Virus record (IMG/VR): IMGVR_UViG_3300022407_006288
Location: 1 to 64,000 of that record
Direction: 5' to 3' (one strand)
Origin: a virus
DNA: 64,000 nucleotides
Within the stretch, counting starts at the first letter, position 1. Every line of letters begins with the position of its first letter. The notes beneath the pieces are model-generated. The model was not told the origin of the DNA, searched no databases, and was given only the letters and a program-made list of their open reading frames with translations. A program made the translations under genes and the position numbers. This document shows positions 1-64,000 of the stretch, piece by piece.

Positions 1-657
1 TATGCTATGGATTTCCTAGTACCTGCCAATAAACAAGTAGCCGGTGATAGTGACACCTGTATTAATGCAAAAGGTAGACACGTGATCATTATTGGTGGCG
101 GGGATACAGGTTCGGACTGTGTGGGAACTGCTAACAGACAAGGTGCTACACATATCACACAGCTAACACGTTCGTCACAGCCGCCGGAACAAGATGATGT
201 ATTGGTATGGCCGGGTTGGCCCAACAAAATGCGTACCAGTTCATCTCATGAGGAGGGATGTGACCGGCTTTGGTCGGTACTTCCCAAACGCATAGACGGC
301 AAAGATGGTCAAGTAACTGCGCTGACAGCAGTGAGATTAGAATGGGTTAATGGCAAAATGCAGGAAATTCCGGGTAGCAAGTTTGAGATCAAAGCAGATT
401 TGATACTGTTAGCCGCAGGCTTTGTAAGTCCCATGCAACAGCTTGTAGATGCATTTGGCGTCGAACAAGATGCTGACAAAAATGTTAAAGCCAGTACTGA
501 CGGCGGCATCGCTTATCGTACCAATATTGATAAGGTGTTTGTAGCAGGTGACATGCGCCGTGGACAGAGCCTCGTGGTTTGGGCTATACGTGAAGGCAGA
601 CAGGCAGCACGGGCAGTTGATGCTTATCTTATGGGGAAAAGTGTACTGCCGTTATGA
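1..657 (+). CDS. gltD: Glutamate synthase small subunit, C-terminal part (gene begins upstream of window)
   Basis: NADPH-binding GGGDTGSDC and C-terminal AGDMRRGQSLVVWAIREGR motifs; frame is open from base 1, so the Met at 7 is internal. Confidence 0.92.
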   Translation, partial: YAMDFLVPANKQVAGDSDTCINAKGRHVIIIGGGDTGSDCVGTANRQGATHITQLTRSSQPPEQDDVLVWPGWPNKMRTSSSHEEGCDRLWSVLPKRIDGKDGQVTALTAVRLEWVNGKMQEIPGSKFEIKADLILLAAGFVSPMQQLVDAFGVEQDADKNVKASTDGGIAYRTNIDKVFVAGDMRRGQSLVVWAIREGRQAARAVDAYLMGKSVLPL

Positions 658-673
658 TTAAGATAAGTAAGGG

Positions 674-880
674 ATGAACATAATTAAATGGATATGTTTT
701 GGTATTATGCTGTCAGGGGCTTTGGTAACAAGTCTACAGCCGGATACCATCATAGGCGTTGAACTGCTGTTTGTGGGCAACGTGGCTTGGCTGATTACCG
801 CTATCTATAGTAAGTATTGGCCCAGTGCCGCAAACTTTTCTATGCTGGCATCAATATGGTTGCTGGGTGTGATAAAATAG
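674..880 (+). CDS. Small membrane protein, ~3 hydrophobic segments, unknown function
   Basis: 68 aa, strongly hydrophobic, AAGTAAGGG RBS-like sequence upstream, sits between gltD and iscS. Confidence 0.65.
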
Positions 881-888
881 TATATAAT
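860..888 (+). promoter_or_regulatory. Sigma70-type promoter for iscS-glyA-sdhA
   Basis: TTGCTG-17 bp-TATAAT, followed by GAGGAG RBS and ATG at 904. Confidence 0.7.
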
Positions 889-903
889 GTAGAGGAGAAC
901 ATA

Positions 904-2124
904 ATGATAGATTACGCAGAATTTCCAGTTTACTTAGATTATAGCTCAACTACACCCATGGATCCACTGGTGGTGGATGCCATGATTCCCTACATGCGTG
1001 AGCAGTTTGGAAATCCTGCATCGCGTAGTCATGCCTATGGATGGAGTGCTGAAGCTGCCGTGGAGCAGGCTAGACAACATGTGGCCAATTTGGTGTCAGC
1101 AGATCCTAGAGAAATTGTTTGGACAAGTGGTGCTACCGAAAGCATAAATCTTGCTATCAAGGGCGCAGCCAAATTCAGAAAAGGACAAGGTCAACATATC
1201 ATTACAGTAAAAACTGAACACAAGGCCACCCTGGATACTTGTCGGGAACTAGAGCGTGATGGATGGCAAGTGACCTATCTTGATGTACAACCCAATGGCT
1301 TGATTGACATGGCACGGTTAGAGTCGGCTATACGGCCCGATACAGTGTTGATCAGCGTGATCTATGTCAACAACGAAATTGGTGTGATACAGGATATTGA
1401 AAAAATTGGTGAACTGGCCAGATCACGAAATATTGTATTTCATGTGGATGCAGCACAGGCCACCGGCAAGGTAGAAATTGATCTACAACGACTCAAGGTT
1501 GATCTCATGAGTTTTTCAGCACATAAAACCTACGGCCCTAAAGGCATTGGCGCTTTGTATGTATGCCGCAAACCGCGAGTGAGAATTGAAGCACAGATGC
1601 ACGGCGGTGGGCATGAACGCGGCATGCGTTCAGGTACATTGGCCACACATCAAATTGTAGGTATGGGCGAGGCATTTAGGTTGGCCAAGCTGAATTTGCA
1701 GGAAGAGACTGCCCGTATCAGAATATTGCGTGACCGATTGTTAGCAGGCCTAGAAACAATAGAGCAAGTCTTTATCAACGGAGATATGAGTCAACGTGTG
1801 CCACATAACCTTAGTATCAGTTTTAACTATGTTGAGGGCGAAAGCATGATCATGGCCCTAAAACAGCTAGCGGTAAGTTCAGGGTCTGCGTGTACATCGG
1901 CTAGCCTTGAGCCAAGTTATGTGTTGCGAGCACTAGGTCGGAATGACGAATTGGCACACAGCAGTATACGATTTACTCTAGGGCGATATACTACCGAACA
2001 AGAAATAGACTTTGCTATTGAGTTAATTCAACGCAAGATTGCTGGGCTAAGAGAACTTAGTCCGCTTTGGGAAATGTACAAAGATGGTATCGATCTAGAC
2101 ACCATACAGTGGTCCAGCCATTAA
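904..2124 (+). CDS. iscS: Cysteine desulfurase IscS
   Basis: [12 protein letters not shown]-lysine [10 protein letters not shown], catalytic SSGSACTS, IscS-type C-terminus [10 protein letters not shown]; start moved from 817 to 904 on the GAGGAG RBS. Confidence 0.96.
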
Positions 2125-2143
2125 CATACCAGAAAGAATAGCC

Positions 2144-3292
2144 ATGATAGATCCCAGAATTCATACAGTCCTACTCGATGAGGGCAATAGACAGGTAAAT
2201 ACCATTGAATTAATTGCCAGTGAAAATTATACCAGTCAAGCGGTAATGGACTTGTGCGGTAGTATCTTTACCAACAAGTATGCTGAAGGACTTCCGGGTA
2301 AACGTTACTATAACGGATGTGTCAATGTAGACGAAATTGAAAATATTGCTATAGAATATGCTACCAAGTTATTTGGATGTGAGTATGCCAATGTTCAACC
2401 GCATTCAGGTGCCAATGCTAATTTGGCAGTGTTTAAAGCATTCTTAAAACCCGGTGATGTTATTGTGGGTATGGACCTGGCTAGTGGCGGGCATTTAAGT
2501 CACGGTGCTAAAGTTAATGCCAGCGGTGCTTGGTTTGAATCGTACACCTACGGGGTTAATGATCAGGGATTGATTGATTACGAAGCGGTAGCACAGCTAG
2601 TTTTAGACACAAAACCGGCAATGGTAATTGCTGGTGCTAGTTCATATAGTCAAGTGATTGATTGGAAGAGGTTCCGCAAGATTGCTGATTCAGTCAATGC
2701 ATTGCTGCTTGCAGATATAGCCCATTACTCGGGACTAGTTGCGGGAGGCGAATATCCAAGTCCGTTCCCTTATGCTGACATAGTGACTACCACCACACAC
2801 AAGGGACTGAGAGGTCCACGAGGCGGAATCATCATGTGGAACAATCCGGAATACTGCAAGAAAATAAACTCGGCAGTATTTCCTGGAACACAAGGCGGTC
2901 CACTCATGCATATTATTGCGGCTAAAGCACAATGTTTTTATGAAGCGTTGCAGCCCGACTTTAAGTTGTATGCCAAGCGCATCCGTATCAATGCACATGC
3001 CATGGCACAGACATTTTTAGATGCCGGTATTGATGTTGTCAGCGGCGGGACACAATGCCACATGTTTACTTTAGACCTGCGTAAAGAGCAATTGAGTGGT
3101 AGACAGTATGCTGACCTGCTCGAAACACATGGCATCACAGTAAACAAAAATGGTGTACCTGGCGAAACTAGAAGTTTTGTAGAAACGAGTGGTGTACGTA
3201 TTGGTGTTGCAGCCGAAACTACCCGAGGACATGATGAAGCATGGTTCAAAGAATTGGCTAATAGAATGATTGCAATTTTAAGAGATAATTGA
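2144..3292 (+). CDS. glyA: Serine hydroxymethyltransferase (382 aa, short C-terminus)
   Basis: LIASENY, YAEGLPGKRYYNG, NVQPHSG and PLP-lysine TTTTHKGLRGPRGG motifs. Confidence 0.95.
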   Translation: MIDPRIHTVLLDEGNRQVNTIELIASENYTSQAVMDLCGSIFTNKYAEGLPGKRYYNGCVNVDEIENIAIEYATKLFGCEYANVQPHSGANANLAVFKAFLKPGDVIVGMDLASGGHLSHGAKVNASGAWFESYTYGVNDQGLIDYEAVAQLVLDTKPAMVIAGASSYSQVIDWKRFRKIADSVNALLLADIAHYSGLVAGGEYPSPFPYADIVTTTTHKGLRGPRGGIIMWNNPEYCKKINSAVFPGTQGGPLMHIIAAKAQCFYEALQPDFKLYAKRIRINAHAMAQTFLDAGIDVVSGGTQCHMFTLDLRKEQLSGRQYADLLETHGITVNKNGVPGETRSFVETSGVRIGVAAETTRGHDEAWFKELANRMIAILRDN

Positions 3293-3302
3293 GAATTATA
3301 GA

Positions 3303-5090
3303 ATGAACAAAATACAAAGTAAAAAATTTGATGTTGTGATTGTGGGCGCGGGAGGAGCAGGTATGAGGGCCAGTCTGCAATTGGCACGTGTTGGACTGAG
3401 GGTGGCGGTGATTTCCAAAGTGTTTCCAACACGTAGCCATACAGTAGCAGCACAGGGTGGTATTGGCGCGGCACTGGGCAACATGAAAGAAGACAACTGG
3501 CACTATCACTTTTATGATACTGTAAAAGGATCTGACTGGTTAGGCGACCAGGACGCTATTGAATTCATGTGTCGTGAAGCACCCAAGGCAGTATATGACT
3601 TAGATCACATGGGCATGCCTTTTGATAGAAATGAAGACGGCACTATCTATCAGCGTCCTTTTGGTGGGCACACTGCCAACTACGGCAAAGAACCTGTAGA
3701 AAGAGCCTGCGCTGCCGCTGACCGTACTGGTCATGCCATGCTGCATACTTTATATCAAGCCAATCGTGCTGCCGGTACTACATTTTTTGTAGAATGGCTG
3801 GCATTGGATCTAATACGAGATGGTGAAGGTGATGTGTTGGGTGTGACAGCAATGGATATTGAAACAGGTGCTACACAAATTTTTGAAGCCAAGTCCACAT
3901 TGTTGGCTACAGGTGGTGCTGGCCGTATTTATGCTGCATCAACTAATGCTTTTATCAATACCGGCGACGGATTGGGAATGGCTGCTAGGGCCGGTATTCC
4001 TCTCGAAGACATGGAGTTTTGGCAATTCCATCCTACCGGAGTTGCCGGTGCTGGGGTGCTGTTAACGGAAGGTTGCAGAGGAGAAGGTGCTATCTTGGTC
4101 AACGCTCTGGGAGAACGATTCATGGAACGCTATGCACCCGTGTTAAAAGATCTAGCACCTAGAGACTTTATTAGCCGTTGCATGGATCAAGAAATTAAAG
4201 AAGGTCGTGGTTGTGGTCCTAACAAAGATTATATCTTGTTAAAACTGGATCATCTGGGCACTGACACTATTATGAAAAGACTGCCTTCGGTTTATGAAAT
4301 TGGCAAAGACTTTGCCAACGTGGATGTTACAAAAGAATCCATTCCGGTAGTACCCACCATACATTATCAAATGGGCGGTATTCCTACTAACATCAATGGT
4401 CAAGTGGTTATACCTAAAGACGGCAATCCTAATCACGTGGTTAATGGTCTGTATGCAATTGGTGAATGTTCTTGTGTATCAGTACACGGGGCAAATCGTT
4501 TAGGTACCAACTCACTGCTGGACTTGTTAGTGTTTGGCAAAGCAGCAGGCGATCATGTTGTAAATTCCAATCTAAAGAACAAACAGCACAAGCAATTGCC
4601 AGCAGATGCCGGTCAACAATCATTGGATCGTATTAATTGCCTGAACACCAATTCCACAGGCGAGTATGCTCAAACTGTGGCTAATGATATTCGTGATACC
4701 ATGCAAAAACATGCCGCAGTGTTTCGCACACAAGCCAGCATGGACGAAGGTGTAAACAAGATTGCTGAATTAAGACTACGAGTAGCCAATATCGGGCTCA
4801 AAGATAAAAGTATGGAATTTAACTCGGCAAGAGTAGAAGCACTAGAGGTAGCAAACTTGATTGAAGCAGCCGAAGCCACCATGGTCTCCGCGGCTGCTCG
4901 TCGTGAATGTCGAGGTGCTCACACTGTGGCAGACTATGAGAATGTGGAAGGTTGTGCCAATGGTCGAAACGATAAAGAGTGGCACAAGCATACATTGTGG
5001 TACAGAGAAGGTAATAGATTAGACTACAAACCAGTGCAGATGACACCACTAACCGTAGAATCTGTGCCACTTAAAGTACGTACATTTTAA
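3303..5090 (+). CDS. sdhA: Succinate dehydrogenase flavoprotein subunit
   Basis: GAGGAG FAD loop, RSHTVAAQGG covalent-FAD His, QFHPTG, TEGCRGEG, APRD, HYQMGG and HGANRLGTNSL all intact. Confidence 0.96.
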   Translation: MNKIQSKKFDVVIVGAGGAGMRASLQLARVGLRVAVISKVFPTRSHTVAAQGGIGAALGNMKEDNWHYHFYDTVKGSDWLGDQDAIEFMCREAPKAVYDLDHMGMPFDRNEDGTIYQRPFGGHTANYGKEPVERACAAADRTGHAMLHTLYQANRAAGTTFFVEWLALDLIRDGEGDVLGVTAMDIETGATQIFEAKSTLLATGGAGRIYAASTNAFINTGDGLGMAARAGIPLEDMEFWQFHPTGVAGAGVLLTEGCRGEGAILVNALGERFMERYAPVLKDLAPRDFISRCMDQEIKEGRGCGPNKDYILLKLDHLGTDTIMKRLPSVYEIGKDFANVDVTKESIPVVPTIHYQMGGIPTNINGQVVIPKDGNPNHVVNGLYAIGECSCVSVHGANRLGTNSLLDLLVFGKAAGDHVVNSNLKNKQHKQLPADAGQQSLDRINCLNTNSTGEYAQTVANDIRDTMQKHAAVFRTQASMDEGVNKIAELRLRVANIGLKDKSMEFNSARVEALEVANLIEAAEATMVSAAARRECRGAHTVADYENVEGCANGRNDKEWHKHTLWYREGNRLDYKPVQMTPLTVESVPLKVRTF

Positions 5091-5095
5091 TTGTT

Positions 5096-5341
5096 ATGGA
5101 AAGTAAAAAATTTGCGTGGTTGCCGACTAAAGTGACTAGTGGAAAACGTATATGGATGTCCTATTACATACTGCATCGGAACTATGTAGACCCTGCGACC
5201 GGCATGACTCCCTTGTTTAAATTATATTTTGAATGGACTGAAACCCCTCAGGAAAAAACCTGGAGACTGCTAAACGGTAATATGATACAAAATAGAAATG
5301 TTTGGAACAGTCCGATATTAACAAAACAGGATAAAATATGA
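5096..5341 (+). CDS. Hypothetical phage protein
   Basis: 81-aa ORF packed 5 bp after sdhA, FAWLP...W pattern common in small phage ORFs. Confidence 0.6.
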   Translation: MESKKFAWLPTKVTSGKRIWMSYYILHRNYVDPATGMTPLFKLYFEWTETPQEKTWRLLNGNMIQNRNVWNSPILTKQDKI

Positions 5342-5367
5342 GCATCCACGATATATCTGCTATTATA

Positions 5368-5396
5368 TTGACTCATGCTCTATTTGAGTGTATAAT
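5368..5396 (+). promoter_or_regulatory. Sigma70-type promoter with inverted repeat in spacer
   Basis: TTGACT-17 bp-TATAAT with TG extension; ACTCA-N9-TGAGT at 5371-5389. Confidence 0.8.
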
Positions 5397-5402
5397 TAAC
5401 AC

Positions 5403-5927
5403 ATGAATCAAAATGTAATGATAGATATTGAAAGCGACGGGCCTTGTCCTGGTATGCATAGCATGATCTGCTTTGGCGCAGTGATTGTGGAAGCAGGATT
5501 ACAACGCACCTTTTACGCAACATTAAAACCCATTTCAGAAACTTATGTGCCCGAAGCACTTGCCATCAGCGGATTTAGTCGTGAAGACTGCATGAAGTTT
5601 CCAGATCCGCGTGATGCCATGCAAAACTTTGATCTTTGGTTGGCAAAAAATATTCCCGGAAAGAGGCCAATTTTTTGGTCCGATAACAACTCATATGATG
5701 CAGGATTTATGAATTATTATTTTCATATGTATCTGGGTCGTAATCCGTTTGGATGGAGTTCTTCCAATCTAGGATCATTTTATAAAGGTGTTAAACAGGA
5801 TATCTATGCAAAGTTTACTCATTTGCGTGATACCGAGCATACACACCATCCGGTAGATGATGCCAGGGGTAATGCCGAAGCATTGTTAAAAATATTTCAA
5901 ATGATTAAGTCTAGATCCGTATATTAA
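5403..5927 (+). CDS. DEDDh 3'-5' exonuclease (Rv2179c-like exoribonuclease family)
   Basis: ExoI MIDIESDG, ExoII NNSYD and ExoIII HHPVDDA motifs. Confidence 0.82.
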   Translation: MNQNVMIDIESDGPCPGMHSMICFGAVIVEAGLQRTFYATLKPISETYVPEALAISGFSREDCMKFPDPRDAMQNFDLWLAKNIPGKRPIFWSDNNSYDAGFMNYYFHMYLGRNPFGWSSSNLGSFYKGVKQDIYAKFTHLRDTEHTHHPVDDARGNAEALLKIFQMIKSRSVY

Positions 5928-5939
5928 GAGAGCATATGT

Positions 5940-6179
5940 ATGAGTAATAAAAACTATGTAATTGAGTTGGCTAAAAAATCTGGTATTGACAATGATATAT
6001 TTGCGGTATCTAATCGTGCTGTAATTGAATTTTTTAACGCCGTTGTAGAGGAGTGCGCAAAGGTTGCAGAAAGGCAGGCACGAAGTTATACTGGTGAAAG
6101 TAACGAACACGTGGGCTGTCGTGATTCTGCAACAGCAATTCGTACATTTGGTAAACTAATTGACAACTATGAAATCTAA
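5940..6179 (+). CDS. Hypothetical phage protein
   Basis: 79-aa ORF with AAGAGAG RBS, within tightly packed run. Confidence 0.6.
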   Translation: MSNKNYVIELAKKSGIDNDIFAVSNRAVIEFFNAVVEECAKVAERQARSYTGESNEHVGCRDSATAIRTFGKLIDNYEI

Positions 6180-6315
6180 ACAATATTTTCAAAAAAATCA
6201 TTCACATAAAACAAATGAAGAATTACATCAAGAAGTTAAAACTCTTGAAGATGAGAATGAAACGCTTAAAGCATTAATTAGAGATATTCTCAAAATGTTG
6301 GGGGAGAAAATTTAA
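6169..6315 (+). CDS. Small coiled-coil protein (48 aa, not in ORF track)
   Basis: MKSKQYFQKNHSHKTNEELHQEVKTLEDENETLKALIRDILKMLGEKI; fills the gap exactly and its TAA overlaps the next ATG (TAATG). Confidence 0.6.
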   Translation: MKSKQYFQKNHSHKTNEELHQEVKTLEDENETLKALIRDILKMLGEKI

Positions 6316-6734
6316 TGACAATGCATTTGGTGGGGCCATATTTGTCAACTACTTCCACAAAGAAAAGGGTTGAAAAGATCACAAAGGCCAAGCAACAGGA
6401 ACTGGAGCAAGGGTGGCGCGAGCGTAATCAGCGCCTAAAAGAAATGCGTCTTCCCAAGGAGTCTTTTGATCAGTATCTAGAATGGGTATACGGTCGTGGT
6501 AAAAAGACCAAAATCCAACACAAGTATGAAGTTACAAGTTCAGCTATGCCCGATAAAAGTGTCGAACCTGTTTCTAGACCAAATACCTGGACTACCGGAG
6601 CATGTGCTCTTAAGGCTTCTCCAAAATACACAGGCACACAAATTCTAGGAATTGCCACAATGCATAAAAGTAATATGGTGCCTGTTTTTAGTAATCAGGA
6701 AGCCAAGGACATTTCTACAATGAGGCGTGGATGA
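6315..6734 (+). CDS. Conserved hypothetical protein of T4-like phages
   Basis: C-terminal YTG...GIATMHKSNMVPV...ISTMRR motif that I recognise from large myoviruses. Confidence 0.7.
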   Translation: MTMHLVGPYLSTTSTKKRVEKITKAKQQELEQGWRERNQRLKEMRLPKESFDQYLEWVYGRGKKTKIQHKYEVTSSAMPDKSVEPVSRPNTWTTGACALKASPKYTGTQILGIATMHKSNMVPVFSNQEAKDISTMRRG

Positions 6735-6958
6735 GCAAAGATTTTAAAATGTTAAGAGATAGTGATTTTGATCCTTCTATTGCACCAAATGCATGGCACA
6801 ATTTTGAAGCACTAGATCGATGCCATATGATCATAATTCACATTACCGAAGCATTATGCAATCACCCGGCACTCACAGACGAAGAAGCAGAACTTGCGGA
6901 ATCTGCAGTAGACAATCTTATGGAAATATATCAGCGTCTAGGTCAAAGAACACTATAA
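6731..6958 (+). CDS. Hypothetical phage protein
   Basis: 75 aa, ATGA overlap with the upstream gene. Confidence 0.6.
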   Translation: MSKDFKMLRDSDFDPSIAPNAWHNFEALDRCHMIIIHITEALCNHPALTDEEAELAESAVDNLMEIYQRLGQRTL

Positions 6959-6961
6959 CAG

Positions 6962-7852
6962 TTATGTTCTGTCTGATTGAAGTTTATGACCTAAATTGGT
7001 ATCTAGATCTAGTGCACCGTTTTTAACATATAGTGCTCTGTTACTTAATAATTCGACCCATGTTTGATCTGCTGGATCATTTAATTTCCAGAAATCAAAT
7101 ACCATATGACTTTGAACTGGACGTACATACATGGTATGATCGGATGGTATCATCATGATTTGCGCAGTAGTTCGCATTTTCTTTGTTTGATCTGTTGTTC
7201 TAAATGCGTTTAGTTGCGGGTTATCAACATATGTTTTACACAAGTCATCAATAAGATCTTGTGGTGTTCTAGCATGTTTGACCACACGCTCTGCTATTAG
7301 CAACCTAGACTCCGAACTAATTCTGCTGGCACTTTCAGCATCATCATCTCTGGTATACTGATATCCGGCGCCTTTTAGCCAAACACCGTGATTGGTTCGA
7401 GCCACAGTGTGATCTTGCGGTATTAATCCTATTTTGTATTCAAAGTCTTTTTTGGCATAATCAGTCCATGCGCCTTCAATTAGGATCATGGTGTCACGAT
7501 CAAAAACTAAGGTACACCCAGTAAGTTTATTATCAATTAAACTTTTGACAGCAGACTTAAGGCTGGTTTCGGCAAGAGCTTTTCTTATTTTTATGCCGTC
7601 TTTGCTTGGTCTTTTGGCTCTGACGGTAATTTCTTTTTCGTCATCTAGCACCATTAAGCTGGCACTGAGTATGCATATACCGGCAGAGTTTAATCCCTCC
7701 GAATATTGTGTAATATCGTCCCAGAAATATAAAACTTCAGTGTTGTTTTCTATTTTTTTACGGAAACTAATTTCGGGCACATAATTGCGGTCCCGATTTT
7801 TAACAGCCACCCAGCCTATGTCTTTGAAGTATTTGCCAACAACTACACACAT
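6962..7852 (-). CDS. Ntn-hydrolase, NRDE/TANGO2-like
   Basis: Met-Cys start (N-terminal nucleophile), hydrophobic strand then KNRD motif, RTNHG; AAGGA RBS and late promoter upstream. Confidence 0.6.
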   Translation of the reverse strand: MCVVVGKYFKDIGWVAVKNRDRNYVPEISFRKKIENNTEVLYFWDDITQYSEGLNSAGICILSASLMVLDDEKEITVRAKRPSKDGIKIRKALAETSLKSAVKSLIDNKLTGCTLVFDRDTMILIEGAWTDYAKKDFEYKIGLIPQDHTVARTNHGVWLKGAGYQYTRDDDAESASRISSESRLLIAERVVKHARTPQDLIDDLCKTYVDNPQLNAFRTTDQTKKMRTTAQIMMIPSDHTMYVRPVQSHMVFDFWKLNDPADQTWVELLSNRALYVKNGALDLDTNLGHKLQSDRT

Positions 7853-7876
7853 AATTAGTCTCCTTAATTACCTGTG

Positions 7877-7884
7877 TATTTATC
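7877..7884 (-). promoter_or_regulatory. Late promoter GATAAATA
   Basis: TATTTATC on + strand, 25 bp upstream of the 7852 start. Confidence 0.7.
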
Positions 7885-7893
7885 AAAAGTCAG

Positions 7894-8355
7894 TTAGGTA
7901 ACTTGTCTCCAGTTGTTATTTGCAAAAATTGAAACAACAGAACCTACAGTTTTTATATCACCATTTTTTGGAGTACCCGATGGATTAACTACAGGTGTGG
8001 TACCAGTTTCATCACTGGCAACAGTGACCACTTTTTGCCAATTTGGAATTCGACCACCGGAGCTGCTTGATGATGTTCTTACAAGTAAATTGCCAGTAGT
8101 AGCACCTGTTACTTCAAAATACAGTTGACCTTGCAATGCAATAGCATCGCTGGGTATTACAGTGCCTGCAAAATTAGATACCATTTGTATGGTATTTTGA
8201 GCAATAGCTGTTCCGTAATTGACACAGTTTCTTCCGGGTAGCTGCAATCCAATTTTATTATTTGCATCGTAGTAAGTGGTATCAAGAACATTATCGGGAA
8301 CAGATATTGGATTTGTTCCATTTGAACCAGTTGGTTTATATACAGAGTATGCCAT
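7894..8355 (-). CDS. Short virion/baseplate-fibre attachment protein
   Basis: Shares N-terminal domain (LQLPG.N...YG..IAQN..QM..NFAG...P......QGQL.F) with the 8415 and 10469 ORFs. Confidence 0.6.
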   Translation of the reverse strand: MAYSVYKPTGSNGTNPISVPDNVLDTTYYDANNKIGLQLPGRNCVNYGTAIAQNTIQMVSNFAGTVIPSDAIALQGQLYFEVTGATTGNLLVRTSSSSSGGRIPNWQKVVTVASDETGTTPVVNPSGTPKNGDIKTVGSVVSIFANNNWRQVT

Positions 8356-8388
8356 TGTTAAATTCCTTAATTATGTAATGCTTTATTG

Positions 8389-8396
8389 TATTTATC
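8389..8396 (-). promoter_or_regulatory. Late promoter GATAAATA
   Basis: TATTTATC on + strand upstream of the 8355 start. Confidence 0.65.
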
Positions 8397-8414
8397 TCTT
8401 GATAAAAACTATGG

Positions 8415-10442
8415 TTAAGTTTTTATAATATAGCAGAGTGCATAGTATGGTGGGAGGTTTTTATCGGTGCCAGCCACACCGGCGCTAGCAACAGACAGAG
8501 TATGAGTGTGGCCACCCGCGTAATCCGTAGTTGGTCTCGGTGATCTATAATAATATGTTTCGTTGTCACTATCAGAATCACCTGACCCAAATAAGCTGCC
8601 CCCTGGCGTTGTATTTTCTGCAAAATATGCATCGTCGTACCCGTGTTGATGACTTCCTGCGCTATCAGTTGTGGTCGTACCGTGACCGTGACTTACAACA
8701 ACAGCATCTTTACTGCCGCCTGTTGCTCCTACAGCATATGAATTGCCTGCACCAACCACAAACTTGTCTCTTAGGTCCGGTCTTCCGGCGAGTCCATCAC
8801 ACAATGCCCATCCGCCGGGTATAGCATTTGATGCTCCCGACCATAATAAAATAGCACCGGTCGGCACTCCGTTCGCCCACGCAAGCGTACCAGCACCATT
8901 GGTTGCAAGCACTTGTCCGGCTGATCCGTCTGCTGTAGGTAGTGTATATGTTGTTCCTGTTGAAGATGCAGGTGCCTTAATCTGCACATAGCCCGATACA
9001 GTCCCCGATAATTTAACATTACCGCTTACATTAACATTGCCGGCCACATCTAATTTTGAACCAGGTGTGGTTGTTCCAATTCCAACATCACCGTTTGCCA
9101 GCACTCGCATTCTTTCGGTATTACCGGTATGTATTGTTAGCGGCAATGTATTGCCTGTTCCTGTGCTGCCCGATGCTAATCTAGCTTCGGTACTGGTAAC
9201 TATAAGTTGTGCTAAACTTGAATTGGTTGGATCACTATTATTATATGCATTAAAACTGGCCTGAGTTGAACTACCACTGGGCACTGCACCAACTGATGTT
9301 ACGTTATTTGCTGTGGTTGTTTGAAACAATACTCGATTAGAGATTGTGGCACTACTAAAATCACCAAGTATTCTTTGTTGTGTTTTACTAAAACTCAAAG
9401 AGCCTGTGGGCGTTATCCTTAATGCTTCAGTACCACCGGTATCGAATCTAATAATACCTGCTGTGCCAGATCCAGTTGATGTACCACCAGCAAGAATTAA
9501 CGGGCCGCCGTTATTATTTCCGGAACCACCAGTACCTGCACCACCGCTAACCAGTGTCTGTGCCCCGTTGACAGTTCCGGTGCCGGGGGCAAGTGTGATA
9601 TTACCGGCTGCGCCCGAAGAGGCATTGCCGGTTGATAATAGCAGTGTTCCCGAAGTTGTTCCCGGAAGTGCTGCACCAGTTTGAATAATTAATCCGTGGT
9701 TACCAGTTGCGGTTTTGATGGCACCAGACAGACTACCTAAAGTTATTGTTCCGCCGACAAAAGTAAAATTGGGAGCAAATGTTGTGGTACTTGGTGCAAA
9801 CTGAAATGGTATTTGACCAGCTGTTCCGCCTGGTATACCGCCACCACCTGCATTTACTGACGCCCAGTAAGCATTGGTTCCGTCGGTTGTTAAAAATTTA
9901 TAGTCGTTGCCAATTTGATTGGGTGCCAGTGCGTTAAATGCATCATTTGCTGTTGCAGCACCGGTACCACCGTTTGATATATTAAGTGTTGTTCCATTCC
10001 ATGAGTTATTTCCGAAGATTGAAACAGCGCCGCTAACAATTCGCATATCTCCTGTTTTAGGTAATACAGACGGGTTGACTACAGATACTTCGCCTGTTTC
10101 CAGGCTGTTGAGCGATACTATTTTTTTCCAGTTGGCAATACCGCCAGTTGTATTACTGTTGAATTTTACGTAAAGATTACCTGCACTAGCCGAAGTTGCG
10201 TTGTACCAAAGTTGCCCTTGCATTGAAATGGTGTCATTTGGAATAATAGATCCTGCAAAGTTAGATACCATTTGAACAATGTTCTGCGCAAAAGGTAGTC
10301 CATAGTCGACGGAGTTTTTTCCGGGCAATTGTAAACCAAGTTTATTAGTAGCATCATATAGGGCAACGTCAATTACATTATCGGGCACCAGTACAGGATT
10401 TACTCCATTTGCACCAACCGGCTTATATACCTCATACGTCAT
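8415..10442 (-). CDS. Tail fibre protein with C-terminal tail-collar domain
   Basis: G/T/S/A-rich fibre sequence; VPTGAILLWSG...GWALCDG...PDLRDKFVVGAG and NLPPYYALCYIIKT collar motifs. Confidence 0.85.
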   Translation of the reverse strand: MTYEVYKPVGANGVNPVLVPDNVIDVALYDATNKLGLQLPGKNSVDYGLPFAQNIVQMVSNFAGSIIPNDTISMQGQLWYNATSASAGNLYVKFNSNTTGGIANWKKIVSLNSLETGEVSVVNPSVLPKTGDMRIVSGAVSIFGNNSWNGTTLNISNGGTGAATANDAFNALAPNQIGNDYKFLTTDGTNAYWASVNAGGGGIPGGTAGQIPFQFAPSTTTFAPNFTFVGGTITLGSLSGAIKTATGNHGLIIQTGAALPGTTSGTLLLSTGNASSGAAGNITLAPGTGTVNGAQTLVSGGAGTGGSGNNNGGPLILAGGTSTGSGTAGIIRFDTGGTEALRITPTGSLSFSKTQQRILGDFSSATISNRVLFQTTTANNVTSVGAVPSGSSTQASFNAYNNSDPTNSSLAQLIVTSTEARLASGSTGTGNTLPLTIHTGNTERMRVLANGDVGIGTTTPGSKLDVAGNVNVSGNVKLSGTVSGYVQIKAPASSTGTTYTLPTADGSAGQVLATNGAGTLAWANGVPTGAILLWSGASNAIPGGWALCDGLAGRPDLRDKFVVGAGNSYAVGATGGSKDAVVVSHGHGTTTTDSAGSHQHGYDDAYFAENTTPGGSLFGSGDSDSDNETYYYRSPRPTTDYAGGHTHTLSVASAGVAGTDKNLPPYYALCYIIKT

Positions 10443-10468
10443 TTTAATAATTCCTTAGTTTTATTTTG

Positions 10469-12451
10469 TTATGAAATATTTGCTTGTTGTGTAACTAGCC
10501 AAATATTTTTAGTACTGTTATAATTCATTTTATAAAAATCCACAGCATTTGCTGTTAATGTTGAAGTATATGCTACGCCGCCAGGGAATTTAAAATTTGT
10601 ACCCCATGTAATATTTTCTCCGCCAACAATGGACTGAAATACCCATAAATTAATTTCCATGCCGCTTGAAGAATTAACGGGATTGGCAATTTCTCGTGTG
10701 GCGCCTACCAACTGAGTGGCCTGTAGTTCAAAATTATTTGATTGGCTTGCATCTATGGTTATTGTGGCAGCATCTGTTAAATCTTTTATTATTACGCTCT
10801 GGTTATTAGTAAATACGTTAACAGCATCTAAACCTGCGGCCGGAGTCCAGGAACTAGTGGTGCCGTCGGTTGTTAAGAATTTGCCAGCATTACTAAACTG
10901 ATCAGGTAATGGGGACTCCCATGTAGCAGTAATACCGTCGGTTGTTAAAAACAAGCCTTCGTTCCCAAGCTGATCAGGTAATGGGGCTGCCCAGACGACA
11001 AACTCACCATCGGTTGCTAAAAATTTGCCTTCGTTTTCAAATTGATCAGGAAGTAAATTATTAATGGCAACATTTGCACTACTGCCCCCGGTGCCACCGC
11101 CAGTGATTGACAGGACCTGGGAAAGACCGCCGGCATTGCCTGTTGTATCTTGATTCAAGATTGGGAAATCTGCTACTGTAGCAATAGACGGCTGACCAGT
11201 GCCGCCAGTATTGAGCAAAAATCCAGTGAGTAATTCTGATAATGTAATTCCGTTAATGGCAGTTACAGTAGTACTAAACTGGTCAGTATCTCCAGTACCT
11301 ATCACATCGCCAACAAGAGTTGTTGTTCCGTTAGTGGAAGATATAATACGACCTTTGCTATCTACTACAATATTTGCATTTGTGTATGCCCCGGGAGCAA
11401 CTGCTGTATCTGACAGTGTTGTTGTAATAGCACCGGTGCCAGTTCCCGACACATCGCCGGATAGTGTGATAGTCTGGTCCCCAGTGTTTGACCCCGATAA
11501 ATTAGATGCAGACACAGTCCCTGCTACTACCAACTGTGTGGGTATATTGACACTGGCACTTGAATTTATGCTAATAGCAGTAGTTCCGCCGTTATTAATT
11601 AATAAAGTTTGATAATTACCTGCTCCACGAATCTTACCTTCAATTCCGTAATAATCTGTTTGGCTGTTATTAAATATGCTTAAATATGCACTGTTAGCAA
11701 ACGCAGTTGATACCTGTTCTAATTCCAGTGATGTTGTTGATGCATTACCATTGGGCAATATAGAAATTATAGTATCGCTGTTAGTTGTTGCGGTCTGAAG
11801 TGCAGTGCGTGTCATTGAACCACTACCCGACACAGGGCTGCTAAAATCGCCTAAAATGCGCTGATTTGATGCGGTTCCGCTGAATGTTAAGTTACCGATA
11901 GTGGATACACTTTCCGGGGTAATGTTGCCCAGTGTCAGTGAAATTGTGCCTGTTGTTGTAATTGGACTGCCTGTTGAGGTAATTCCATTTGCACCTGTTA
12001 CAACAACTGATGTGACACTACCTGTACCAAGATTGTTACTGTTTGCGCTGGTGATTCTACCAAAAGAGTCAACAGTGAAACTTGCATAATTGTATACGCC
12101 GGGCGTGACAGGACTGGTACCCAATGCAATTTGTTTCCAGTTTGTTATTCCGCCAAATGTTGCGCCGCTATATCTAATAAAAAGATTCCCGTCAGTTTCT
12201 GATGATTTTTGGAACCATAACTGTCCTTGTAATGATGTAGTATCGCCGGGGATAGTTGCACTACAAAAATTTTCTGTCATTTGTAAACATGTTTGTGCAA
12301 TAGGAGCAACATATATGGGAGAGTTATTGCCAATAAGCTGTATACCAATGCCTTTTCCGCCGTTGGCTGCGGTGTCGTTAAACGCCTGATCAACTACACC
12401 ATCGGGTATTGAAACTGTAGTTCCGTCGGATTTATAAATATTGTATGCCAT
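10469..12451 (-). CDS. Tail fibre protein
   Basis: Shared N-terminal attachment domain, VTPGVYNYASFTVDSFGRIT-type repeats, three LPDQ..N.GKFL.TDG...W repeats. Confidence 0.8.
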   Translation of the reverse strand: MAYNIYKSDGTTVSIPDGVVDQAFNDTAANGGKGIGIQLIGNNSPIYVAPIAQTCLQMTENFCSATIPGDTTSLQGQLWFQKSSETDGNLFIRYSGATFGGITNWKQIALGTSPVTPGVYNYASFTVDSFGRITSANSNNLGTGSVTSVVVTGANGITSTGSPITTTGTISLTLGNITPESVSTIGNLTFSGTASNQRILGDFSSPVSGSGSMTRTALQTATTNSDTIISILPNGNASTTSLELEQVSTAFANSAYLSIFNNSQTDYYGIEGKIRGAGNYQTLLINNGGTTAISINSSASVNIPTQLVVAGTVSASNLSGSNTGDQTITLSGDVSGTGTGAITTTLSDTAVAPGAYTNANIVVDSKGRIISSTNGTTTLVGDVIGTGDTDQFSTTVTAINGITLSELLTGFLLNTGGTGQPSIATVADFPILNQDTTGNAGGLSQVLSITGGGTGGSSANVAINNLLPDQFENEGKFLATDGEFVVWAAPLPDQLGNEGLFLTTDGITATWESPLPDQFSNAGKFLTTDGTTSSWTPAAGLDAVNVFTNNQSVIIKDLTDAATITIDASQSNNFELQATQLVGATREIANPVNSSSGMEINLWVFQSIVGGENITWGTNFKFPGGVAYTSTLTANAVDFYKMNYNSTKNIWLVTQQANIS

Positions 12452-12456
12452 AAGGA

Positions 12457-13221
12457 TTACCTTGCCCCCATCTGAATTCTCAGTGTATAAACAATTTCTA
12501 AGGAACGATTGGCTGATTTTTGTACTGGGTGAAAAACAACATGCGTAAGCATTAGTTTAGACTTTGATCCAGGAGTATTTGCATAGTTGGGGCCTTGTGT
12601 AACAAAATTATTAACATCACTAACTGTTGATGTATAATCGCCAACAAATAAATTATTAGACCCAGCAAATAACCCAATTTCGTTAAAAACAAGATTGGCT
12701 GGATCAAACGCTGTTGCAGCCGCACCTGCACTTGTACCTACAAATGTGGAATTATCTATGGCTGTTTGGGTAATATCAGCTCCGGTAATACCGATCGGGG
12801 GCTCAGTATACCCTATAGTTACATCAACAATAATGTCTTCATACATTGTTGCATAATCTTCGGGTGCAGTCTCTGCCGTAGATTTAACATTATAACTTGC
12901 CCTATCGGTTGCATCATTGGATAATTTTTTTACATAAATTGTGTTATATAAGTTAGCATTTGGATTTTTAACCAGGCTTGCTGCGCCCTCGCCTCTTGTG
13001 GCCTTATAGTTAATAATGCCGGTAGGGCCAACATATGCACCGCCGTTGCCAAATGCCATATAGTATAAAAAACTATTTGAATTTCCTATAAGTGCATGTG
13101 CCAATGCAGTTGACATATTTCCGTATAACACATCATTGTGTGTATCCACTAAAATTTCGCCGGTAGTTTTATCAATGATTTTTACAAATCCCTGAATAGA
13201 AGCACGAATTAAATCTTGCAT
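12457..13221 (-). CDS. Virion structural protein (baseplate/fibre-attachment region)
   Basis: FNEIGLF...THVVFHPVQKSANRSLEIVYTLRIQ; position in baseplate operon. Confidence 0.5.
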   Translation of the reverse strand: MQDLIRASIQGFVKIIDKTTGEILVDTHNDVLYGNMSTALAHALIGNSNSFLYYMAFGNGGAYVGPTGIINYKATRGEGAASLVKNPNANLYNTIYVKKLSNDATDRASYNVKSTAETAPEDYATMYEDIIVDVTIGYTEPPIGITGADITQTAIDNSTFVGTSAGAAATAFDPANLVFNEIGLFAGSNNLFVGDYTSTVSDVNNFVTQGPNYANTPGSKSKLMLTHVVFHPVQKSANRSLEIVYTLRIQMGAR

Positions 13222-13222
13222 T

Positions 13223-13372
13223 TTAACCTCTTTTATTTACTAACGTTTCGTTGGTATCTTTATCTTTAATTAAAATATGACACTGTACATCCATCCTTGC
13301 TGTATCGACAAAGACATCGTCTTTTTTAGGTTCAGGAGTTTGTTCAACATTACTAGTTTCTTTATTTATCAT
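13223..13372 (-). CDS. Small protein (49 aa, not in ORF track)
   Basis: MINKETSNVEQTPEPKKDDVFVDTARMDVQCHILIKDKDTNETLVNKRG; resembles the N-terminus of the next gene (VKIIDKTTGEILV); contains a GATAAATA at 13363-13370, so its start is uncertain. Confidence 0.5.
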   Translation of the reverse strand: MINKETSNVEQTPEPKKDDVFVDTARMDVQCHILIKDKDTNETLVNKRG

Positions 13373-13393
13373 GATAATTATATACCTATATTG

Positions 13394-16300
13394 TTATGGA
13401 ATACTTATGCCTTGACTCTCGGTTAGGAACACTGCTTCTGGTGTCTGCGCATACCAAAGCCCGCCTAAGGGCACATCTTCAATGCTGGTGTACTGATTAC
13501 CCCAAATAAACTGCCCCCAGGCATTATATCCAAAGCTGGCACCAAATGCTGATGCACCATCAGCTTTGGCAGGTAGGCGAGATGCATTCCATACTGTGAT
13601 ATTTGCTCCCTCTGGTATGATATTATCTTTTTCAATCCATACAGGATTTTTAACTAGCACTAGAGGATCTTCTAAGCTGGGTATCATAACATTATGTTCT
13701 ACAGCCGATGTTCCTTGCGTTGCGCGACGAATAAGTTTTAATTCCCAGACATTTGTTTGACCAACAACGGGTTCTTTGAGTTTATATTCAATTCTTTCCC
13801 CGCCGATCCAAAAAGCAGCACCGTCTAAGTCATCGGGATCCGGAAAAATATCTGTATCGGCTGTGACAGTAATTACTTCGGTATTATCTGTAATTCCAGC
13901 AGTTGGCCACGGTATATCGCTGACTAAAGTGCCAGAATCAATTTCTGCATTTCTATAAAATTCAGTTCCGTCAAATATATTTGTATGTTCCTTGAAACTA
14001 ATAGTGTTGGCTAATATTTCAACTTCTAATACCGGGTCCCACGTGACATATTCTGATCCGCCTTCGCCAATTAATACATCTGCAATAGGCCCGTCAACTG
14101 ATTCCCATACATCTCCCCACCCCAAATACGGGGTTGGTACGCCAGTTGAAATATTTACAGGTAACTTTGTATCAACATTTATTACTAAGTTAGTGGTAGG
14201 AAACCCCATTGCAATTTCGCTGCGAGGTATATTACCCTGTAAAATAGTTAATTGACCACCATCCCACAATAGTAATGCAACAAGATCTTTAAATGGCGGC
14301 GATTGTGTTGACCCCGGGTCATTGTAAAAGTATATTGTGTATGTGGTATTAGTTAAACTTGTATTATCAACCTCTACATAAAAATCTTCGCCATTACTTA
14401 ATGCTATGCCATTATTTTGTACACTCACAATATTGGCAGGAGATATAAACGTTTGTGGACTATTTAGATACAAGTTGCTATTTGATAATGTAAAGGTAGA
14501 AGGGTATAAATGTGACATACCATTATTTTTAGATGGATTATAGGTTCCTGCTAATGAAATAGTATTTACGGTAGGCCAATCATCGTTGGGATCCGGTATA
14601 AAGTCAGCAACAGTATTATTAACAGATACAAATTGTGGCACTATATCGGCTAGTGATGATGCGTCCCACAAAAATTCATCATAATCTTTATCGTAATCTA
14701 TGTCCCAGCCAACAGTGGGTGTAAGAGTATTTTGCGGCGTGTTGACATATTGACCGGATGAATATTTCCCGCCAAATTGCAATATAAAGTTGGCTTTTAC
14801 AAATTCTTCCACAGTACCGAGCGTGGTATCAAGATGTGTATATACGCTTGTATAATCTCTAATTTGAGTATGATACGGTTTAGAATCTTTGATATAATCA
14901 ATAATATTTGTAATTTGGTCAGGTACATATAACTGATCTTGTGATAATTTTAAATTGGTTTCTTTGATGTAAATATAAGATGACTTAAACAACCAGTTGG
15001 GATTTTTCTGTTCACTTAGAACATAATTTAACATGGAGAAGAACAATTCGTTTTGATCAATGAAATATGTATTAGTCATAATTTCATTTCTAAACGAATT
15101 TAACAGCTCCCTAAGTGTAGTGGATAGATTATATTCATCGGTCGCTGTATAAACTGTACTCATTAGTTCAATTGCGCTATTTTGTAGACCAACAGTTTCC
15201 AACGAGAGTTTAGTTGTGTCAACGGGGTCTTTGATAACAGCATACAATATGTATCTTCCATTACCGCCCGGATTAGTGATGCTTGCATTATTTTTATTTT
15301 CTACAATATCCCCTAATTGTAGTAATCCGGCTAAAAGTGCAATGTCAACTTCCGCTTTAGATGCATATATAACACTGGGAGTTACATTTTCATAACCTTT
15401 TTCGTACCAGTTTGTATACTGCCAATAAATGCCTTCGGAATTTGTCTGGAAGCTACTATTCCAGGCAGGTATAGTGTCTCTAACAGGAATATATTTTAGC
15501 AATGAGTTGGCTGCTTGGACAAATACTTTTCTTGCTGCTTGAAGTTTTACAAACATACTCTGTCGAGGGCGATATAAAATACCATACTTTTCAGCATTAC
15601 TTAATAGTGGATCCGGCACAGGTAAAATTTGGCCATATTCTGGTACTGAAGTCAAAGTAGCCTGATCGTATTTGGAAATGTCCCACCCAAAAATGTCCCA
15701 GGGCAGATTATTAGCAATAACGATGCTGTTAGAAAATTTGTCTGTTACAGGTAATAGCTGAGTATATCCGCATAAACTATCTGTCATTTTGTCCCAATAC
15801 TGCGGTGTTACTACAGATTTTGTATCACCCTCTCTAAAAAATGCCCACTGAGCATGTTTTTGGTCATCTCTTAATGATACCCTATATTGAATTTGTACAT
15901 TATTTCCCTGGTATGCAAGAATTTCTTGTACATTATAAAACATGTAGGAGTTGTTTGTAGTAGTCTGCTGAATTGGGCAGAAAAAGGCAAACCCACGGCT
16001 TCTAGGACTTTGAAGCATGAGAGAAACATCAAGTGCCGCCATGGTTCTATTTTCAATATTTGGCTGATCGGTTGTGTTAAGCACCCAGAAGTAATAATTT
16101 GTTTCTGTTATGTTTGTGAATCTGTTTGATGTTACAAGTTCTACATATGTGGTAATGTCTCGGGGTATCCCGGTACCTGTATACTGTTCAGGTGGAACAG
16201 GACTTTTAACCCATTCGTAAATAGCAATAGCAGATCCTGGAAAAATTTGTCCCCAACGATTTCTTCTATAGACTAAGTTATCGTTTTCAGTTTCGCTACC

Positions 16301-19300
16301 GTCCTGAGCAATTGGTTGTTCATAATAAACATACTTAACTTGAGATAAATCCCACCATAACCTTCCTACTTGCTGTTCTCCAAAAGTTATATTTTCGCTA
16401 AACAATCGTGGATTTGAGGTAACATTATAAGATGCAGGATCTATTAATGTCATATAGGTAATATTTTGTCTTGCAGGACCAGGCAATATTGCTTTAAACG
16501 GGTCGTATATTGGCAACTGAACAAGTTCAGTACCCTTGGTATTAAACACACTTGCACTTTGAAATAATGAATTATTGATCAGTGGCTGCTGTGTTCTAAA
16601 CGCTGTAAATCCAATTCCAGATTCCGGTGTATATGTACATGTGTATACGCCCCACCTTGGTCCTGGATTATCACCACTAATTTCAACTGTGGCAGCATCT
16701 GCCCATATCTTATCAGACACACTAATATATGACGGTGTTTGAAGTGCCGGAATTGTCATAAACCTCATTGTCTTAAACAACATTAATTTTGTAAAATTAT
16801 TAAACTGGGGTATATCGGTGGCAGATATAGGATTACCTGTAAGTGTTATTAAATTATAGTAATTTTTCCCGTCATTGGCAGAATCAGTTTGTACACTATC
16901 AAATGTAAATCCGACAGTGTAGTTTGTATCACCACCAACAGATGTGGGCGGCGAAATTGTCACAGTTGCAGACACATACCCGGAACCGCCGTTGGTTATT
17001 ACAATGCCGGTTACTATGCCGCCGGCAATTGTTGCTACGGCAGTTGCATCAACACCAGTATCGCTGGTAATAGTAACTGTAGGAACAGCACTATAATTTG
17101 CACCAGTCTTTGTTAGTGTTATTGATGTAATTGCTCCGGCAGTAATATCCACTACTGAATCTATTGTTGCCTGCGCTTCAATGACTTGTAGCACAATCAT
17201 GTTACCAAAATCAGTAACATCGCCTGTAGTAGAAAACTGCGGTGTAATTAAATATGAAGAATCTGTTCTTAAAAATAAATCATTATTGGCATCAGCATAC
17301 ACATCAAATGTTTCTGGTGCAATATTAACAAGTTTATAAACGCCCCAGTCTTCCGTAAATGTTTTTGCGACCCATATAGTTTCCAATTCGACAGGATTAA
17401 AACTGTCTGTGCCCCATGTTACAGCAGTTTGATTAACATCAAATCTACTATAGGTTACATCATTAAAATTTACATAACCGGCATTGGGTGTAGAATACTC
17501 AGTTCTATTTGTAACGGGAAATTCAAGTGAGTAACTTGGATTTGTAGGGCGCACTTTCCATACATCTATTTCGTCAATACTGATATCGATAATATTATCA
17601 AGGGTGGTGTCAACAATAATTTCGCCTTGCCATACACTATATAACCTATCAAGGTTATTTTGTTCGTTACCGGAATCAATTACAACTACCGGTGCGTAAG
17701 AATATCCATACCCCGGTTCAATAATATCAATACGAGCAATCCGCTTTTCTGAATCCAATACTGCGTATGCAGTGGCTTGTCGAATTGGGTGTTTTAGTGC
17801 AGGATTATCGGAACTAATATCCGGTGCGTCAATAACAATCTTTGGCACACGAGTATATGTATTTTGAGAATTTAAAATATTAATTTCTCTTACAAACCCG
17901 ATAGTTGATGGTACAAAGTTTAGTCTTGTAACAATAACTTCGCCTGTATTTTGTTCTGGTTTTATAGTAAATTCAGTGGATACTTGTTCAACAGTATTTC
18001 CAAATTCACCTAATTTTAATGCCCATTCTTCATATACATCAACAATTTCATCATTGCCTGTACCACGAATCTGTGAAGACTTAAATAATTTTTCAAGGGC
18101 TTGTTTTGTGCCTTTTTGTCTAATAGCACCCTGGTAAAATAGATACTGTACATCGTTAGATACTTGCAAATTGTCAAGATAACTTTTACTTTCATACCCA
18201 ATCAGGTGCCTGCCGAGATCTTCAAGGCTTGGATTATCAATAACATAATTAGAATCATAGTAATACCTCATATCGCTAACAATGGTATCAAAGTTAGGCA
18301 CAAGTTGATCAGCAATAACTAGATATCCAGGTGCTTCCATTTTACCGTACCAACTGTTGCTTCTAAATCCGTTGAATCTTAGGCGCTGCTGTCTTGCTCG
18401 TAATAGAGGAGAATACACAACATCATTAAAACTAGTTGTATTATCGAATATAAGAATATGTTCGGTCTCGGAGGCATTAACTTGTAGGAAATAAATCCCC
18501 CCAACAGATAAGTTTGCTGGCGAGACTGTAATTAATGGACCATCTCTATTAACCGTGGTATCAACTGGTGCAATAGCAACACCGTATTTGTCCAAAATAC
18601 TATATATTCCATTTGTTAATGTTTCAACATCATCGGGATATCCTCGCTTGACAATTAATGTTGCTGAGTTTGCAAGCGGGCTTAATTGTATAGATGCATC
18701 AACTGCCCAGGATGTGTTTAACCAAAATAGAAACTGCTTTGCAGAAGCTAACCAGTCATTAATTTGATTTGTATCTTCGTTTACATCTTGGAACTGCCAT
18801 CCCTGAGTTTCAAGCCATGCGCCCCATCCGATTAAAAAGTCAAATACCTGTTGCGGTGTATCAAATATAGTTCCGTAGGCATAACTTGTAATGGTAGTAT
18901 CTGAAATAGGTCTGTATGTTACAGAAACACCGCCCGATATAGGAAGGGATCTTAATTTCTGCCATGCTTTTGAAATAAACCCCTGTACAGTCTGGGTAGA
19001 TAAACTTCGATAATACACGCCGTTATATCTAACAATATCGCCGGTTTTGTATGTGGCTCCCGACGTAAAATACTGAAATTCTTCAGGGGTGCCGCCAACA
19101 GAAATATCAATTAATTGATTATTTGTTCTGTTCAGTGTTTTAAATGATGCATTTAATAAATCGTATCCGTAAATAGCAAATGTGCCATCCCCGAGGCCTC
19201 TAATAATAACTCCACTATAGGAATATGTATCAACAGCAGGACTTTTGTGCAGAAGTACATTAAAATTATTTGATGGAATAATTAAGGTATTTGTTGTTGT

Positions 19301-22300
19301 ACCGGGTGATATAGATTCAATATATGTATTGGTGGTATCTTTATTTGTAAATCCGGCAAATTTATTTGCAAGATTTACGTCAAGGGTCCTGATTTTTTGC
19401 CCAAATGTTGTTGCAACATCTTTACCAAGAAAAAGTATTCTATCGCTGACCCATGATTGATAGCCTAGGCGTATTTGTACAACACTATCGACTATTTCTG
19501 CATGAACAATTTGATCTTTATTTTTTGGGCGCATCCATAGATACAAAGGATCAGTACTCTTAAATTTATCATTTTGTACATATTGCCAATCTGTATCGGA
19601 CATTACGGGACTTTTTATATCTGGTATAATCAATTGTCCGGGCAACAGTGTTGTGCCTAATGTATCCCATAATAGTTCCCCAAATGGGCCCGGGCGCATC
19701 AAGTATAGGAATTCTTGAGTACTATATGCATAAGCAGATGTTGACATCCATGCTTGCTCAACTGGCGCTCCATCTCCATATACCCACTCTGCATCAAATC
19801 CTTTAAATGGTGCATCATTGCTTGCAATACTGATATTAAATATTGCTGGTACAGAAATAATCATTCCTGCTGAGTCAACAGGAATAATTGACGATAATCC
19901 GGGCCTTGCCCACATGGGCTGTGATTGAACTTGTAAGGTATTTGGATCATAAATTGCCGAAGGGCCCTGTCTTATAATACCAGCTTCAAGATCAGCCCAC
20001 ATGTTATGTAAGCCTTGGCTTGTTGATGTCCATACTGATTGTCCGACAAGAGTCACGGGTGCGCCGTATTCTTCTATCCACCAAGACGGTTGCTGGCTGA
20101 GCCCTAGCATTTCCCACGGTCTAGTATTTGGATAATATGTATCGTAGAAGTATTGAAAGATGCCTTTCCAGTTACCGGGTAAATTTAAGGTCTGATCGTA
20201 TCCAAGATTATCCCATCCAAAAATATCCCAGTGGCCAATGCCATTTAATGCATCTCGATAATTATATAATTTCCATTTTTCAGTTACGGGAGTTATTTTA
20301 CTTGCCGATACCCAGTCGTTGGCTCTGTAATTTGCTTTATTTTTAGCAGACCATTTATTTAAATAAGATTCAGTAATAGCTAGATACTCCTGTCGGGAAT
20401 ATCGAGTTTGTCTAAAGTATCCTGATTTTACAGATTCAACACGCAACGGAACATAGTATTCATCTCGAAATTTAGTTACTATACCATTATAAATTCTTCT
20501 TTCAATCTCGAGCAATAGCTGATCTCTATAATCGTTATAGGCAATAGTTTTTGATCCATCGTGCCCAATAATAATATCTGTTGGAATTGCGTATGATGTA
20601 TCAAGTTCAATACGAGGAATATATGTAGAATATGTACCAAGCTTTGATGGAGTTGACGGTATATATGTTGACAATGGATCTTTGTATAGATAAAATGCTA
20701 ATGTTTTACCACTATACTGGTTAGATAATTTTACCTCAATAATATCGCGGGAGTCAATAACGCTGTAATCTTTGCCTACAAGAAGCATATTAGGCAAGTC
20801 TAAGTCTGATATATCATACACATACATTACATTCTTTAAATCATCTAAATCAATGTAATCTTCAAGTGTAACCAATCCGCTAGATGGGACGGTTACTACC
20901 TGTGAGAATGTAGGAACACCACTTGCGGCCATGTAAGAGTATGCAAAAGAATTAGAAAATTCTTTTGATATGTTTAATACTTTTAAAATTTGCCCAACCC
21001 ATATACTAATATCAATAGTACCATCTTGATAGCGCCTAGGATTAAATTCTTGATTGATCAACTGTAATGCAACAGTCAAATATTTATTTTTAAATTTTGT
21101 ATATTCGTCCTGACTAAATCGTATACTGGCAATAAAATCTAAGTCATCGGACGACGATACCAACATTGATTTTAATGCCGGTGCAAGATTTTGAAGGATA
21201 TATAATCCGACAGATCCATTCTTTCTAGAATCTCTGTAATTATTATTGCCACCAAACGCAACCCCGCTAAATCCAATTTGATTTGAAATAATAGATGAAA
21301 ATTGTTGAATTAAATTACTTGCGCTAATATCAGTAACTTCAAGTTGCGTAGGATTTGCCTCAAGCTGCTGCGGGATCTGAAAATAGCCAGATGCTGTCGG
21401 ATCTAATAAATCTTGAGTATATGTTTGAATTTCAACTACTGGTGGTACAAGTTGTGTGGTCAACAATAGTTGAGTTAAATAAGCGTAAAGATTGACATAG
21501 ATATTGTTTTTTATTTCTATAAGGGTATATCCAAGCGGGTTGGTTGCTGAATCATACGGATTAATTTGTGCGCTGTTTACTAAAACAATAATATCGGGCG
21601 ACTGTATAGCAGTCGCAGGATAACCATAAGGAGTAACACTTAGTTCAAATTGATATTCAGTACCATAGCCCACAACATACTGATTGATAACTCGTTGTTT
21701 ACTTAAATTGATACAATTACTTGGGGGCGCAGGTGTGATATCTGCGCAAGGGCACGGATCGTATAAATTCCAACCATTTTTTAATGTGGAGGATGTTCTT
21801 GTTTTATAATAATAGTATCCCTCAATTGGTAAGCGTATTTGTATTGTATTATTACTACCAGTATATGTATATCTGTCGGTAATTAAGTTATTTTGAAAAA
21901 CAATATCGGAAGACAATCCTAGCGAGGTATAAACAATAGGAAATCCCAATACAGGATCAACTGTTGCACCGGGCGAGGTATTGGGTTTATATGAGAAAAT
22001 TTTGTTGCCGCCTGTAAAGCTACTATCGGGATATTCTTCTAATGCAATGCCCTTATAATCGTAAAGTTCAAATAGCGGTGGCTGATTTACACGATCTTTA
22101 TCGTTATATGCTCTATTCCAGGTGCCCAAATCTAAGATATTGTCTAGATCAATAGTATAATACCACGATTGCCCTCTTTTCGAACCCCCGCGGTAAGGAG
22201 CATCCTTGTTGATAAAAACAATATCTCCGTCGTCAACTGTCTGTGATGGAAGATAAGATGTCTTTGGATAAAATAACACAGACCCGTTAGGCATAACATT

Positions 22301-23545
22301 GGTAACAAAAATGTATCGATTTATGCGTTCGTTCTCACCTTCGTCCCACGCATGTAACGGCTCTAGTGTACTCCAGCTAGGATCGGGTGGGTCTGGTTTA
22401 TCCCAATTAAAAAAGTTAGAAATACAGGGAGTTGTATCGTTAAAAAAGCAAACCAGGTCGCCATTAACAAGATTTATACCATGTGTGCTATTAATTTCTG
22501 ATAATTGCTCGCCCTGAACAGATGATAATAAAAACGGATTGCCAATTTGGTTGTCTACAAATCCATACTGAATATCTGATTTAAATTGAGATCCGGATTT
22601 ATAAAGTGGTATATTGGCATCAAATTGTATAATGGGTCTTACCCCACTTGTGGCATTTGCGGGAAATGCTGACTTGGTTACACCAATAGATTTATTAATG
22701 GTTTCTAGATGAAACCATTTATTTGTTCTAGACCATGCATTTCTGTCTATACAGCCTCGCTCAATAGTTATATAATCACCCGAATTAGGTACTGCCTGTG
22801 TATCCCATGTATTTGCATCCCAGTAATAATTTTGAATAAGTCTTCCGTTTGATAGTGTTGTAGCCCCGTCCCACGGTAAATTTTCATATATTGTGCCCGG
22901 TGTGAAGTCCGGAAACTGCGGAACAAGTGCAATACCAACACAGCCGCCCATATTTTCAACTGTATGCGGTGAAGAATAAGCAGGATCAGCAGACAGCGTA
23001 ATTCTCATACCTGTTGATAGTGTTAGATTTGGCGGTGTAGCAGTTGATGGTGTTGTGTAAGTTGATTTACCAATAATGTCTACAGCCGTTATAGGAGGCT
23101 GATTTTCACCGGCTGTTATAATTATTTCGGGAAGCCCTTGCTCAACCCAATAATAATTTTGATAGTTAATAAACATGTCATAATCAATTGGCGGTCCAAA
23201 GCTGTAATATTCTGATTCAAACAGTCTATCTTGATTTAGAGTATTGCCACCATAATAATCAATTTTCTCTAATAAATCACTGTAAAAGAAGATATTACTT
23301 TTTGTAGTGTCTGCATCCCTTGCAAATGCAGTGGCTTCTAATTGCCACCATGTTCTATCTTTAGACGGCTCGGGCAGATAAAAATCAGTAATGGGATTAT
23401 AACTGCCTGGATTTCTGCGACCAATATAACCAGCAAGTAGGTCGCTATCTTTCTTTGAAAATACCTGATCAAAGGTAGCATCAAAGAATTTCTTCTCTGT
23501 TGTGGTTTGAAAAACTGCTGGTAATCGAGTTATGTATTGAGTCAT
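13394..23545 (-). CDS. Very large virion structural protein, probably baseplate wedge (gp7-like position)
   Basis: 3383-aa uninterrupted ORF directly downstream of gp6-like gene; WD..WD motifs and GSGY-type beta repeats. Confidence 0.6.
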   Translation of the reverse strand: MTQYITRLPAVFQTTTEKKFFDATFDQVFSKKDSDLLAGYIGRRNPGSYNPITDFYLPEPSKDRTWWQLEATAFARDADTTKSNIFFYSDLLEKIDYYGGNTLNQDRLFESEYYSFGPPIDYDMFINYQNYYWVEQGLPEIIITAGENQPPITAVDIIGKSTYTTPSTATPPNLTLSTGMRITLSADPAYSSPHTVENMGGCVGIALVPQFPDFTPGTIYENLPWDGATTLSNGRLIQNYYWDANTWDTQAVPNSGDYITIERGCIDRNAWSRTNKWFHLETINKSIGVTKSAFPANATSGVRPIIQFDANIPLYKSGSQFKSDIQYGFVDNQIGNPFLLSSVQGEQLSEINSTHGINLVNGDLVCFFNDTTPCISNFFNWDKPDPPDPSWSTLEPLHAWDEGENERINRYIFVTNVMPNGSVLFYPKTSYLPSQTVDDGDIVFINKDAPYRGGSKRGQSWYYTIDLDNILDLGTWNRAYNDKDRVNQPPLFELYDYKGIALEEYPDSSFTGGNKIFSYKPNTSPGATVDPVLGFPIVYTSLGLSSDIVFQNNLITDRYTYTGSNNTIQIRLPIEGYYYYKTRTSSTLKNGWNLYDPCPCADITPAPPSNCINLSKQRVINQYVVGYGTEYQFELSVTPYGYPATAIQSPDIIVLVNSAQINPYDSATNPLGYTLIEIKNNIYVNLYAYLTQLLLTTQLVPPVVEIQTYTQDLLDPTASGYFQIPQQLEANPTQLEVTDISASNLIQQFSSIISNQIGFSGVAFGGNNNYRDSRKNGSVGLYILQNLAPALKSMLVSSSDDLDFIASIRFSQDEYTKFKNKYLTVALQLINQEFNPRRYQDGTIDISIWVGQILKVLNISKEFSNSFAYSYMAASGVPTFSQVVTVPSSGLVTLEDYIDLDDLKNVMYVYDISDLDLPNMLLVGKDYSVIDSRDIIEVKLSNQYSGKTLAFYLYKDPLSTYIPSTPSKLGTYSTYIPRIELDTSYAIPTDIIIGHDGSKTIAYNDYRDQLLLEIERRIYNGIVTKFRDEYYVPLRVESVKSGYFRQTRYSRQEYLAITESYLNKWSAKNKANYRANDWVSASKITPVTEKWKLYNYRDALNGIGHWDIFGWDNLGYDQTLNLPGNWKGIFQYFYDTYYPNTRPWEMLGLSQQPSWWIEEYGAPVTLVGQSVWTSTSQGLHNMWADLEAGIIRQGPSAIYDPNTLQVQSQPMWARPGLSSIIPVDSAGMIISVPAIFNISIASNDAPFKGFDAEWVYGDGAPVEQAWMSTSAYAYSTQEFLYLMRPGPFGELLWDTLGTTLLPGQLIIPDIKSPVMSDTDWQYVQNDKFKSTDPLYLWMRPKNKDQIVHAEIVDSVVQIRLGYQSWVSDRILFLGKDVATTFGQKIRTLDVNLANKFAGFTNKDTTNTYIESISPGTTTNTLIIPSNNFNVLLHKSPAVDTYSYSGVIIRGLGDGTFAIYGYDLLNASFKTLNRTNNQLIDISVGGTPEEFQYFTSGATYKTGDIVRYNGVYYRSLSTQTVQGFISKAWQKLRSLPISGGVSVTYRPISDTTITSYAYGTIFDTPQQVFDFLIGWGAWLETQGWQFQDVNEDTNQINDWLASAKQFLFWLNTSWAVDASIQLSPLANSATLIVKRGYPDDVETLTNGIYSILDKYGVAIAPVDTTVNRDGPLITVSPANLSVGGIYFLQVNASETEHILIFDNTTSFNDVVYSPLLRARQQRLRFNGFRSNSWYGKMEAPGYLVIADQLVPNFDTIVSDMRYYYDSNYVIDNPSLEDLGRHLIGYESKSYLDNLQVSNDVQYLFYQGAIRQKGTKQALEKLFKSSQIRGTGNDEIVDVYEEWALKLGEFGNTVEQVSTEFTIKPEQNTGEVIVTRLNFVPSTIGFVREINILNSQNTYTRVPKIVIDAPDISSDNPALKHPIRQATAYAVLDSEKRIARIDIIEPGYGYSYAPVVVIDSGNEQNNLDRLYSVWQGEIIVDTTLDNIIDISIDEIDVWKVRPTNPSYSLEFPVTNRTEYSTPNAGYVNFNDVTYSRFDVNQTAVTWGTDSFNPVELETIWVAKTFTEDWGVYKLVNIAPETFDVYADANNDLFLRTDSSYLITPQFSTTGDVTDFGNMIVLQVIEAQATIDSVVDITAGAITSITLTKTGANYSAVPTVTITSDTGVDATAVATIAGGIVTGIVITNGGSGYVSATVTISPPTSVGGDTNYTVGFTFDSVQTDSANDGKNYYNLITLTGNPISATDIPQFNNFTKLMLFKTMRFMTIPALQTPSYISVSDKIWADAATVEISGDNPGPRWGVYTCTYTPESGIGFTAFRTQQPLINNSLFQSASVFNTKGTELVQLPIYDPFKAILPGPARQNITYMTLIDPASYNVTSNPRLFSENITFGEQQVGRLWWDLSQVKYVYYEQPIAQDGSETENDNLVYRRNRWGQIFPGSAIAIYEWVKSPVPPEQYTGTGIPRDITTYVELVTSNRFTNITETNYYFWVLNTTDQPNIENRTMAALDVSLMLQSPRSRGFAFFCPIQQTTTNNSYMFYNVQEILAYQGNNVQIQYRVSLRDDQKHAQWAFFREGDTKSVVTPQYWDKMTDSLCGYTQLLPVTDKFSNSIVIANNLPWDIFGWDISKYDQATLTSVPEYGQILPVPDPLLSNAEKYGILYRPRQSMFVKLQAARKVFVQAANSLLKYIPVRDTIPAWNSSFQTNSEGIYWQYTNWYEKGYENVTPSVIYASKAEVDIALLAGLLQLGDIVENKNNASITNPGGNGRYILYAVIKDPVDTTKLSLETVGLQNSAIELMSTVYTATDEYNLSTTLRELLNSFRNEIMTNTYFIDQNELFFSMLNYVLSEQKNPNWLFKSSYIYIKETNLKLSQDQLYVPDQITNIIDYIKDSKPYHTQIRDYTSVYTHLDTTLGTVEEFVKANFILQFGGKYSSGQYVNTPQNTLTPTVGWDIDYDKDYDEFLWDASSLADIVPQFVSVNNTVADFIPDPNDDWPTVNTISLAGTYNPSKNNGMSHLYPSTFTLSNSNLYLNSPQTFISPANIVSVQNNGIALSNGEDFYVEVDNTSLTNTTYTIYFYNDPGSTQSPPFKDLVALLLWDGGQLTILQGNIPRSEIAMGFPTTNLVINVDTKLPVNISTGVPTPYLGWGDVWESVDGPIADVLIGEGGSEYVTWDPVLEVEILANTISFKEHTNIFDGTEFYRNAEIDSGTLVSDIPWPTAGITDNTEVITVTADTDIFPDPDDLDGAAFWIGGERIEYKLKEPVVGQTNVWELKLIRRATQGTSAVEHNVMIPSLEDPLVLVKNPVWIEKDNIIPEGANITVWNASRLPAKADGASAFGASFGYNAWGQFIWGNQYTSIEDVPLGGLWYAQTPEAVFLTESQGISIP

Positions 23546-23569
23546 TTATACGTCCGGTATAGGTAAGTG

Positions 23570-26500
23570 TTACACACGAAGATTTTGTTCTGTTAAATTG
23601 GCCACTATTTGTACATTATTTACTGTGGCAGTTGACATAAACAGCTCACTTGGGCTCGATATAATTTCAAACAAATTGCCAAATTGCGAGTTTGCATTAT
23701 TGGGAACAATAACTACTGTACTAATTATCAAAGATAATTGCTGGTGTATAAAAGAGGCCAGCTCTGTATAAAAGAATGTTTCTCCAAAATCCCAGTTTCT
23801 GATATCAAAATATGCATCAATTGACTGAACAACTTTTGTTTTTACTTCGTTATCGCTGATATTTGTTGACGGCGATTTAACAACTTTAAATGTTGCTTGC
23901 AATTCAGTTGCTGCTTGTGTCCCAAATAATAATTTAAACGATCCAGAATTCCATACCATATCATCACTTAACATTTTGTACTGATTTAAATCCTGGAATT
24001 GAATTCTAAGTTCTTCTGTAGTTGGAGGCGTTGGTTGTGTTATTAATGTACCATTACTATTTTTCCAGATTAACATGTCTCTATAATAGCTCTCAGTAAT
24101 AACAATCATGTCAATAATATTGGTTGCTGACGGGTCAACTCGTTGATCAATGGGGGCATAGTGACTCCACTTGAAATATAAGGGCAATCTCTGATCAATT
24201 GGAACTGATGTATTTTGTGTAAATGTTTTTCCATTCTTGTCAAAATATGCTGTATTGACAGATGCTAATGTAATATTTCCTGTAGGATAATATGTTGTAT
24301 TCAGTGTCGTGCTTGATGACAAAGTATAATATACTCCAAATCCTGGCGCATTTGTGGATATTAAAAACACTTTATTATAAAAATACTTTGTTAGAATATC
24401 GCTTTTGCTATCTAAATTATCTGTATCATTATTGGTAGCTGATGTCATCCAGGGAAATACGCCGATATTATTAAAAAATGCTGAAAGCTGATTTGATATG
24501 TTTATGGTTGCCGGCGTAACAGAATCAAATAATATTTGACTTGTATTATTAATAAAAATTAAATCTGCAGTATCCATATATACATACTTAAATCCGCCAA
24601 CTGTGACCGATAATGGATTAAGTATATCGTCTTGATTTGTTAATTCCATGTTGGCAATGTACGGAGAACTATAAAGTTGAGTAGGATTCTGTGGATCTAC
24701 AGGAAAGTAAACATAAATACTATCTGTAGTATCCTGCAATGTTATATCCCAGTTACATATCCATGGTCGAGAATTTTGATATCCTGTAATTTCATTTGTA
24801 TAAAGTTCGAATACAGCTCTGTCCGAAGGAGACACAATTTCGTTGAATCCCTTGGGATTATCCGGAATACCGTCGTTATTGGTATCAATTAAAGATACAG
24901 CAATTTTTGAAGTATCAACATATCCGTCGTCTTGTGTATATACGCCTGTAAGATTAAATACAACTCCGTTAGACAAATACGACTGGCTAGGGTCTACAAT
25001 TATTGGATCATTATTATTAATTGAGCTATTTGTATTAATAAACGGCATAATTTCAATACTGTCTTGCAATGCTAATCCGGATGCGCTATCTATAACTACC
25101 TGATTTGGCTCCCAATAAAACCTAACGTCTCTGTATGACTCAAATATAAATGCTCGGCCGCGGGCTGTTAGACTATATGTTGTAGAGCCTACTTGATTAT
25201 TGCTAGAAATAGCAACATACAGCATGCCGCTGTTGGGGTAAGATTCCCAGCTAGATGATAATAATTCCTGATTATATCCTATAACTGTTGGTGGTGGATA
25301 TTTAAATGGCTGTGCTGCTTGATTTGATATGCCTGGTGTAGATGTAGTAGATGTACCCCAGGAATCTGCTAGCACATCATAATACATGTAAAAAGAAATG
25401 CCATTATCAACTGCCCCTAAAATTTTAAGAATTTCTGCTCTTGTTAAAACATTTCTAAATATGGGATATACCTTAACTGCTTGTATTGTGTTATTTTCTT
25501 CAAGGCTCAGCTCCACCGGCCCAATATTTGCAAAAGGATTTACAGAATTTAGAGACGGTAGTCCGTTTGATATTACAGTGTTGACTGAGGCAGTACTTGT
25601 TGGTCTGTATGTAACACCATTATCTGAAAATTCTAAAACAGCACCCGATCGTATAAAGCTCCATGCCTGATATACAGTACCGTCTGTGTTGACGGCGGTA
25701 TTTGCTATATTTATGGGCTCATTTTCTAAAGAAACTGCCGCTGCAGTTGATGCTTGGCTGCTGGTAAAATACCCGGTATCATTTTTAAATTTTGTTGGAC
25801 TTGTTTTCCAGTATAAGCTTGCCGATGGATCGGTCCCTGTGGGCACTAAATCTAATAATGATCGTCCTGTATTTGGGGGGTTTACTCGAATAGTAGCTTC
25901 AAATTGAGGAATATAGGCATCATAAAAGAACGCAGATACTTTATTATCTCTAAGCATTTCTTGAATAGTATTAATGAGAATATTTTCTACTGTGGTACTA
26001 TTTGTTGTGGTACTATTTGAGGAATCTTTAATGACTTCAGTAAGTATATTTTGATTATCTCTATAAAGTGTGCCGTCCTCGCCGAATATAATTAAATCTT
26101 TATGGAAACCTGTGGGATCATTTAAGTCAATGTAACGGCTTTGCCCACTAAATGTACGATTAATTGCCTGTAACTTTGAAATTTGATTTCCGTAAATTAA
26201 CGGAAGCACATTGTAATCACTTCCGTTAACCATGCGAGACTGTGTTGAAAATACCTCTGGGGCACGCAATTTGATCTGCTCATCAGTTTCTGTAGCAGCA
26301 GCATTACCAATAGTCTGCTCAAGATTAAAAATAATACGAAGAGTATATTGCTGCTGATCAAATCCAATATATGGGATATTGATTTGCAGTCCTTGCGCGT
26401 CAGCCGGGCGAATTACCAATGCTTGATTGGCGCTCACACGTACCCATGTTCTAAATAGGCCGGTTGGAATATTACCAAAATTACCATCAGCAAAGCGCAA

Positions 26501-27523
26501 AGTAACAGTATCATTGGCGCCAGAAATAACATCAAATATATTCCTCTCTCCAAGCTGTATGCTGTTATATATAATATTTTCGCCGGCCAGTGCGGGTACT
26601 CTTAGCCATTTGCTTATTACAGCACCCGACTGATCTGTTTCTTGCACATATACATCGGTCTGATTAATATTTTGTATATCAACGGGAAATAATCTGTTAG
26701 GTACAGGAAATTCAAAATTGCTATCAATGTTTATTAAATTACCCTGTTTAAAATATAAAAAGAATCCTGTGTTTGCCGAAGATACACCTAAACTATCATT
26801 TCTGTAAATAAAATTAAATGCATTGGCAGGATCGGGGTCTCTTTCAAAAATTGTTTCATTGGGTATAAAATTCGGATTACAAATGTCAATTGGGTAAACC
26901 TGCCCGTTAATTGTTATAGAAATACCGTAAGTTACATTTAGTTGCAAAATATTATTTAACTGATATAAATCAGTCGGTATCGAACCAATAACTCCGCTTT
27001 TTGTAGGACGCCCAAAAGGATTCAATGTACTAAATGCAGCATTACATATTTGTGTAAACTGATCAAACCAATCGGGATTATTGGGGTCATTCCAGAACAC
27101 AGTAGTATCATTGATGTTTATGCCGTTTGCATCAGTCAATGGCTGATCGGTCTGGACTGCTGCAATTTTAAATAAACCACTTGCCGGGATATTACGCCTC
27201 GGCACATAATTGACCATTTGTGCAAGACGGATAATGCTTTCTCTGCGTGTAGCAGTATCAATAAAATTTTCTCTACTGTTTAGGTCTGTTCTAAAAGCAA
27301 GACTTGTACCAAAGTATGCAAGTAATTCAATAATTGCAATAAATTCAGAACTTTCAATATAATCGTTAAAATCTTCAGGATAATATGCTTGTATATAATT
27401 TATTAATGCCTGCTTGAGTGTATCAAAATCGTAGGCTGTATAATCAATAAATGCGTATGCTTTAAATACCTTACGGTAATCTTCTGCCGAAAATAAATTT
27501 GATTGTCTAATTGCTCCGCTCAT
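23570..27523 (-). CDS. gp6: Baseplate wedge subunit, T4 gp6-like
   Basis: DFDTLKQALINYI...DFNDYIESSE..A.IELLAY...ENFIDTATRRESI.RLA..VNY.PRR. Confidence 0.85.
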   Translation of the reverse strand: MSGAIRQSNLFSAEDYRKVFKAYAFIDYTAYDFDTLKQALINYIQAYYPEDFNDYIESSEFIAIIELLAYFGTSLAFRTDLNSRENFIDTATRRESIIRLAQMVNYVPRRNIPASGLFKIAAVQTDQPLTDANGININDTTVFWNDPNNPDWFDQFTQICNAAFSTLNPFGRPTKSGVIGSIPTDLYQLNNILQLNVTYGISITINGQVYPIDICNPNFIPNETIFERDPDPANAFNFIYRNDSLGVSSANTGFFLYFKQGNLINIDSNFEFPVPNRLFPVDIQNINQTDVYVQETDQSGAVISKWLRVPALAGENIIYNSIQLGERNIFDVISGANDTVTLRFADGNFGNIPTGLFRTWVRVSANQALVIRPADAQGLQINIPYIGFDQQQYTLRIIFNLEQTIGNAAATETDEQIKLRAPEVFSTQSRMVNGSDYNVLPLIYGNQISKLQAINRTFSGQSRYIDLNDPTGFHKDLIIFGEDGTLYRDNQNILTEVIKDSSNSTTTNSTTVENILINTIQEMLRDNKVSAFFYDAYIPQFEATIRVNPPNTGRSLLDLVPTGTDPSASLYWKTSPTKFKNDTGYFTSSQASTAAAVSLENEPINIANTAVNTDGTVYQAWSFIRSGAVLEFSDNGVTYRPTSTASVNTVISNGLPSLNSVNPFANIGPVELSLEENNTIQAVKVYPIFRNVLTRAEILKILGAVDNGISFYMYYDVLADSWGTSTTSTPGISNQAAQPFKYPPPTVIGYNQELLSSSWESYPNSGMLYVAISSNNQVGSTTYSLTARGRAFIFESYRDVRFYWEPNQVVIDSASGLALQDSIEIMPFINTNSSINNNDPIIVDPSQSYLSNGVVFNLTGVYTQDDGYVDTSKIAVSLIDTNNDGIPDNPKGFNEIVSPSDRAVFELYTNEITGYQNSRPWICNWDITLQDTTDSIYVYFPVDPQNPTQLYSSPYIANMELTNQDDILNPLSVTVGGFKYVYMDTADLIFINNTSQILFDSVTPATINISNQLSAFFNNIGVFPWMTSATNNDTDNLDSKSDILTKYFYNKVFLISTNAPGFGVYYTLSSSTTLNTTYYPTGNITLASVNTAYFDKNGKTFTQNTSVPIDQRLPLYFKWSHYAPIDQRVDPSATNIIDMIVITESYYRDMLIWKNSNGTLITQPTPPTTEELRIQFQDLNQYKMLSDDMVWNSGSFKLLFGTQAATELQATFKVVKSPSTNISDNEVKTKVVQSIDAYFDIRNWDFGETFFYTELASFIHQQLSLIISTVVIVPNNANSQFGNLFEIISSPSELFMSTATVNNVQIVANLTEQNLRV

Positions 27524-27571
27524 GTTAATTTCTCGCTATTTAAATGATTATAAATCTGCTGGTAACACATT

Positions 27572-27991
27572 TTAAAAAGTTTCTTTATCTTTAAGAGAAA
27601 ATGTCACATACATGCTATCTGTTATTGATTCTGGCCTAAACAATAAAACCATAACAATTGTTAACGCCTGATCTTCTTGAAACACATCAATTGATACTAA
27701 TGATACCCTAGGTTCCTCTTCGATAACTCTTATAGCATCCTCAATAATCATATCCTTGGTATATTGATCAAAAGGATCAAATAAGTAATTAAAAATATTT
27801 GATCCAAACGACGGGAGCATGACTCGCGAACCCATTGGTGTAGCAAAATGATTATTGATATCTCTTTTTATAAGTTCGATATTAGTCAACGAATACGGTG
27901 GATTAGGTTGGCCTACTGTGTTAAAACCAACAAAATAGGGTGTTCTTGTAACACGTTGTTGTTGTACGAGCCCAGATTGATTAGACGCCAT
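27572..27991 (-). CDS. gp25: Baseplate wedge subunit, gp25-like
   Basis: DINNHFATPMGSRVMLPSFGS.I...LFDP...EPRV motif. Confidence 0.88.
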   Translation of the reverse strand: MASNQSGLVQQQRVTRTPYFVGFNTVGQPNPPYSLTNIELIKRDINNHFATPMGSRVMLPSFGSNIFNYLFDPFDQYTKDMIIEDAIRVIEEEPRVSLVSIDVFQEDQALTIVMVLLFRPESITDSMYVTFSLKDKETF

Positions 27992-28007
27992 ATAATTCCC
28001 TTTTTGT

Positions 28008-28015
28008 TATTTATC
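28008..28015 (-). promoter_or_regulatory. Late promoter GATAAATA
   Basis: TATTTATC upstream of gp25-like start. Confidence 0.7.
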
Positions 28016-28037
28016 AAGAGAATTAAGTGCTACTATA

Positions 28038-28835
28038 TTATCCGTATCTGCGTAGCCCGGGGCTATAATTATTACGGTACATGGTTAGTACTTTACTGGG
28101 GCTTGTTATTGGTCGCCCCCCAGCCTTATTAAAACTCAAGTGATACCACACAAGCCCGGTTTTGTCACTGTGCTCATATATAAACTGATCGTAGGGTATA
28201 TTATCTTTGACCCACATGGCATTATCCCAGTATTTTGCATATGTCCACCCGTAAAATTGTATATCCATGGCCTGGCCGGTAATATGCTGACTTATGCCAT
28301 TTGGGGTTGATGTTTTATTTCTAAGTGCAGAATTAATATTAAATGATCCAAATTTAGCACGTAAAGGTTCGGCTATATTTACTGCTAAATTTTGTAAATT
28401 ACAAAATCTTTCTTGCTTTGTGTATGAAAAGTAATCAATAAGCTGGTTTGGGAATACAGCATTAATAGTAAATTGGCGTAATTTAAAATTTGGACTTAGT
28501 TGAATATCATAATTTACGCCATCCCATATATCGCACGACACTGGTTGCCCATTACCGCCCCTACTGGGTGTATCAACAGTTTGTTGTGCGGGTTCCGGAA
28601 TGGGTGGCGGCAAAGCAGTTTGTACAGGCGGGGTTCCGGCAGGTGTACTGGGTAATTGTACACCGCTCGAACCTTTTGTATTATTACCATTTGCTATATT
28701 TTCGGTATGTTCATCTAGTGTTGGATCGCCCTGATCTCCACTTACAGTTGATAGCAATACCTGCGCATTTTGAAAGGTACTAGTTGACAGTGTTACCCCG
28801 CCCACAGTGATAGTTGGTGCTGCACATCCGCTCAT
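28038..28835 (-). CDS. Zinc peptidase M15 family (peptidoglycan peptidase)
   Basis: LSPNFKL..F, INSALR, SQHITGQAMD (H-x6-D) and WYHLSF metal ligands; Pro-rich N-terminal linker. Confidence 0.85.
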   Translation of the reverse strand: MSGCAAPTITVGGVTLSTSTFQNAQVLLSTVSGDQGDPTLDEHTENIANGNNTKGSSGVQLPSTPAGTPPVQTALPPPIPEPAQQTVDTPSRGGNGQPVSCDIWDGVNYDIQLSPNFKLRQFTINAVFPNQLIDYFSYTKQERFCNLQNLAVNIAEPLRAKFGSFNINSALRNKTSTPNGISQHITGQAMDIQFYGWTYAKYWDNAMWVKDNIPYDQFIYEHSDKTGLVWYHLSFNKAGGRPITSPSKVLTMYRNNYSPGLRRYG

Positions 28836-28857
28836 AGATTATTTCCTTTTAATAAGT

Positions 28858-31371
28858 TTATGCTGAGAATTTTTTATCACACCCAGTTGTGTCAATATTT
28901 CTTGTAATCATTGTTATAATATTTGGTCCACGTTTTCCCACCTGGGTAAACCATAAAGAATTTTTTAGTGCAACACCGGCAGCATCATAATTTCCAGCTT
29001 TCATGGCTGCTATAAAGTTTTTAAATTTTGACAGTCGATTTTCTCCCATGTTGTAGCATAAATCGGCACATGCACGTTTTCTAATATCAGTCAAGTCTCC
29101 CCAAGTATCTGTACCTATTAGTCGTTGTGCACCGGCAATTGATATGGGTGCATCTGACTGAAACCATGCTGAAACTTGGCTTTCCGAAATAGGAGTGGGT
29201 ATGGGAAATAAAGAAACTTCGTTTGCTCTTAATAAATGCCCAATTCCGCCTGTGGGTAAATTTACACTATCCAGATAAGAAACATACTTAACGCCTTCGT
29301 GTATTTTTAACTGGCACTCATATGCCGCCATGTTAAAGTCTTTGGCCACAGCACTGGCAGACGGTGGGTCACCAGCAACCATTGTGTTATTTGCGCCTGG
29401 ATCCGTGTTTGTTGCAGGTGATACTTTTGCTTCGTTGCCTGCGCCGCCGGAGCCTTGATATGTTTGTGATCCCTCAGTTTGTGCGGGAGCATACCCGGTT
29501 ACAGATGTTAACTTAAATTTTTCATGTTCCGGACACGGCTCATATGTGGGCAATCTAGATACTGTTGTGCTTACAGCTTCCGAATTTCTTTTAAATTTTG
29601 AATTGGGGTCGATCCATGTTGCAAGGACATTGATCTTGCTATTGAGTGGTTTTATTTCTGCCGGCGGTGATGTAACGGCAGACTGAGCGGGTTCAGACGG
29701 AGCAGGATCGGCAAGTGTGGCTGAGTTAGGTGGGACTGGAGAAGCGGGTGATTGACGTGGTTGGCCAGTTGCGTACAATGTACCGCCAACCTTTGTGTCT
29801 CCACCAATGCCCACTGTGCCCGAAAATAATGTGTCTGAAGTAACACCGAATGCACTAGCAGATAATAATGTACTATCGGTTGACTTTAGTTCTATTGTTT
29901 TGTCTGATGTTAATAAAGTACTGTCAACTGATGTTAGTTGAATTTTTCCTCCGGCAGACAAAAGTGTATCTGCGCCAGATGCTGCTTGAATTTTATCAAA
30001 CGCTTTTAAGTTCAAACTTGCACTTGTGCAAACAATAACATCCTCTAAGCCCACAACGGAAATTTGCCCCTGTGAGCCAACTCTAATATTACCCTTGGCT
30101 GCTATATCAACTGCTGCACTGGTTGTTAATTTAATACCTTGTTTTGCATTATAATCCTGTCCACCATTTACTGTTGTTAGTACAAGTGCATTACCAATTT
30201 TAATATTCATGTTATTGTCAGTAACAGTTAAATATGCTGTATTTTTAGTTGTACTTTGCCAGTTGTTAAGAGCTTGCATGACAATATTACCACCCTGCCC
30301 TTTGCCTTCGCCTTTGTATTTCCAAACAGGTATTGTTTTTTTCTGTGGAACATTGGTAACATCGTAGGTGAACGTGGTAGTTTCTTCGGTCGTATCTTTA
30401 GCAGCTTTCATGAATATATTTTGACCAGCTTCAATATTAATATTTCTATCTGCGCGAATATTAACGTCTCTTTGTGCACGCATGGATATATCTGTTGCAC
30501 CAAAAATATCAATATTACCGTGCTGGTCCATTTGTACCCATGCGGTACCATCTCTATTAATTAAATAAACAAATCCGTTGGTTTCATCTAATTTAATTTG
30601 TGCCCCTGTTTTTGTAGTAAGCTGTACATATTCTGTTCCATCGCCATCATCCATGATAAATGATGACCCCCCTTTTCTGCGTATCCTTGACGGAGTTGCA
30701 GTTGAATCAATAACCGGCCCGGGGGTGATAATACCAAATACATTACTGGGTGCCTCTCTTCTTGCACTTGATGTTGTGACTCCCCGAGACTTATCAGTTA
30801 TCAGTCCCTGGTTTCCTAGTCCTTCAAACTTTGTTTTTTCGTATGGTTTAAATGCTCGATCAGGCTGTGTTATTTTTGAATCCTGCTTGTTATATTCGGC
30901 AACAGGTATATCTTTTCCCGGATACTGATGACTGCTGATACTGGATGCCATGCCCGGAATCATGTTGTTCATATACTGCCCGTATAAACAGCCAATCCAA
31001 ATTCCGCGATGTGCCTCGCCGTTAATAAACATTACAAGAACTTGGTTATTAATGTCCGGTGGTACCATCCACATACCGTATGATGTTTGTGTGCCATCAA
31101 AAGATTCTAGATTTGCTTTACTATTAGTCTCTACATTTGTTGCACCGGCAAAAGGAGAACAATAACTGGCAGTAATCCAACCATCGGGGTTTTCGGGTGC
31201 AGACCCAAACTCTGATATCCAGACTTTTATTCTGCCATTTCTTTGAATGTCACTTGTATCTTTAACAAACCCCATAAAGACACCAAATAGTGCCGTCATT
31301 CTGCCGCCGGGCTGAAATAAATCGTTTTTTGTGGGTGACGTGGTTCTGGTATGTGTATCTAAGTAGGCCAT
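28858..31371 (-). CDS. gp5: Baseplate hub/central spike with C-terminal T4-type lysozyme (gp5-like)
   Basis: N-terminal OB-fold (GRIKVWI..., YGMWMVPPDINNQVLVMF), beta-helix repeats, LKIHEG....YLDSVNLPTGGIGH lysozyme triad. Confidence 0.85.
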   Translation of the reverse strand: MAYLDTHTRTTSPTKNDLFQPGGRMTALFGVFMGFVKDTSDIQRNGRIKVWISEFGSAPENPDGWITASYCSPFAGATNVETNSKANLESFDGTQTSYGMWMVPPDINNQVLVMFINGEAHRGIWIGCLYGQYMNNMIPGMASSISSHQYPGKDIPVAEYNKQDSKITQPDRAFKPYEKTKFEGLGNQGLITDKSRGVTTSSARREAPSNVFGIITPGPVIDSTATPSRIRRKGGSSFIMDDGDGTEYVQLTTKTGAQIKLDETNGFVYLINRDGTAWVQMDQHGNIDIFGATDISMRAQRDVNIRADRNINIEAGQNIFMKAAKDTTEETTTFTYDVTNVPQKKTIPVWKYKGEGKGQGGNIVMQALNNWQSTTKNTAYLTVTDNNMNIKIGNALVLTTVNGGQDYNAKQGIKLTTSAAVDIAAKGNIRVGSQGQISVVGLEDVIVCTSASLNLKAFDKIQAASGADTLLSAGGKIQLTSVDSTLLTSDKTIELKSTDSTLLSASAFGVTSDTLFSGTVGIGGDTKVGGTLYATGQPRQSPASPVPPNSATLADPAPSEPAQSAVTSPPAEIKPLNSKINVLATWIDPNSKFKRNSEAVSTTVSRLPTYEPCPEHEKFKLTSVTGYAPAQTEGSQTYQGSGGAGNEAKVSPATNTDPGANNTMVAGDPPSASAVAKDFNMAAYECQLKIHEGVKYVSYLDSVNLPTGGIGHLLRANEVSLFPIPTPISESQVSAWFQSDAPISIAGAQRLIGTDTWGDLTDIRKRACADLCYNMGENRLSKFKNFIAAMKAGNYDAAGVALKNSLWFTQVGKRGPNIITMITRNIDTTGCDKKFSA

Positions 31372-33986
31372 TAAGATTGTTCCTTTGATACAACAACTTG
31401 ATTTGCGGCCTGCAATGCCGTGGGGTTAGAAATAGTCGGTATGTTTGACGATGCAAGCCCTGTTATTTGTGTTGGTAAATTTGCCCCTCGTAATCCTTGT
31501 AAGCTGGCCGATGCCAGCCTGTCTGTTTTAATTGCTGTAGCTGGAGGAGTCACGGCTGGTGGTACTGCTGCTAGATCTGCAGTTTTTTGTGCGTCATTTT
31601 CTATATCTTTTAAAAAGTTATCTAAATTAATAACAGGATCAAGTATGCAATTTAATTCTTGTTCAAAAACTCCACGATCAGTAAACTTACTCACAACACT
31701 AATTACCTTATATACCCCGCTAAACATAGTAACTTCTGTGAACGGATCAGTTTCGTCTTCGGTTAGATTATAAATTCTAGGAGTTCTAAATCTTATAACA
31801 ATAAAATTATCTGTACCGTACATATTTACTGAGCGGGGTGTATCTTTGTGTGAATTTTTAATTTTATTAATGGCAGCAGCATCTGTTCCCAAATTACTCA
31901 AATACGGAAAAATTTTGAGTTCTGAATTAACCGGTGTAGGGAACAACCAAAATGGGTCTCCCTTAATTGTAAATTTTAAAGATACTAAACTTGCATCAAG
32001 TGATGAATATAGTGCTGTAGCAAATACACTAGCAACTCTTGATCTTCCTGCATTACTGTTTCCTTCAATACCGCCAGCTGTTGTAGCCTCTTGCATACTT
32101 TCTCTATACGGTATCGGTCTTAGTTTGCCTTTTCTTAATGATTGAGCGGTTTTATCGGCTTCCTGTGCTGTTGGCGAAGCTGTTTTAACATCTGAAATAA
32201 ACATTAACTGAATATTATCTCCATTAGCATTAGATCCGCTAATAGGTGCAGCAAGTGATTTTGCTTCTATTCTTTTTGTATCTAATGTGCTGCCGGCACT
32301 ACTAATGCCTCCAGCTGCTATTATTCTTTGTGTTTGAGCTTGTCTATCGGGTGCCTCTGCATATTTAAGAATATTTGTATACCTGGCTTCTAGTGTTGGA
32401 TTTATATTAGACTCGGCCAATGCCTTTTTAAATTCGTTAATTTTTTTAGTAAGATCTTCCGATTTTTGTGCGCTATTAATAAACTGTAATGTTTCTCTAA
32501 GTTGTTGGGTTATATTTTTTTCAGTCTCTGCATTTTTTTGTGCAGTAACGCCTTGGTCTGAAATAGCCGAATCGTAGTAAATACCGCCAAATCTTGATAG
32601 TGCAGCAGCAAATGAAAAATTCATGTTTAAGTCTAGATTATAAATTTGATCGTTTAAGCCTGTAAAAATATAATTATACTTTTTTTTCATAATTTTATTT
32701 TTAGCATACTCAAGAAACCGTCTTTTTTCTGCAGCTAGCGTCTCGGGAGTTTGCCCGGTTTGTGAAGGGTCCACATCGGTCATACCTAAATCATACTCTA
32801 CAATATAAATTGTTATTGCTACAGCGTTATCTTGTCTTAACATATCAAACGCAATTGGTTTGGTTTCTGTAACAACACGCCACAATTTTTTCATTTGATT
32901 TGTTTCTTTATTTGACGGATTTGGTTGTCCCGCCGGAGTTTCAGAATTCTGCATTTTCTTTTGGAAATAATCCATGTTTTGACATAATGCGTCTACAATT
33001 TTGTCAATGCTAGTACCGGTATTAAAGGTTGCAGTTTTCTTTTTAAAGTCAACAAAGTCACCACTACGTGATGAATTTTTTGCCAAATCAGCAGGTGTTA
33101 GTAATTCCTTGCTAAAAGCAGGATCTACAACAATTCGATATGTATCGGGTATGCTATAGTTGTCAATTAGTTTTTCAAATTGATCTGCATTAATTTTATT
33201 TTCTAAATCTTTCATTGCACTCTCAAAGTCAGTAAGCTTTTCAAGTACCACATTATGCTGAATACTAAAATAAGAATTTGATTGTGCAAGCTCACTATAC
33301 ATAATTGCGTCAAACTGATATCTTGTGCCTATATGAGTGACATTTGCTTTTGAATTTGTAAGTTTAATAGGCCATACCCACTTTAATGCTGCTAACTCGC
33401 CTGGCGCGCCACCCTCTACAGATTGACCCGTACTAGAGTCTCTGCCTCTAAACTCTAACTGTAAAAATGTAGGCATGACTAGCCAATTACCAATTCCGAG
33501 TGAGACTGCCTGATAATATAGTTGGTCTAATAATCCGGCACCGGACGGTTCTATAATTTCAAATTTTACCAGAGTCTGCGTACCAGTGCCTGTTTCAACC
33601 GACGGTACAGCAATCCCGTGAATTTCAACATTAACTATTGTAAGATCAGATACTCCGCTTTCTGCAATAATTGTCTGGTTGGATAAATCAAGTATATTTC
33701 CGCTACTAGCATCTTCCAGCGATGTTATAAAAAGCTTCCAATGATAAGTATATGTGTCATAATTATCTAGAACATTAGGTTGAAATTGCAATAAGACTTT
33801 TTCTTCTGGTGCTGTTTCTTTATGTACATGTTTTTTATTATTATCTACAACAGTATAAGATGTTTTTACATATGCTCTGTTTTCGTTATATGTTTTTACA
33901 ACTGCTTTTCCGATAGTTGTATTTGCAACAGAATCTACTACCGAATTATAGGTTTCGGTGATACCAGACATAAAATCTTTAGACAT
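31371..33986 (-). CDS. Baseplate hub-associated structural protein (gp27-like by position)
   Basis: 871 aa between gp53-like and gp5-like genes; C-terminal TIKGDPFWL...FSGVYKVISVVSKF. Confidence 0.45.
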   Translation of the reverse strand: MSKDFMSGITETYNSVVDSVANTTIGKAVVKTYNENRAYVKTSYTVVDNNKKHVHKETAPEEKVLLQFQPNVLDNYDTYTYHWKLFITSLEDASSGNILDLSNQTIIAESGVSDLTIVNVEIHGIAVPSVETGTGTQTLVKFEIIEPSGAGLLDQLYYQAVSLGIGNWLVMPTFLQLEFRGRDSSTGQSVEGGAPGELAALKWVWPIKLTNSKANVTHIGTRYQFDAIMYSELAQSNSYFSIQHNVVLEKLTDFESAMKDLENKINADQFEKLIDNYSIPDTYRIVVDPAFSKELLTPADLAKNSSRSGDFVDFKKKTATFNTGTSIDKIVDALCQNMDYFQKKMQNSETPAGQPNPSNKETNQMKKLWRVVTETKPIAFDMLRQDNAVAITIYIVEYDLGMTDVDPSQTGQTPETLAAEKRRFLEYAKNKIMKKKYNYIFTGLNDQIYNLDLNMNFSFAAALSRFGGIYYDSAISDQGVTAQKNAETEKNITQQLRETLQFINSAQKSEDLTKKINEFKKALAESNINPTLEARYTNILKYAEAPDRQAQTQRIIAAGGISSAGSTLDTKRIEAKSLAAPISGSNANGDNIQLMFISDVKTASPTAQEADKTAQSLRKGKLRPIPYRESMQEATTAGGIEGNSNAGRSRVASVFATALYSSLDASLVSLKFTIKGDPFWLFPTPVNSELKIFPYLSNLGTDAAAINKIKNSHKDTPRSVNMYGTDNFIVIRFRTPRIYNLTEDETDPFTEVTMFSGVYKVISVVSKFTDRGVFEQELNCILDPVINLDNFLKDIENDAQKTADLAAVPPAVTPPATAIKTDRLASASLQGLRGANLPTQITGLASSNIPTISNPTALQAANQVVVSKEQS

Positions 33987-33987
33987 A

Positions 33988-34275
33988 TTATTGCTTCAAT
34001 ATATTATTAGGAACATAAATTTCTAACCCTGCAACAAAATCGTTAATAGGGTCTATAATTAAATCAGGGTTTCTTACGCAAAATACCCACCATAGTCTCG
34101 GAGTACCGTATTCCTGCTGACTTAATAAATCTGGTCTTTGATTAAATTCAGGAGGAATAATAATAATTTTATCGTAGTCATTTTTTGGAACTATCCGAGG
34201 TACCCATAAATCAAGATACCAGTTTTTAATTGGCGTCAGAGAATAAGGACTTGTATCTTTTGTATTTTGTGCCAT
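33988..34275 (-). CDS. Baseplate wedge protein, gp53-like (LysM-like)
   Basis: RPDLLS...YGTPRLWWVF..RN....DPI.DF..G..IYVP. Confidence 0.7.
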   Translation of the reverse strand: MAQNTKDTSPYSLTPIKNWYLDLWVPRIVPKNDYDKIIIIPPEFNQRPDLLSQQEYGTPRLWWVFCVRNPDLIIDPINDFVAGLEIYVPNNILKQ

Positions 34276-34982
34276 TATATGTATCCCCCACCTAACAGCT
34301 TACCCTGGCGGAATAAATCAAGATTAAAATTATTTCTAAGTGTAATTGGCACATACTGTACATCTAACTCAACTATAGCTGTTATATGTGTAGGCACATA
34401 CGTAAATCCGCTAGGGGATGGGACCGGGGAGCCAGTTACATTATTATTAAATGTAGAAAATGTAGTATTAATTGGTACATAATCAATATCTGCCGGGTAT
34501 GTGTAGTCAAACGACTTTACTATGACAGGTGTATTGTTAAATTGATAATCACCTAAATAATTAAACAATAATACCGGCGGTGGTGTACCGGCTTTGTCAT
34601 AAGGATTCAAACCAAAGTAAGATTTGGTAACTGATCTAAAAAACCAAATTATTGCCAGTAAATATAGTGCTTCTTGTGTGGTTTGTGCAGTAAATTCGGC
34701 TGTAATAGTTATTGGCTTAGGGTACGATCTAATATATGCATTATATCCATAGTTTGAATGTATAAACCCAGACGATTCATACTCGACTGTATTTCCTGTT
34801 GCCACAGACGGTGTATAAGGGAAAAGAACACCCCTAGTAGCCCACAAAGGATGTAAAATATTACTAGGTTCATTCGGCCCTAAGACATCGTTTGTGGCAT
34901 ATGAAACATTATTAATTATTGTAGTTCCAGATAACAACTTTTTAGGTTGTAATCTAGCTCTAAAATCGGCCGGTGAACCCAT
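34275..34982 (-). CDS. Baseplate tail-tube cap/initiator (gp48/gp54-like)
   Basis: FPYTP, HSNY, GTPPPV..F..LG..QFNN.PV motifs; position. Confidence 0.55.
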   Translation of the reverse strand: MGSPADFRARLQPKKLLSGTTIINNVSYATNDVLGPNEPSNILHPLWATRGVLFPYTPSVATGNTVEYESSGFIHSNYGYNAYIRSYPKPITITAEFTAQTTQEALYLLAIIWFFRSVTKSYFGLNPYDKAGTPPPVLLFNYLGDYQFNNTPVIVKSFDYTYPADIDYVPINTTFSTFNNNVTGSPVPSPSGFTYVPTHITAIVELDVQYVPITLRNNFNLDLFRQGKLLGGGYI

Positions 34983-35001
34983 TGTACTCTCCTATTTTGC
35001 T

Positions 35002-35009
35002 TATTTATC
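35002..35009 (-). promoter_or_regulatory. Late promoter GATAAATA heading the baseplate operon
   Basis: TATTTATC, then AGGAG RBS before 34982. Confidence 0.75.
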
Positions 35010-35043
35010 ACTCTTATAAATTGGTGTTTTTATAGCGAAACGG

Positions 35044-35072
35044 TTGACTTGCCGGTGTCATTTTGTTAAAAT
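35044..35072 (+). promoter_or_regulatory. Sigma70-type promoter for gp55-gp47-gp46
   Basis: TTGACT-17 bp-TAAAAT with TG extension. Confidence 0.75.
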
Positions 35073-35097
35073 AAGAAAAATTTGCTGAAGGGAAATT

Positions 35098-36009
35098 ATG
35101 AATATAATTATAGAAAATGAAGATGGTATTATGGCTCCAGTAACTATTTCAACCGAGCCGGTTAAAAAAATTAATTACTTAAATAATAAAGATATGTTGA
35201 AGGAAATTCACAGAAGTAAAAATTCTTTTTCCGAATATATAGATCCAAAATACAGTGATTACGATGTTATTGTTGAAGATATTCAAGAAATATTTTTACC
35301 AGAAACACAAGAAAAGGGTAAAATTACTCGTGCAGCAAGAATAGGTGTAACTGCATATGATGCTGCAATAGCAAGTTCGCTAATGTTGCCAAAATCAGAA
35401 AAACCAAAACTATCCGAGTTTAAAGTAAAGCCCGATACAATTTTGGTTGACGACTTGGTATTTAGGGTGCTTACATTTGATCATATCCCTTTATCTCCGG
35501 GCCGTAAAAAGAACCCAAAGAGCGAAGGCGACAAGTATGTTAAGTTAAATTTTTATCCATTTAAGCACTTTATTATTGAAAATGGTGTGGCCAAAGAGGT
35601 AGGAAGATCGCACTCAAAAAAAGGCAAATTTAATATAGAGGTTGGCTCTATTACAAACAAGCTTGCTAAAATGTTTATTCTCATGGTAAACAAATATGCA
35701 CAACGCGGTAACTGGCGAGGATATACTTATCTCGACGAAATGAAAGGGCAAGCATTGCTACAACTTGCGCAGATGGGCCTGCAGTTTGACGAATACAAGT
35801 CTGATAATCCGTTCTCCTATTATACGGCAAGTGTATCAAACAGTTTTACTCGTGTACTTAACTTAGAAAAGAAGAGTCAGGATCTCAGAGATGATTTGCT
35901 AATTGATAGCGGTGCAAGTCCAAGTTTTTCAAGACAACTTGCTGTTGAAGACGAAATCCGTAGGTTAAGAGAAGATGCACAGGAAACTGCCAAAGATGAC
36001 CACGAATAA
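35098..36009 (+). CDS. gp55: Late-transcription sigma factor, T4 gp55-like
   Basis: NWRGYTYLDEM...A......QFDEYKSDNPFSYYT...NSF.R.L; T4-like gene order gp55-gp47-gp46. Confidence 0.8.
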   Translation: MNIIIENEDGIMAPVTISTEPVKKINYLNNKDMLKEIHRSKNSFSEYIDPKYSDYDVIVEDIQEIFLPETQEKGKITRAARIGVTAYDAAIASSLMLPKSEKPKLSEFKVKPDTILVDDLVFRVLTFDHIPLSPGRKKNPKSEGDKYVKLNFYPFKHFIIENGVAKEVGRSHSKKGKFNIEVGSITNKLAKMFILMVNKYAQRGNWRGYTYLDEMKGQALLQLAQMGLQFDEYKSDNPFSYYTASVSNSFTRVLNLEKKSQDLRDDLLIDSGASPSFSRQLAVEDEIRRLREDAQETAKDDHE

Positions 36010-37018
36010 TCAATTATTTCATCGCACTGTGGTTTTCTCTGATATCCACTTTGGTCTTCGACATAACTCAGCTGAACACAATCAAGATTGCCTGGATTTC
36101 ATAGATTGGCTAATTAGTGAAGCAAAGACAAGGGGTGCTGAAACCTGTCTAATGTTGGGCGACTGGCATCATCATAGATCCAATATCAATATTTTAACTT
36201 TAGATTATACAATGCAGGCATTGAGAAAACTTAATGCTGCATTTGATAAAACCTATATCATGGTAGGAAATCACGATCTTTTTTACAGAGAAAAACGTGA
36301 TATTCACTCCATGATTGTGGGTAGCGAATTTAATAATATTGTGTTGATTGATAAGCCGGTGATTGAAGGTAATGTTGCATTAATCCCTTGGCTGGTTGAA
36401 GAGGAGTGGATGCAAGTGTCAAAGATGCAGTCAAAGTATACCTTTGGTCACTTGGAGCTGCCAGGCTTTAAAATGAACGCCATGGTTGAAATGCCTGATC
36501 ACGGCACGCTAAATTCTTCGCATTTTAAGAATCAAGAATTGGTATTTTCGGGCCACTTTCATAAAAGACAAACAAAGGGCAGAATTAGTTACATTGGCAA
36601 TCCGTTTGGTCACAATTATTCAGATGTTTGGGATTTTGAACGTGGTGCCATGTACATGGAGTGGGATAAAGAGCCCGAGTTCTTGGATTATACAACCGGT
36701 CCTAGATTTATTAGTATTAATCTTTCAGCCCTATTAGAAAATCCTGATATTTATTTAAAGCCCAAAACCTATCTGCAAGTTATACTTGACATTGACATCA
36801 CATATGAGGAAGCTGCATTTTTAAGAGAAACTTTTCTGACACAATACAATGTAAGAGAATTTAAACTTATTAAAAATCAAGAAGAAGAAATAACAAAGTC
36901 TTATACAGCAGATAGCAAATTTAAGACAGTAGATCAAATTGTTATTGAAGAGCTAACAAATATTGATAGCGATTCTTTTAATACAAGTAAACTTGTAGAA
37001 ATTTATAATGGACTATAA
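35996..37018 (+). CDS. gp47: Recombination endonuclease subunit (gp47, SbcD/Mre11-like)
   Basis: SDIHFG, LGDWHH, GNHD, GHLE and SGHFH phosphoesterase motifs; start placed at MTTN. Confidence 0.92.
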   Translation: MTTNNQLFHRTVVFSDIHFGLRHNSAEHNQDCLDFIDWLISEAKTRGAETCLMLGDWHHHRSNINILTLDYTMQALRKLNAAFDKTYIMVGNHDLFYREKRDIHSMIVGSEFNNIVLIDKPVIEGNVALIPWLVEEEWMQVSKMQSKYTFGHLELPGFKMNAMVEMPDHGTLNSSHFKNQELVFSGHFHKRQTKGRISYIGNPFGHNYSDVWDFERGAMYMEWDKEPEFLDYTTGPRFISINLSALLENPDIYLKPKTYLQVILDIDITYEEAAFLRETFLTQYNVREFKLIKNQEEEITKSYTADSKFKTVDQIVIEELTNIDSDSFNTSKLVEIYNGL

Positions 37019-37023
37019 CATAC

Positions 37024-38826
37024 ATGTTAAAAATTAAATCATTAACTTTAAAGAATTTTTTATCTGTTGGCAATGTTACCCAATCAATCAGTTTTACCCA
37101 GCAGGATCTTGTGCTTGTACTGGGTGAAAATATTGACCTAGGCGGAAATGATAATAGAAATGGCGTGGGTAAATCGGCGATAGTAAATGCATTATCGTAT
37201 GCGTTGTATGGCGAGGCGTTAACAAAGATTCGTAAGGATAATTTGATTAATGCTACTAATGCTAAAAATATGTTTGTAACTCTTACATTTGAGATTAACG
37301 GCATAAATTATAAAGTTGAGCGCGGTCGCAAACCAGGTATCTTTAGATTTACTAAAGGCGATACCAATAGCGATATTAAAATTAATAGTGAACAAGATGA
37401 TAAAACCGACGAGGATGAATCACAGGGCGAAAGTCGTCTTACACAAATAGAAATTGAGCGCACTATTGGAATTTCCCATGACATGTTCAAGCACATACTT
37501 GCATTAAACACATATGTAGAACCTTTCTTGTCACTAAGAACAAGTGATCAACGTATTATTATTGAACAATTGCTAGGTATCACAAAACTATCTGAAAAGG
37601 CCGATAAGCTCAAGGAAGATAATAAACTAACAAAAGATGATATTAAAGAAGAGGAATTTCGAATATCGGCTGCAACTGAAGCAAATCGTCGAATTGAGCA
37701 GAATATATCCGGCCTTGAGATTAAGTCATCGGCATGGGATAAAGCAAAAGATATTAAGGTAACAAAACTTAGATCTTCAATTGAGAAAATGTTAAATGTA
37801 GAGATTGATGAAGAAATTACGCTCCACAAGTCTAAGAAAGAAGCACACGATCTTAATACAGAATACAAAGCTCTTGCAAAAGAACTAACAGGATTAGAAA
37901 AAGATGTAACAGATTGCGAAAAAATTATTGCAAAGTTAAAAAAGGTTGTATCTAATTCCACCGAGCAGGTTTGCCCGACATGTAGTCAGGCTATGGATCA
38001 GGCTACACATAAAAATGTGCATGATGATTACATTTTGCAATACAACGAAGCACAACTTAAACTTGACTATAAGACTGCTAAAAGAGACGAAGTCAAGTCG
38101 CTTGCTGCATCGGTGCTGTCCTTAATACCCACATTACCTAATACATTCTATGATACCATAGACGAGGCATATGCTCATAAAACCACACTGGATACACTGG
38201 GTAACAGTTTGTCTGCCGAGATTAATTCCGAAAACCCATTTATAGATCAAATTGATACCCTTAGAAAAGATGGTTTACAAGAAGTTGATTTTTCTAATCT
38301 TAACGAATTAGTAAAACTAAAAGATCATCAGGAGTTCTTACTCAAGTTACTGACAAGTAAAGATAGTTTTATACGCAAGAAAATTATTGATCAAAACTTG
38401 TCATTCTTAAATCATCGCTTATCTTACTATATTGAAAATATTGGATTACCTCACAACGTAAAATTTAAGTCAGACCTTGAAGTTGAAATTAGCATGTATG
38501 GTAAAGAGTTTGACTTTGATAATTTAAGTCGAGGCGAACGAACCAGACTTATACTATCACTATCTTGGGCATTTAGGGATGTTTTTGAAAATATGAATAA
38601 CAAGATTAATCTATTATTTATTGATGAATTAGTAGACAACGGGATTGATACAGCAGGCACCGAGTCTGTACTACGAATACTGAAAAATATGAGTCGCACC
38701 AATGGGAAAAATATCTTTTTAATTTCCCATCGGGATGAATTTATTGGCAGGGTAACAAACGTGCTTAAGGTTATAAAAGAAGGCGGTTTTACGTCAATAG
38801 AAAAGATGACAACTTCTGAAGTTTGA
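37024..38826 (+). CDS. gp46: Recombination ATPase subunit (gp46, SbcC/Rad50-like)
   Basis: Walker A NGVGKS, CPTC zinc hook, LSRGE signature, LLFIDE Walker B, ISH. Confidence 0.93.
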   Translation: MLKIKSLTLKNFLSVGNVTQSISFTQQDLVLVLGENIDLGGNDNRNGVGKSAIVNALSYALYGEALTKIRKDNLINATNAKNMFVTLTFEINGINYKVERGRKPGIFRFTKGDTNSDIKINSEQDDKTDEDESQGESRLTQIEIERTIGISHDMFKHILALNTYVEPFLSLRTSDQRIIIEQLLGITKLSEKADKLKEDNKLTKDDIKEEEFRISAATEANRRIEQNISGLEIKSSAWDKAKDIKVTKLRSSIEKMLNVEIDEEITLHKSKKEAHDLNTEYKALAKELTGLEKDVTDCEKIIAKLKKVVSNSTEQVCPTCSQAMDQATHKNVHDDYILQYNEAQLKLDYKTAKRDEVKSLAASVLSLIPTLPNTFYDTIDEAYAHKTTLDTLGNSLSAEINSENPFIDQIDTLRKDGLQEVDFSNLNELVKLKDHQEFLLKLLTSKDSFIRKKIIDQNLSFLNHRLSYYIENIGLPHNVKFKSDLEVEISMYGKEFDFDNLSRGERTRLILSLSWAFRDVFENMNNKINLLFIDELVDNGIDTAGTESVLRILKNMSRTNGKNIFLISHRDEFIGRVTNVLKVIKEGGFTSIEKMTTSEV

Positions 38827-38852
38827 CAGTCTACATTATTCTATTATACACT
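38823..38852 (+). promoter_or_regulatory. Possible sigma70 promoter for the 38875 ORF
   Basis: TTGACA-18 bp-TACACT overlapping the gp46 stop. Confidence 0.45.
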
Positions 38853-38874
38853 AAATGTAGTTTTAAAGGTATCT

Positions 38875-40071
38875 ATGACTAATGATGAAAAAATAAAACA
38901 ATTTAAAAATATATTTACAAAATTAGCAAGTATTGAACTTGATGCATACACTTTATATTTAAATTCCGGTGAAAATAGGGAATATTTGCCGTTAAACCCG
39001 TATACTGGTCCCAAATCATCTAAGGAATTAGAGGATGCAGGGTGGACTAAATTTTGTATTCGTAAAACAACTAAATTTTATCACCCGGCATTAGACGTGA
39101 CAAATAATCGGGATGCTACTCTCTTTTATAAAGCTGCGCTCTTTGATAAATTTGACCCGGACAACAAGATAGGCAAAAAATGGACAGATCTAGTTTACGT
39201 TTCCGATAAATGGAGTGAAAAACGCGGTATGGAAAATACCGTCTTTGAACCTATATCTCAACTCGAAGTTCACTTTGAATATGTTAGTACGCAAGGTGTT
39301 TATCGAATAAGACACAACGGAAGTAAAGTGGGGTTTGATCTTTTTTCATTATATAATTATGAGGCTAAGGCGATCAATTTAGCCAATAATAAAGAATATT
39401 TAAAACTTATGCAATACGGGCCCAATCATAAAGATAAATTGCTGATATGTCATTTATCAGGGCAAAGTATGTCGCTTATTGAATTAACAAATTTCGAAAC
39501 AGGTTTCAAAGCTGCGCAATCTTCGCATCAGCTACATCATGCACGGTATGATAAAACAGGAAGTATATATAAAATTGTAGAACCAAGTCAGTTAATGGGG
39601 ATGAAAAATTTTAAAAATTTTACCCATGAGGAACACATGGAACTGTTAGGCTGTATTATCTTAAGTGGTGATTCTCATGATGCAATACATAACTCAAATA
39701 AACAAGACGGCATTGATAACTGGTTTAAACGGCTCGAACTAAAAGAGTGCTACTCTTTACCTTATCACTGGGTATCAAGAGAAAACTATAACAATACGCT
39801 CACGTATCTTTCAGAAAATACAGATTATTTTAATAGAGACTTAGCATTATCCTATGATGATTTTATGAAAAAACATAGTGTTTCTACAACAATTACAAAT
39901 TCAGTGTTGGCTGAACTGACTGAGTCGAGTATTGCTGAACCAACGACTGATTTTGTTCTTTTGTCCAAAAGTCATCCCAGTTTACAAATACCCACCCTTT
40001 ATAATTTAGAGATCGATCAACAACAAACTTTAGATTTTGAGGATAAACAACCCACTTATCTTTACGGCTAA
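38875..40071 (+). CDS. Hypothetical protein, possible HNH-type nuclease
   Basis: ICHLSG...LHHARY...CIILSGDSHDAIH resembles a beta-beta-alpha-metal motif; 3' end overlaps resolvase antisense. Confidence 0.45.
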   Translation: MTNDEKIKQFKNIFTKLASIELDAYTLYLNSGENREYLPLNPYTGPKSSKELEDAGWTKFCIRKTTKFYHPALDVTNNRDATLFYKAALFDKFDPDNKIGKKWTDLVYVSDKWSEKRGMENTVFEPISQLEVHFEYVSTQGVYRIRHNGSKVGFDLFSLYNYEAKAINLANNKEYLKLMQYGPNHKDKLLICHLSGQSMSLIELTNFETGFKAAQSSHQLHHARYDKTGSIYKIVEPSQLMGMKNFKNFTHEEHMELLGCIILSGDSHDAIHNSNKQDGIDNWFKRLELKECYSLPYHWVSRENYNNTLTYLSENTDYFNRDLALSYDDFMKKHSVSTTITNSVLAELTESSIAEPTTDFVLLSKSHPSLQIPTLYNLEIDQQQTLDFEDKQPTYLYG

Positions 40072-40417
40072 TTTTAATTAAAATTAAATTTAAATCGCCC
40101 TCATCCTCAACTTCGTGCTGCTGTTGTATCCACGAATCGAGGATCTTTACATCTGTGTACCATAACTGGTGAAACGGGAAGTCTTTGTAACTTTTGCACT
40201 CCACATTAAAATGTGTCCATGCATCTGGAGGATGTATGTCCCCTTTCTTACTTTGTAATTGTGACTGATCTAATGTGGCTTTTCTAAAATTATTTTTGCC
40301 GCCCACAAATGCACCGCTACTGGGTACTCTCAGAAATGATAAATTATAGGTTGATGATAAAAATTTAGCCACCTCTAGTTCCCAACTGTTTCCCTTAGCC
40401 TTTGATTTACTTGGCAT
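39893..40417 (-). CDS. Holliday junction resolvase (PD-(D/E)XK, Hjc-like)
   Basis: KGNSWELEVA...RVPSSGA...GDI...NVECK. Confidence 0.8.
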   Translation of the reverse strand: MPSKSKAKGNSWELEVAKFLSSTYNLSFLRVPSSGAFVGGKNNFRKATLDQSQLQSKKGDIHPPDAWTHFNVECKSYKDFPFHQLWYTDVKILDSWIQQQHEVEDEGDLNLILIKISRKDKWVVYPQNLKFVVDRSLNYKGWVFVNWDDFWTKEQNQSLVQQYSTQSVQPTLNL

Positions 40418-40437
40418 ATTAAATCCCCTGTTAATGT

Positions 40438-40459
40438 TACTTATCTATTTTTATAAATA
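40438..40459. promoter_or_regulatory. Back-to-back late promoters
   Basis: GATAAGTA on - strand (40438-40445) towards resolvase; TATAAATA on + strand (40452-40459) towards endolysin. Confidence 0.65.
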
Positions 40460-40480
40460 GTTATAACAAGGACGAACACA

Positions 40481-41068
40481 ATGACCTATACACCCGCATT
40501 TGAAAAAGCAGTTGATCATACCATGTTATACGAAGTGGGCGGGTTTTGGAATGTGGCCCATCCGGCTGTAAAAATGGGGCTTATTGATAGCAAAGAAAAT
40601 CGTAGAGCTGTTGGTTATACCAATGATCCAGTTGATGTTGGCGGTGAAACAAAATTCGGTATTGCTAAACGTGCTAATCCCACTGTTGACATAGCTAAAC
40701 TAACATGGGAAGGTGCATTGGCAATATATTACAGTCACTATTGGTTAAAAGGTAAATGTGATAGATTACCTGCTAATATAGCCGTACTGCATTTTGACGG
40801 ATGTGTAAATTTTGGAGTTGGACAAGCAGCTAAATTCTTACAGCGGTCGGTTTCGGTACAAGTTGATGGTGCTATTGGTGAGATTACAATTGATGCTGCT
40901 AGAATGTTAAATCAGATTACCGTATGCAATACAATTTGTGATCAAAGGGACAACTACTACAAGCAAATTGTATTCAATAAGCCCGCTCAAGTAAGATTTT
41001 TAAACGGATGGCTTCGCCGAAACGCCGAAATGAGAGCTTTTAGCACAAATCCCGCTAATAAATTTTAA
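40481..41068 (+). CDS. Endolysin, glycoside hydrolase family 108 with peptidoglycan-binding domain
   Basis: EVGG...DPVDVGGETKFGI, VDGAIG.IT, C-terminal RFLNGWLRR. Confidence 0.88.
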   Translation: MTYTPAFEKAVDHTMLYEVGGFWNVAHPAVKMGLIDSKENRRAVGYTNDPVDVGGETKFGIAKRANPTVDIAKLTWEGALAIYYSHYWLKGKCDRLPANIAVLHFDGCVNFGVGQAAKFLQRSVSVQVDGAIGEITIDAARMLNQITVCNTICDQRDNYYKQIVFNKPAQVRFLNGWLRRNAEMRAFSTNPANKF

Positions 41069-41071
41069 CGT

Positions 41072-41224
41072 ATCAAGAATATTGTTGGTATAGAGTCAGT
41101 GAAGATAAAATAGTACAACAAGTAAAATTGTTCATCAAACCTACAGCATCAAAATATTCTAATCACATCTAATATACCAGCATAATTCTTAAATCAAAAT
41201 TCTATCAAATCAAAACACATCAGA
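41072..41224. repeat. AT-rich tract of dispersed ATCAAA repeats
   Basis: ATCAAA at 41134, 41148, 41193, 41204, 41209; ATCAAG/ATCACA/ATCAGA variants at 41072, 41162, 41219. Confidence 0.6.
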
Positions 41225-41254
41225 ATTTAGTACAATTAAAAGTTAAGTATTTAC

Positions 41255-41640
41255 ATGTAGGGTTGACAAGCCCGGTTAGTATTTTGTTGGCGTGTCGTTC
41301 GGAATGGAGCGCAACAGCCAGGTCCTTTGAACATGCAAGGGCAAGACTATAAAAAAGCGGCCTATGTCGCGAGTAAGATAGTCGAGTTTAAGTTTGCGGT
41401 GGGTATGTGAAAACAGGGTATGGCCCGCCGGTTGCGTAATTATTTTCTGAAGAATAATTACATATGCAATGAGTCTGTATGAAGTCACAACTTCTTGGGC
41501 CCCTTCCGAAACGCTATCAAATGCGTGTAGTTGACATAATCAATCCAACACTACAAAAAATATTTCGGTTCAGAATCTGGCGAAACTGTCATGGTTTTTC
41601 CATATCTAGGTTTTAGATACCCTTGATCTGACTCCTCCGT
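41255..41640 (+). ncRNA. Candidate large structured non-coding RNA
   Basis: GC-richer, lacks a credible ORF, about ten adjacent stems including a UGU-GAAA-ACA tetraloop and G-U pairs favouring the + strand; TAAGTA late-like promoter at 41244-41249. Confidence 0.5.
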
Positions 41641-41669
41641 CATGTATTCCTTAAAATATAAAATAAGTG

Positions 41670-41724
41670 TTTTAAAGAATGTTTTAAACAATATTCTTTA
41701 AAATATTTTTAATTGCGAAGCAAT
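41670..41724. repeat. Inverted repeat plus GCGAAGC mini-hairpin (origin-like)
   Basis: TTTTAAAGAAT/ATTCTTTAAAA perfect 11-bp arms (41670-41703); ATTGC-GAA-GCAAT (41712-41724). Confidence 0.6.
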
Positions 41725-41752
41725 CAGTACGAAAGATATTACGAAGCGAAGT

Positions 41753-42328
41753 TTACGTAGCGAGTAATTCTTGATGTACTTGGTCTGCAAGACCATTAAT
41801 GATAAGATTAGGCTTTTTGTAAATACGCCTAACAAGTTTAAGTATATCTTGATTGTTCTCGTTGATAATGCCGAGATATGGCCGTAAAAATGCGCCGTAT
41901 ATTTCGTCGGAAATCATCTTTGTAGTAAGTACACCAGTAAATTTCTGGAAGTATAATGACACAAAAGCACTAAGGCGCAGTTCTATGTCGCCGTGTAAAG
42001 TAGATAAATTTGCCCTTGTAACAGGATCAATGTATCTTATTAGTTTAATCTCACCTTTTACAATATACAATTCGGTGATTATAAAATTACTATTGGGTTT
42101 TTGAATGTAAATATATCCAGTATTGCTTATTACCGGAACATTAGATTTAAGAGATATATTTGCTTCTTCATCGGGCAATGAGTCAGTCTTAAATGGACTC
42201 CATTTAATATTTTGTGCATCAAGTAATCTTGACAAATCATACACCCAGCGATGCTTGGGATATCGCTCCCAACATTCGAGATCGTCGCCGGGAATGTTAA
42301 ATTCCTGTGTTTCTAGTTTTTTATTCAC
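41753..42328 (-). CDS. Hypothetical phage protein
   Basis: 191 aa, GTG start with AAGGA RBS. Confidence 0.7.
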   Translation of the reverse strand: MNKKLETQEFNIPGDDLECWERYPKHRWVYDLSRLLDAQNIKWSPFKTDSLPDEEANISLKSNVPVISNTGYIYIQKPNSNFIITELYIVKGEIKLIRYIDPVTRANLSTLHGDIELRLSAFVSLYFQKFTGVLTTKMISDEIYGAFLRPYLGIINENNQDILKLVRRIYKKPNLIINGLADQVHQELLAT

Positions 42329-42340
42329 GATAATATTCCT

Positions 42341-42577
42341 TTACATGTATTCCTTGCCGCCGGCTGGGCTTTGTTCTTTGCGTCTTTTATTAATGACCTT
42401 AATTGATAATTCTCGATCCTCAAAACTCATTGCCCAAGCCGAATCTAATTCAATGCCACCGCCCATAAAGTAACATATATCTAGTATTTGTTCTTTTAAT
42501 GCTCTTGACTCATTGGTGTAAGATTCAATCAGGTCGCTTAATTTCTCTGGTGGGAGTGTAATTAAGGACCTTATGAA
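42341..42577 (-). CDS. -1 frame extension of the gp26-like protein (tail-assembly-chaperone T-segment-like); not in ORF track
   Basis: Frame open 42595-42341 without a 5' start codon; reads FIRSLITLPPEKLSDLIESYTNESRALKEQILDICYFMGGGIELDSAWAMSFEDRELSIKVINKRRKEQSPAGGKEYM. Confidence 0.7.
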   Translation of the reverse strand, partial: FIRSLITLPPEKLSDLIESYTNESRALKEQILDICYFMGGGIELDSAWAMSFEDRELSIKVINKRRKEQSPAGGKEYM

Positions 42578-43413
42578 AAATTTACAGGATTGAAGTCAAT
42601 TTCGTTTTCCCATTCGTTGCTACATTTTTCACATGTTGCCATAAACACTCGTTTAATGCCAATTTGATTGATTTCTTTAATTAAGTCGGAAATTTTATCA
42701 ACACTTTTTTTATCAATATTTTGTAAAAATTCTTTAATGTCATCTTTGTTATCTACGTTTATGTCATTGCCTTCATCTACAACTTTAACAATTGAACTAC
42801 ACATGAGAACATAGGTAATTTTTGACATTTCACTAAATGCACTTGCAAATAATTTCATTCTGGCTTCGTCGGTGATTGTTTCGCTTTCGACTGCTCTTCT
42901 AAGCTTGTTTTGTTCAAACTGAGCGCGTAACCCACTTAACAATTCTGGGAATCCGTAAGGTTTAACAAAAATACTAATACCGGATTCTAAATTTACAACG
43001 TATTCCTCATCTAGATAGCTCATGTTATCAAGCGCATATTGAAGATCGAGCTTAAATAAATTTGGATGGCTACATTTATTACATGTAATCTCAGTTTCTA
43101 ATGCATCGTTGTATGTTGCATATCTGATGGCTGTAATAATTGCATCAACATCGTTGGTTAACAAAACCCTGGGATCGCTGACTGCAGGTGCACAACTTTT
43201 AATTATTTCAACAATGGCTTCTCCGTTCAGCAAAGCATCTGGATTCTTAAGAATAAGTTCGTCTTTTCCAGTCATAGCCATGATTCCAATTTCACCAGAA
43301 TCAGTGAAATTTATAGCACCCGGCGCATAGTACGATGTTCCTCCTGGCAATTTTATATAAAGCTTGAATTGTCTAAAATATTGCTTTAGGGGATTTACAC
43401 GAGTTTGTTCCAT
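42571..43413 (-). CDS. Baseplate hub/tail assembly chaperone, T4 gp26/gp51 family
   Basis: YIKLPGG, MTGKDELILKNPDALLNG, two CxxC pairs; start moved to MEQ (AAGGA RBS) because the MINK start at 43473 is the late promoter itself. Confidence 0.75.
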   Translation of the reverse strand: MEQTRVNPLKQYFRQFKLYIKLPGGTSYYAPGAINFTDSGEIGIMAMTGKDELILKNPDALLNGEAIVEIIKSCAPAVSDPRVLLTNDVDAIITAIRYATYNDALETEITCNKCSHPNLFKLDLQYALDNMSYLDEEYVVNLESGISIFVKPYGFPELLSGLRAQFEQNKLRRAVESETITDEARMKLFASAFSEMSKITYVLMCSSIVKVVDEGNDINVDNKDDIKEFLQNIDKKSVDKISDLIKEINQIGIKRVFMATCEKCSNEWENEIDFNPVNFS

Positions 43414-43435
43414 GAATTTTTCCTTGAAAATATTT

Positions 43436-43471
43436 GATAAATAATATGAAATATGTTTGCTCTTATTTATC
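43436..43471. promoter_or_regulatory. Face-to-face late promoters
   Basis: GATAAATA + at 43436-43443 (to tape measure); GATAAATA - at 43464-43471 (to gp26-like gene). Confidence 0.7.
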
Positions 43472-43494
43472 ACGGGACTTAACTGAATAATACT

Positions 43495-46029
43495 ATGGCT
43501 GATAATTCTGTTTTTATATCTGGTATTGCCGATGGTGCTCTTGAAAATGAGCTGTCTAAACTACCGGGATGGGCTACCGAGTCAACAGCAAAGAATATTC
43601 AAGGCATACTTGCAAAAACATACGCACTTCAGGCTAAATCATTTGCTGAATTGATTAAGAAAAATGCCACAGGCGGCGGATTATCGCCTGAAGAAATGGC
43701 AGATTTTAACAAACAGATCAAGGATGCAAATAAAGGTCTTAAAAAACAACAAGATAGTGAAGCAACGTGGAGGAAAAAGACTGAAGCCGAACACGGTAAA
43801 GAAGATGCTAGAAGAAAAAAGGATGCCGATTACTTTGATAAAAAGGCAGTCAAAGAACTTGCTATACTTTATCTGCAAACCGAAATTCTTGAAGCTTACA
43901 AACAAAATTTTGCTGTATTCACAAGTCTTAACGAATCAGGTATTAATCTTGTTGATGGGTTTGATAGTGTTCGCGACGGGTTTGACGGAGTAGCCCAATT
44001 ATCGGCACTAACCGGAGTTAGATATACCGAATTAGCAGCATCAATGGAAAAATATAATACAGCAATTAATGCATTTGGTGCAGGTAAATTTGCTAAAACA
44101 GTAGGACAGTCATCGGCATCCTTGGCACAGTTTGGATTTTCTAGTAAAGAAGCAGCAGATTTATTAGGGGCGTACCTTGATTCACAGTCAAATTTTACTA
44201 ATATACAAAACAAAACTCAGTCAGAAACAACACAAGATTTAGAAAAATTTGGTGAAAGAATAATGAAACTTTCAATAGTAACGGGTCAATCTAGGACTGC
44301 TATTTTAGCAAACTTAAAATCGGTTACTGACAGTACTGAAGCTAACATATTGCAAGGACAAGCCGGTGCTGCTGCTGCCGGATCAACACTAGAATTTGTT
44401 TCGTCCTTGAAAAATCAGCAGTTTGGTAGGCAGTTGCTTAAAATGATGACTGATCAGATCAAACCACTAAACCAGACATTCCAGAGCTTTCAAAAGATTG
44501 GGCAGGGTGGTTTTGCTCAAAAGATGACAGCATTTACTGAAAGCATAAAAGGATTAGATCCAACAGAACAGGCACAAGCACTAAAGTCGTTTGAAGAAGC
44601 CAATCGTGCCGAAATTGAACACAATAAACAACAAGCAAACCTATATAGTCAAATACCAGAACTTGCAGGTGAAGCAAATGCAGCATTAGAGACATATAAA
44701 GGGCTACAGCAGTCTGCCAATGCAGTGACTCGATTAAGCGCCGAGGAATTAGAAAAATTAAAGAAGACAAATAAGTCAAGAGCAGATTTTAATACACAAT
44801 ACGAAAAACTTATGTCAACCTTTCAGCGTATATTTTCTCTTAGCACGCCGGTACTAGATGCACTTACCTTAGGACTAACAGGATTAAATTGGGTAATTGA
44901 TAAAACCATAGCATTGTTTAAGTTTTTTGATGATACTATTCTTATGCCCTTTATTGGATCGTTTGGCGATACCGGAAAATATATAGCTGAGATAGGCTCA
45001 CTTAATTGGGCAGGGCTTGCATTTGGTGCCGCAGCGTTAATTAATACTATGCCTAAACTTTTATCATTTACTAAAGGCCTTTTAGGTCTTCTTGGAAGTG
45101 CCGCCGGCGGCGGTGGAGGCGGCGGCGGTGCAGGAAAAGGAAAAGCCGGAAGTGCCGCCGGCGGCGCCGCCGGCGGACTTTTAAGTGGTGTAGGCAAAGG
45201 ACTTGGCGGCATTTTAGAGGGCATTGCCAAAGGCTTATCTGCTCTCGGATCACCTAAGGTATTACTCGGAGTAGTTGCACTAGCAGGTATTGCCGGAGCA
45301 TTATGGGTTACAGGCAAAGCAGTTCAACAATTTGTAGGACTAGACTGGAAAACCCTGGCCCAGGCAGGTGTTGCACTTGTAGGTCTTGGTGTAGCCGGTG
45401 CTGCTGCTGGTTTAGCAGCACCATTAATTGCGCTAGGCGCCGGTGCCCTAGGATTAATGGGCGGGGCACTATGGATTATTGGCCAAGCAATACAGGCAAC
45501 AGGTACTGGTCTGCAAATGTTTGCTACTTCACTTGATACATTAAGCAAGTTAAATGGGGATAATCTTGGCAATGTTGCAAAAGGTCTAGGCGAACTAGGG
45601 GTGTCAATAGTAGCATTTTCCGCATCAAGTTTGTTTTCATCGACTGGTATAGAATCACTCACAACAATTGTAGGACTAATAAACAGTTTAGATTTAGCAA
45701 AAGCAACAGCATTTGCCAGTATAGGTAATGCTAAATCGGTGTCGTTACCTTCACCGTCCACAACCGCAACTTCTCCTTCTACACCCAAATCGTCTACGTT
45801 AAACAGCCCATCGCAGGTATCGTCTTCGCCCGAATCCAATGGTACACAATCAACCACAAAAGAAACAGCAAGTGCCTCTCCGGGCGGGACAGAAAAACCA
45901 GCTACGCCCGGAGATGTATCTACTGCAATAGGATATCAAAGCTCTCTATTAGAGCAACTACTCCAGGCCACAAATAGTGTTTTATCTGTAAATAAAGACA
46001 TCTTAAAATATGCAAAGGTTAACGCATAG
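43495..46029 (+). CDS. Tail tape measure protein
   Basis: 844 aa, helical A/G/L-rich, hydrophobic mid-C region, S/T/P-rich tail; adjacent to chaperone gene. Confidence 0.7.
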   Translation: MADNSVFISGIADGALENELSKLPGWATESTAKNIQGILAKTYALQAKSFAELIKKNATGGGLSPEEMADFNKQIKDANKGLKKQQDSEATWRKKTEAEHGKEDARRKKDADYFDKKAVKELAILYLQTEILEAYKQNFAVFTSLNESGINLVDGFDSVRDGFDGVAQLSALTGVRYTELAASMEKYNTAINAFGAGKFAKTVGQSSASLAQFGFSSKEAADLLGAYLDSQSNFTNIQNKTQSETTQDLEKFGERIMKLSIVTGQSRTAILANLKSVTDSTEANILQGQAGAAAAGSTLEFVSSLKNQQFGRQLLKMMTDQIKPLNQTFQSFQKIGQGGFAQKMTAFTESIKGLDPTEQAQALKSFEEANRAEIEHNKQQANLYSQIPELAGEANAALETYKGLQQSANAVTRLSAEELEKLKKTNKSRADFNTQYEKLMSTFQRIFSLSTPVLDALTLGLTGLNWVIDKTIALFKFFDDTILMPFIGSFGDTGKYIAEIGSLNWAGLAFGAAALINTMPKLLSFTKGLLGLLGSAAGGGGGGGGAGKGKAGSAAGGAAGGLLSGVGKGLGGILEGIAKGLSALGSPKVLLGVVALAGIAGALWVTGKAVQQFVGLDWKTLAQAGVALVGLGVAGAAAGLAAPLIALGAGALGLMGGALWIIGQAIQATGTGLQMFATSLDTLSKLNGDNLGNVAKGLGELGVSIVAFSASSLFSSTGIESLTTIVGLINSLDLAKATAFASIGNAKSVSLPSPSTTATSPSTPKSSTLNSPSQVSSSPESNGTQSTTKETASASPGGTEKPATPGDVSTAIGYQSSLLEQLLQATNSVLSVNKDILKYAKVNA

Positions 46030-46070
46030 TTGGTGTGATATTAATAAAATATTGCCGATATGCTTTTATA

Positions 46071-46078
46071 GATAAATA
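46071..46078 (+). promoter_or_regulatory. Late promoter GATAAATA
   Basis: Upstream of portal, GAGGGG RBS follows. Confidence 0.7.
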
Positions 46079-46108
46079 GCAGATAATAAATAATACGAGG
46101 GGCATATT

Positions 46109-47833
46109 TTGACGTGGAAAAAATTCTTTAAGCCGGTAAATTCCGTGTTACCTGCTGCACAAAGGTCGATAGACAGCACATCTGCGTATGCATCGACTGC
46201 AAAATACAGCAACTGGCTTCCCGAAGTATATTCTGGGCCACCTGATCGACTACAGCGATACAGTGTCTATGATCAAATGAATTTTGATCATGAAATTTGT
46301 GCAGCACTGGATACATTAGCTGACTTTGCCACAGAGCCGGATGCAGTTACAAAACTACCTCTAGTCATTCAGTATAATGATGAGCCAACCCCGTCTGAAG
46401 TACAGATTTTAGAAAAATCCCTAGGACAGTGGTGTAGACTTAATAAACTACCGCGTCGCTTGTGGAGAATGTTTAGATCAACACTGGTGTATGGCGATCA
46501 ATTCTTTATACGTGATCCCGAAACATTTAAGCTTTATTGGGTTGATCCTGCTAAAGTTGAAAAAGTTATTGTAAACGAAAGTGATGGCAAAAAAATTGAA
46601 AGCTATTTCATTAAGGATATTGACCTTAATATGAAAAGTTTAGTTGCTACAAATCAACTTAACAAACTTTCAAACGAAGCATTTGGATCTAATAGCATTG
46701 TATTCTCCCCACCTATGCAAGGTAATATGAACTATGTATCAGGCGGCTACGGTGGTGCTGGTACAGCAAACTATCAAGACGGCGGCGCAACAGCAGTTGA
46801 TGCCGAACATATTATACAATTATCGCTAACAGACGGCATGAATGCTGCTTGGCCATTCGGACTCAGCATACTAGAGCAAATTTACAAGGTTTATAAGCAA
46901 AAAGAGCTGTTAGAAGACGCAATTTTAATCTATCGCGTACACCGTGCCCCAGAACGTCGTGTGTTCTTTATTGACGTTGGCACCATGCCGCCAAATAAAG
47001 CACAACAGTATTTAGAGCGGGTTCGCTATGAAGTGCAGCAAAAACGTATACCAAGCCGCACAGGTGGTGGTGCTAACGTAGTTGATAGCACATACAATCC
47101 AATGAGTATTCTTGAGGATTATTTTTTTGCTGTGACAAGCGAAGGACGAGGATCTAAAGTTGACGTATTGCCCGGTGGAGAAAACTTAGGCGACATTGAC
47201 GACTTGCGCTATTTTAATAATAAAATGTTGCGTGCGTTAGGTGTACCCAGCTCGTACTTGCCGTCCGGGCCCGAAGACGGGTCTACATCAGTATCCGACG
47301 GCCGTGTTGGCACAGCATTTATACAAGAGTTTAGATTTGCTAAAGTTGTGACAAGATATCAACAACAAACTATTGAACCAATTGATTTAGAATTTAAATT
47401 ATTCTTAAAACATCGCGGTGTAACAATTGATAATAGTCTATTTGACTTGTCATATACACCGGCACAGTCTTTCTCGGAATACAGGCAACTTGAATTAGAT
47501 TCTGCTAAAATTAATACATTCACAGCATTAACTGATATTTCTTTTGTGTCTAAAAGATTTATTTTAAAGAGATATTTAGGGTGGACTGAAGCAGAACTTG
47601 CAGAAAATGAGCGTATGTGGAAAGAAGAACGCAGCCGCTTGTCTAAGTCGTTCCCAGCAGAACAGGGTGGCGGATCCTCATCAACTGGATTATCTGATAT
47701 AGGTATTACAAGTTCGGGCATTGACAACATGGCACCCGAAGGCGGAGGAGAGATTGACGAATTTGAACCATCTGGAGAAGAAGGAGCACCAGAGGTCACA
47801 GATACCGAAGTTGATAGCTTTGGGGAGGAATAA
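46109..47833 (+). CDS. gp20: Portal protein, gp20-like (TTG start)
   Basis: LLEDAILIYRVHRAPERRVFFIDVGTMP, EDYFF....GRGSKVDVLPGGENLG.IDDL.YF. Confidence 0.95.
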   Translation: MTWKKFFKPVNSVLPAAQRSIDSTSAYASTAKYSNWLPEVYSGPPDRLQRYSVYDQMNFDHEICAALDTLADFATEPDAVTKLPLVIQYNDEPTPSEVQILEKSLGQWCRLNKLPRRLWRMFRSTLVYGDQFFIRDPETFKLYWVDPAKVEKVIVNESDGKKIESYFIKDIDLNMKSLVATNQLNKLSNEAFGSNSIVFSPPMQGNMNYVSGGYGGAGTANYQDGGATAVDAEHIIQLSLTDGMNAAWPFGLSILEQIYKVYKQKELLEDAILIYRVHRAPERRVFFIDVGTMPPNKAQQYLERVRYEVQQKRIPSRTGGGANVVDSTYNPMSILEDYFFAVTSEGRGSKVDVLPGGENLGDIDDLRYFNNKMLRALGVPSSYLPSGPEDGSTSVSDGRVGTAFIQEFRFAKVVTRYQQQTIEPIDLEFKLFLKHRGVTIDNSLFDLSYTPAQSFSEYRQLELDSAKINTFTALTDISFVSKRFILKRYLGWTEAELAENERMWKEERSRLSKSFPAEQGGGSSSTGLSDIGITSSGIDNMAPEGGGEIDEFEPSGEEGAPEVTDTEVDSFGEE

Positions 47834-48271
47834 ATGAAAATACGAGACATTATATTAAATGAAATATTTGATAGCAATGTCTCGGGTAATCTAGTAAGAG
47901 CAACCTCGGACTTGTTTACTACAGAGGCAACTATAGGCGACCGCAAAATTGTATTTAATGCGGCCGAATCCGACGGAAATAAATGGGAAATTGAGTTTTT
48001 TGAAAAACATCGAGGAAGCATGTCTTACGGAAAAACCGGCTCGGGAAGTGAGATACAAGTATTTTCATTTATTATTGAATCTATAAACGAATTAATTTCT
48101 AGATATCACCCGGATGAAATAACATTTAGTTCACATAAAGCAGACGGTAATAGAACAGATTTGTACAAAAAAATAGTAAGTAAAATTAAGATTCGCGGGT
48201 ATCACCTTTCAGACATAGTGGCTGGGCAACATGCTGATATATTTCGTATTGTCCGGGATGATAACAACTAA
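47834..48271 (+). CDS. Hypothetical protein, possible internal head protein
   Basis: 145 aa; MKIRDIILNE N-terminus; TGSG...VF...I.F...R..LY pattern. Confidence 0.65.
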   Translation: MKIRDIILNEIFDSNVSGNLVRATSDLFTTEATIGDRKIVFNAAESDGNKWEIEFFEKHRGSMSYGKTGSGSEIQVFSFIIESINELISRYHPDEITFSSHKADGNRTDLYKKIVSKIKIRGYHLSDIVAGQHADIFRIVRDDNN

Positions 48272-48289
48272 TACATTTAAAATATAATT

Positions 48290-48297
48290 GATAAATA
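48290..48297 (+). promoter_or_regulatory. Late promoter GATAAATA
   Basis: Upstream of 48320 ORF. Confidence 0.65.
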
Positions 48298-48319
48298 TAC
48301 TATATTACAGAGGGTGTAT

Positions 48320-48535
48320 ATGCGTGCTGTGGAAATGCTAACTGAATTTTATGATCCTGCCGATGATACATTGGGTCAGGCAAAAATGGATGACACTCGG
48401 CGCCCGAGATTAACTCTGCATCATTTACAGAAGCTACGAAAATCCAGGGATGCCGAAAAGTACGAAAAAGTTCAGCATTTAGAATTTTTACCAGATATGT
48501 ATGATACCGCTGCTCAGAATGAAGGCGGTTTATAA
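48320..48535 (+). CDS. Small conserved head-region protein
   Basis: DDTRRPRLTL.HL.KLRK motif; ATG at 48320 with GAGGG RBS. Confidence 0.7.
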   Translation: MRAVEMLTEFYDPADDTLGQAKMDDTRRPRLTLHHLQKLRKSRDAEKYEKVQHLEFLPDMYDTAAQNEGGL

Positions 48536-48574
48536 AGTGGTATTTTATATTGTATGGTATGTAGCTAAATAAAG

Positions 48575-48609
48575 CTATACAACTATACAACTATACAACT
48601 ATACAACTA
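48575..48609. repeat. Tandem octamer (CTATACAA)x4
   Basis: Four exact copies 48575-48606 plus partial CTA. Confidence 0.9.
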
Positions 48610-48730
48610 AATCACTAAAATAGCCTCTTTTATGGCCATTTACGGCACAAAATCTCTCTATTATGTTAAATACCTAGAATACCATTTAAATGGAATTTTT
48701 GAAATTTAAATAATAAAGGAGAGATTAGGC

Positions 48731-49744
48731 ATGTCACAACAAAAAAAGCTTGAAAAAGTGTTAGATCTTCTATTAAGTGAAGATTCCGACCAAGCAGCCG
48801 AACTTCTCCACCAAGTCATTGTAGAAAAAGCTCGTGTCATATATGAAAGCATTGTTGAAGAAGAAGACAGTGCCGAAGATGATGCAGCGGACGATGTTGT
48901 TGGTGGTGAACCAAATAAAGACTTTACAGACGCTATTTCATCAGATCAAGAAGAAATTGATGCCGATGAACATAATGACGGCAAAGCTAGCGGCGACTTT
49001 GATGATCTTGAAAGCGAAGAGCACGAAGAATATGAAGACTTCAAGTCACAAATTGAAGAACTTCGCGCAAAATTTAGCGAAATAACAGGTGAGTTATTAG
49101 ATACAGTCGATAGTACGGAAGATGAACTTGACGATAACGAATCAGAAGAAGACGAAGAAGAAGGGTACGATGACGAAGCGGATGACGAATTAGATTCCGA
49201 TTTTGATGAAATCGAATCAGATTACGTAGCAGAAGACAGTCATTGTCACGAATGCGATTGCAATCCTTGCGAATGCCCCGAAGAAGAGCATCCAATGTTT
49301 GAAAAGAAGAAATCAGCTAAACTTAAGGTAGCCCCACAAGCAAAGAACATGCCTAAGGGTAAAAAAGTTGCAGAAGAAACTCAATTCTTAAAGAAGACAG
49401 CTGATACTGGACAACGCGGCACAGCCAAGTTTGTTGGTACAGGCAAAGATTCACAGCTTGGTGCCGAACAGGACAGGTCAGTATTTTCAACAGCCCCATC
49501 AAAGCCAAGCTACGGTGGAACACCTGACAATTTACTAGGTAGCAAATCTACCGGCGGCGAGTATGGCAAATTTACAGCAGACAAAGGTAAAGATGACACT
49601 TTATCAGACAACGTAGATGTTAAACCAAAACATTCTAGCATTAAAGCCGATAGTACTGCCAAATACACTGGCGGTAAAGTAGCAGGTGAAGGATTTAATA
49701 AATCTCCTCTAACAAGAGCACCAAGCAAGCCAGGCTCACGGTAA
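48731..49744 (+). CDS. Acidic prohead core/scaffold-type protein
   Basis: Highly D/E-rich, between portal and protease; A.ELLHQ.IVEKAR.IYE N-terminus. Confidence 0.6.
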   Translation: MSQQKKLEKVLDLLLSEDSDQAAELLHQVIVEKARVIYESIVEEEDSAEDDAADDVVGGEPNKDFTDAISSDQEEIDADEHNDGKASGDFDDLESEEHEEYEDFKSQIEELRAKFSEITGELLDTVDSTEDELDDNESEEDEEEGYDDEADDELDSDFDEIESDYVAEDSHCHECDCNPCECPEEEHPMFEKKKSAKLKVAPQAKNMPKGKKVAEETQFLKKTADTGQRGTAKFVGTGKDSQLGAEQDRSVFSTAPSKPSYGGTPDNLLGSKSTGGEYGKFTADKGKDDTLSDNVDVKPKHSSIKADSTAKYTGGKVAGEGFNKSPLTRAPSKPGSR

Positions 49745-49767
49745 GAATAATAGGACTAATTTAAGCC

Positions 49768-50403
49768 ATGGCAAATAAACTTTACGAATATCTATCCTTT
49801 GACAAGGCTCATGTAGAGCTTTTAGAAGAAGACGATAAAAAGTCCGGAACTAAAATGCTTTGCATGAAAGGCATTTTTATTCAGGGCGATGTAAGAAATC
49901 AAAATCAGCGTGTATATCCTGCACGCGAGATTGCTCGGGCAGTTAATTCTATTACAGAAAAACTAAGTGGCGGTCAGTCAGTTATGGGAGAGCTCGACCA
50001 TCCGGAAGAGCTTTCTATTAACCTAGATCGTGTCAGTCACCTTATCACAGATATGTGGATAGAAGGTGCAGATGGATACGGAAAGTTAAAGATTGTTTCA
50101 ACTCCGATGGGCAACATTGTAAAAACATTGTTACAGTCGGGTGCAAAGTTGGGCGTCTCTTCCCGTGGTTCCGGTAATGTAAATGACGACGGTAATGTTT
50201 CAGACTTTGAAATTATTACTGTTGACATTGTTGCACAACCAAGTGCTCCAAATGCATTTCCGAGAACTATTTACGAAAGTCTTTATAACATGAAGGGTGG
50301 TTCACGAGTTATTACTACCGCTAAGGAAGCATTAACAGAGGCCGCTGCACAGAAACAGCTTGTTAAAGATCTTCACAGGTTTATTCAAGAGTTAAAAATT
50401 TAG
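49768..50403 (+). CDS. gp21: Prohead protease, gp21-like
   Basis: GIFIQGDVRNQNQRVYP, GELDHP, LGVSSRGSG, DIVAQPSAPNA. Confidence 0.95.
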   Translation: MANKLYEYLSFDKAHVELLEEDDKKSGTKMLCMKGIFIQGDVRNQNQRVYPAREIARAVNSITEKLSGGQSVMGELDHPEELSINLDRVSHLITDMWIEGADGYGKLKIVSTPMGNIVKTLLQSGAKLGVSSRGSGNVNDDGNVSDFEIITVDIVAQPSAPNAFPRTIYESLYNMKGGSRVITTAKEALTEAAAQKQLVKDLHRFIQELKI

Positions 50404-50414
50404 GAGAACTCAAG

Positions 50415-51533
50415 ATGGCAAAAAAAATTGATGAGATCTTGAGTGAAAGCGTAGGATTGTCCGAAGAAACCAGAAGCCAAATCGCAGGCTTATGGGAGGC
50501 AAAAATTTCCGAAGCTCGTGATGAAGTTGCTGCAACACTCCGTGAGGAATTTGCACGTAAGTTTGAACACGACAAGGGAGTTCTTGTTGAATCAATGGAC
50601 CGTTTTTTAACAGACAAAATCCGCGTCGAACTCGAAGAATTCGCAGATGACAAGAGAAAACTTGTCACAGAACGTATTGCTTACAAGAGCAAAATTGTTC
50701 AACACACAGGGATGTTAAACAAATTTATCACAGAAACTGTAGCAAAGGAAATGCGAGAGTTTTACTCTGAAAAGAAGACAATGAAAGAAAATTTCAAGAA
50801 ACTTGAAAATTTCCTACTAAAGCAACTTGCCGAAGAAATTCGTGAGTTCCGTTTAGATAAGAAGTCTTTGGTAGAGCAAAAAGTCAAGATGGTTACCGAA
50901 GGTAAGCAAAAGCTACAGGAAACAAAAGTACAATTTATCAAGCGCGCCGCTACTATTATTGAGTCTAACATTGAAAAGACTCTACAAACAGAAATCAATC
51001 AATTCAGGGATGATATTCGTATTGCCCGAGAAAATGACTTCGGTCGTAAGATTTTTGAAAGTGTCGCTGCTGAATTTATGACTTCGCACTTAAACGAAGG
51101 AACCGAACTTAAGAAGCTGCAAAAAGTATTAGAATCAAAAGACATGCAAATTAAACAAATTAACCAATCAGTTAAGAAGAATAAGAGCATTATGGAGAAT
51201 CTTGATACAAAATTAAAAGCCACTCAAGATCTTGTCGAAAGACAAAAAGTTATGAACGAATTATTAGCTCCTTTATCGAAAGATAAAAAGGCAGTAATGA
51301 AAGAGTTACTTGAATCAGTACACACAAAAAGCTTGCAAACTACATACAATAAGTATCTACCAAGCGTTTTAAATGAAGCTATCGAACGTAAACCTGCAGC
51401 TACCAAGCCACAGTTAAACGAAGCAACATTGTCTGCTAGTACAGGTAACAGAGCGAGGGTCGCTCAAAATGGAGATGCTGAAGACTCTTCGGATCTACAG
51501 AAGATTTTGTCCTTAGCCGGAATTAGAAAGTAA
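50415..51533 (+). CDS. gp22: Prohead scaffold protein, gp22-like
   Basis: Long coiled coil between protease and capsid; FGRKIFE motif. Confidence 0.8.
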   Translation: MAKKIDEILSESVGLSEETRSQIAGLWEAKISEARDEVAATLREEFARKFEHDKGVLVESMDRFLTDKIRVELEEFADDKRKLVTERIAYKSKIVQHTGMLNKFITETVAKEMREFYSEKKTMKENFKKLENFLLKQLAEEIREFRLDKKSLVEQKVKMVTEGKQKLQETKVQFIKRAATIIESNIEKTLQTEINQFRDDIRIARENDFGRKIFESVAAEFMTSHLNEGTELKKLQKVLESKDMQIKQINQSVKKNKSIMENLDTKLKATQDLVERQKVMNELLAPLSKDKKAVMKELLESVHTKSLQTTYNKYLPSVLNEAIERKPAATKPQLNEATLSASTGNRARVAQNGDAEDSSDLQKILSLAGIRK

Positions 51534-51549
51534 TTTAGGAGAAATTATA

Positions 51550-52722
51550 ATGGCAACAAAGCTATTTGAATCAAACTGGGGCGCAACAAAAGAAGCCCTT
51601 TTAGAAGGCCTTTCGGGAACCCGCCGTCAATCCATGGACGTAGTGTTTGAGAACACTCGTAGATACTTGGCTGAATCGGCTACCGCTGGTGCCACACAAG
51701 CTGGTAATATTGCAGTACTTAACAAGGTAATGCTACCGCTTATCCGTCGTGTAATGCCAACCGTTATTGCGAACGAAATCATGGGCGTTCAGCCTATGAC
51801 CGGTCCAGTCGGTCAAATTCATACTCTACGTGTTCGTTATGCTAATACTGCTGCTGGTGTTACAGCTGGTACAGAAGCACTTGGTCCATTCGAAATTGCT
51901 AAGGCATATTCGGGTAACGAAGTTGCTGCTGATCCTGCTGCTGCTTCTACAGCACGCTTAGAAGGCGTACCTGGTAACAAGTTAAGTATCCAGATTTTGA
52001 AAGAAACCGTCGAAGCTAAGACACGTAAATTGTCAGCTCGTTGGACTTTTGAAGCTGCACAAGATGCTAATGCTATCCATGGTATCGACATCGAAGCAGA
52101 AATCATGCAAGCTCTTGCACAAGAAATCACAGTTGAAATCGACCAGGAAATGCTATTCAAGTTGGGTAGCCTAGTCCCTGTTGCTCCAACTACATTCAAC
52201 CAAGCTGCTGTATCTGGTACAGCTACATATGTTGGTGACGAAATGGCTGCTCTAGCAGTTATGATTAACCAACAAGCTAACCTTATTGCTGCACGTACAC
52301 GTCGTGGTGCTGCTAACTGGGCAGTTGTTTCGCCAACAGCGTTAACAATTCTTCAGACTGCAACAACATCATCATTTGCACGTACAACAGAAGGTACATT
52401 CGAAGCACCTACAAACACAAAGTTTGTTGGTACATTGAACAGCACAATGCGTGTTTATGTTAATCAATATGCAGGCGACGGCGAAGCAGTTCTAATAGGC
52501 TACAAAGGCCCAACAGAAACTGACGCAGCAGCTTACTATTGCCCATACATTCCGTTGATGAGCGTTGGTCCAGTTATGGATCCACAAACATTCGAACCAG
52601 TCGTTTCATTCATGACACGTTACGGATATTTGGAACTAACTAACACAGCTAACAGCTTCGGTAACGCAGCTGACTACGTGTCTAAGGTTGGAATAGATTC
52701 GGCCACATTGAAGTTCTTTTAA
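51550..52722 (+). CDS. gp23: Major capsid protein, gp23-like
   Basis: LIRRVMPTVIANEIMGVQPMTGPVGQIHTLR, TRKLSARWTFEAAQD, YCPYIPLM, MTRYG. Confidence 0.97.
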   Translation: MATKLFESNWGATKEALLEGLSGTRRQSMDVVFENTRRYLAESATAGATQAGNIAVLNKVMLPLIRRVMPTVIANEIMGVQPMTGPVGQIHTLRVRYANTAAGVTAGTEALGPFEIAKAYSGNEVAADPAAASTARLEGVPGNKLSIQILKETVEAKTRKLSARWTFEAAQDANAIHGIDIEAEIMQALAQEITVEIDQEMLFKLGSLVPVAPTTFNQAAVSGTATYVGDEMAALAVMINQQANLIAARTRRGAANWAVVSPTALTILQTATTSSFARTTEGTFEAPTNTKFVGTLNSTMRVYVNQYAGDGEAVLIGYKGPTETDAAAYYCPYIPLMSVGPVMDPQTFEPVVSFMTRYGYLELTNTANSFGNAADYVSKVGIDSATLKFF

Positions 52723-52746
52723 TTCTAAAACTAGAATTAGTAAAAC

Positions 52747-52772
52747 AAAAACGCCCTCTGGGGCGTTTTTTT
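52747..52772 (+). terminator. Intrinsic (bidirectional) terminator after capsid gene
   Basis: AAAAACGCCC-TCTG-GGGCGTTTTTTT. Confidence 0.9.
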
Positions 52773-52781
52773 ATTGACTTT

Positions 52782-52789
52782 GATAAATA
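52782..52789 (+). promoter_or_regulatory. Late promoter GATAAATA
   Basis: Upstream of 52815 ORF, GAGG RBS. Confidence 0.7.
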
Positions 52790-52814
52790 ATATATTATTT
52801 GATGAGGTAAAATC

Positions 52815-53552
52815 ATGTCAGAACCAAACATGAAAAAAATTGACCCTAAAGACATATTATCAAACCCTGATACATATATAACAGACCCGGGTACTTTAAC
52901 TGTAAATTTAGAAACATTTGTGGTATCAGTACACAACGGATATACTCCGGGCGGATTACCCATTGGCGGCGGCACTGTAGTAACACCTGGCGGAACCAGT
53001 GGTGCAGTTCAAATGAATTGGCAAGGCTCTTTTACTGATCAGGGTGGAACTCCAGCTGATACATATTCGACATTAAAGTTTAACGGCGATGGAATACCAA
53101 CTCTCAACGGTACTTTAGCATATCAGCAAAGAGTAAATAATTCTCCCTATTTGCAAATTTTAACACCAAGAGTAGAAAGTGAAGATTTTGGGATACTTGC
53201 CGGGCCCGGCATTGTTGTAATAGGTTACGACGATACCTATAATACTCCTCGTAGTGCATATCTTTCTGTACAGAACAAATCTGATGCAACACAACAGTGG
53301 GATTTTGGTATTATGGGTAACGGGGATAATAGTTTTAGTGTAAGAAATAGAACTACAGATACTGTAGCACTATCCATTGATAATACAAGCGGTAACATAT
53401 CTGGTGGTAATTTAGTTACCTGGACTGCTGTGCCCAGTACCAACATATCATCGGGGACTCCGGGACAGGCAGCATATGATTCTAGTGGAAATTTATATAT
53501 ATGCGTGGCTATAGACACATGGTCAAAGATCGCCGGCACAACTAGCTGGTAA
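52815..53552 (+). CDS. Hypothetical virion-type beta-rich protein
   Basis: 245 aa; C-terminal GTPGQAAYDSSG.LYICVA..TW motif typical of fibre/decoration proteins. Confidence 0.6.
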   Translation: MSEPNMKKIDPKDILSNPDTYITDPGTLTVNLETFVVSVHNGYTPGGLPIGGGTVVTPGGTSGAVQMNWQGSFTDQGGTPADTYSTLKFNGDGIPTLNGTLAYQQRVNNSPYLQILTPRVESEDFGILAGPGIVVIGYDDTYNTPRSAYLSVQNKSDATQQWDFGIMGNGDNSFSVRNRTTDTVALSIDNTSGNISGGNLVTWTAVPSTNISSGTPGQAAYDSSGNLYICVAIDTWSKIAGTTSW

Positions 53553-53582
53553 GTTAAACATTTAGTAAAGGAAATTTTTAAA

Positions 53583-54554
53583 ATGAAAAAGATAAATTTT
53601 TTAAAGAGGGCTACATTAATAACATTTGGTGCAGTATGTTTACTTGGTAATGCTATTGGTCAAAGCAGTCAAACACCAATTAATATTACCGCAACTACCG
53701 TACAATCATCTCCAGCACAGTTTGGTGGTACCACTGCTACTGTATTAAATAATACATTTACTTTTGAAACACAAAATACACAAAATTTTCAATTTTGTAA
53801 TAGTTCAGACAACTGCACGTTGCCCACAGCAGCATCCGGTCCAAGTGCATATACTGTTTCTAATACACGATGGGGAACATTCAAACTAAATAATCCTAAT
53901 TTTAGTGCAAATTCTTCTACCTGTGCCCCAAAAATTTCATTTAACAGTAATGATTATTGTTTGTTAGAATTCCACTTTCATGGTCCATCAGAGCACTGGG
54001 TTAATAACTCGGCTACAGATTTAGAAGTACACTTTGTTTATGTTAAGTTGAGTGACTTAACACAACCGCGTGGATTATGTAATGCCGACAGTCTTTTAGT
54101 ATTGGGTCAAAGAATGGTCGGTAACGGCTCCACACCAAATGCATCGTGGACCAGTGTGTTCAACGCAATACCTTCAGTTAATAGCACCGGAACATCAACA
54201 GGCGCCACTGTTAGCTTCAATATTAAAAACATGATGGGCATTGCCAATTTTAATACAGCACCATCCTATAGATATAGCGGCGGATTAACTGCACCAATTG
54301 GTAGCGGTACTTTAGGAACTGGCAGTACCTGTATTGCACCTACCGATCCCAATAACGGTAATCCATGGTGGGGTAATCCACAGCGTCAGCTAACTGTTGG
54401 TCAATATCCTCAGATAGTTTCCTGGGTGCTATTCAAGCAGCCAATAACACTATCTACAGCACAAGTACAACAATTTAAGTCTGCGTTTCCCGATGGAAAT
54501 GCTCGCGCAGTTCAGCCAGCAGGAACCACAATTTATTATGCTAATCCAAACTAA
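53583..54554 (+). CDS. Secreted alpha-carbonic anhydrase-like protein
   Basis: Signal peptide; QTPINI; EFHFHGPSEH...LEVHFV (three Zn His, plus the Glu106/Glu117 equivalents); YSGGLTAP; VSWVLFKQPITLS..QV..F; GNARAVQP. Confidence 0.85.
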   Translation: MKKINFLKRATLITFGAVCLLGNAIGQSSQTPINITATTVQSSPAQFGGTTATVLNNTFTFETQNTQNFQFCNSSDNCTLPTAASGPSAYTVSNTRWGTFKLNNPNFSANSSTCAPKISFNSNDYCLLEFHFHGPSEHWVNNSATDLEVHFVYVKLSDLTQPRGLCNADSLLVLGQRMVGNGSTPNASWTSVFNAIPSVNSTGTSTGATVSFNIKNMMGIANFNTAPSYRYSGGLTAPIGSGTLGTGSTCIAPTDPNNGNPWWGNPQRQLTVGQYPQIVSWVLFKQPITLSTAQVQQFKSAFPDGNARAVQPAGTTIYYANPN

Positions 54555-54568
54555 TAAATTATATTAGC

Positions 54569-54592
54569 AAAAACGCCCCGCGGGGCGTTTTT
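54569..54592 (+). terminator. Intrinsic bidirectional terminator
   Basis: Perfect 24-bp palindrome AAAAACGCCCCGCGGGGCGTTTTT. Confidence 0.9.
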
Positions 54593-54617
54593 CTTTGGCT
54601 ATATTTTTTCATATTAT

Positions 54618-54625
54618 GATAAATA
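54618..54625 (+). promoter_or_regulatory. Late promoter GATAAATA
   Basis: Upstream of 54640 ORF. Confidence 0.65.
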
Positions 54626-54639
54626 TGTAAAACATTGGA

Positions 54640-55953
54640 ATGTATCTTATGACACAAAAAATTATTGTTCAAGATGGTAATGTTGTTTATACAACTCCCG
54701 GCCTACCAGCAGCAGAAAGTATAAATTTTACTATAGAAGGTCAGTTAAATGTCACCGGGGCCATCAGTGTAAACGGTTCTACTGGTACTGCAGGTCAAGT
54801 TTTAACGTCACAAGGCACCAATCTCCCGGCATATTGGGCTGTAGCCAGCGGCGGTGGTGGCGGAACCGTAACACTGCCCAATACACAAGTTGCATTCGGA
54901 TCAACATCAGATACAGTAACATCAAGTGCTAATCTTGTATACAATTCTTCAAGTAACATTCTGAGCGTAGGTACTACAACCAGCGGGCTTATATCAAGCA
55001 CACCCGGGGGTTCAATAACTATTGCATCTGATACAGCTATATCATTAGATGCAAACGGTATCGAAGTAGTTACAATTAATTCTGATGGTTCACTTGATAT
55101 ATATGGGCCGATTAACGTAAGCAGCTCCAGCGGTACTGCAGGACAAGTTTTAACGTCACAAGGTGCCGGGCTTCCAGCAGTATGGGGTGTAGGTGGAGGC
55201 GGGACCACTACCCTAGCAAATACACAGGTTGCATTTGGATCTACTGCAAATACCATAACGTCAAGTAACAATTTCATATATGATAATTCAACTGATACAT
55301 TAATTGTAGGAGATTTTGGCACATTTGATGGGACCATATCTGCCAACGGATTTTTAAGACTTGAATCTACTTCGTCAATATATCTAAACATTGGTGGTAC
55401 TGATGCAGTTACTATAGACTCTGCAAATACAATAGTTATAGGATCATCAAGTAATAGTGGTGTAGTCTCGGCTAGCAATGGCCAGTCTTTATACCTAGAA
55501 AGCGACGGCGGTAATAATGTTATTGTATTGGGTGCTGCAGGGGATTTATCTGTTAACGGAAGTGTAGGAACAGCCGGACAGGTACTAACATCACAAGGTG
55601 TAGATGCATCACCAACATGGGAATCGCCCACTATACCTCAAAATCTACAAGCGGCTGATTATACATTGGTACTTAGCGATAGCGGCAAACATATTTTTCA
55701 CCCCGGCACAGATGGCCCGTCTCGCACATATACAATTCCGTCAAATGCAAGTGTAGCATTTCCTATTGGCACAGTAGTCACATTTGTAAATCAAAACGGA
55801 GCAGGATCAATACTTATTGCAATCACTTCAGATGTTATGAGATTGGCTGGCGTAGGATCTACCGGTACACGCACACTGGATGCTAACGGCGTAGGTACAG
55901 CATTAAAGATTACTGCAACTGAATGGATTATTAGCGGCACAGGGCTAACATAA
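54640..55953 (+). CDS. Fibre/decoration-type virion protein with internal repeats
   Basis: GTAGQVLTSQG x3, LPNTQVAFGS x2, C-terminal DYTLVLSDSGKHI...TEWIISGTGLT domain. Confidence 0.7.
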   Translation: MYLMTQKIIVQDGNVVYTTPGLPAAESINFTIEGQLNVTGAISVNGSTGTAGQVLTSQGTNLPAYWAVASGGGGGTVTLPNTQVAFGSTSDTVTSSANLVYNSSSNILSVGTTTSGLISSTPGGSITIASDTAISLDANGIEVVTINSDGSLDIYGPINVSSSSGTAGQVLTSQGAGLPAVWGVGGGGTTTLANTQVAFGSTANTITSSNNFIYDNSTDTLIVGDFGTFDGTISANGFLRLESTSSIYLNIGGTDAVTIDSANTIVIGSSSNSGVVSASNGQSLYLESDGGNNVIVLGAAGDLSVNGSVGTAGQVLTSQGVDASPTWESPTIPQNLQAADYTLVLSDSGKHIFHPGTDGPSRTYTIPSNASVAFPIGTVVTFVNQNGAGSILIAITSDVMRLAGVGSTGTRTLDANGVGTALKITATEWIISGTGLT

Positions 55954-55956
55954 TTT

Positions 55957-56400
55957 TCATCTATGCTGTGATAATATCATTTTTATACGATCTTCTGCTT
56001 TTTTGTTACAAAAACTTATCTTAGCACCCTGATGCATGGGCCTAGGCCATTGTCCCAGATCAATCCAACAATATCCACAACTTTCGTTGTTTAATACGGG
56101 TATAAATTCGTCTTCTACGATACATACAAAACTATAATATTTGAAATGTTTATCCTTACTTTGATAAACATCAAAAGGATATATTTTTTCAATATCAGGA
56201 ACCGAATCCATTTCTTCTCTTAATTCTCGAAGTAATGCTTCCTTGGGTTGTTCACCATCCTCTATCATGCCACCCCATAAAGACCACTGCTGTGCATGTG
56301 TCTTATGGGGTGCACGAAGATTTAATAATATCCTGCTTGTTTTAACAGATACAAAGATTGTACCAACAGCAGTTTTATTTGCCAACATGAGATCGTTCAT
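55957..56400 (-). CDS. NUDIX hydrolase
   Basis: GGMIEDGEQPKEALLRELREEM NUDIX box. Confidence 0.9.
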   Translation of the reverse strand: MNDLMLANKTAVGTIFVSVKTSRILLNLRAPHKTHAQQWSLWGGMIEDGEQPKEALLRELREEMDSVPDIEKIYPFDVYQSKDKHFKYYSFVCIVEDEFIPVLNNESCGYCWIDLGQWPRPMHQGAKISFCNKKAEDRIKMILSQHR

Positions 56401-56446
56401 AAAAGCTATTTATAACAAAATTTTAAATTAGCAAATTATAAATTAT

Positions 56447-57891
56447 TTACTCATATTGATTTACCGTGGTACCGTTGGGTGCTGATATAATATTGTCAAT
56501 GCGCCAATATCCTGGATTAAATATTCCGTAGTAGGTATATGCCCATTCTTGTGTGGTAGAATCAAACATGTATTGACTGGAATTTGTATTATTAACAACA
56601 TAATTTTTACCACTTGAGCTTCGAGAATCAAACGACACTATCCAATCTATGCCATTAAATTCTATAATATCATTTGGGTATGCAATTAACATTTGACCCC
56701 ATGGACTATTTGGCACATTTGGCGGAATTGCAGGTTCTTCACCACCGCTTGAGTTTGATGTAAGCAAGTATCTTTGCCCGGGTGCCGCAACAGGCAATCC
56801 GTTACCCGGCGTTACTTCTGTTGGATCAATAATCTCAGCTATAGGCAGCAGTGTGTTGGCAGGTAGTGTATCAACATCTGGTGTAAAAAATAGCACACTT
56901 TGATCTTGCTGATCTTGAGCAATACCCCCAATAATATCTGAAGTATCAACCTCTAAATTGGGATCAAGTTTTAGTCTAATTTTTGTAATATTGGGTGTGA
57001 TTTGCCCATATTTTTGTATTAAACTTTGCCAACTCAATAAAGGATCAGCTTGACCATACTCGTTTAAGAGTGTGATTGTATCAACCTCACCTGTCTTAGA
57101 TACCGAAATTCTATAATTGCCCTCTGTAGTAACAATTTGTATAGGTATGCTACCAAACGACGAAAAAGGATCATATGTACCATCAATTTGTCCTTTAATA
57201 TTCTGTATATCAGCATCAAACACTTGAGTAACAATTTCTGCAATAAGCCCGCTTCTTTTGAGCTTTGCAGGCGGGTTAATCCACCCCTGTATTTTAAACT
57301 TAAAACTCATTATATCTCTATCGTCATTAGCACCTTGAGGTATATTTTTACTTGACCAAACAACATCTTCGAGCCACACTTCAAAAATACTTGTCCAATC
57401 TAGCAAATTGCTATTTTGTTGAAGTTGTATAGAAGGATTAAAAATGGTACAAATTTGCTCCATAATTTGTAATTTAGTTGTTACATTGGTGGTCCACACA
57501 TCAAGCCTAAAAAAGAAATCATAAGGCACAGGCATGTACCTTTCAACATCCTGTCTTACACCGGGCCCAGAACCGTATGTTTGTGTAGCTGCATCAAACT
57601 GTCTTTCTATAGTAGACACTTTACCAACATACTGCGTGGCCTGCCGTCTATCCGGAACCATCTTGATATTTTCAATCCAAGCACTAAACATCGGTGCTGG
57701 CAGCATGGTATTTTCACTTGCACCTTTAATAAGTTGTGCAACCATCCAGGATGGGTCTCCGTAAAGTATGGGCACTTGCTGAATAGTATAAAGTCCGTTG
57801 GCATCTGGGCCTATGCGAATCTTAATATCTGAAAAAATCCGCATGAATTGTAAGAGATATCGTCTTACTTGACTATCGTAAAAAAATCCAT
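56447..57891 (-). CDS. gp15: Tail sheath stabiliser/terminator, gp15-like; N-terminus out of frame at a T7 run
   Basis: FYDSQVRRYLLQFMRIFS.I.I...VPI.YG, PVPYD...LD.WT, EQI...FNP; the RBS-bearing ATG at 57891 is one base out of frame with the 57844 ORF. Confidence 0.75.
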
Positions 57892-57927
57892 TCCTCTCCC
57901 CCTTATTATTCTTTCTTTAACAAGATG

Positions 57928-59181
57928 TTAGTTGCCCTTTTTTGCAGCTCTGTCATCTGCAATTTTACTTCTAGCAGCTTCGGCTTTAGTAGTTTTCTTT
58001 TTTCTTTCCGAGTAAAGATCCACTTTTTGTTTTACTACTTGACTTACTGCTTGTTTTTCCGGAACAACGGTACCATCAGGTAAAATAGTATCGTTAATAT
58101 TGTCAATAAATTGGTCGAGGACACGATTGTAGGCCGTCCAATTCTTTAACACATTTACCTCTATAAGTTTAAATGTCGGCCCTTGTTTTTGGAATAGTCT
58201 TTCCGGATAATAATCTATTCGTAAATAATATTGCCCATCTGTCATTCCTGGCGGGAAACTAACGCCAGCACCAACAAGCGGTCCGCTTGGTTCTAAGTTA
58301 TCTGCATTATCTGTTGATAGGTTAGGCGGAGCACCGTCCCCACTAAAATAATTACTCCCAATTATGGGGTATCCTGTATTCGGATCAAGGTATATGTATA
58401 AGTTTGCACTTTCAAAAAACTTAGGATCAAAAAATGCATTACATTCTGCTTCAGCAACTATTGCATCAGACAAGCCAATAATTTGGCAAAATAGATTTAG
58501 TGTATTAGTAATATTGGGGTTAGCTCCTGTTCCTGGATTACCGTTGGCATCTGCGGTATCGGTGAATCCCTCTGGCATAACACCAATACCCTGTCCAACA
58601 CCGCCTGCTGTTTGTCCTGTCGCCGCTTGATCAAGTATTTGATTATATTCTTGTGATGCTTGAAGCATTTTGGCTCTGACTAACCAAATATGCGGAAACC
58701 ATTTTTGCCCATATCCGGCTGCTGCATAAAGCGCATCTTGAACAACATAATAACGATTGATACCTACAGCATTATCAAAGATTGGCACATCCCTCATATT
58801 TGGAAATTCTAAAACATCACCTGCAATAAGTTTTCTGCCCAAGCAGTCTACCATGTCGTTGTAATGAAACTGAATACGTATAACATCCGAACTTAGAAAA
58901 ATACCAAACTGCGACAAATCGTAGTTTACGTCCTGTGGAGTATAGTGTCCCTTTAGTTCAATTACATTTGGATTATATTTTCTATTATTGTTAGTTAAGA
59001 ATAGCACATCTTGAATAGTTGTTAATGAAGTATCTGTACTACCAGCAGCATCAGTGGTTGGCCCTTCATACATGTGTACCAAAATGCCGTCGCCTGCAAT
59101 AAAAAAGTTTTCACCTATTGAGCGATCGATGAAGTTGTAATCTGCGCCCTTAACGGGATTCCACAAACTAATTTTAGGCAT
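57928..59181 (-). CDS. Neck/head-closure protein (gp14-like)
   Basis: MPKISLW...DYNFID, IQDVLFL.N.NRKY, YDLSQFGIFL, W.PHIW.VRAK; upstream of gp15. Confidence 0.65.
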   Translation of the reverse strand: MPKISLWNPVKGADYNFIDRSIGENFFIAGDGILVHMYEGPTTDAAGSTDTSLTTIQDVLFLTNNNRKYNPNVIELKGHYTPQDVNYDLSQFGIFLSSDVIRIQFHYNDMVDCLGRKLIAGDVLEFPNMRDVPIFDNAVGINRYYVVQDALYAAAGYGQKWFPHIWLVRAKMLQASQEYNQILDQAATGQTAGGVGQGIGVMPEGFTDTADANGNPGTGANPNITNTLNLFCQIIGLSDAIVAEAECNAFFDPKFFESANLYIYLDPNTGYPIIGSNYFSGDGAPPNLSTDNADNLEPSGPLVGAGVSFPPGMTDGQYYLRIDYYPERLFQKQGPTFKLIEVNVLKNWTAYNRVLDQFIDNINDTILPDGTVVPEKQAVSQVVKQKVDLYSERKKKTTKAEAARSKIADDRAAKKGN

Positions 59182-59227
59182 TTTTAGATCTCCAACACTG
59201 TGAAAAATTATTTAATTTTGTTTTTAC

Positions 59228-59308
59228 TATTTATCAATAAAATTTAATTTTAAACAATGTATATCGTAAAATCTAAAAAGTTATATAGTTGCATTTAATA
59301 GATAAATA
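59228..59308. promoter_or_regulatory. Divergent late promoters
   Basis: GATAAATA - at 59228-59235 (neck operon) and + at 59301-59308 (fibre operon). Confidence 0.7.
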
Positions 59309-59325
59309 CAAATGAAATTTTATAA

Positions 59326-59363
59326 CTAGTAAGTACTACCTTACTAGACAGGTCCGCAACCTG
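59326..59363 (+). promoter_or_regulatory. Two-hairpin 5' leader of the fibre gene
   Basis: CTAGTAAG-TACTAC-CTTACTAG and CAGGT-CCGCA-ACCTG just upstream of the AAAGGG RBS. Confidence 0.55.
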
Positions 59364-59378
59364 AATAAAGGGAAAAAA

Positions 59379-61463
59379 ATGTCAGTAACAATAAATGCCA
59401 AAGGCACAAGCACGCCGTATTTCAAGATCGGCAAAGGCGGTACTACTCTTTTTCAAGGGAGTATTGATCCTAGAACATTATATGAGCCGGTTGACGGCGA
59501 TATGTGGATTAATAATGATACGAATTCACTTAGCATCAAAAGTGCCAATAACTGGATTGCTCCCGTATTAGGCGTCACAAATCCTTTAATATTTCCAGCC
59601 AGTTCAGGCGATAGTGGACAAGTTTTGTCCACAGACGGGCAAGGTAATCTAACCTGGATATCATCATCGGGAAGCGGAACAGTAACATCCGCATCAGTAG
59701 TTTCTGCTAATGGCTTTGCTGGTACTGTTGCCAATTCAACAACTACTCCCGCAATTACTATTTCAACATCTGTAACAGGGCTAGTTAAAGGTAATGGTAC
59801 TGCTATATCTGCTGCCTTGGCAGGAACAGATTATTCAACAGGTACTGCATCATTAGATACTGGTATATTAAAAACAACCACCAGTACTGGAAATTTAACC
59901 ATTGCAGTAGCAAGTGATTTCCCCACATTAAACCAAAATACAACCGGTACTGCCAATAACGTTACAGGTATTGTATCAACGGATCATGGTGGCACTGGAC
60001 TAACATCATTTGTTGCTAACAGAATATTTTATGCAGGAGATGCAAATACAGTTTCTCAAAGTGCTGGACTTACATATAATGGTGCAAATACACTAGTCAT
60101 TGGATCATCGGGCAATGCTACAGTCTTTGCTGGCGCCGGAGAAGCATTACGTCTGGGCAGCAACAGTGGTAATAACATTATTGTATTAGGTGCTGCGGGA
60201 GATTTATCCTTTGCCAGTAGTGTAGGCACAGCCGGACAGGTATTGACATCACAGGGTGCAAATACATCACCTACTTGGACAACAATAACAAGTGGAGTAT
60301 CAAGTTTTAGTGGTAACAGCACTGGACTAACACCAAATACTGCAACAACCGGGGCTATTGTACTTGATGGCACACTAAACATATCACACGGTGGAACTGG
60401 TGCTATCACTGCCAACGAAGCATTTAATAATCTTGTACCATCACAAGTTACAAACAACGGAAAATACTTGACAACTGATGGCGCTAACACATCTTGGTCA
60501 ACTGTTACCGCCGGTACACTGACTGGTACAACACTAAATGCAACTGTAGTTAATTCATCACTTACCAGTGTTGGCACTGTCACCGCCGGTACCTGGTCGG
60601 GGCTGTTTGGTGCAGTGAGTGGTGCCAACCTAACCAATATAACAGCAGCCAATTTAAGCGGCACAATTCCAAGTGCTACATTAGGTAATAGTACACTTTA
60701 CATTGGTACAACAGCAGTTACCCTAAATAGAGCAAGTGCCAATCAAGGCCTAACTGGTATTACCAGTGTTGCCATGCCTGGTGCAACAAGTGGTACAATC
60801 ACATTAACACCGGCAGCAACTGCGGGTACTACTGCTATTACAATTCCTGCGACAGCGGGTACATTGGTTACAACGGGTGATACAGGCACGGTTACAAACG
60901 CAATGTTGGCCGGGTCTATTGCCAATGCCAATTTGGCAAACAGTTCTGTAACAGTCAATGGAACAGCAATTTCACTTGGCTCAAGCGGCACAGTAACTGC
61001 CGCAGCAGGTACATTAACTGGTGCTACCCTAGCTTCCGGAGTAACAGCATCTAGCTTGACCAGTATTGGAACATTATCAAGTCTTACTGTAAGTGGTACA
61101 ACATCATTGACCGGCGCAACTACGTTTGTTGGAAGTGCTGCAACTACACCAGCTGCAGTCGCTTTTAGTGCTACAGCAATGACGATTCCATGCGCAAGTT
61201 CAAACGTATTCACAACAACATTTACTGCCAACGTCACTGTTGCACCGGCATTCTCAAACTTAAAAGACGGACAAACTATCAACTGGTTTATTACACAAGA
61301 TGCTACAGGTTCAAGAACAATGACATGGCCATCCAGCTTCAAGTGGCCGGGAGGTTCAGCAGGTGTATTAAGTACCGCAGCCAACTCAGTTGATTTACTA
61401 GTTGCTACATATAGATCGGCAACTGGGTTTTGGTATGCAACACTATCAAAGGGATTTGCATAA
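59379..61463 (+). CDS. Long tail fibre protein
   Basis: T/G/S/A-rich, shares modules with the 8415, 10469 and 54640 ORFs; C-terminal TWPSSFKWPGG...ANSVDLL domain. Confidence 0.82.
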   Translation: MSVTINAKGTSTPYFKIGKGGTTLFQGSIDPRTLYEPVDGDMWINNDTNSLSIKSANNWIAPVLGVTNPLIFPASSGDSGQVLSTDGQGNLTWISSSGSGTVTSASVVSANGFAGTVANSTTTPAITISTSVTGLVKGNGTAISAALAGTDYSTGTASLDTGILKTTTSTGNLTIAVASDFPTLNQNTTGTANNVTGIVSTDHGGTGLTSFVANRIFYAGDANTVSQSAGLTYNGANTLVIGSSGNATVFAGAGEALRLGSNSGNNIIVLGAAGDLSFASSVGTAGQVLTSQGANTSPTWTTITSGVSSFSGNSTGLTPNTATTGAIVLDGTLNISHGGTGAITANEAFNNLVPSQVTNNGKYLTTDGANTSWSTVTAGTLTGTTLNATVVNSSLTSVGTVTAGTWSGLFGAVSGANLTNITAANLSGTIPSATLGNSTLYIGTTAVTLNRASANQGLTGITSVAMPGATSGTITLTPAATAGTTAITIPATAGTLVTTGDTGTVTNAMLAGSIANANLANSSVTVNGTAISLGSSGTVTAAAGTLTGATLASGVTASSLTSIGTLSSLTVSGTTSLTGATTFVGSAATTPAAVAFSATAMTIPCASSNVFTTTFTANVTVAPAFSNLKDGQTINWFITQDATGSRTMTWPSSFKWPGGSAGVLSTAANSVDLLVATYRSATGFWYATLSKGFA

Positions 61464-62470
61464 TGTCTTTTGCTGCAAGAAATGCACCTTTCCCTGCTGT
61501 GGCTCCTACTAGATCCACTGTTACTTATGTGGTCAGCGCAAATGCTGACAGACAGGTCATTACACTAGGCTCAACTGCTCCTACCACCGGTACATATGTA
61601 GCAGGGCTATCTAACGTAACTGTAACAATCAATAGCAGTGTATATGTTTATTCAACAGTACGAACTACTCCGGCACTAACTATTGCAGGGGGTTCTGCTG
61701 GTGACACGATGGTTATCAACAATAATGGTTACATCCTTGGATGCGGCGGCGGTGGCGGCGGCGCCAATGACGGGTCTATATCTAGTGGTAGTAATGGTGG
61801 CAACGGGCTGTCAATAACTGCTACAGTTACAGGAGCCATTACACTTAACAACAATTCGGGCGCGTATATTGCCGGCGGCGGCGGCGGTGGCGGCGGCGCT
61901 TCTGGTTCTACTACATCCCCAACAGTTGGAGGCGGCGGCGGCGGCGGCGGCGCCGGCGGCGGTACTGGCGGTCCAGCTTCTGCTACATTTAGTACAGGCT
62001 TTACTGCTGTTTCGGGCGGCAGCGCCGGCGGATTAGGGGCGGTTGGTGGTACTGGCGGGTTTGCTGGAGATCCTAACGGTAACACTGCTAGAAATATCTA
62101 TGGCGGAGGCGGCGGCGGCAGGCGGCCTACTAACGCAACAGGTGGTGCAACTGCTCCCACTAGATCAACCGGCGGTGTAGGTGGTGGCGCAGGTGGAGGA
62201 GGCTCGTCGGGTCTGTATAATACTACTGCATCTAATATTTTTGCTGGTGGTGGCGGCGGTTTTGGTGCAGCTGGCGCACAAGGTGGTACTACAGGAACAA
62301 CAGCACCCGGTAGCGCCACAGGCGGGTCAAACAACAGCAATGCCACTGCTTCTACAGGAACCTTATCAGCACAAACCAGTGGTGGTACAGGCGGGTATTC
62401 AATTACCAAAGGCGGAAAAACTGTTAGTGTCGGCGGTGCAGGAACAATTTGGGGGAGTCAGTTAGCATGA
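61463..62470 (+). CDS. Glycine-rich receptor-binding adhesin, T-even gp38-like
   Basis: INNNGYILGCGGGGGG...LNNNSGAYIAGGGGGGG and further poly-Gly motifs separated by variable segments; directly after fibre (TAATG overlap). Confidence 0.7.
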   Translation: MSFAARNAPFPAVAPTRSTVTYVVSANADRQVITLGSTAPTTGTYVAGLSNVTVTINSSVYVYSTVRTTPALTIAGGSAGDTMVINNNGYILGCGGGGGGANDGSISSGSNGGNGLSITATVTGAITLNNNSGAYIAGGGGGGGGASGSTTSPTVGGGGGGGGAGGGTGGPASATFSTGFTAVSGGSAGGLGAVGGTGGFAGDPNGNTARNIYGGGGGGRRPTNATGGATAPTRSTGGVGGGAGGGGSSGLYNTTASNIFAGGGGGFGAAGAQGGTTGTTAPGSATGGSNNSNATASTGTLSAQTSGGTGGYSITKGGKTVSVGGAGTIWGSQLA

Positions 62471-63093
62471 ATGTTACAAGAGAGCTTTTAGTGCATTTGG
62501 GGGCGTGTCAAGAAGCCATGGATTGGTTTGACACGCAGAGTATTCACGGACTATCTCGCCTTGCATTTATACGTGCCTTAAAAGACCGGGACTGCCCGTC
62601 TTATTATGCAGACTGGGCAGCATCCAAGGAAGGCCTATTTTCAGCAGCAGCAGTAGAGTTTGCAGGAACAGGTGTGCGTCTCAATATATGGCGAGTGCAA
62701 GGAGAAGGTATTGACGGTACTGTTGAATACACAGACTTGGCTATAATTAAGTCATTGATTGATGCACAAGTAGAACCAAAAATTACTGCGGAAGCAGACC
62801 ATTTTCATGTTTATGCTCAATACCTACATAATGGCGGTTATATCTCAATACCGTGTGATCTTGATTCTGATATAGCCCCCGAAGCCATACACTATGTTTC
62901 ATCTAATATGTTCACAGGTGTTTATGAGCAGTTTGATAATTTCCCGGACGCAAAACATCGCTGCTTGGAGATCAAACAGCAGCGACGTGATCAATACGCT
63001 TCTACATATCATGTGTTGCAAAAGATTGAAGAAACAGGCAGCAGTGAAGGCGAGATTGGTGAACTACTGGTTTACACAGGCGTAACCCTTTGA
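62467..63093 (+). CDS. Hypothetical protein after adhesin (possible fibre assembly factor)
   Basis: ATGA overlap; L..LGAC.E..DWF N-terminal motif. Confidence 0.6.
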   Translation: MNVTRELLVHLGACQEAMDWFDTQSIHGLSRLAFIRALKDRDCPSYYADWAASKEGLFSAAAVEFAGTGVRLNIWRVQGEGIDGTVEYTDLAIIKSLIDAQVEPKITAEADHFHVYAQYLHNGGYISIPCDLDSDIAPEAIHYVSSNMFTGVYEQFDNFPDAKHRCLEIKQQRRDQYASTYHVLQKIEETGSSEGEIGELLVYTGVTL

Positions 63094-63099
63094 GATCTT

Positions 63100-63107
63100 G
63101 ATAAATA
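63100..63107 (+). promoter_or_regulatory. Late promoter GATAAATA
   Basis: Upstream of 63172 ORF. Confidence 0.55.
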
Positions 63108-63171
63108 GGTTGATCAAACGTGTTGCTGCTATTTTTATAATGTGTTTCTAAATAAATTTATAAGGAATACT

Positions 63172-63504
63172 ATGCTTTATTTAACAATATACACTGACTT
63201 AATGCCTGATCGGTTTAGCGGATATACAATAGGTCCTTTTATTCTTATTAGGCCTAAATATCGCCACGATCAAGGCTTACTTGAACACGAAAAGATACAT
63301 GTTAGGCAATTTTGGCGCAGTTTTGGTTTATTTGGTGTTGCATACTATCTATCTAAAAAGAAAAGATTTGAGTACGAAGTAGAAGCATATCGTGAACAAC
63401 TCAAGTATTCATCCGGACTAGAACAAAAGTTTGCTCGATTTCTAACCAACAACTACAACTTAGATATTACAGAATATGAAGCCTTGCAGGAATTGATAAG
63501 ATAA
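63172..63504 (+). CDS. Small HExxH metallopeptidase-like protein
   Basis: TIGPFILI...LLEHEKIHVRQ...FEYEVEAY; start at 63172 by AAGGA RBS. Confidence 0.7.
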   Translation: MLYLTIYTDLMPDRFSGYTIGPFILIRPKYRHDQGLLEHEKIHVRQFWRSFGLFGVAYYLSKKKRFEYEVEAYREQLKYSSGLEQKFARFLTNNYNLDITEYEALQELIR

Positions 63505-63631
63505 CAACTTATTATTACCTATCTTTACTATTATTGCAATTAATAATGGTAAATACTTGTACAGTAAGCAATATATTGGGCCTTAAGAAGATAACTTAAC
63601 TGACTTGGCAGATCACTATCACTTGTTACAC

Positions 63632-63667
63632 TTACTGCACAATTAAATTGTGACTATTTTGCAGTAA
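63632..63667. repeat. Intergenic nested inverted repeat
   Basis: TTACTGC...GCAGTAA enclosing CACAATT-A-AATTGTG. Confidence 0.55.
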
Positions 63668-63765
63668 TCACAATATCTAGTTCGATATAAATTCGTGTTC
63701 TGTAATGGAGATCGGTTTTATTGATTGATATTTTTAAATATATAACTAATTTTAAATAAAATTCA

Positions 63766-64000
63766 ATGGAATTAATAGGCTGGATTGGAAGTGCATTGCT
63801 TGCTTTGTGCGGTGTGCCATTAGCATGGCAAACTATCAAACAAAAACATGCTCGCTATATGTCAAATACATTTTTGGCCATGTGGTTAATTGGCGAAATA
63901 TTGACCTTTGCCTATATTTTACCTAAAAGGGATTACCCTTTACTGCTAAATTACAGTCTAAACATTGTGTGTCTTATGATTGTGGTTAGGTATAAATTTA
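63766..64000 (+). CDS. PQ-loop/SemiSWEET-like small membrane protein (3' end beyond window)
   Basis: MELIGWIGSALLALCGVPLAWQTIK...S..FL.MW..GE......PLL.NY..N three-helix pattern; no stop before 64000. Confidence 0.7.
   Translation, partial: MELIGWIGSALLALCGVPLAWQTIKQKHARYMSNTFLAMWLIGEILTFAYILPKRDYPLLLNYSLNIVCLMIVVRYKF

Follow-up and report, generated by a model that had tools for sequence, protein, structure and literature searches.

The window, by which we mean the entire 64,000-nucleotide stretch of DNA analyzed here, is the start of an IMG/VR record of 130,872 bp (about 131 kb) that is 33% complete. Positions 1 to 5,090 hold genes for four enzymes on the plus strand, head to tail, in the order GltD (partial), IscS, GlyA, and SdhA, with spacers of 5-23 nt; their families were called with NCBIfam and Pfam profiles. 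Phage genes lie downstream of this metabolic block from position 5,096, and its upstream side is the contig end. The region contains the following features:

1-657, plus strand: 3' part of gltD (654 nt plus stop; C-terminal 218 aa), matching TIGR01317 positions 256-485
674-880, plus strand: orf68, a small hydrophobic phage ORF with about 3 predicted membrane segments; a 78% identical homolog occurs in viral contig L177
904-2124, plus strand: iscS, cysteine desulfurase, 406 aa (NF010611, TIGR02006)
2144-3292, plus strand: glyA, short-form serine hydroxymethyltransferase, 382 aa (NF000586, PF00464)
3303-5090, plus strand: sdhA, succinate dehydrogenase flavoprotein subunit, 595 aa (TIGR01816)
3316-3330, plus strand: left copy of the 15-nt exact direct repeat AAAGTAAAAAATTTG, at the 5' end of sdhA
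5096-5341, plus strand: orf81, a conserved phage ORF whose usual place is after glyA or iscS, with homologs in viral contigs and a weak phrog_7749 match
5100-5114: right copy of the 15-nt direct repeat, at the 5' end of orf81
5368-5396, plus strand: sigma70-like site TTGACT-17-TATAAT, with 11/12 matches the best of the region
5403-5927, plus strand: RNase T/DnaQ-like 3'-5' exonuclease (PF00929)

The original prediction had described four intact genes head to tail, interleaved with and followed by small phage-type ORFs. The order stands, as does the intactness of iscS, glyA, and sdhA, but gltD is cut by the contig end. The small ORFs are indeed of phage type, since homologs of orf68 and orf81 also occur elsewhere in IMG/VR, on contigs where they sit beside glyA or iscS; orf68 itself matched no Pfam or PHROG family. 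Positions 1-5341 are almost certainly a genuine phage island.

The part of gltD in the window scores 238 bits against TIGR01317, below the cutoff of 447.7, because it is truncated at the contig end. The full phage GltD (P0241, 475 aa, compared with 487 aa in betaproteobacterial GltD) comes from the probable source run, in which a 2534-bp contig encodes it and extends about 780 nt upstream of gltD; the GltD of the window is 100% identical to the C-terminus of P0241. P0241 scores 664 bits against the same model and has both Cys clusters and the N-terminal Fe-S domain. Phage gltD appears to be of betaproteobacterial type and rare in viral contigs. The iscS ORF is open from 817, but its start is most likely the ATG at 904, which follows a Shine-Dalgarno sequence GAGGAG at 892-897. 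IscS scores 723 bits against NF010611 (cutoff 548) and 711 bits against TIGR02006, and aligns with E. coli IscS over the full length, including a complete C-terminal tail, with the PLP lysine (SAHK) and the catalytic Cys loop (SSGSACTS) kept.

GlyA scores 547 bits against NF000586 (cutoff 335) and 481 bits against PF00464 and carries the PLP lysine motif TTHKGLRGPR. Unlike bacterial GlyA it is trimmed at both ends, being shorter than solved bacterial SHMTs by about 10-15 aa at the N-terminus and about 25 aa at the C-terminus, and it belongs to a phage clade, about 383 aa in length, that is old and widespread. SdhA scores 888 bits against TIGR01816 (cutoff 727), matches E. coli SdhA (1NEK_A) along its full length, and keeps the covalent-FAD histidine (RSHTV) along with HPTG, TEGCRGEG, APRD, HYQMGG, and GANRLG. 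In the SdhA tree, the six phage-like sequences make up a single clade (SH-aLRT 99) that neighbors Comamonadaceae and Sphaerotilaceae, outside the sampled Comamonadaceae and on a long stem. Among columns invariant in 81 bacterial SdhA, 302 of 311 (97%) are kept in all six.

A sigma70 promoter at 860-888 had been proposed to head the four genes. This site (TTGCTG-17-TATAAT) matches 3/6 positions of the -35 hexamer, was not reported by the promoter scanner, and lies inside orf68, with its predicted transcript start within the iscS ribosome-binding site. Because it is downstream of gltD, it is unable to drive that gene; weak and so placed, it was ruled out as the promoter of all four genes, and the proposal that one sigma70 promoter controls an early block is left unsupported. 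Promoter-like sites in the region numbered 22, against 18.4 +/- 4.4 in shuffled sequences, which is no enrichment. The four genes would instead be co-transcribed from a promoter beyond the contig end; no RNA sequencing run contained this stretch. The site at 5368-5396 lies just 5' of the exonuclease gene, where homology with the complete relatives G001-G004 begins, and marks the right-hand border of a variable island.

The contig belongs to an uncultured freshwater T4-type (Straboviridae-like) jumbo myovirus, with hallmark genes at 23-59 kb for a gp20 portal, a gp23-type capsid, sheath, gp25, gp6, gp5, and a gp46-like nuclease. Relatives that carry direct terminal repeats are 363-385 kb long, and the capsid proteins of the complete relatives G001-G005 are 80-96% identical to that of this phage. 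The metabolic block, in contrast, is missing from these complete relatives, sits at the extreme contig end, and has a GC content (0.43-0.48) above the contig mean of 0.385; searches of IMG/VR returned no other SdhA or GltD relative. This is what one might expect if the first 5 kb were a bacterial fragment misjoined to the end of a phage contig, through chimeric assembly or host contamination. Yet the coverage break at the join of sdhA and the phage genes, for which the original prediction had said to look, is absent: in the probable source run the 2534-bp contig covers 1-981 at a depth of 103, and a 50,413-bp contig covers 1357-9000+ at a depth of 107. Every island junction is moreover bridged with zero mismatches by contigs of runs from three other freshwater studies (gltD/orf68/iscS by X3 540-926, iscS/glyA by X2 1949-2413, glyA/sdhA by X2 2950-3466, and sdhA/orf81/exonuclease by X3 4786-5532, with the sdhA end also crossed by X2 4396-5166 and X4 4890-5241).

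Codon usage speaks against a misjoined bacterial fragment as well. GC3 is 0.36-0.40 in the cassette, compared with 0.29 +/- 0.04 in phage genes and 0.46-0.97 in bacterial sdhA. In RSCU the cassette shows a correlation of r = 0.53-0.66 with the phage genes (the value for a typical phage gene is 0.76 +/- 0.11) but of -0.1 to -0.2 with Comamonadaceae sdhA. The cassette is thus phage-like and ameliorated in codon usage, and unlike Comamonadaceae. Among the enzyme genes stand the phage ORFs orf68 and orf81, which also border glyA or iscS in viral contigs other than this one. The same gene order, whose occurrence in a bacterial chromosome would have spoken for a bacterial fragment, was absent from 160 bacterial sdhA loci. 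A chimeric origin of the block is close to refuted, and we consider it exceedingly improbable.

That the four genes belong to separate loci in bacteria, as the original prediction held, is confirmed: gltD, iscS, and glyA are absent from the 6-10 kb around sdhA in all 160 loci, and in the complete Burkholderiaceae chromosome G016 the four genes are dispersed at about 1.93, 3.48, 3.59, and 4.22 Mb. Compared with the bacterial sdhCDAB, iscRSUA-hscBA-fdx, gltBD, and glyA loci, the phage has orthologous enzymes (51-82% identity, all catalytic motifs), but its copies lack their operon partners and stand in one co-directional, closely spaced block of 5 kb. The block is phage-borne and was put together in the phage lineage from genes that are far apart in bacteria. 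The further claim that the sequences are Comamonadaceae-like clearly holds only for SdhA, which is 79-82% identical to those of Rhodoferax, Polaromonas, Limnohabitans, and other Comamonadaceae (79-81% where all four proteins were compared with Comamonadaceae genomes), and not for IscS (70-72%; closest bacterial relative among 400 sampled genomes, 74%), GltD (60-64%), or GlyA (51-55%). The sequences indicate that the four genes differ in origin and age. The host is probably a Comamonadaceae-like betaproteobacterium, which is placed only roughly because the SdhA donor is itself placed only roughly.

The complete relatives G001-G005 lack gltD, iscS, glyA, and sdhA altogether, and a ThyA search was positive in the same records, which shows that they were searchable. 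They share the exonuclease, orf79, and orf139, with small ORFs in place of the island; the exonuclease is the first gene in common (72-78% amino acid identity in G001-G004) and is followed in G001-G004 by the orf79 and orf139 homologs. Since close relatives do without all four genes, none of them is essential. Parts of the island recur in other viral contigs. L177 has orf68-glyA-orf81, with its orf68 homolog immediately 5' of glyA, L280 has iscS-glyA-orf81, L251 has iscS-glyA, and L255 has iscS followed by an orf81 homolog. Homologs of orf81 that are 54-63% identical lie immediately 3' of glyA in L173-L179 and L280. IMG/VR has 32 contigs with iscS homologs (up to 93-94% identical), some without the other three genes, and glyA has 163 relatives there. 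In viral contigs the short phage-type glyA is an old and common gene, with orf81 as its usual downstream neighbor, and sdhA and gltD are rare. Related copies were found on contigs of 335,294 bp (SdhA 94%, GlyA 84%), 55,870 bp (GltD 82%, SdhA about 91%), 10,182 bp (SdhA and GlyA), and 4,915 bp (GltD and SdhA), where both the co-occurrence of the genes and the presence of the sdhA and gltD copies on phage contigs are deduced from equal contig sizes in bp.

Because phage ORFs are interleaved with the enzymes, the order of acquisition can be read as glyA, then iscS, then sdhA and gltD. An old phage module, (orf68)-glyA-orf81, would have formed the core of the island in a variable early region. Into this, iscS would have been inserted between orf68 and glyA, and sdhA between glyA and orf81 from a Comamonadaceae/Sphaerotilaceae-like Burkholderiales donor, with the betaproteobacterial-type gltD added upstream. 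The many gene combinations in related phages suggest independent add-ons rather than one designed circuit. An island that grew stepwise and supports host metabolism is, taken as a whole, the best explanation of these data, and we consider it likely to be correct.

We consider it very likely, judging from conservation, that all four enzymes are functional and selected. One could argue that they are neutral passengers, recent captures of host genes in a hyperplastic region with no benefit to the phage, since the region is variable and its content differs in each relative, close relatives lack all four genes, and the orphan SdhA and GltD seem useless alone. Recent capture accords poorly with a dS near saturation in proteins that are still 84-94% identical, and dN/dS, which was obtained for iscS (0.03-0.07) and glyA (0.02-0.06) only, indicates strong purifying selection on those two genes. 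Codon usage is fully ameliorated, the SdhA clade, at 89-94% identity, still keeps the invariant sites noted above, a phage-type GltD clade exists at 75-82% identity, and the genes are seen again in several assemblies. Neutral passage is for these reasons very unlikely.

During infection the enzymes would most likely sustain host metabolism. GlyA would produce 5,10-methylene-THF for the ThyA-family enzyme of this phage group, whose gene is found in 5/5 near-complete relatives, and IscS would provide sulfur for Fe-S clusters and thio-cofactors. The original prediction went further and had GltD provide nitrogen assimilation and SdhA the TCA cycle and respiration. GltD alone cannot do the former, and the 131 kb (about a third of the genome, starting inside gltD) contained no Glu_synthase match that would indicate gltB. 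SdhA alone is likewise not complex II; sdhB adjoins sdhA in 80/80 bacterial loci, but in the same third of the genome there was neither a Fer2_3 (SdhB) match nor a tblastn match for Acinetobacter SdhB/C/D. The isc operon context is also missing there, with no NifU_N match for iscU. IscS was further supposed to feed Fe-S clusters to glutamate synthase and complex II. SdhA holds FAD and no Fe-S cluster, so a link from IscS to complex II would run through host SdhB, and such wiring among the four enzymes is speculative.

With no gltB, sdhB/C/D, or iscU in 131 kb, SdhA and GltD most likely join partner subunits of the host. They would replace or top up the host flavoprotein subunits in a hybrid complex II and a hybrid glutamate synthase, a spare-subunit mechanism that resembles the replacement of host D1 by cyanophage PsbA and that we give slightly less than an even chance. 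The lack of partner genes could also mean that the proteins stand alone or moonlight. IscS might then deliver sulfur for thiamine, molybdopterin, tRNA thiolation, or DNA phosphorothioation; SdhA might be a soluble flavoenzyme that acts on succinate/fumarate or in the manner of an aspartate oxidase; and GltD might be an NADPH-driven electron input to another partner. GltD-like modules do serve other enzymes (AegA-, YgfT-, NfnA-, and PreT-type matches were seen), iscS occurs by itself in viral contigs, and IscS reaches 432 bits on the DndA model, although this is below the cutoff of 480. SdhA and GltD, however, pass the equivalog/subfamily models specific to complex II and GOGAT and score much lower on related families, SdhA retains nearly all sites that never vary in cellular SdhA proteins, whose partner is SdhB, and the C-terminal tail of IscS is complete, so that stand-alone roles are unlikely. 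Returning to hybrid complexes, a more tentative and rather doubtful extension is a freshwater jumbo phage lineage with a "spare flavoprotein" strategy, in which only the NAD(P)H/FAD subunits SdhA and GltD are encoded, hybrids are formed with host SdhBCD and GltB, and phage IscS helps supply cofactors. If true, phages of heterotrophs would be applying to respiration and nitrogen assimilation the principle known for psbA/D1 in photosynthesis.

The island consists of phage auxiliary metabolic genes (AMGs) of a fairly ordinary kind, with two rarely seen members, sdhA and gltD; glyA and iscS have already been listed in viral AMG catalogs. Like the AMGs of T4-type aquatic phages such as cyanophage psbA/D1, these are host-derived genes in variable regions, ameliorated and under purifying selection, and SdhA and GltD are proposed to resemble D1 as single subunits needing host partners. 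The differences are a heterotrophic host and, in place of photosystem proteins, flavoproteins of complex II and GOGAT. A monophyletic viral SDHA clade, apart from cellular sequences, has been described in the giant algal virus PkV RF01 and marine Mimiviridae, where vSDHA is transcribed in infection and proposed to sustain host energy metabolism (bioRxiv 10.1101/2020.07.30.228163). That eukaryote-infecting giant virus encodes subunits A-D of eukaryotic type, whereas this tailed phage has a bacterial-type SdhA only, with no B/C/D in the available third of its genome. In marine viromes, sdh was reported among carbon-metabolism genes (Hurwitz et al. 2013, PMC4053976) by assigning reads or fragments, an approach in which contamination with cellular DNA is a recognized problem. 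The sdhA of this phage lies on a 131-kb contig with hallmark genes and with junctions confirmed in independent assemblies. Virome TCA and respiratory genes are often doubted as cellular contamination. Here a tailed phage encodes subunits of TCA/respiration and GOGAT, in a clean case that is proof against contamination; the island is also a useful model for the growth of AMG islands in T4-type phages. If the orphan subunits do enter host complexes, phages would tune the respiration and nitrogen assimilation of abundant freshwater Betaproteobacteria during infection.

The two copies of the 15-nt repeat both encode SKKF, and in viral contig L173 orf81 begins with the same 21 nt as the repeat region. 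The repeat may be a microhomology at the insertion joint of sdhA, or it may have arisen by chance.

The first 5341 nucleotides of this T4-type phage contig hold an island of metabolic genes and small ORFs, all on the + strand and separated by spacers of 5-23 nt. The island is real and phage-borne, mosaic in its makeup and ameliorated in composition. Its genes, and the exonuclease gene that follows them, are:

1-657, +, gltD (3' part), frame open at the contig end; TIGR01317 positions 256-485, the C-terminal half of the glutamate synthase small subunit (NCBIfam/Pfam)
674-880, +, orf68 (ORF call)
904-2124 (frame from 817), +, iscS; NF010611, 723 bits, cut-off 548
2144-3292, +, glyA, serine hydroxymethyltransferase; NF000586, 547 bits, cut-off 335
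3303-5090, +, sdhA, succinate dehydrogenase flavoprotein; TIGR01816, 888 bits, cut-off 727
5096-5341, +, orf81 (ORF call)
5403-5927, +, RNase T-like exonuclease (ORF call)

Since a GAGGAG Shine-Dalgarno sequence at 892-897, followed in frame by ATG at 904 (sequence 880-910), fits the start of all homologues, iscS is taken to be 904-2124. An exact 15-nt direct repeat, AAAGTAAAAAATTTG, occurs at 3316-3330 in the 5' end of sdhA and at 5100-5114 in the 5' end of orf81, both copies encoding SKKF, and orf81 in two loci of other viral contigs (L173 and L174) opens with the same start sequence. The repeat may be microhomology that dates from the insertion of sdhA, or the AT-rich codons may match by chance.

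The tight gene spacing suggests that the island would be co-transcribed from a promoter beyond the contig end. The original prediction had instead placed a sigma70 promoter for the four-gene block at 860-888. We do not retain this site (TTGCTG-17-TATAAT): the -35 hexamer matches at only 3 of 6 positions, the site lies within orf68 and downstream of gltD, and its predicted transcript start falls inside the iscS ribosome-binding site. Promoter-like sites are no commoner in the region than in shuffled sequence, and the T4 late-promoter motif TATAAATA, with 3 matches where 9.9 are expected, shows no enrichment, so that this search gave no clue to timing. No RNA run was listed as containing window positions 1-7000. 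The best sigma70-like site of the region is at 5368-5396 (TTGACT-17-TATAAT, 11/12 matches), just upstream of the exonuclease; this strong site forms the right border of the island, and homology to complete relatives starts exactly there.

Because of its position at the contig end and its slightly higher GC content, the block was tested in three ways for being a chimera. We aligned contigs from four public freshwater runs, each of a different study, to window positions 1-9000. In the probable source run, a 50,413-bp contig of depth 107 spans 1357 to past 9000, and a 2534-bp contig of depth 103 spans 1-981 and extends 1553 bp further upstream. Every island junction is bridged by short mismatch-free contigs from three independent runs (X2, X3, and X4): gltD/orf68/iscS by X3 540-926 and X2 329-712, iscS/glyA by X2 1949-2413, glyA/sdhA by X2 2950-3466, and sdhA/orf81/exonuclease by X3 4786-5532, X2 4396-5166, and X4 4890-5241. 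In composition, the GC3 of the cassette (0.36-0.40) is at the upper edge of the phage genes (0.29 +/- 0.04) and lower than in any of the 80 bacterial sdhA genes compared (0.46-0.97), and its RSCU correlates with that of the other phage genes at r = 0.53-0.66 (0.76 +/- 0.11 for typical phage genes) and with that of Comamonadaceae sdhA at r = -0.1 to -0.2. Both small ORFs within the block are phage genes, as their context in related viral contigs shows. Bridged junctions, phage-like composition, and interleaved phage ORFs effectively rule out a chimera or host carry-over.

An apparent variant lacking glyA, with a joint 2042->3266, was rejected: it has only 21 letters on one side, and its loose end reads as the C-terminus of another iscS. 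We treat this joint as cross-mapping of a foreign iscS, which also accounts for the high depth over 900-2100.

The record as a whole is 130,872 bp, with a GC of 0.385 and a CheckV completeness of 33%. Further downstream in the window are genes similar to gp25, gp6, and a gp5-like spike with lysozyme, along with matches to a T4-type portal, tail sheath, a gp23-type major head protein, and a gp46-like nuclease. IMG/VR contains 287 relatives of the capsid protein; 4 belong to genomes that measure 363-385 kb, carry direct terminal repeats, and share 96% capsid identity. This is therefore a jumbo phage of T4 type, about 370-400 kb in size. Adjoining the baseplate genes, one ORF of 3383 aa occupies 13394-23545 on the - strand and presumably encodes a giant fibre or tail protein.

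The enzymes are all intact, with strong purifying selection acting on iscS and glyA. SdhA can be aligned over its full length with the E. coli protein and has lost neither the covalent-FAD histidine nor any catalytic motif. Among 311 columns invariant in 81 bacterial SdhA, 302 are kept in all six phage-clade sequences, and the only fixed changes at such columns are two conservative ones. IscS retains the PLP lysine, the catalytic cysteine loop, and the C-terminal tail, and GlyA its PLP-lysine motif. GltD of this phage is complete on the 2534-bp source-run contig (P0241, 475 aa; 664 bits on TIGR01317), with both Fe-S cysteine clusters present. Between phage copies of iscS and glyA, dN/dS is 0.02-0.07, with synonymous sites near saturation.

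The genes had been described as Comamonadaceae-like, which holds for SdhA only. Against four Comamonadaceae/Burkholderiaceae genomes, SdhA is 79-81% identical, and the other three are lower (IscS 70-72%, GltD 60-64%, GlyA 51-55%). When 400 genomes of the class were searched with IscS, the best match reached 74%; that search took in genomes G055, G157, G312, and G324, none of which is among the top matches listed. The genes were gained at different times, and perhaps the donors differ between them. The expectation that the genes are dispersed in bacteria was borne out: sdhC/D/B adjoin sdhA in 80 metagenomic and 80 named genomic loci, gltD, iscS, or glyA was found within 6-10 kb of sdhA in 0 of these 160, none has the gene order of the island, and in one complete chromosome the four genes are megabases apart.

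Single-protein and alignment searches of IMG/VR, which may leave out very near records, returned no further SdhA or GltD relatives, and one metagenome scan gave solely bacterial sdhA loci (78-82% identity). A large protein collection yielded five SdhA sequences 89-94% identical to that of this phage, ahead of Rhodoferax and other Comamonadaceae (80-82%), and seven GltD of 473-476 aa (75-82%), ahead of betaproteobacterial GltD (487 aa, <=69%). With Acinetobacter as the root of the tree, the six phage-like SdhA are monophyletic (SH-aLRT 99) and, on a long stem, sister to the sampled Comamonadaceae plus Sphaerotilaceae. Matching contig sizes, the sole basis for co-location, indicate that the genes travel together: SdhA (94%) with phage-type GlyA (84%) on a 335,294-bp contig, GltD (82%) with SdhA (about 91%) on a 55,870-bp contig, SdhA with GlyA on a 10,182-bp contig, and GltD with SdhA on a 4,915-bp contig. 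A 294,843-bp contig (P0276, P0158) pairs phage-type GlyA (85%) with a GltD of bacterial length (489 aa, 68% identical), which hints that a related phage gained gltD a second, independent time. A short phage-type GlyA labelled Haliscomenobacter sp. (P0166, 84% identical), on a 148-kb contig, probably comes from a jumbo-phage contig binned into a bacterial MAG. We rejected the record CAKLQF020000003.1, 'Acinetobacter phage MD-2021a', as a phage; its 254 kb come from a bacterial chromosome (gltA, sdhCDAB, sucA), and its sdhA match (72%) is cellular.

IscS and GlyA are more widely distributed. At 382 aa, GlyA is a short form that lacks sequence at both ends compared with bacterial enzymes of solved structure; its 120 nearest database relatives are all metagenomic, about 383 aa long and 81-95% identical, and IMG/VR holds 163 relatives. 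IscS was found in 32 IMG/VR contigs, four at 93-94% identity, one of these with a gp44-type clamp loader 3.5 kb away. Among related viral contigs, orf68-glyA-orf81 is contiguous in L177, glyA is followed by orf81 in L173-L179, and L280 and L255 have iscS-glyA-orf81 and iscS-orf81, respectively. Set against these gene orders, iscS in this phage lies between orf68 and glyA, and sdhA between glyA and orf81. At the same kind of site, L251 (IMGVR_UViG_3300027644_000666):2518-8585 carries a different, larger metabolic island: iscS-glyA, a class II aldolase, a CMD/AhpD-like protein, a PfkB kinase fragment, an NAD epimerase, and S-adenosylhomocysteine hydrolase. None of the four enzymes was found in five near-complete relatives, records that are searchable, as the ThyA search shows. 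Four of these (G001-G004) have the exonuclease, orf79, and orf139, which come after the island, in common with this phage, with runs of small ORFs replacing the island; because they keep the right flank but hold small ORFs there, the island lies in a hyperplastic region.

Glutamate synthase, SDH, and Fe-S partners (gltB, sdhB/C/D, iscU), as well as thyA and thyX, were not found within the 131 kb, a third of the genome. SdhA and GltD, inactive alone, would replace the corresponding host subunits and pair with SdhBCD and GltB of the host; in the main alternative, some of the enzymes act alone or with other partners. IscS would serve sulfur mobilisation. Methylene-THF is the product of GlyA and is consumed by the ThyA-family enzyme, which is encoded in all five near-complete relatives, and GlyA may feed phage thymidylate or hydroxymethyl-pyrimidine synthesis. 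That related phages carry the genes in varied combinations speaks against a single designed circuit of four enzymes.

Viral AMG catalogues already contain glyA and iscS, and sdh is among the genes listed for marine viromes (PMC4053976). Giant algal viruses encode all four SDH subunits, with SDHA transcribed in infection (bioRxiv 10.1101/2020.07.30.228163), whereas the SdhA here is a bacterial-type orphan. New here are the occurrence of a bacterial-type orphan SdhA plus a GltD on a verified tailed-phage contig, the small yet distinct phage clades to which the two proteins belong, and a readable history of island assembly.

In one complete relative (G002:C1:154801-156255), the ThyA-family match is in two pieces about 475 nt apart within a single open frame of 503 aa, a pattern that an insertion or intein-like element within the thymidylate synthase gene could explain.

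What the first reader, a model, noticed from the sequence alone, without database searches (positions are those of the whole stretch)
3303..5090. Orphan full-length SdhA with no sdhB/C/D
Seen: every catalytic and FAD motif is intact, yet the neighbours are glyA and an 81-aa phage ORF. Established: SdhA needs SdhB/CD for quinone coupling and SdhE for flavinylation, and a free flavoprotein subunit can oxidise or reduce dicarboxylates or leak ROS. Inference: the phage either swaps its own catalytic subunit into host complex II or uses it as a soluble enzyme. I do not recall this as a common phage auxiliary gene.
Basis: partly seen in the sequence, partly recalled or inferred. Interest (0 to 1): 0.72.

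Follow-up and report, generated by a model that had tools for sequence, protein, structure and literature searches.

The report
Jumbo phage carries lone SdhA gene
A large freshwater phage carries an intact, strongly conserved copy of only the catalytic flavoprotein of its host's succinate dehydrogenase; sister phages carry single core subunits of other respiratory complexes in the same gene island, so these phages probably top up host respiration much as cyanophages supply photosystem core proteins.

Summary
ORF 3303-5090 (+) is a full-length SdhA: it scores 888 bits on TIGR01816 (cut-off 727) and keeps the FAD-linking histidine and all catalytic residues.

It lies on a genuine jumbo myophage contig of 131 kb, about 33% of the genome. 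The nearest cultured relative is Pseudomonas phage PA5oct.

No sdhB, sdhC, sdhD or sdhE was found in those 131 kb or beside sdhA in seven related contigs. The unsequenced two thirds could not be checked.

- **Origin:** six phage copies form one clade nested in freshwater Comamonadaceae (about 80% identity).
- **Selection:** dN/dS is 0.03-0.045, GC3 has drifted to phage values, and 264 of 272 universally invariant bacterial sites are kept.
- **Setting:** sdhA sits in a variable slot of the nrdA-nrdB region. Sister phages hold NuoF, CoxA, CoxB, GltD, SHMT or IscS in that slot.
- **Host supply:** three candidate host genomes encode SdhE; the one host locus read gene by gene (Polaromonas) shows sdhCDAB-sdhE.

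Best reading (about 0.55): a psbA-style spare part that host SdhE flavinylates and that docks on host SdhB/CD.

I rejected the idea that the conserved 81-aa neighbour is an SdhA partner.

This scan has noted phage coxA on other DNA, but not phage sdhA. I found no genome-resolved description in the paper library I searched.

The parts
3303..5090 (+). sdhA: succinate dehydrogenase flavoprotein subunit, 595 aa, intact
   Evidence: TIGR01816 888 bits against cut-off 727. Aligns to 1NEK_A at E 6e-209. Catalytic and FAD residues are conserved. dN/dS is 0.03-0.045 within the phage clade.
5096..5341 (+). 81-aa conserved phage ORF marking the 3' border of the variable slot; not an SdhA-specific partner
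   Evidence: It lies directly 3' of sdhA in all seven phage contexts. The family has at least 73 clusters, and in sdhA-less jumbo phages it sits between nrdA and nrdB. No Pfam match; a weak match to phrog_7749.
2144..3292 (+). glyA: serine hydroxymethyltransferase, 10 nt upstream of sdhA
   Evidence: PF00464 E 3.5e-144; NF000586 547 bits. 84% identical to the SHMT of relative L001.
904..2124 (+). iscS: cysteine desulfurase. The likely start is ATG 904 behind a GAGGAG ribosome-binding site; the mechanical ORF starts at TTG 817.
   Evidence: TIGR02006 711 bits against cut-off 643. Sequence read.
674..880 (+). 68-aa hydrophobic small protein, homologue of the 72-aa gene at the 5' side of the slot in relatives
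   Evidence: Translation. 66% identical to L001:1586-1804. A gene of the same size and position occurs in L211 and L212.
1..657 (+). 3' part of gltD (glutamate synthase small subunit), cut by the contig end
   Evidence: TIGR01317 matches profile positions 258-485. 76-82% identical to the full-length gltD next to sdhA in L002, L004 and L005.
5368..5396 (+). sigma-70-like promoter (TTGACT-17-TATAAT, 11 of 12) after the cassette, ahead of the exonuclease gene 5403-5927
   Evidence: The late-promoter motif GATAAATA is absent from 1-7800.

Best explanation
The gene is a host-derived auxiliary metabolic gene of a freshwater jumbo myophage that most likely infects Comamonadaceae (Limnohabitans, Rhodoferax or Polaromonas types).

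Proposed mechanism:
1. The gene is probably transcribed with the early nrdA-nrdB region.
2. Host SdhE attaches FAD covalently to His46 of the new apoprotein.
3. The holo-flavoprotein docks on host SdhB-SdhCD.
4. This sustains or raises succinate:quinone oxidoreductase capacity, and with it TCA flux and quinone reduction, during a long infection in which host gene expression is lost.

It is the complex II member of a spare-parts island. Sister phages carry NuoF (complex I), CoxA and CoxB (complex IV), GltD, cytochrome c and Fe-S assembly genes in the same slot.

Shown: identity, integrity, phage location, single host-derived origin, strong purifying selection, lack of partner genes nearby, and presence of sdhE in three candidate host genomes (sdhCDAB-sdhE order read in one, Polaromonas).

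Inferred: early expression, dependence on host SdhE, and assembly with host SdhB/CD.
For: - **Genuine phage:** T4-type baseplate and tail-fibre genes at 8-34 kb. gp10, T4-type terminase, gp32, UvsX-like and DnaB-like genes further along. TerL is 60% identical to jumbo phage PA5oct.
- **Not a host flank:** sdhA GC3 is 0.37, against 0.67-0.84 in Comamonadaceae and 0.23-0.33 in the phage's structural genes.
- **Seen repeatedly:** the same gene lies between phage genes in seven contigs from several samples.
- **Single origin:** six phage copies form one clade (SH-aLRT 100) nested in a Comamonadaceae clade.
- **Selection:** dN/dS is 0.029-0.045 with dS above 1.
- **Full constraint profile:** 264 of 272 sites that are at least 97% invariant in 224 bacterial SdhA are kept in all six copies, and the changes are conservative.
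- **Partner surface kept:** the loops homologous to FrdA 50-58 and 103-129, which the Fe-S subunit stabilises, are conserved (PMC5773532).
- **Hosts supply the rest:** Rhodoferax, Limnohabitans and Polaromonas genomes each encode SdhE; the sdhC-D-A-B-sdhE gene order was read in the Polaromonas locus.
- **Same pattern for other complexes:** bona fide NuoF, CoxA, CoxB and GltD in sister phages, 77-83% identical to Comamonadaceae for NuoF and CoxA.
Against: - There is no direct evidence for expression, flavinylation or assembly.
- Conserved sites also serve catalysis and folding, so they do not prove an SdhB interface.
- Extra SdhA without extra SdhB helps only if free SdhB-CD exists or subunits exchange.
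- The phage stem branch is long (0.22 substitutions per site). Several phage-fixed changes (E185D, M186I, V191T, H192Q) lie next to the residue homologous to FrdA M176 on the SdhE/SdhB-binding surface. This could mean retuning of that surface.
- Two thirds of the genome is unseen.
Confidence: 0.55

Rival explanations
1. Free-standing soluble flavoenzyme. Phage SdhA, once flavinylated, works without SdhB/CD as a succinate oxidase or fumarate reductase with some soluble acceptor or donor, or as a source of reactive oxygen.
For: No partner genes lie nearby. Soluble SdhA homologues exist in nature, such as NadB, Osm1 and flavocytochrome c (PMC10238741).
Against: It scores as the forward SdhA equivalog, not as NadB (357 bits against cut-off 452.75) or flavocytochrome c. 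There are no extra domains. The full bacterial constraint profile is kept, with no relaxation that would suggest a freed SdhB surface. The isolated flavoprotein bound to SdhE is reported to be inhibited for succinate/fumarate interconversion (PMC5773532).
Confidence: 0.15
2. New soluble redox complex. Phage SdhA pairs with phage GltD (two 4Fe-4S clusters, FAD, NAD(P)H site), and perhaps NuoF, to form an NAD(P)H:fumarate oxidoreductase that acts as an electron sink.
For: gltD is directly upstream of sdhA in L002/L003 and L004/L005, and 2.6 kb upstream in the window. nuoF-gltD-sdhA are contiguous in L002. Phage GltD is only 59-67% identical to Burkholderiales GltD, more diverged than the other subunits.
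Against: The adjacency is not universal: L001 has coxA upstream, L203 has cytochrome c, and L204 has DoxX. GltD, NuoF and SdhA each pass their equivalog or subfamily cut-offs as ordinary subunits. SdhA shows no remodelling of invariant sites.
Confidence: 0.1
3. The phage carries a complete sdh set, as giant viruses do, with sdhB/C/D encoded in the unsequenced two thirds of the genome.
For: Only about 33% of the genome is in hand. Giant viruses PkV-RF01 and co-PelV carry all four subunits.
Against: sdhA is never next to sdhB/C/D in seven phage contexts. The island also holds other lone subunits: NuoF without a visible NuoE or NuoG, and CoxA/B without a visible CoxC. Bacterial sdh genes are normally contiguous.
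Confidence: 0.1
4. Assembly chimera, host flank or recent passenger gene with no role for the phage.
For: The cassette lies at the contig end, and its GC (0.43-0.48) is above the phage mean of 0.385.
Against: GC3 has shifted to 0.37 from host values of 0.67-0.84. The gene order is unlike any bacterial sdh locus. The same gene lies between phage genes (cytochrome c ... sdhA-81aa-nrdB) in a 335-kb contig and five other contexts. Purifying selection holds over dS above 1.
Confidence: 0.03

Closest known systems
SdhA of freshwater Comamonadaceae (Rhodoferax, Limnohabitans, Polaromonas); structural reference E. coli SdhA, PDB 1NEK
   Same: 78-82% identity to Comamonadaceae SdhA and an end-to-end alignment with 1NEK_A. 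Same two Pfam domains, covalent-FAD histidine and catalytic residues.
   Different: It is encoded by a phage, alone, outside any sdhCDAB-sdhE operon. GC3 is 0.37 against 0.67-0.84. It sits on a long stem branch with 25 phage-fixed substitutions.
Cyanophage psbA/psbD and phage pmoC/amoC: single core subunits of host energy complexes carried as auxiliary metabolic genes
   Same: A host-derived single subunit of a multi-subunit membrane complex, kept under purifying selection in a large phage. The partners are presumably supplied by the host (amoC phages: bioRxiv 10.64898/2026.06.18.733297; psbA from my own knowledge).
   Different: The subunit here is a peripheral flavoprotein of respiratory complex II that needs covalent flavinylation by a host factor. 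No expression or incorporation data exist.
Giant-virus succinate dehydrogenase (PkV-RF01, co-PelV)
   Same: A virus-encoded complex II flavoprotein, interpreted as support of TCA and respiration during infection.
   Different: Those viruses infect eukaryotes and carry all four subunits SDHA-D. Here a bacteriophage carries only subunit A in the DNA available.
Virome reports that list sdh or sdhA among viral AMGs (Hurwitz 2013, PMC4053976; Yongle Blue Hole, PMC12482060)
   Same: sdh or sdhA is detected in viral fractions.
   Different: Those are read-level or annotation-level lists with no genome context, phylogeny or selection analysis. Cellular contamination of viromes is a known problem (PMC3877843).

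Membership tests
SdhA, succinate dehydrogenase flavoprotein subunit (TIGR01816 sdhA_forward) | Score above the curated equivalog cut-off | tested here: met
   888.1 bits against cut-off 727.35
SdhA, succinate dehydrogenase flavoprotein subunit (TIGR01816 sdhA_forward) | FAD_binding_2 plus Succ_DH_flav_C domain architecture | tested here: met
   PF00890 at residues 10-405 and PF02910 at 461-594
SdhA, succinate dehydrogenase flavoprotein subunit (TIGR01816 sdhA_forward) | Histidine for the 8-alpha-N3-histidyl FAD link, plus catalytic His/Thr/Glu/Arg/His/Arg | tested here: met
   H46, H243, T255, E256, R287, H354 and R399 align with E. coli H45, H242, T254, E255, R286, H354 and R399. All are invariant in six phage copies.
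SdhA, succinate dehydrogenase flavoprotein subunit (TIGR01816 sdhA_forward) | Encoded together with sdhB and the membrane anchor genes | tested here: not met
   No Fer2_3 match and no tblastn match to host SdhB/C/D in the 131-kb record or in relatives' flanks. Only about 33% of the genome could be searched.
SdhA, succinate dehydrogenase flavoprotein subunit (TIGR01816 sdhA_forward) | Covalent flavinylation and assembly into a succinate:quinone oxidoreductase | not testable with these tools
   This needs expression and biochemistry. Candidate hosts do encode SdhE.
Phage auxiliary metabolic gene of the psbA type (single core subunit of a host complex) | Located inside a bona fide phage genome and flanked by phage genes | tested here: met
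   In L001 it lies between coxA and the 81aa-nrdB-grx genes of a 335-kb contig.
Phage auxiliary metabolic gene of the psbA type (single core subunit of a host complex) | Host-derived phylogeny and purifying selection in the phage lineage | tested here: met
   A monophyletic clade nested in Comamonadaceae. dN/dS is 0.03-0.045.
Phage auxiliary metabolic gene of the psbA type (single core subunit of a host complex) | Expressed during infection and incorporated into the host complex | not tested
Soluble SdhA homologues (L-aspartate oxidase NadB, flavocytochrome c) | Score above the family cut-off | tested here: not met
   TIGR00551 nadB 357.5 bits against cut-off 452.75. TIGR01813 flavocytochrome c 161 bits against 285.

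The most novel reading that the evidence does not exclude
The phage flavoprotein does not enter complex II at all. Instead it pairs with the phage-encoded GltD (and NuoF in some relatives) to form a soluble NAD(P)H-linked fumarate reductase or succinate dehydrogenase. That would be a phage-built redox shunt assembled from single subunits of three different host complexes.
Probability: 0.1. Interest if true: 0.85.

Novelty: new member of a known kind. Interest (0 to 1): 0.6.

Why it matters
Phage auxiliary genes for energy metabolism are best known from photosynthesis (psbA/psbD) and from methane or ammonia oxidation (pmoC/amoC). This case shows a heterotroph-infecting jumbo phage lineage that keeps the catalytic subunit of respiratory complex II under strong selection. 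Its sister phages keep the catalytic subunits of complexes I and IV, and Fe-S assembly genes, in the same slot.

If these are spare parts, aerobic respiration in infected freshwater bacteria is partly phage-encoded. That bears on carbon turnover estimates.

It would also give an experimental handle on an open question in complex II biology: whether a foreign flavoprotein can be flavinylated by a resident SdhE and can exchange into, or assemble with, resident SdhB/CD.

The clade is rare. It accounts for six clusters among the roughly 5.8 billion non-redundant protein clusters of the database searched.

Tried and rejected
- **The 81-aa ORF as an SdhA-specific partner or SdhE analogue.** It follows sdhA in all seven contexts. 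But the family has at least 73 clusters and sits between nrdA and nrdB in many sdhA-less jumbo phages. It has no Sdh5 match. I rejected the idea: the ORF marks the border of the insertion slot.
- **More phage copies.** Two IMG/VR scans found none. All INPHARED hits are bacterial-type contigs or distant NadB/FrdA-like genes.
- **Whole 335-kb relative.** The record behind L001 is not held, so sdhB/C/D/E could not be searched there.
- **Explicit SdhA-SdhB interface residues.** No coordinates or residue lists were available. I used invariant-site retention and the loops named in PMC5773532 instead.
- **A close donor for GltD.** A sample of 81 Burkholderiales genomes gave no match above 67% identity.
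- **Raw tblastn with host six-frame ORFs.** It was swamped by out-of-frame matches within sdhA, so I re-ran it with a filter.

Full report
**What is there.** The window is the first 64 kb of a 130,872-bp IMG/VR virus record that CheckV rates about 33% complete. ORF 3303-5090 (+) encodes 595 aa carrying FAD_binding_2 and Succ_DH_flav_C. It scores 888 bits on the forward-SdhA equivalog TIGR01816 (cut-off 727), while the NadB, FrdA and flavocytochrome c models stay below their cut-offs. It aligns over its whole length with E. coli SdhA, PDB 1NEK (E 6e-209). An alignment that includes E. coli K-12 SdhA and FrdA maps E. coli H45 (covalent FAD), H242, T254, E255, R286, H354 and R399 to window H46, H243, T255, E256, R287, H354 and R399. 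All are invariant in six phage copies.

**It is a phage gene, not a host flank or a chimera.**
- Positions 8-34 kb encode T4-type tail-fibre and baseplate proteins.
- The rest of the contig encodes gp10, a T4-type terminase, gp32, a RecA/UvsX-like protein, a DnaB-like helicase and an RNA ligase.
- The terminase is 60% identical to that of Pseudomonas jumbo phage PA5oct.
- sdhA has GC3 of 0.37. Its Comamonadaceae homologues have 0.67-0.84, and the phage's structural genes have 0.23-0.33.
- Close homologues (89-94% identity) lie on seven other contigs from several samples, always among phage genes. One is a 335-kb contig.

**Partner genes.** The 131 kb contain no Fer2_3 (SdhB) or Sdh5 (SdhE) match. 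They also contain no tblastn match to the SdhB, SdhC, SdhD or SdhE of Polaromonas, Rhodoferax or Limnohabitans; after filtering, every hit fell inside sdhA itself. The same holds for the flanks of the relatives. Rhodoferax, Limnohabitans and Polaromonas genomes each encode SdhE, and the sdhC-D-A-B-sdhE order was read in the Polaromonas locus L019. Two thirds of this phage genome is missing, and the record behind the 335-kb relative is not held. Absence from the whole genome is therefore not shown.

**Origin and selection.**
- The nearest cellular proteins are Comamonadaceae SdhA at 78-82% identity. Other Gammaproteobacteria lie at about 55-59%.
- In a maximum-likelihood tree of 67 sequences, the six phage copies form one clade (SH-aLRT 100) on a long stem (0.22 substitutions per site). 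That clade sits inside a fully supported Comamonadaceae clade. This points to a single capture from a host of that family.
- Within the phage clade, dN/dS is 0.029-0.045 with dS of 1.2-2.6. The larger dS values are close to saturation. Bacterial pairs give 0.04-0.15.
- Of 272 sites at least 97% invariant in 224 bacterial SdhA, 264 are unchanged in all six phage copies. The eight exceptions are conservative or N-terminal.
- Only 25 substitutions are fixed in the phage clade and rare in bacteria.
- The loops homologous to FrdA 50-58 and 103-129, which contacts with the Fe-S subunit stabilise (PMC5773532), are conserved.
- Four phage-fixed but conservative changes (E185D, M186I, V191T, H192Q) lie beside the residue homologous to FrdA M176. 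That residue sits on the shared SdhE/Fe-S-subunit surface. I read this as at most mild retuning.

**Genomic setting.** The 81-aa ORF that follows sdhA does so in every phage context, which suggested a partner protein. A database search showed otherwise. The family has at least 73 clusters, on contigs up to 375 kb. In sdhA-less relatives it lies in the order nrdA, variable genes, 81aa, nrdB, glutaredoxin. The variable stretch holds class II aldolase, cytochrome c, a COQ7-like protein, DoxX and small membrane proteins in many members.

In the sdhA-bearing members the slot contents differ:

| Context | Gene order |
|---|---|
| L001 | SHMT - CoxB - CoxA - SdhA |
| L002 | DoxX - NuoF - GltD - SdhA |
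| L004 | GltD - SdhA - 81aa - SHMT |
| L203 | cytochrome c - SdhA - 81aa - IscA-like |
| Window | GltD - 68aa - IscS - SHMT - SdhA |

NuoF, CoxA, CoxB and GltD pass their curated cut-offs. NuoF is 77-79% and CoxA 81-83% identical to Comamonadaceae proteins. GltD reaches only 59-67%. The slot therefore collects single, cofactor-bearing catalytic subunits of host redox complexes, alongside Fe-S assembly genes.

No late-promoter motif (GATAAATA, enriched elsewhere in the window) occurs in 1-7800. The only strong sigma-70-like promoter lies after the cassette. I infer early or middle expression from this.

**Mechanism.** The simplest account that fits every lone subunit is replacement or supplementation of host subunits:
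1. The phage makes apo-SdhA.
2. Host SdhE flavinylates it.
3. It docks on host SdhB-SdhCD.

Retention of the full bacterial constraint profile supports this, but there is no direct test. Rival readings are a free soluble enzyme, a new GltD/NuoF-SdhA soluble complex, and a full sdh set hidden in the unsequenced part. All remain possible, with the probabilities given in the rival list. An assembly artefact or passenger gene is contradicted by composition, recurrence and selection.

**Comparison with what is known.**
- Giant viruses of algae carry complete SDHA-D sets.
- Virome surveys have listed sdh or sdhA among viral genes without genome context. Cellular contamination of such data is a known worry.
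- Searches of the paper library for jumbo phage plus succinate dehydrogenase, and for phage nuoF AMGs, found nothing.
- Other agents of this scan noted phage coxA in a halophile jumbo phage and pseudoazurin cassettes in marine T4-like phages. I treat those as untested leads that fit the same theme.

I class the finding as a new member of the known kind 'single core subunit AMG'. The added interest is that it belongs to a modular respiratory island.

**Unpublished genomes.** G144 and G042 were among the 151 genomes sampled. No tree row, alignment row or stated figure rests on them.

Noticed in passing
L001:1811-3097, and contig 81422-81529 (L119:18422-18529, outside the window): The SHMT of the 335-kb relative carries a 40-aa N-terminal CxC...CDGSH-type (mitoNEET-like Fe-S) extension that the window's SHMT lacks. 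A stand-alone small ORF with a variant of the same motif lies 78 kb away in this phage.
   Followed up: partly
window 5096-5341; L206, L208, L209, L211, L212: The 81-aa ORF is a core gene of a PA5oct-related freshwater jumbo-phage group and marks a hypervariable slot between nrdA and nrdB. The slot collects metabolic genes: class II aldolase, cytochrome c, COQ7-like, DoxX, SHMT, CoxA/B, NuoF, GltD and IscS.
   Followed up: yes
L206, L208, L209 (relatives): Relatives encode IscU (NifU_N) and IscA-type Fe-S carriers, ribosomal protein S21, PAAR proteins and a radical SAM enzyme near the same region. Together with the window's iscS, this suggests a phage-borne ISC-type Fe-S assembly set.
   Followed up: no
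contig 86565-87722 (L120:4565-5722) and 82157-83305 (L120:157-1305): An ice-binding-like protein (PF11999, E 1.6e-28) and a 382-aa protein with a C-terminal LuxR/GerE helix-turn-helix are encoded in the second half of the contig.
   Followed up: no
window 674-880: A 68-aa protein with two or three predicted hydrophobic helices is conserved (66%) at the upstream side of the slot in relatives. It has no family match.
   Followed up: partly
INPHARED records CAKLQF020000003.1 and CAKLQH020000002.1: Records of about 250 kb labelled 'Acinetobacter phage MD-2021a' carry sdhA (72% identical to the query); sister records of about 175 kb under the same name (CAKLQF020000007.1, CAKLQH020000006.1) carry nadB. 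They look like bacterial chromosome contigs filed as phage.
   Followed up: no
L002:1491-2912 and window 1-657: Phage GltD is only 59-67% identical to any of 81 sampled Burkholderiales GltD, whereas NuoF, CoxA and SdhA are 77-83% identical. It may be older, faster-evolving or from another donor.
   Followed up: partly

What the first reader, a model, noticed from the sequence alone, without database searches (positions are those of the whole stretch)
41255..41640. Candidate large structured ncRNA with a group I intron-like core order
Seen, in order: GGGUU/AGCCC (41260-73); GUUG(G)CGU/GCGCAAC (41286-315); GUCCUUUG/CAAGGGC (41322-42); GACUAU/AUAGUC (41345-50 with 41378-83) enclosing GCGGC/GUCGC; CGGUGGG/CCCGCCG with a UGU-GAAA-ACA loop (41397-430); perfect GUAAUUAUU/AAUAAUUAC (41436-61); further stems to 41619. 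A possible pseudoknot pairs UAUUUUG (41280-86) with UAAAAAA (41350-56). Established: group I cores have P3-P4/5-P6-P7(GACUA/UAGUC)-P3'-P8-P9(GNRA), with CAGCCAAGUCC-like and UAAGAUAUAGUC-like signatures. Here the matches are CAGCCAGGUCC and UAAGAUAGUC. Departures: J6/7 is missing, J8/7 is non-canonical and no interrupted gene is apparent. Inference: a free-standing ribozyme-like or scaffold RNA, or an origin primer RNA, possibly of an undescribed family. The group I resemblance may be chance.
Basis: partly seen in the sequence, partly recalled or inferred. Interest (0 to 1): 0.8.

Follow-up and report, generated by a model that had tools for sequence, protein, structure and literature searches.

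The report
New large folded RNA of jumbo phages
The gene-free gap holds a real gene for a roughly 385-base, intricately folded RNA that matches no catalogued RNA family. It is conserved in dozens of uncultured giant phages, is not a group I intron, and its function is unknown.

Summary
Window 41259-41644 (+ strand) is a sharply bounded block conserved in about 36 distinct phage or metagenome contigs. It is 79-83% identical in relatives whose flanking endolysin is only 57-59% identical as protein. A 95-pair model is 89.9% paired over 32 sequences. Compensatory changes occur at 54 pairs, no shuffle reaches this (0/500), and slid controls give 32-45%.

Indels break every reading frame, and conserved G-U pairs fix the + strand. 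Rfam 15 gives nothing for the window or for nine homologue loci. ARAGORN finds no tRNA or tmRNA.

The group I reading fails on several counts:
- The P3-like pseudoknot has one compensatory event.
- Its 5' strand pairs instead with 41579-41585.
- The P7-like helix has no invariant G-C.
- There are no exons and no terminal G.
- A longer paralogue (type B) keeps the 3' domain but replaces the "P4-P6" part.

Best reading: a stand-alone RNA of an undescribed family that works through its fold. It belongs to uncultured ~360-390 kb jumbo phages distantly related to PA5oct. Its function and expression were not shown. This scan had already met the paralogue on other DNA.

The parts
41097..41258 (+). 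A/C-rich, G-poor, AT-rich leader between the endolysin stop and the RNA. It carries loosely conserved blocks: an AAACCCAAATCT-like block, an AAAGCA-like block about 30 nt upstream, and CACAWTRTA abutting the RNA start. It may hold a promoter or be an unstructured 5' leader.
   Evidence: GC is 0.22-0.30 and GC skew -0.44 to -0.55. Upstream blocks are seen in most of 32 relatives. nhmmer homology reaches back to about 41097. The blocks are not a general promoter motif of this window. Identity to L006 is only 57%.
41259..41644 (+). The structured RNA (type A), about 385 nt.
   Evidence: Sharp conservation borders. 83% nt identity to L006, against 63% for the endolysin gene. 95-pair model: 89.9% paired, 54 pairs with compensatory change, 0/500 shuffles. 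No Rfam match.
41260..41273 (+). 5' hairpin GGGUU/AGCCC, with a conserved U-G pair.
   Evidence: 94% paired. The closing pair is A-U, G-U or G-C. U-G is present in 29 of 32. The hairpin is also kept in type B.
41282..41288 (+). 5' strand of the long-range helix that closes the body of the RNA. It pairs with 41579-41585.
   Evidence: 84% of cells paired, and all changes are wobble-compatible (helix 2). In type B locus L103 both end pairs are changed on both sides: AUCGCA/UGCGAU against UUCGCC/GGYGAA.
41289..41319 (+). Two stacked helices, 41289-91/41317-19 and 41296-300/41307-11.
   Evidence: 100% paired. Compensatory G-C to U-A or A-U changes (helices 3 and 4).
41322..41342 (+).
   Evidence: 96% paired. 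Four pairs have changes on both sides, with up to 5 pair types (helix 5).
41345..41383 (+).
   Evidence: Five of the six pairs of the outer helix covary, and no invariant G-C pair is present (helices 6-10). The hairpin carries a 30-40 nt insertion in some relatives. The loop-E reading is my inference.
41397..41430 (+). Best-supported hairpin, CGGUGGG/CCCGCCG. Its loop is invariant in type A and contains AGGGUAU (41415-21).
   Evidence: 97.7% paired, and 7 of 8 pairs have changes on both sides (helix 11).
41431..41470 (+). Long hairpin 41431-36/41465-70 plus 41437-44/41453-60, with a CUGAA-type loop.
   Evidence: helices 12 and 13: 99.5% and 92% paired, with 10 pairs changed on both sides.
41473..41500 (+). 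Hairpin 41473-76/41497-500 with an inner stem 41481-85/41490-94. The inner stem is deleted in some relatives.
   Evidence: helices 14 and 15.
41506..41568 (+). Helix CCGAAA/UUUCGG (41506-11/41563-68). It encloses hairpin 41512-14/41523-25 and hairpin 41527-31/41550-54, whose loop (41532-49) is nearly invariant.
   Evidence: All six pairs change on both sides between type A and type B, for example CAUGAC/GUCAUG and CAUGGC/GCCAUG. The loop is nearly invariant in all 34 sequences of A5.
41579..41585 (+). 3' strand of the long-range closing helix.
   Evidence: As for 41282-41288.
41586..41591 (+). First copy of the co-varying direct repeat CYGUCA.
   Evidence: The two copies change together in at least 10 lineages. 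No complementary partner was found inside the RNA.
41603..41619 (+). Hairpin UAUCUA/UAGAUA.
   Evidence: A per-sequence check finds 5-6 of 6 pairs in 28 of 29 type A sequences. The fourth pair is C-G, U-A (8 sequences) or G-C (1 sequence).
41617..41623 (+). AUACCCU, an invariant complement of loop bases 41415-21. It is a candidate pseudoknot or an intermolecular kissing contact.
   Evidence: 97.8% paired but invariant, so type A gives no covariation. In type B the complementarity is extended by GAAA/UUUC (read by eye).
41629..41642 (+). Terminal 4-bp hairpin UGAC/GUCA, containing the second CYGUCA repeat (41637-42). Conservation ends here.
   Evidence: 90-94% paired, with one-sided changes only.
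41645..41752 (.). AT-rich, poorly conserved spacer between the RNA and the convergent 191-aa gene. It contains an A/T inverted repeat.
   Evidence: GC 0.22-0.28. 39-57% identity to relatives. No consensus terminator was called.
40481..41068 (+). Upstream gene: endolysin (GH108 plus a PG_binding_3 domain), complete.
   Evidence: Pfam and PHROG hits. The position is syntenic in nearly all relatives.
41753..42328 (-). Downstream convergent gene: a 191-aa protein with an ATP-grasp-like predicted fold.
   Evidence: No Pfam or PHROG hit. AF2 pLDDT 77.9. All top Foldseek hits are ATP-grasp enzymes, with E about 3e-3 and probability 0.9-0.99. No homologue in cultured phages.
42571..43473 (-). T4 gp26-like baseplate hub gene.
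   Evidence: PF12322 and phrog_150. 41.5% identity to the PA5oct baseplate hub.

Best explanation
Window 41259-41644 (+ strand) is a stand-alone gene for a ~385-nt non-coding RNA of an undescribed family. I call it type A. A longer paralogue, type B, lies elsewhere in complete genomes of the same phage clade.

Shown: the RNA folds into an ornate body.
- A 5' hairpin comes first.
- A long-range helix (41282-88/41579-85) then closes a multi-branched core of at least seven helical arms.
- A 3' tail follows.

Proposed, not tested by covariation: an invariant 7-nt complement links a hairpin loop (41415-21) to the tail (41617-23).

Inferred: the RNA is transcribed rightward behind the endolysin gene. 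It acts in trans through its three-dimensional fold and its invariant single-stranded loops. Candidate roles are a scaffold for a protein partner, a self-assembling RNA-only particle like GOLLD or ROOL, or a ribozyme. It is not an intron, a cis-regulatory leader or a DNA signal. What it binds or does is not known.
For: - Selection on the RNA itself: 79-83% nt identity over 41259-41648 in loci whose endolysin is 57-59% identical as protein. RNA 83% against endolysin gene 63%, ATP-grasp gene 67% and spacers 39-57%.
- Family size: 58 full-length matches, 36 distinct, 32 below 97% identity.
- Structure: RNAalifold gives 74 pairs, 33 of them compensatory. The curated 95-pair model is 89.9% paired, has 54 pairs and 300 cells changed on both sides, 0/500 shuffles reach it, and slid controls give 32-45%.
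- Helix 41506-11/41563-68 is fully rewritten between type A and type B. Hairpin 41603-19 shows C-G, U-A and G-C at one pair.
- Strand: invariant U-G or G-U pairs (for example 32/32, 30/32 and 26/32) would be A-C mismatches on the other strand.
- Non-coding: indels of 1, 5, 16, 19 and 34 nt. ORFs inside the element differ in strand and frame among relatives.
- Not a known family: no Rfam match at gathering score or at E <= 10 in the core. No tRNA or tmRNA.
- Conserved synteny: endolysin(+), RNA(+), 191-aa gene(-), hub(-).
- Sequence-level invariance of 18-28-nt loops across phages this diverged points to specific contacts.
Against:
- No promoter or terminator was identified.
- The single-sequence folding energy is not better than shuffles (z = -1.03).
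- No partner, target or activity is known. The nearly invariant loop has no complementary site in the 130-kb genome fragment.
- No homologue exists in a cultured phage, so nothing can be borrowed from experiments.
- The choice among scaffold, RNA-only assembly and ribozyme is not constrained by the data.
Confidence: 0.55

Rival explanations
1. A group I intron or a free-standing group I-derived ribozyme. Its core would be P3-P4/5-P6-P7-P3'-P8-P7', and it would bind guanosine and cleave or splice RNA.
For: The order of helices in the 5' half of type A resembles P4, P5, P6, P7(P8)P7'. A 5' hairpin carries a conserved U-G pair. The words CAGCCAGGUCC and UAAGAUAGUC are present. A P3-like pairing has three conserved pairs and one compensatory event.
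Against: - No Intron_gpI or GIR1 match at E <= 10 in the window or in nine homologue loci.
- The P7-like helix has no invariant G-C pair.
- The P3 5' strand is used by the long-range helix with 41579-85, which is compensated in L103.
- Flanks are unconserved, no ORF is interrupted and the endolysin is complete.
- The last conserved base is not a G.
- Type B replaces the P4-P6-like part but keeps the 3' domain.
Confidence: 0.05
2. A replication- or genome-organisation-linked RNA. One example is an origin primer RNA that forms a persistent hybrid in the AT-rich DNA next to it, as at T4 oriF/oriG or in ColE1 RNA II.
For: - AT-rich stretches flank the element on both sides.
- Recombination genes lie nearby: a PDDEXK/RusA-like gene at 39893-40417.
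- Complete DTR genomes carry two paralogous copies on one strand, 182-196 kb apart in 369-385 kb.
- A cultured relative (Erwinia phage pEa_SNUABM_19) has, at the syntenic place next to its hub gene, one of five spaced copies of another large ORF-free element.
Against: - The depth of conserved tertiary-looking structure and the invariant loops is more than a primer needs.
- There is no GC-skew turn at the locus.
- Genes converge on the locus rather than diverge from it.
- The Erwinia element is not detectably homologous.
- Two related genomes sharing the same spacing are not independent observations.
Confidence: 0.12
3. A cis-acting part of the endolysin transcript, such as a 3' UTR stability, processing, termination or insulator element between convergent late operons.
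For: It is always on the endolysin strand, 190-250 nt downstream, and convergent with the hub operon. The G-poor, C/A-rich leader resembles an unstructured linker. No separate promoter was recognised.
Against: - Type B copies sit in a different context, without an endolysin upstream, and keep the same 3' domain.
- A 385-nt pseudoknotted fold with invariant loops is far beyond known terminator or stabiliser elements.
- The spacers on both sides evolve freely.
Confidence: 0.12
4. An anti-defence or host-takeover decoy RNA. It would mimic or sequester a host or defence component, such as a nuclease, an RNA-binding protein or part of the translation machinery.
For: Phage-specific distribution: the family model matched none of the loci fetched with the exact 16-mer from the genome collection. 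Invariant exposed loops. The precedent of phage RNAs that titrate host factors comes from my own knowledge.
Against: Similarity to E. coli rRNA is at chance level: the best match is an 11-mer with E = 0.41, and the profile gives no hit. The location is a conserved late, virion-gene region rather than an early or accessory region. No target has been identified.
Confidence: 0.1
5. Not an RNA: a small protein gene on either strand, or a DNA-level signal.
For: Mechanical ORFs exist: 41276-41488 on the - strand (70 aa) and 41479-41616 on the + strand (45 aa). Minus-strand ORFs of 61-92 aa recur in some relatives.
Against: Frame-breaking indels occur inside these ORFs in relatives. ORFs are absent in close relatives such as L006. 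There is no PHROG hit. Paired compensatory changes and strand-specific G-U pairs are not expected of coding or double-stranded DNA signals.
Confidence: 0.02

Closest known systems
Group I introns (Rfam RF00028) and the group I-derived GIR1 lariat-capping ribozyme (RF01807)
   Same: Size class. A succession of hairpins in the 5' half that can be labelled P4, P5 and P6. A helix enclosing a hairpin with a purine-rich 3' joining strand (AGUAAG), which recalls P7-P8-J8/7. A 5' hairpin with a U-G pair.
   Different: No CM match. No supported P3/P7 double pseudoknot. No conserved G-C guanosine site. No exons, no terminal G and no internal guide. The conserved core is the 3' domain, not P3-P8 or P4-P6. 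Type B lacks the P4-P6-like part.
GOLLD (RF01998) and ROOL (RF03087), large ornate RNAs often carried by phages and prophages, which form RNA-only homo-oligomeric cages (PMC12286853)
   Same: A large, multi-branched, pseudoknotted non-coding RNA carried by phages, with no associated protein known and no known function. Invariant complementary loop and tail segments could serve as intermolecular contacts.
   Different: No sequence or CM similarity. It is shorter: about 385 nt, against about 580 nt for ROOL and about 800 nt for GOLLD. It sits in a fixed place in the virion-gene region of jumbo phages rather than near tRNA genes. Oligomerisation was not tested.
Bacterial RNase P RNA (RF00010/RF00011) and tmRNA (RF00023)
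   Same: 350-400 nt, several pseudoknots, a long-range helix closing the core, and invariant single-stranded segments. Jumbo phages are known to carry translation-related RNAs.
   Different: No CM match. ARAGORN finds no tmRNA. The 5' and 3' ends do not pair. No CR-I to CR-V-like or tRNA-like elements were seen by eye.
The longer 'type B' jumbo-phage RNA reported earlier in this scan (note e1-5711635), and the five-copy large RNA of Rak2-like jumbo phages (notes e1-122907, e1-312573)
   Same: Type B is a true paralogue. It has the same 5' hairpin, the same 3' domain and the same invariant loops. Model R1 scores it at 77-81 bits in the same genomes. The Rak2-like element occupies the syntenic gap next to the hub gene in an Erwinia phage, and is also multi-copy and spaced.
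   Different: Type B has a different middle part and is about 100 nt longer. The Rak2-like element shows no detectable sequence or CM similarity to this family.

Membership tests
Group I intron (RF00028) | Match to the family covariance model | tested here: not met
   There is no Intron_gpI hit at gathering score on the 64-kb window. There is none at E <= 10 on 41000-41800, and none on nine homologue loci.
Group I intron (RF00028) | P3/P7 double pseudoknot (P3 pairs a strand upstream of P4 with a strand between P7 and P8) | tested here: inconclusive
   The candidate P3 (41282-85/41353-56) is 82% paired. Its one compensatory event is the window's own sequence. The same 5' strand fits a long-range helix with 41579-85, which is compensated in L103. 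Type B has no P3' equivalent.
Group I intron (RF00028) | Guanosine-binding site: a conserved G-C pair in P7 | tested here: not met
   Five of the six pairs of the P7-like helix vary. The outer pair is G-C in 13, A-U in 9 and unpaired in 6, and the others swap among A-U, U-A, C-G and G-C. The sixth pair is a U-A, so no pair is an invariant G-C (helices 6 and 7).
Group I intron (RF00028) | Interrupts a host gene; 5' splice site U-G in P1 with an internal guide; terminal omega-G | tested here: not met
   The flanks are unconserved AT-rich spacers. The endolysin is complete and ends 190 nt upstream. No + strand ORF is interrupted. The last conserved bases are CCGUCA followed by a variable base. 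A conserved U-G pair in the 5' hairpin is the only point in favour.
Group I intron (RF00028) | The P4-P6 and P3-P9 core is the most conserved part across distant members | tested here: not met
   Type B paralogues keep the 5' hairpin and the 3' domain but replace the P4-P6-like region.
Group I intron (RF00028) | GTP-dependent self-splicing or cleavage | not testable with these tools
   This needs an in vitro assay.
GOLLD / ROOL / OLE / raiA (large ornate RNAs in Rfam) | Match to the family covariance models | tested here: not met
   There are no hits.
GOLLD / ROOL (as a functional kind) | RNA-only homo-oligomeric assembly | not testable with these tools
   The only lead is an invariant 7-nt complementarity, 41415-21 with 41617-23. 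It could be intra- or intermolecular.
tmRNA / RNase P RNA | Detection by ARAGORN or the Rfam models | tested here: not met
   ARAGORN finds 0 genes. Rfam gives no hits.
Jumbo-phage large RNA seen earlier in this scan (type B) | Shared 3' domain and invariant loops; detected by one covariance model | tested here: met
   Alignments A3, A5 and A6. R1 finds type A at 126-159 bits and type B at 77-81 bits in the same complete genomes.
Five-copy large RNA of Rak2-like jumbo phages (earlier notes) | Sequence or CM similarity | tested here: not met
   R1 and nhmmer find nothing in the Erwinia, RaK2, PA5oct and Phosso records or in their syntenic gaps. The single RaK2 hit is a terminator plus coding sequence. 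Only synteny and multi-copy layout are shared.

The most novel reading that the evidence does not exclude
This RNA and its type B paralogue form a new class of large RNA that is catalytic or assembles on its own into an RNA-only particle, comparable in rank to RNase P, group I introns, GOLLD or ROOL. Giant phages would keep it at two or more spaced loci on the same strand, and its invariant loops would form an active site or an assembly interface.
Probability: 0.2. Interest if true: 0.9.

Novelty: new variant of a known kind. Interest (0 to 1): 0.66.

Why it matters
Large, highly structured non-coding RNAs are rare. Each class found so far has turned out to be a ribozyme, a core ribonucleoprotein or an unexpected RNA-only nanostructure.

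This family has unusually clean comparative support: 54 covarying pairs and nearly invariant loops of 18-28 nt. That holds although neighbouring proteins are only 42-59% identical. It also has a paralogue in the same genomes and a fixed place among virion genes of uncultured ~360-390 kb phages.

It gives a defined, synthesisable 385-nt target for cryo-EM, chemical probing and activity screens. It also shows that giant phages invest in complex RNAs whose roles in infection are unknown.

The case is a caution on method as well. A tempting motif-level resemblance to group I introns did not survive covariation analysis, and a folding-energy z-score would have wrongly dismissed a real RNA.

Tried and rejected
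1. rRNA mimic. I noticed UUAGAUACCCU (the 16S 790 loop) and GUGUCGU...GAGCGCAAC (16S 1060-1100). Against an E. coli rrn operon only chance-level short words match (best E = 0.41) and the profile gives no hit. Rejected.
2. Antisense regulator of phage genes. The complement of the nearly invariant loop occurs nowhere else in the window or in the 130-kb record.
3. Homologues in cultured relatives. blastn against 50,697 phage records found none. nhmmer and model R1 found none in PA5oct, RaK2, Phosso or Erwinia pEa_SNUABM_19. A 20.7-bit RaK2 hit proved to be a terminator plus coding sequence. The highly expressed PA5oct ncRNA001 and ncRNA002 (PMC7318152) are unrelated.
4. Cellular homologues. The family profile matched none of the loci fetched with the exact 16-mer from bacterial and archaeal genomes, beyond the seed word itself.
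5. A partner for the co-varying CYGUCA repeats. No consistently complementary segment exists inside the RNA. UGAC at 41629-32 and UUGACA in the nearly invariant loop do not covary with the repeats.
6. Promoter motif. The upstream blocks are not repeated elsewhere in the window.
7. GC-skew evidence for an origin: none.
8. Link to the neighbouring 191-aa gene. It has an ATP-grasp-like fold with no known RNA connection. It is unrelated to the ORF downstream of type B.
11. One count of structure pairs failed on string length, and one Pfam call failed on a coordinate slip. Both were corrected.
12. Literature. Four searches and two 2026 preprints on ncRNA discovery gave no description of this RNA.
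Full report
**What is there**

The window comes from a 130,872-base IMG/VR virus record that CheckV estimates at 33% complete. The finding lies in a 684-nt ORF-free gap, 41069-41752. The complete endolysin gene (40481-41068, +; GH108 plus PG_binding_3) is on one side. A convergent pair is on the other: a 191-aa gene (41753-42328, -) and a T4 gp26-like baseplate hub gene (42571-43473, -). GC rises to 0.46-0.49 at 41250-41450, against about 0.35 around it, and GC skew there is positive.

**Is it more than chance?**

On the single sequence, no. The minimum free energy of 41255-41640 has z = -1.03 on the + strand and -0.43 on the - strand. Rfam 15 gives nothing at gathering score on the window and only chance matches at E <= 10. 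ARAGORN finds no tRNA or tmRNA.

The comparative picture is decisive.
- I fetched loci through the endolysin protein. Window 41259-41648 is 79-83% identical in five loci whose endolysin is only 57-59% identical as protein.
- The conservation borders are sharp at AGGGTT and CCGTCA.
- Against L006 the RNA is 83% identical. The endolysin gene is 63%, the 191-aa gene 67% and the two spacers 57% and 39%.
- Exact-word scans of the viral and metagenome collections, followed by nhmmer, gave 58 full-length matches. Of these 36 are distinct and 32 are below 97% identity.
- The family profile matched none of the loci fetched with the seed 16-mer from bacterial and archaeal genomes, beyond the seed word itself.

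**Structure**

RNAalifold on 20 sequences predicts 74 pairs, 33 with compensatory change. I counted a curated 95-pair model on 32 sequences.
- 89.9% of cells are paired, against 81.0% in shuffles.
- 54 pairs change on both sides, against 33.0 +/- 2.7 in shuffles.
- 300 cells change on both sides, against 95 in shuffles.
- No shuffle reaches any of the five measures (0/500).
- Sliding the partners by 1-3 columns drops pairing to 32-45%.

The best helices are:
- 41397-404/41423-30
- 41431-36/41465-70
- 41437-44/41453-60
- 41324-29/41336-41
- 41345-50/41378-83
- 41473-76/41497-500
- 41506-11/41563-68

The last of these is completely rewritten between the two subtypes, for example CCGAAA/UUUCGG against CAUGAC/GUCAUG and CAUGGC/GCCAUG. 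A hairpin at 41603-08/41614-19 shows C-G, U-A or G-C at one position when checked sequence by sequence.

Invariant U-G and G-U pairs fix the + strand. Indels of 1, 5, 16, 19 and 34 nt, together with ORFs that differ in strand and frame among relatives, exclude a coding reading.

Six of the seven named stems are confirmed. GUUG(G)CGU/GCGCAAC is mis-registered. Covariation supports 41289-91/41317-19 and 41296-300/41307-11.

The proposed P3-like pseudoknot (41282-85/41353-56) has three conserved pairs and a single compensatory event, which is in the window's own sequence. The same 5' strand pairs over 5-7 bp with 41579-85. There every observed change is wobble-compatible. In the distant locus L103 both end pairs are changed on both sides, giving AUCGCA/UGCGAU. 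I therefore take the long-range helix as the closing helix of the RNA body.

A further invariant 7-nt complementarity links the loop at 41415-21 to 41617-23. In type B it is extended by GAAA/UUUC, which I read by eye. It may be an intramolecular pseudoknot or an intermolecular contact.

**Why it is not a group I intron**

- No covariance-model hit was found in the window or in nine homologue loci.
- The P7-like helix has no invariant G-C pair.
- No gene is interrupted and no flank is conserved. The last conserved base is not G.
- P3 is not supported.
- A second subtype, type B (L103, L115, L131, L110/L315, L220 and L299 in part), keeps the 5' hairpin, the strand of the closing helix and the whole 3' domain, including the nearly invariant 18-nt loop. 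It replaces the P4-P6-like region.

So the universal core of the family is the 3' domain. In group I introns the universal core is P3-P8 and P4-P6.

The AGUAAG strand that recalled J8/7 faces an invariant GAA across an internal loop between two coaxial helices. That is the AGUA/GAA signature of the sarcin-ricin (bulged-G) module. This is an inference from established motif knowledge and was not tested here.

**Who carries it**

By the hub protein, the nearest cultured phages are Pseudomonas phage PA5oct and its kin (41-42% identity). Next come Sinorhizobium phage Phosso and Rak2-like Erwinia phages. None of them has a detectable homologue of the RNA. The PA5oct ncRNAs known from RNA-seq (PMC7318152) are unrelated.

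In complete genomes with terminal repeats, model R1 finds type A and type B on the same strand.
- In the 385,394-bp genome they lie 182 kb apart.
- In the 369,145-bp genome they lie 196 kb apart.
- The 362,810-bp genome shows type A only.

The window's own 130-kb fragment has one copy.

Synteny is constant for type A: endolysin(+), about 200 nt, RNA(+), 50-100 nt, 191-aa gene(-), hub(-).

In PA5oct, Phosso and Erwinia phage pEa_SNUABM_19 the corresponding place, between the hub and a RusA-like resolvase, is an annotated gap of 0.8-1.5 kb. The PA5oct gap holds only four tiny annotated ORFs of 38-50 aa. In the Erwinia phage that gap is one of five spaced copies of another large element, at 30, 92, 174, 258 and 334 kb. 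This matches what earlier notes of this scan describe for Rak2-like phages. I could show synteny and the multi-copy layout, but not homology.

**What it most likely does**

Shown: a strongly selected, + strand, non-coding, multi-branched and pseudoknotted RNA fold with nearly invariant loops, specific to one clade of giant phages, with a paralogue.

Inferred: it is an independent, trans-acting RNA that works through its fold. Loops of 18-28 nt stay nearly invariant although neighbouring proteins have diverged to 42-59% identity. That argues for specific contacts with a protein, with another RNA or copy of itself, or within an active site.

I cannot choose among scaffold, RNA-only assembly and ribozyme. 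I give the general statement 0.55. The rivals are replication or origin RNA (0.12), a cis element of the endolysin transcript (0.12), a decoy (0.10), a group I derivative (0.05), and a protein gene or DNA signal (0.02).

**Unexplained**

Two direct repeats, CYGUCA at 41586-91 and 41637-42, change together in at least ten lineages. Examples are UCGUCA twice, CUGGCA/CCGGCA, CAGGUG/CCGGUG and CUCCCA/CACCCA. No complementary partner that follows them exists inside the RNA. They may bind one external partner twice, mark two processing sites, or reflect a small internal duplication kept uniform.

**Novelty**

No Rfam family and no paper in the held library describes this RNA. This scan had already met the paralogous type B RNA on other DNA (note e1-5711635). 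My analysis agrees with that note and adds three things: the type A structure, the A/B comparison and the rejection of the group I reading.

As a kind, large ornate phage-borne RNAs of unknown function are known (GOLLD, ROOL). This is a new, unrelated family of that kind.

Noticed in passing
window 41586-41591 and 41637-41642: Two direct repeats, CYGUCA, co-vary across at least ten lineages, with identical changes in both copies. No complementary partner was found inside the RNA. The surrounding ~17-nt units (RUCUGR...YGUCA) look like a small tandem duplication.
   Followed up: partly
window 41753-42328 (-): The 191-aa neighbour has no Pfam or PHROG family, but its AF2 model (pLDDT 78) matches only ATP-grasp enzymes (PurK, D-Ala-D-Ala ligase, LysX/ArgX), with E about 3e-3. 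Like the RNA, it has no homologue in 50,697 cultured-phage records. It carries a conserved N-terminal motif, CWERYPKHRWVY.
   Followed up: partly
window 41097-41258: The spacer upstream of the RNA is G-poor and A/C-rich (GC skew down to -0.55). It carries loosely conserved blocks (AAACCCAAATCT-like, AAAGCA-like, CACAWTRTA) at variable spacing. These are not found elsewhere in the window. It could be a promoter, a rut-like site or a leader; which is undecided.
   Followed up: partly
complete jumbo-phage records behind L062 (385,394 bp) and L092 (369,145 bp): Each carries a type A and a type B copy of the RNA on the same strand, 182 kb and 196 kb apart. That is roughly half a genome.
   Followed up: partly
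L465:4050-4852 (Erwinia phage pEa_SNUABM_19, MW879342.1 173566-174368); also L460:6568-8080 (PA5oct) and L464:5224-6237 (Phosso): Cultured relatives have a gap of 0.8-1.5 kb at the syntenic place between the baseplate hub gene and a RusA-like resolvase. It has no annotated gene in the Erwinia phage and Phosso, and only four tiny annotated ORFs (38-50 aa) in PA5oct. In the Erwinia phage it is one of five spaced copies (about 30, 92, 174, 258 and 334 kb) of another large element with a TGGTATAAT promoter-like site. That element is not detectably related to this RNA.
   Followed up: partly
L091:1399-1859, L295, L185, L153 (hairpin equivalent to window 41357-41370): Some relatives carry a 30-40 nt insertion (containing ACGGAGGGAUCCAUGCAC) in the small hairpin enclosed by the P7-like helix. 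This makes it a variable-length arm.
   Followed up: no
window 41700-41770: Short CGAAG / ACGAAGCG repeats straddle the 3' end of the 191-aa gene and are also seen in relatives (alignment A1).
   Followed up: no
window 38875-40071 (+) and 39893-40417 (-): A 398-aa ORF with no family overlaps the PDDEXK/RusA-like gene on the other strand by 179 nt. One of the two starts or ends is probably mis-set by mechanical ORF calling.
   Followed up: no
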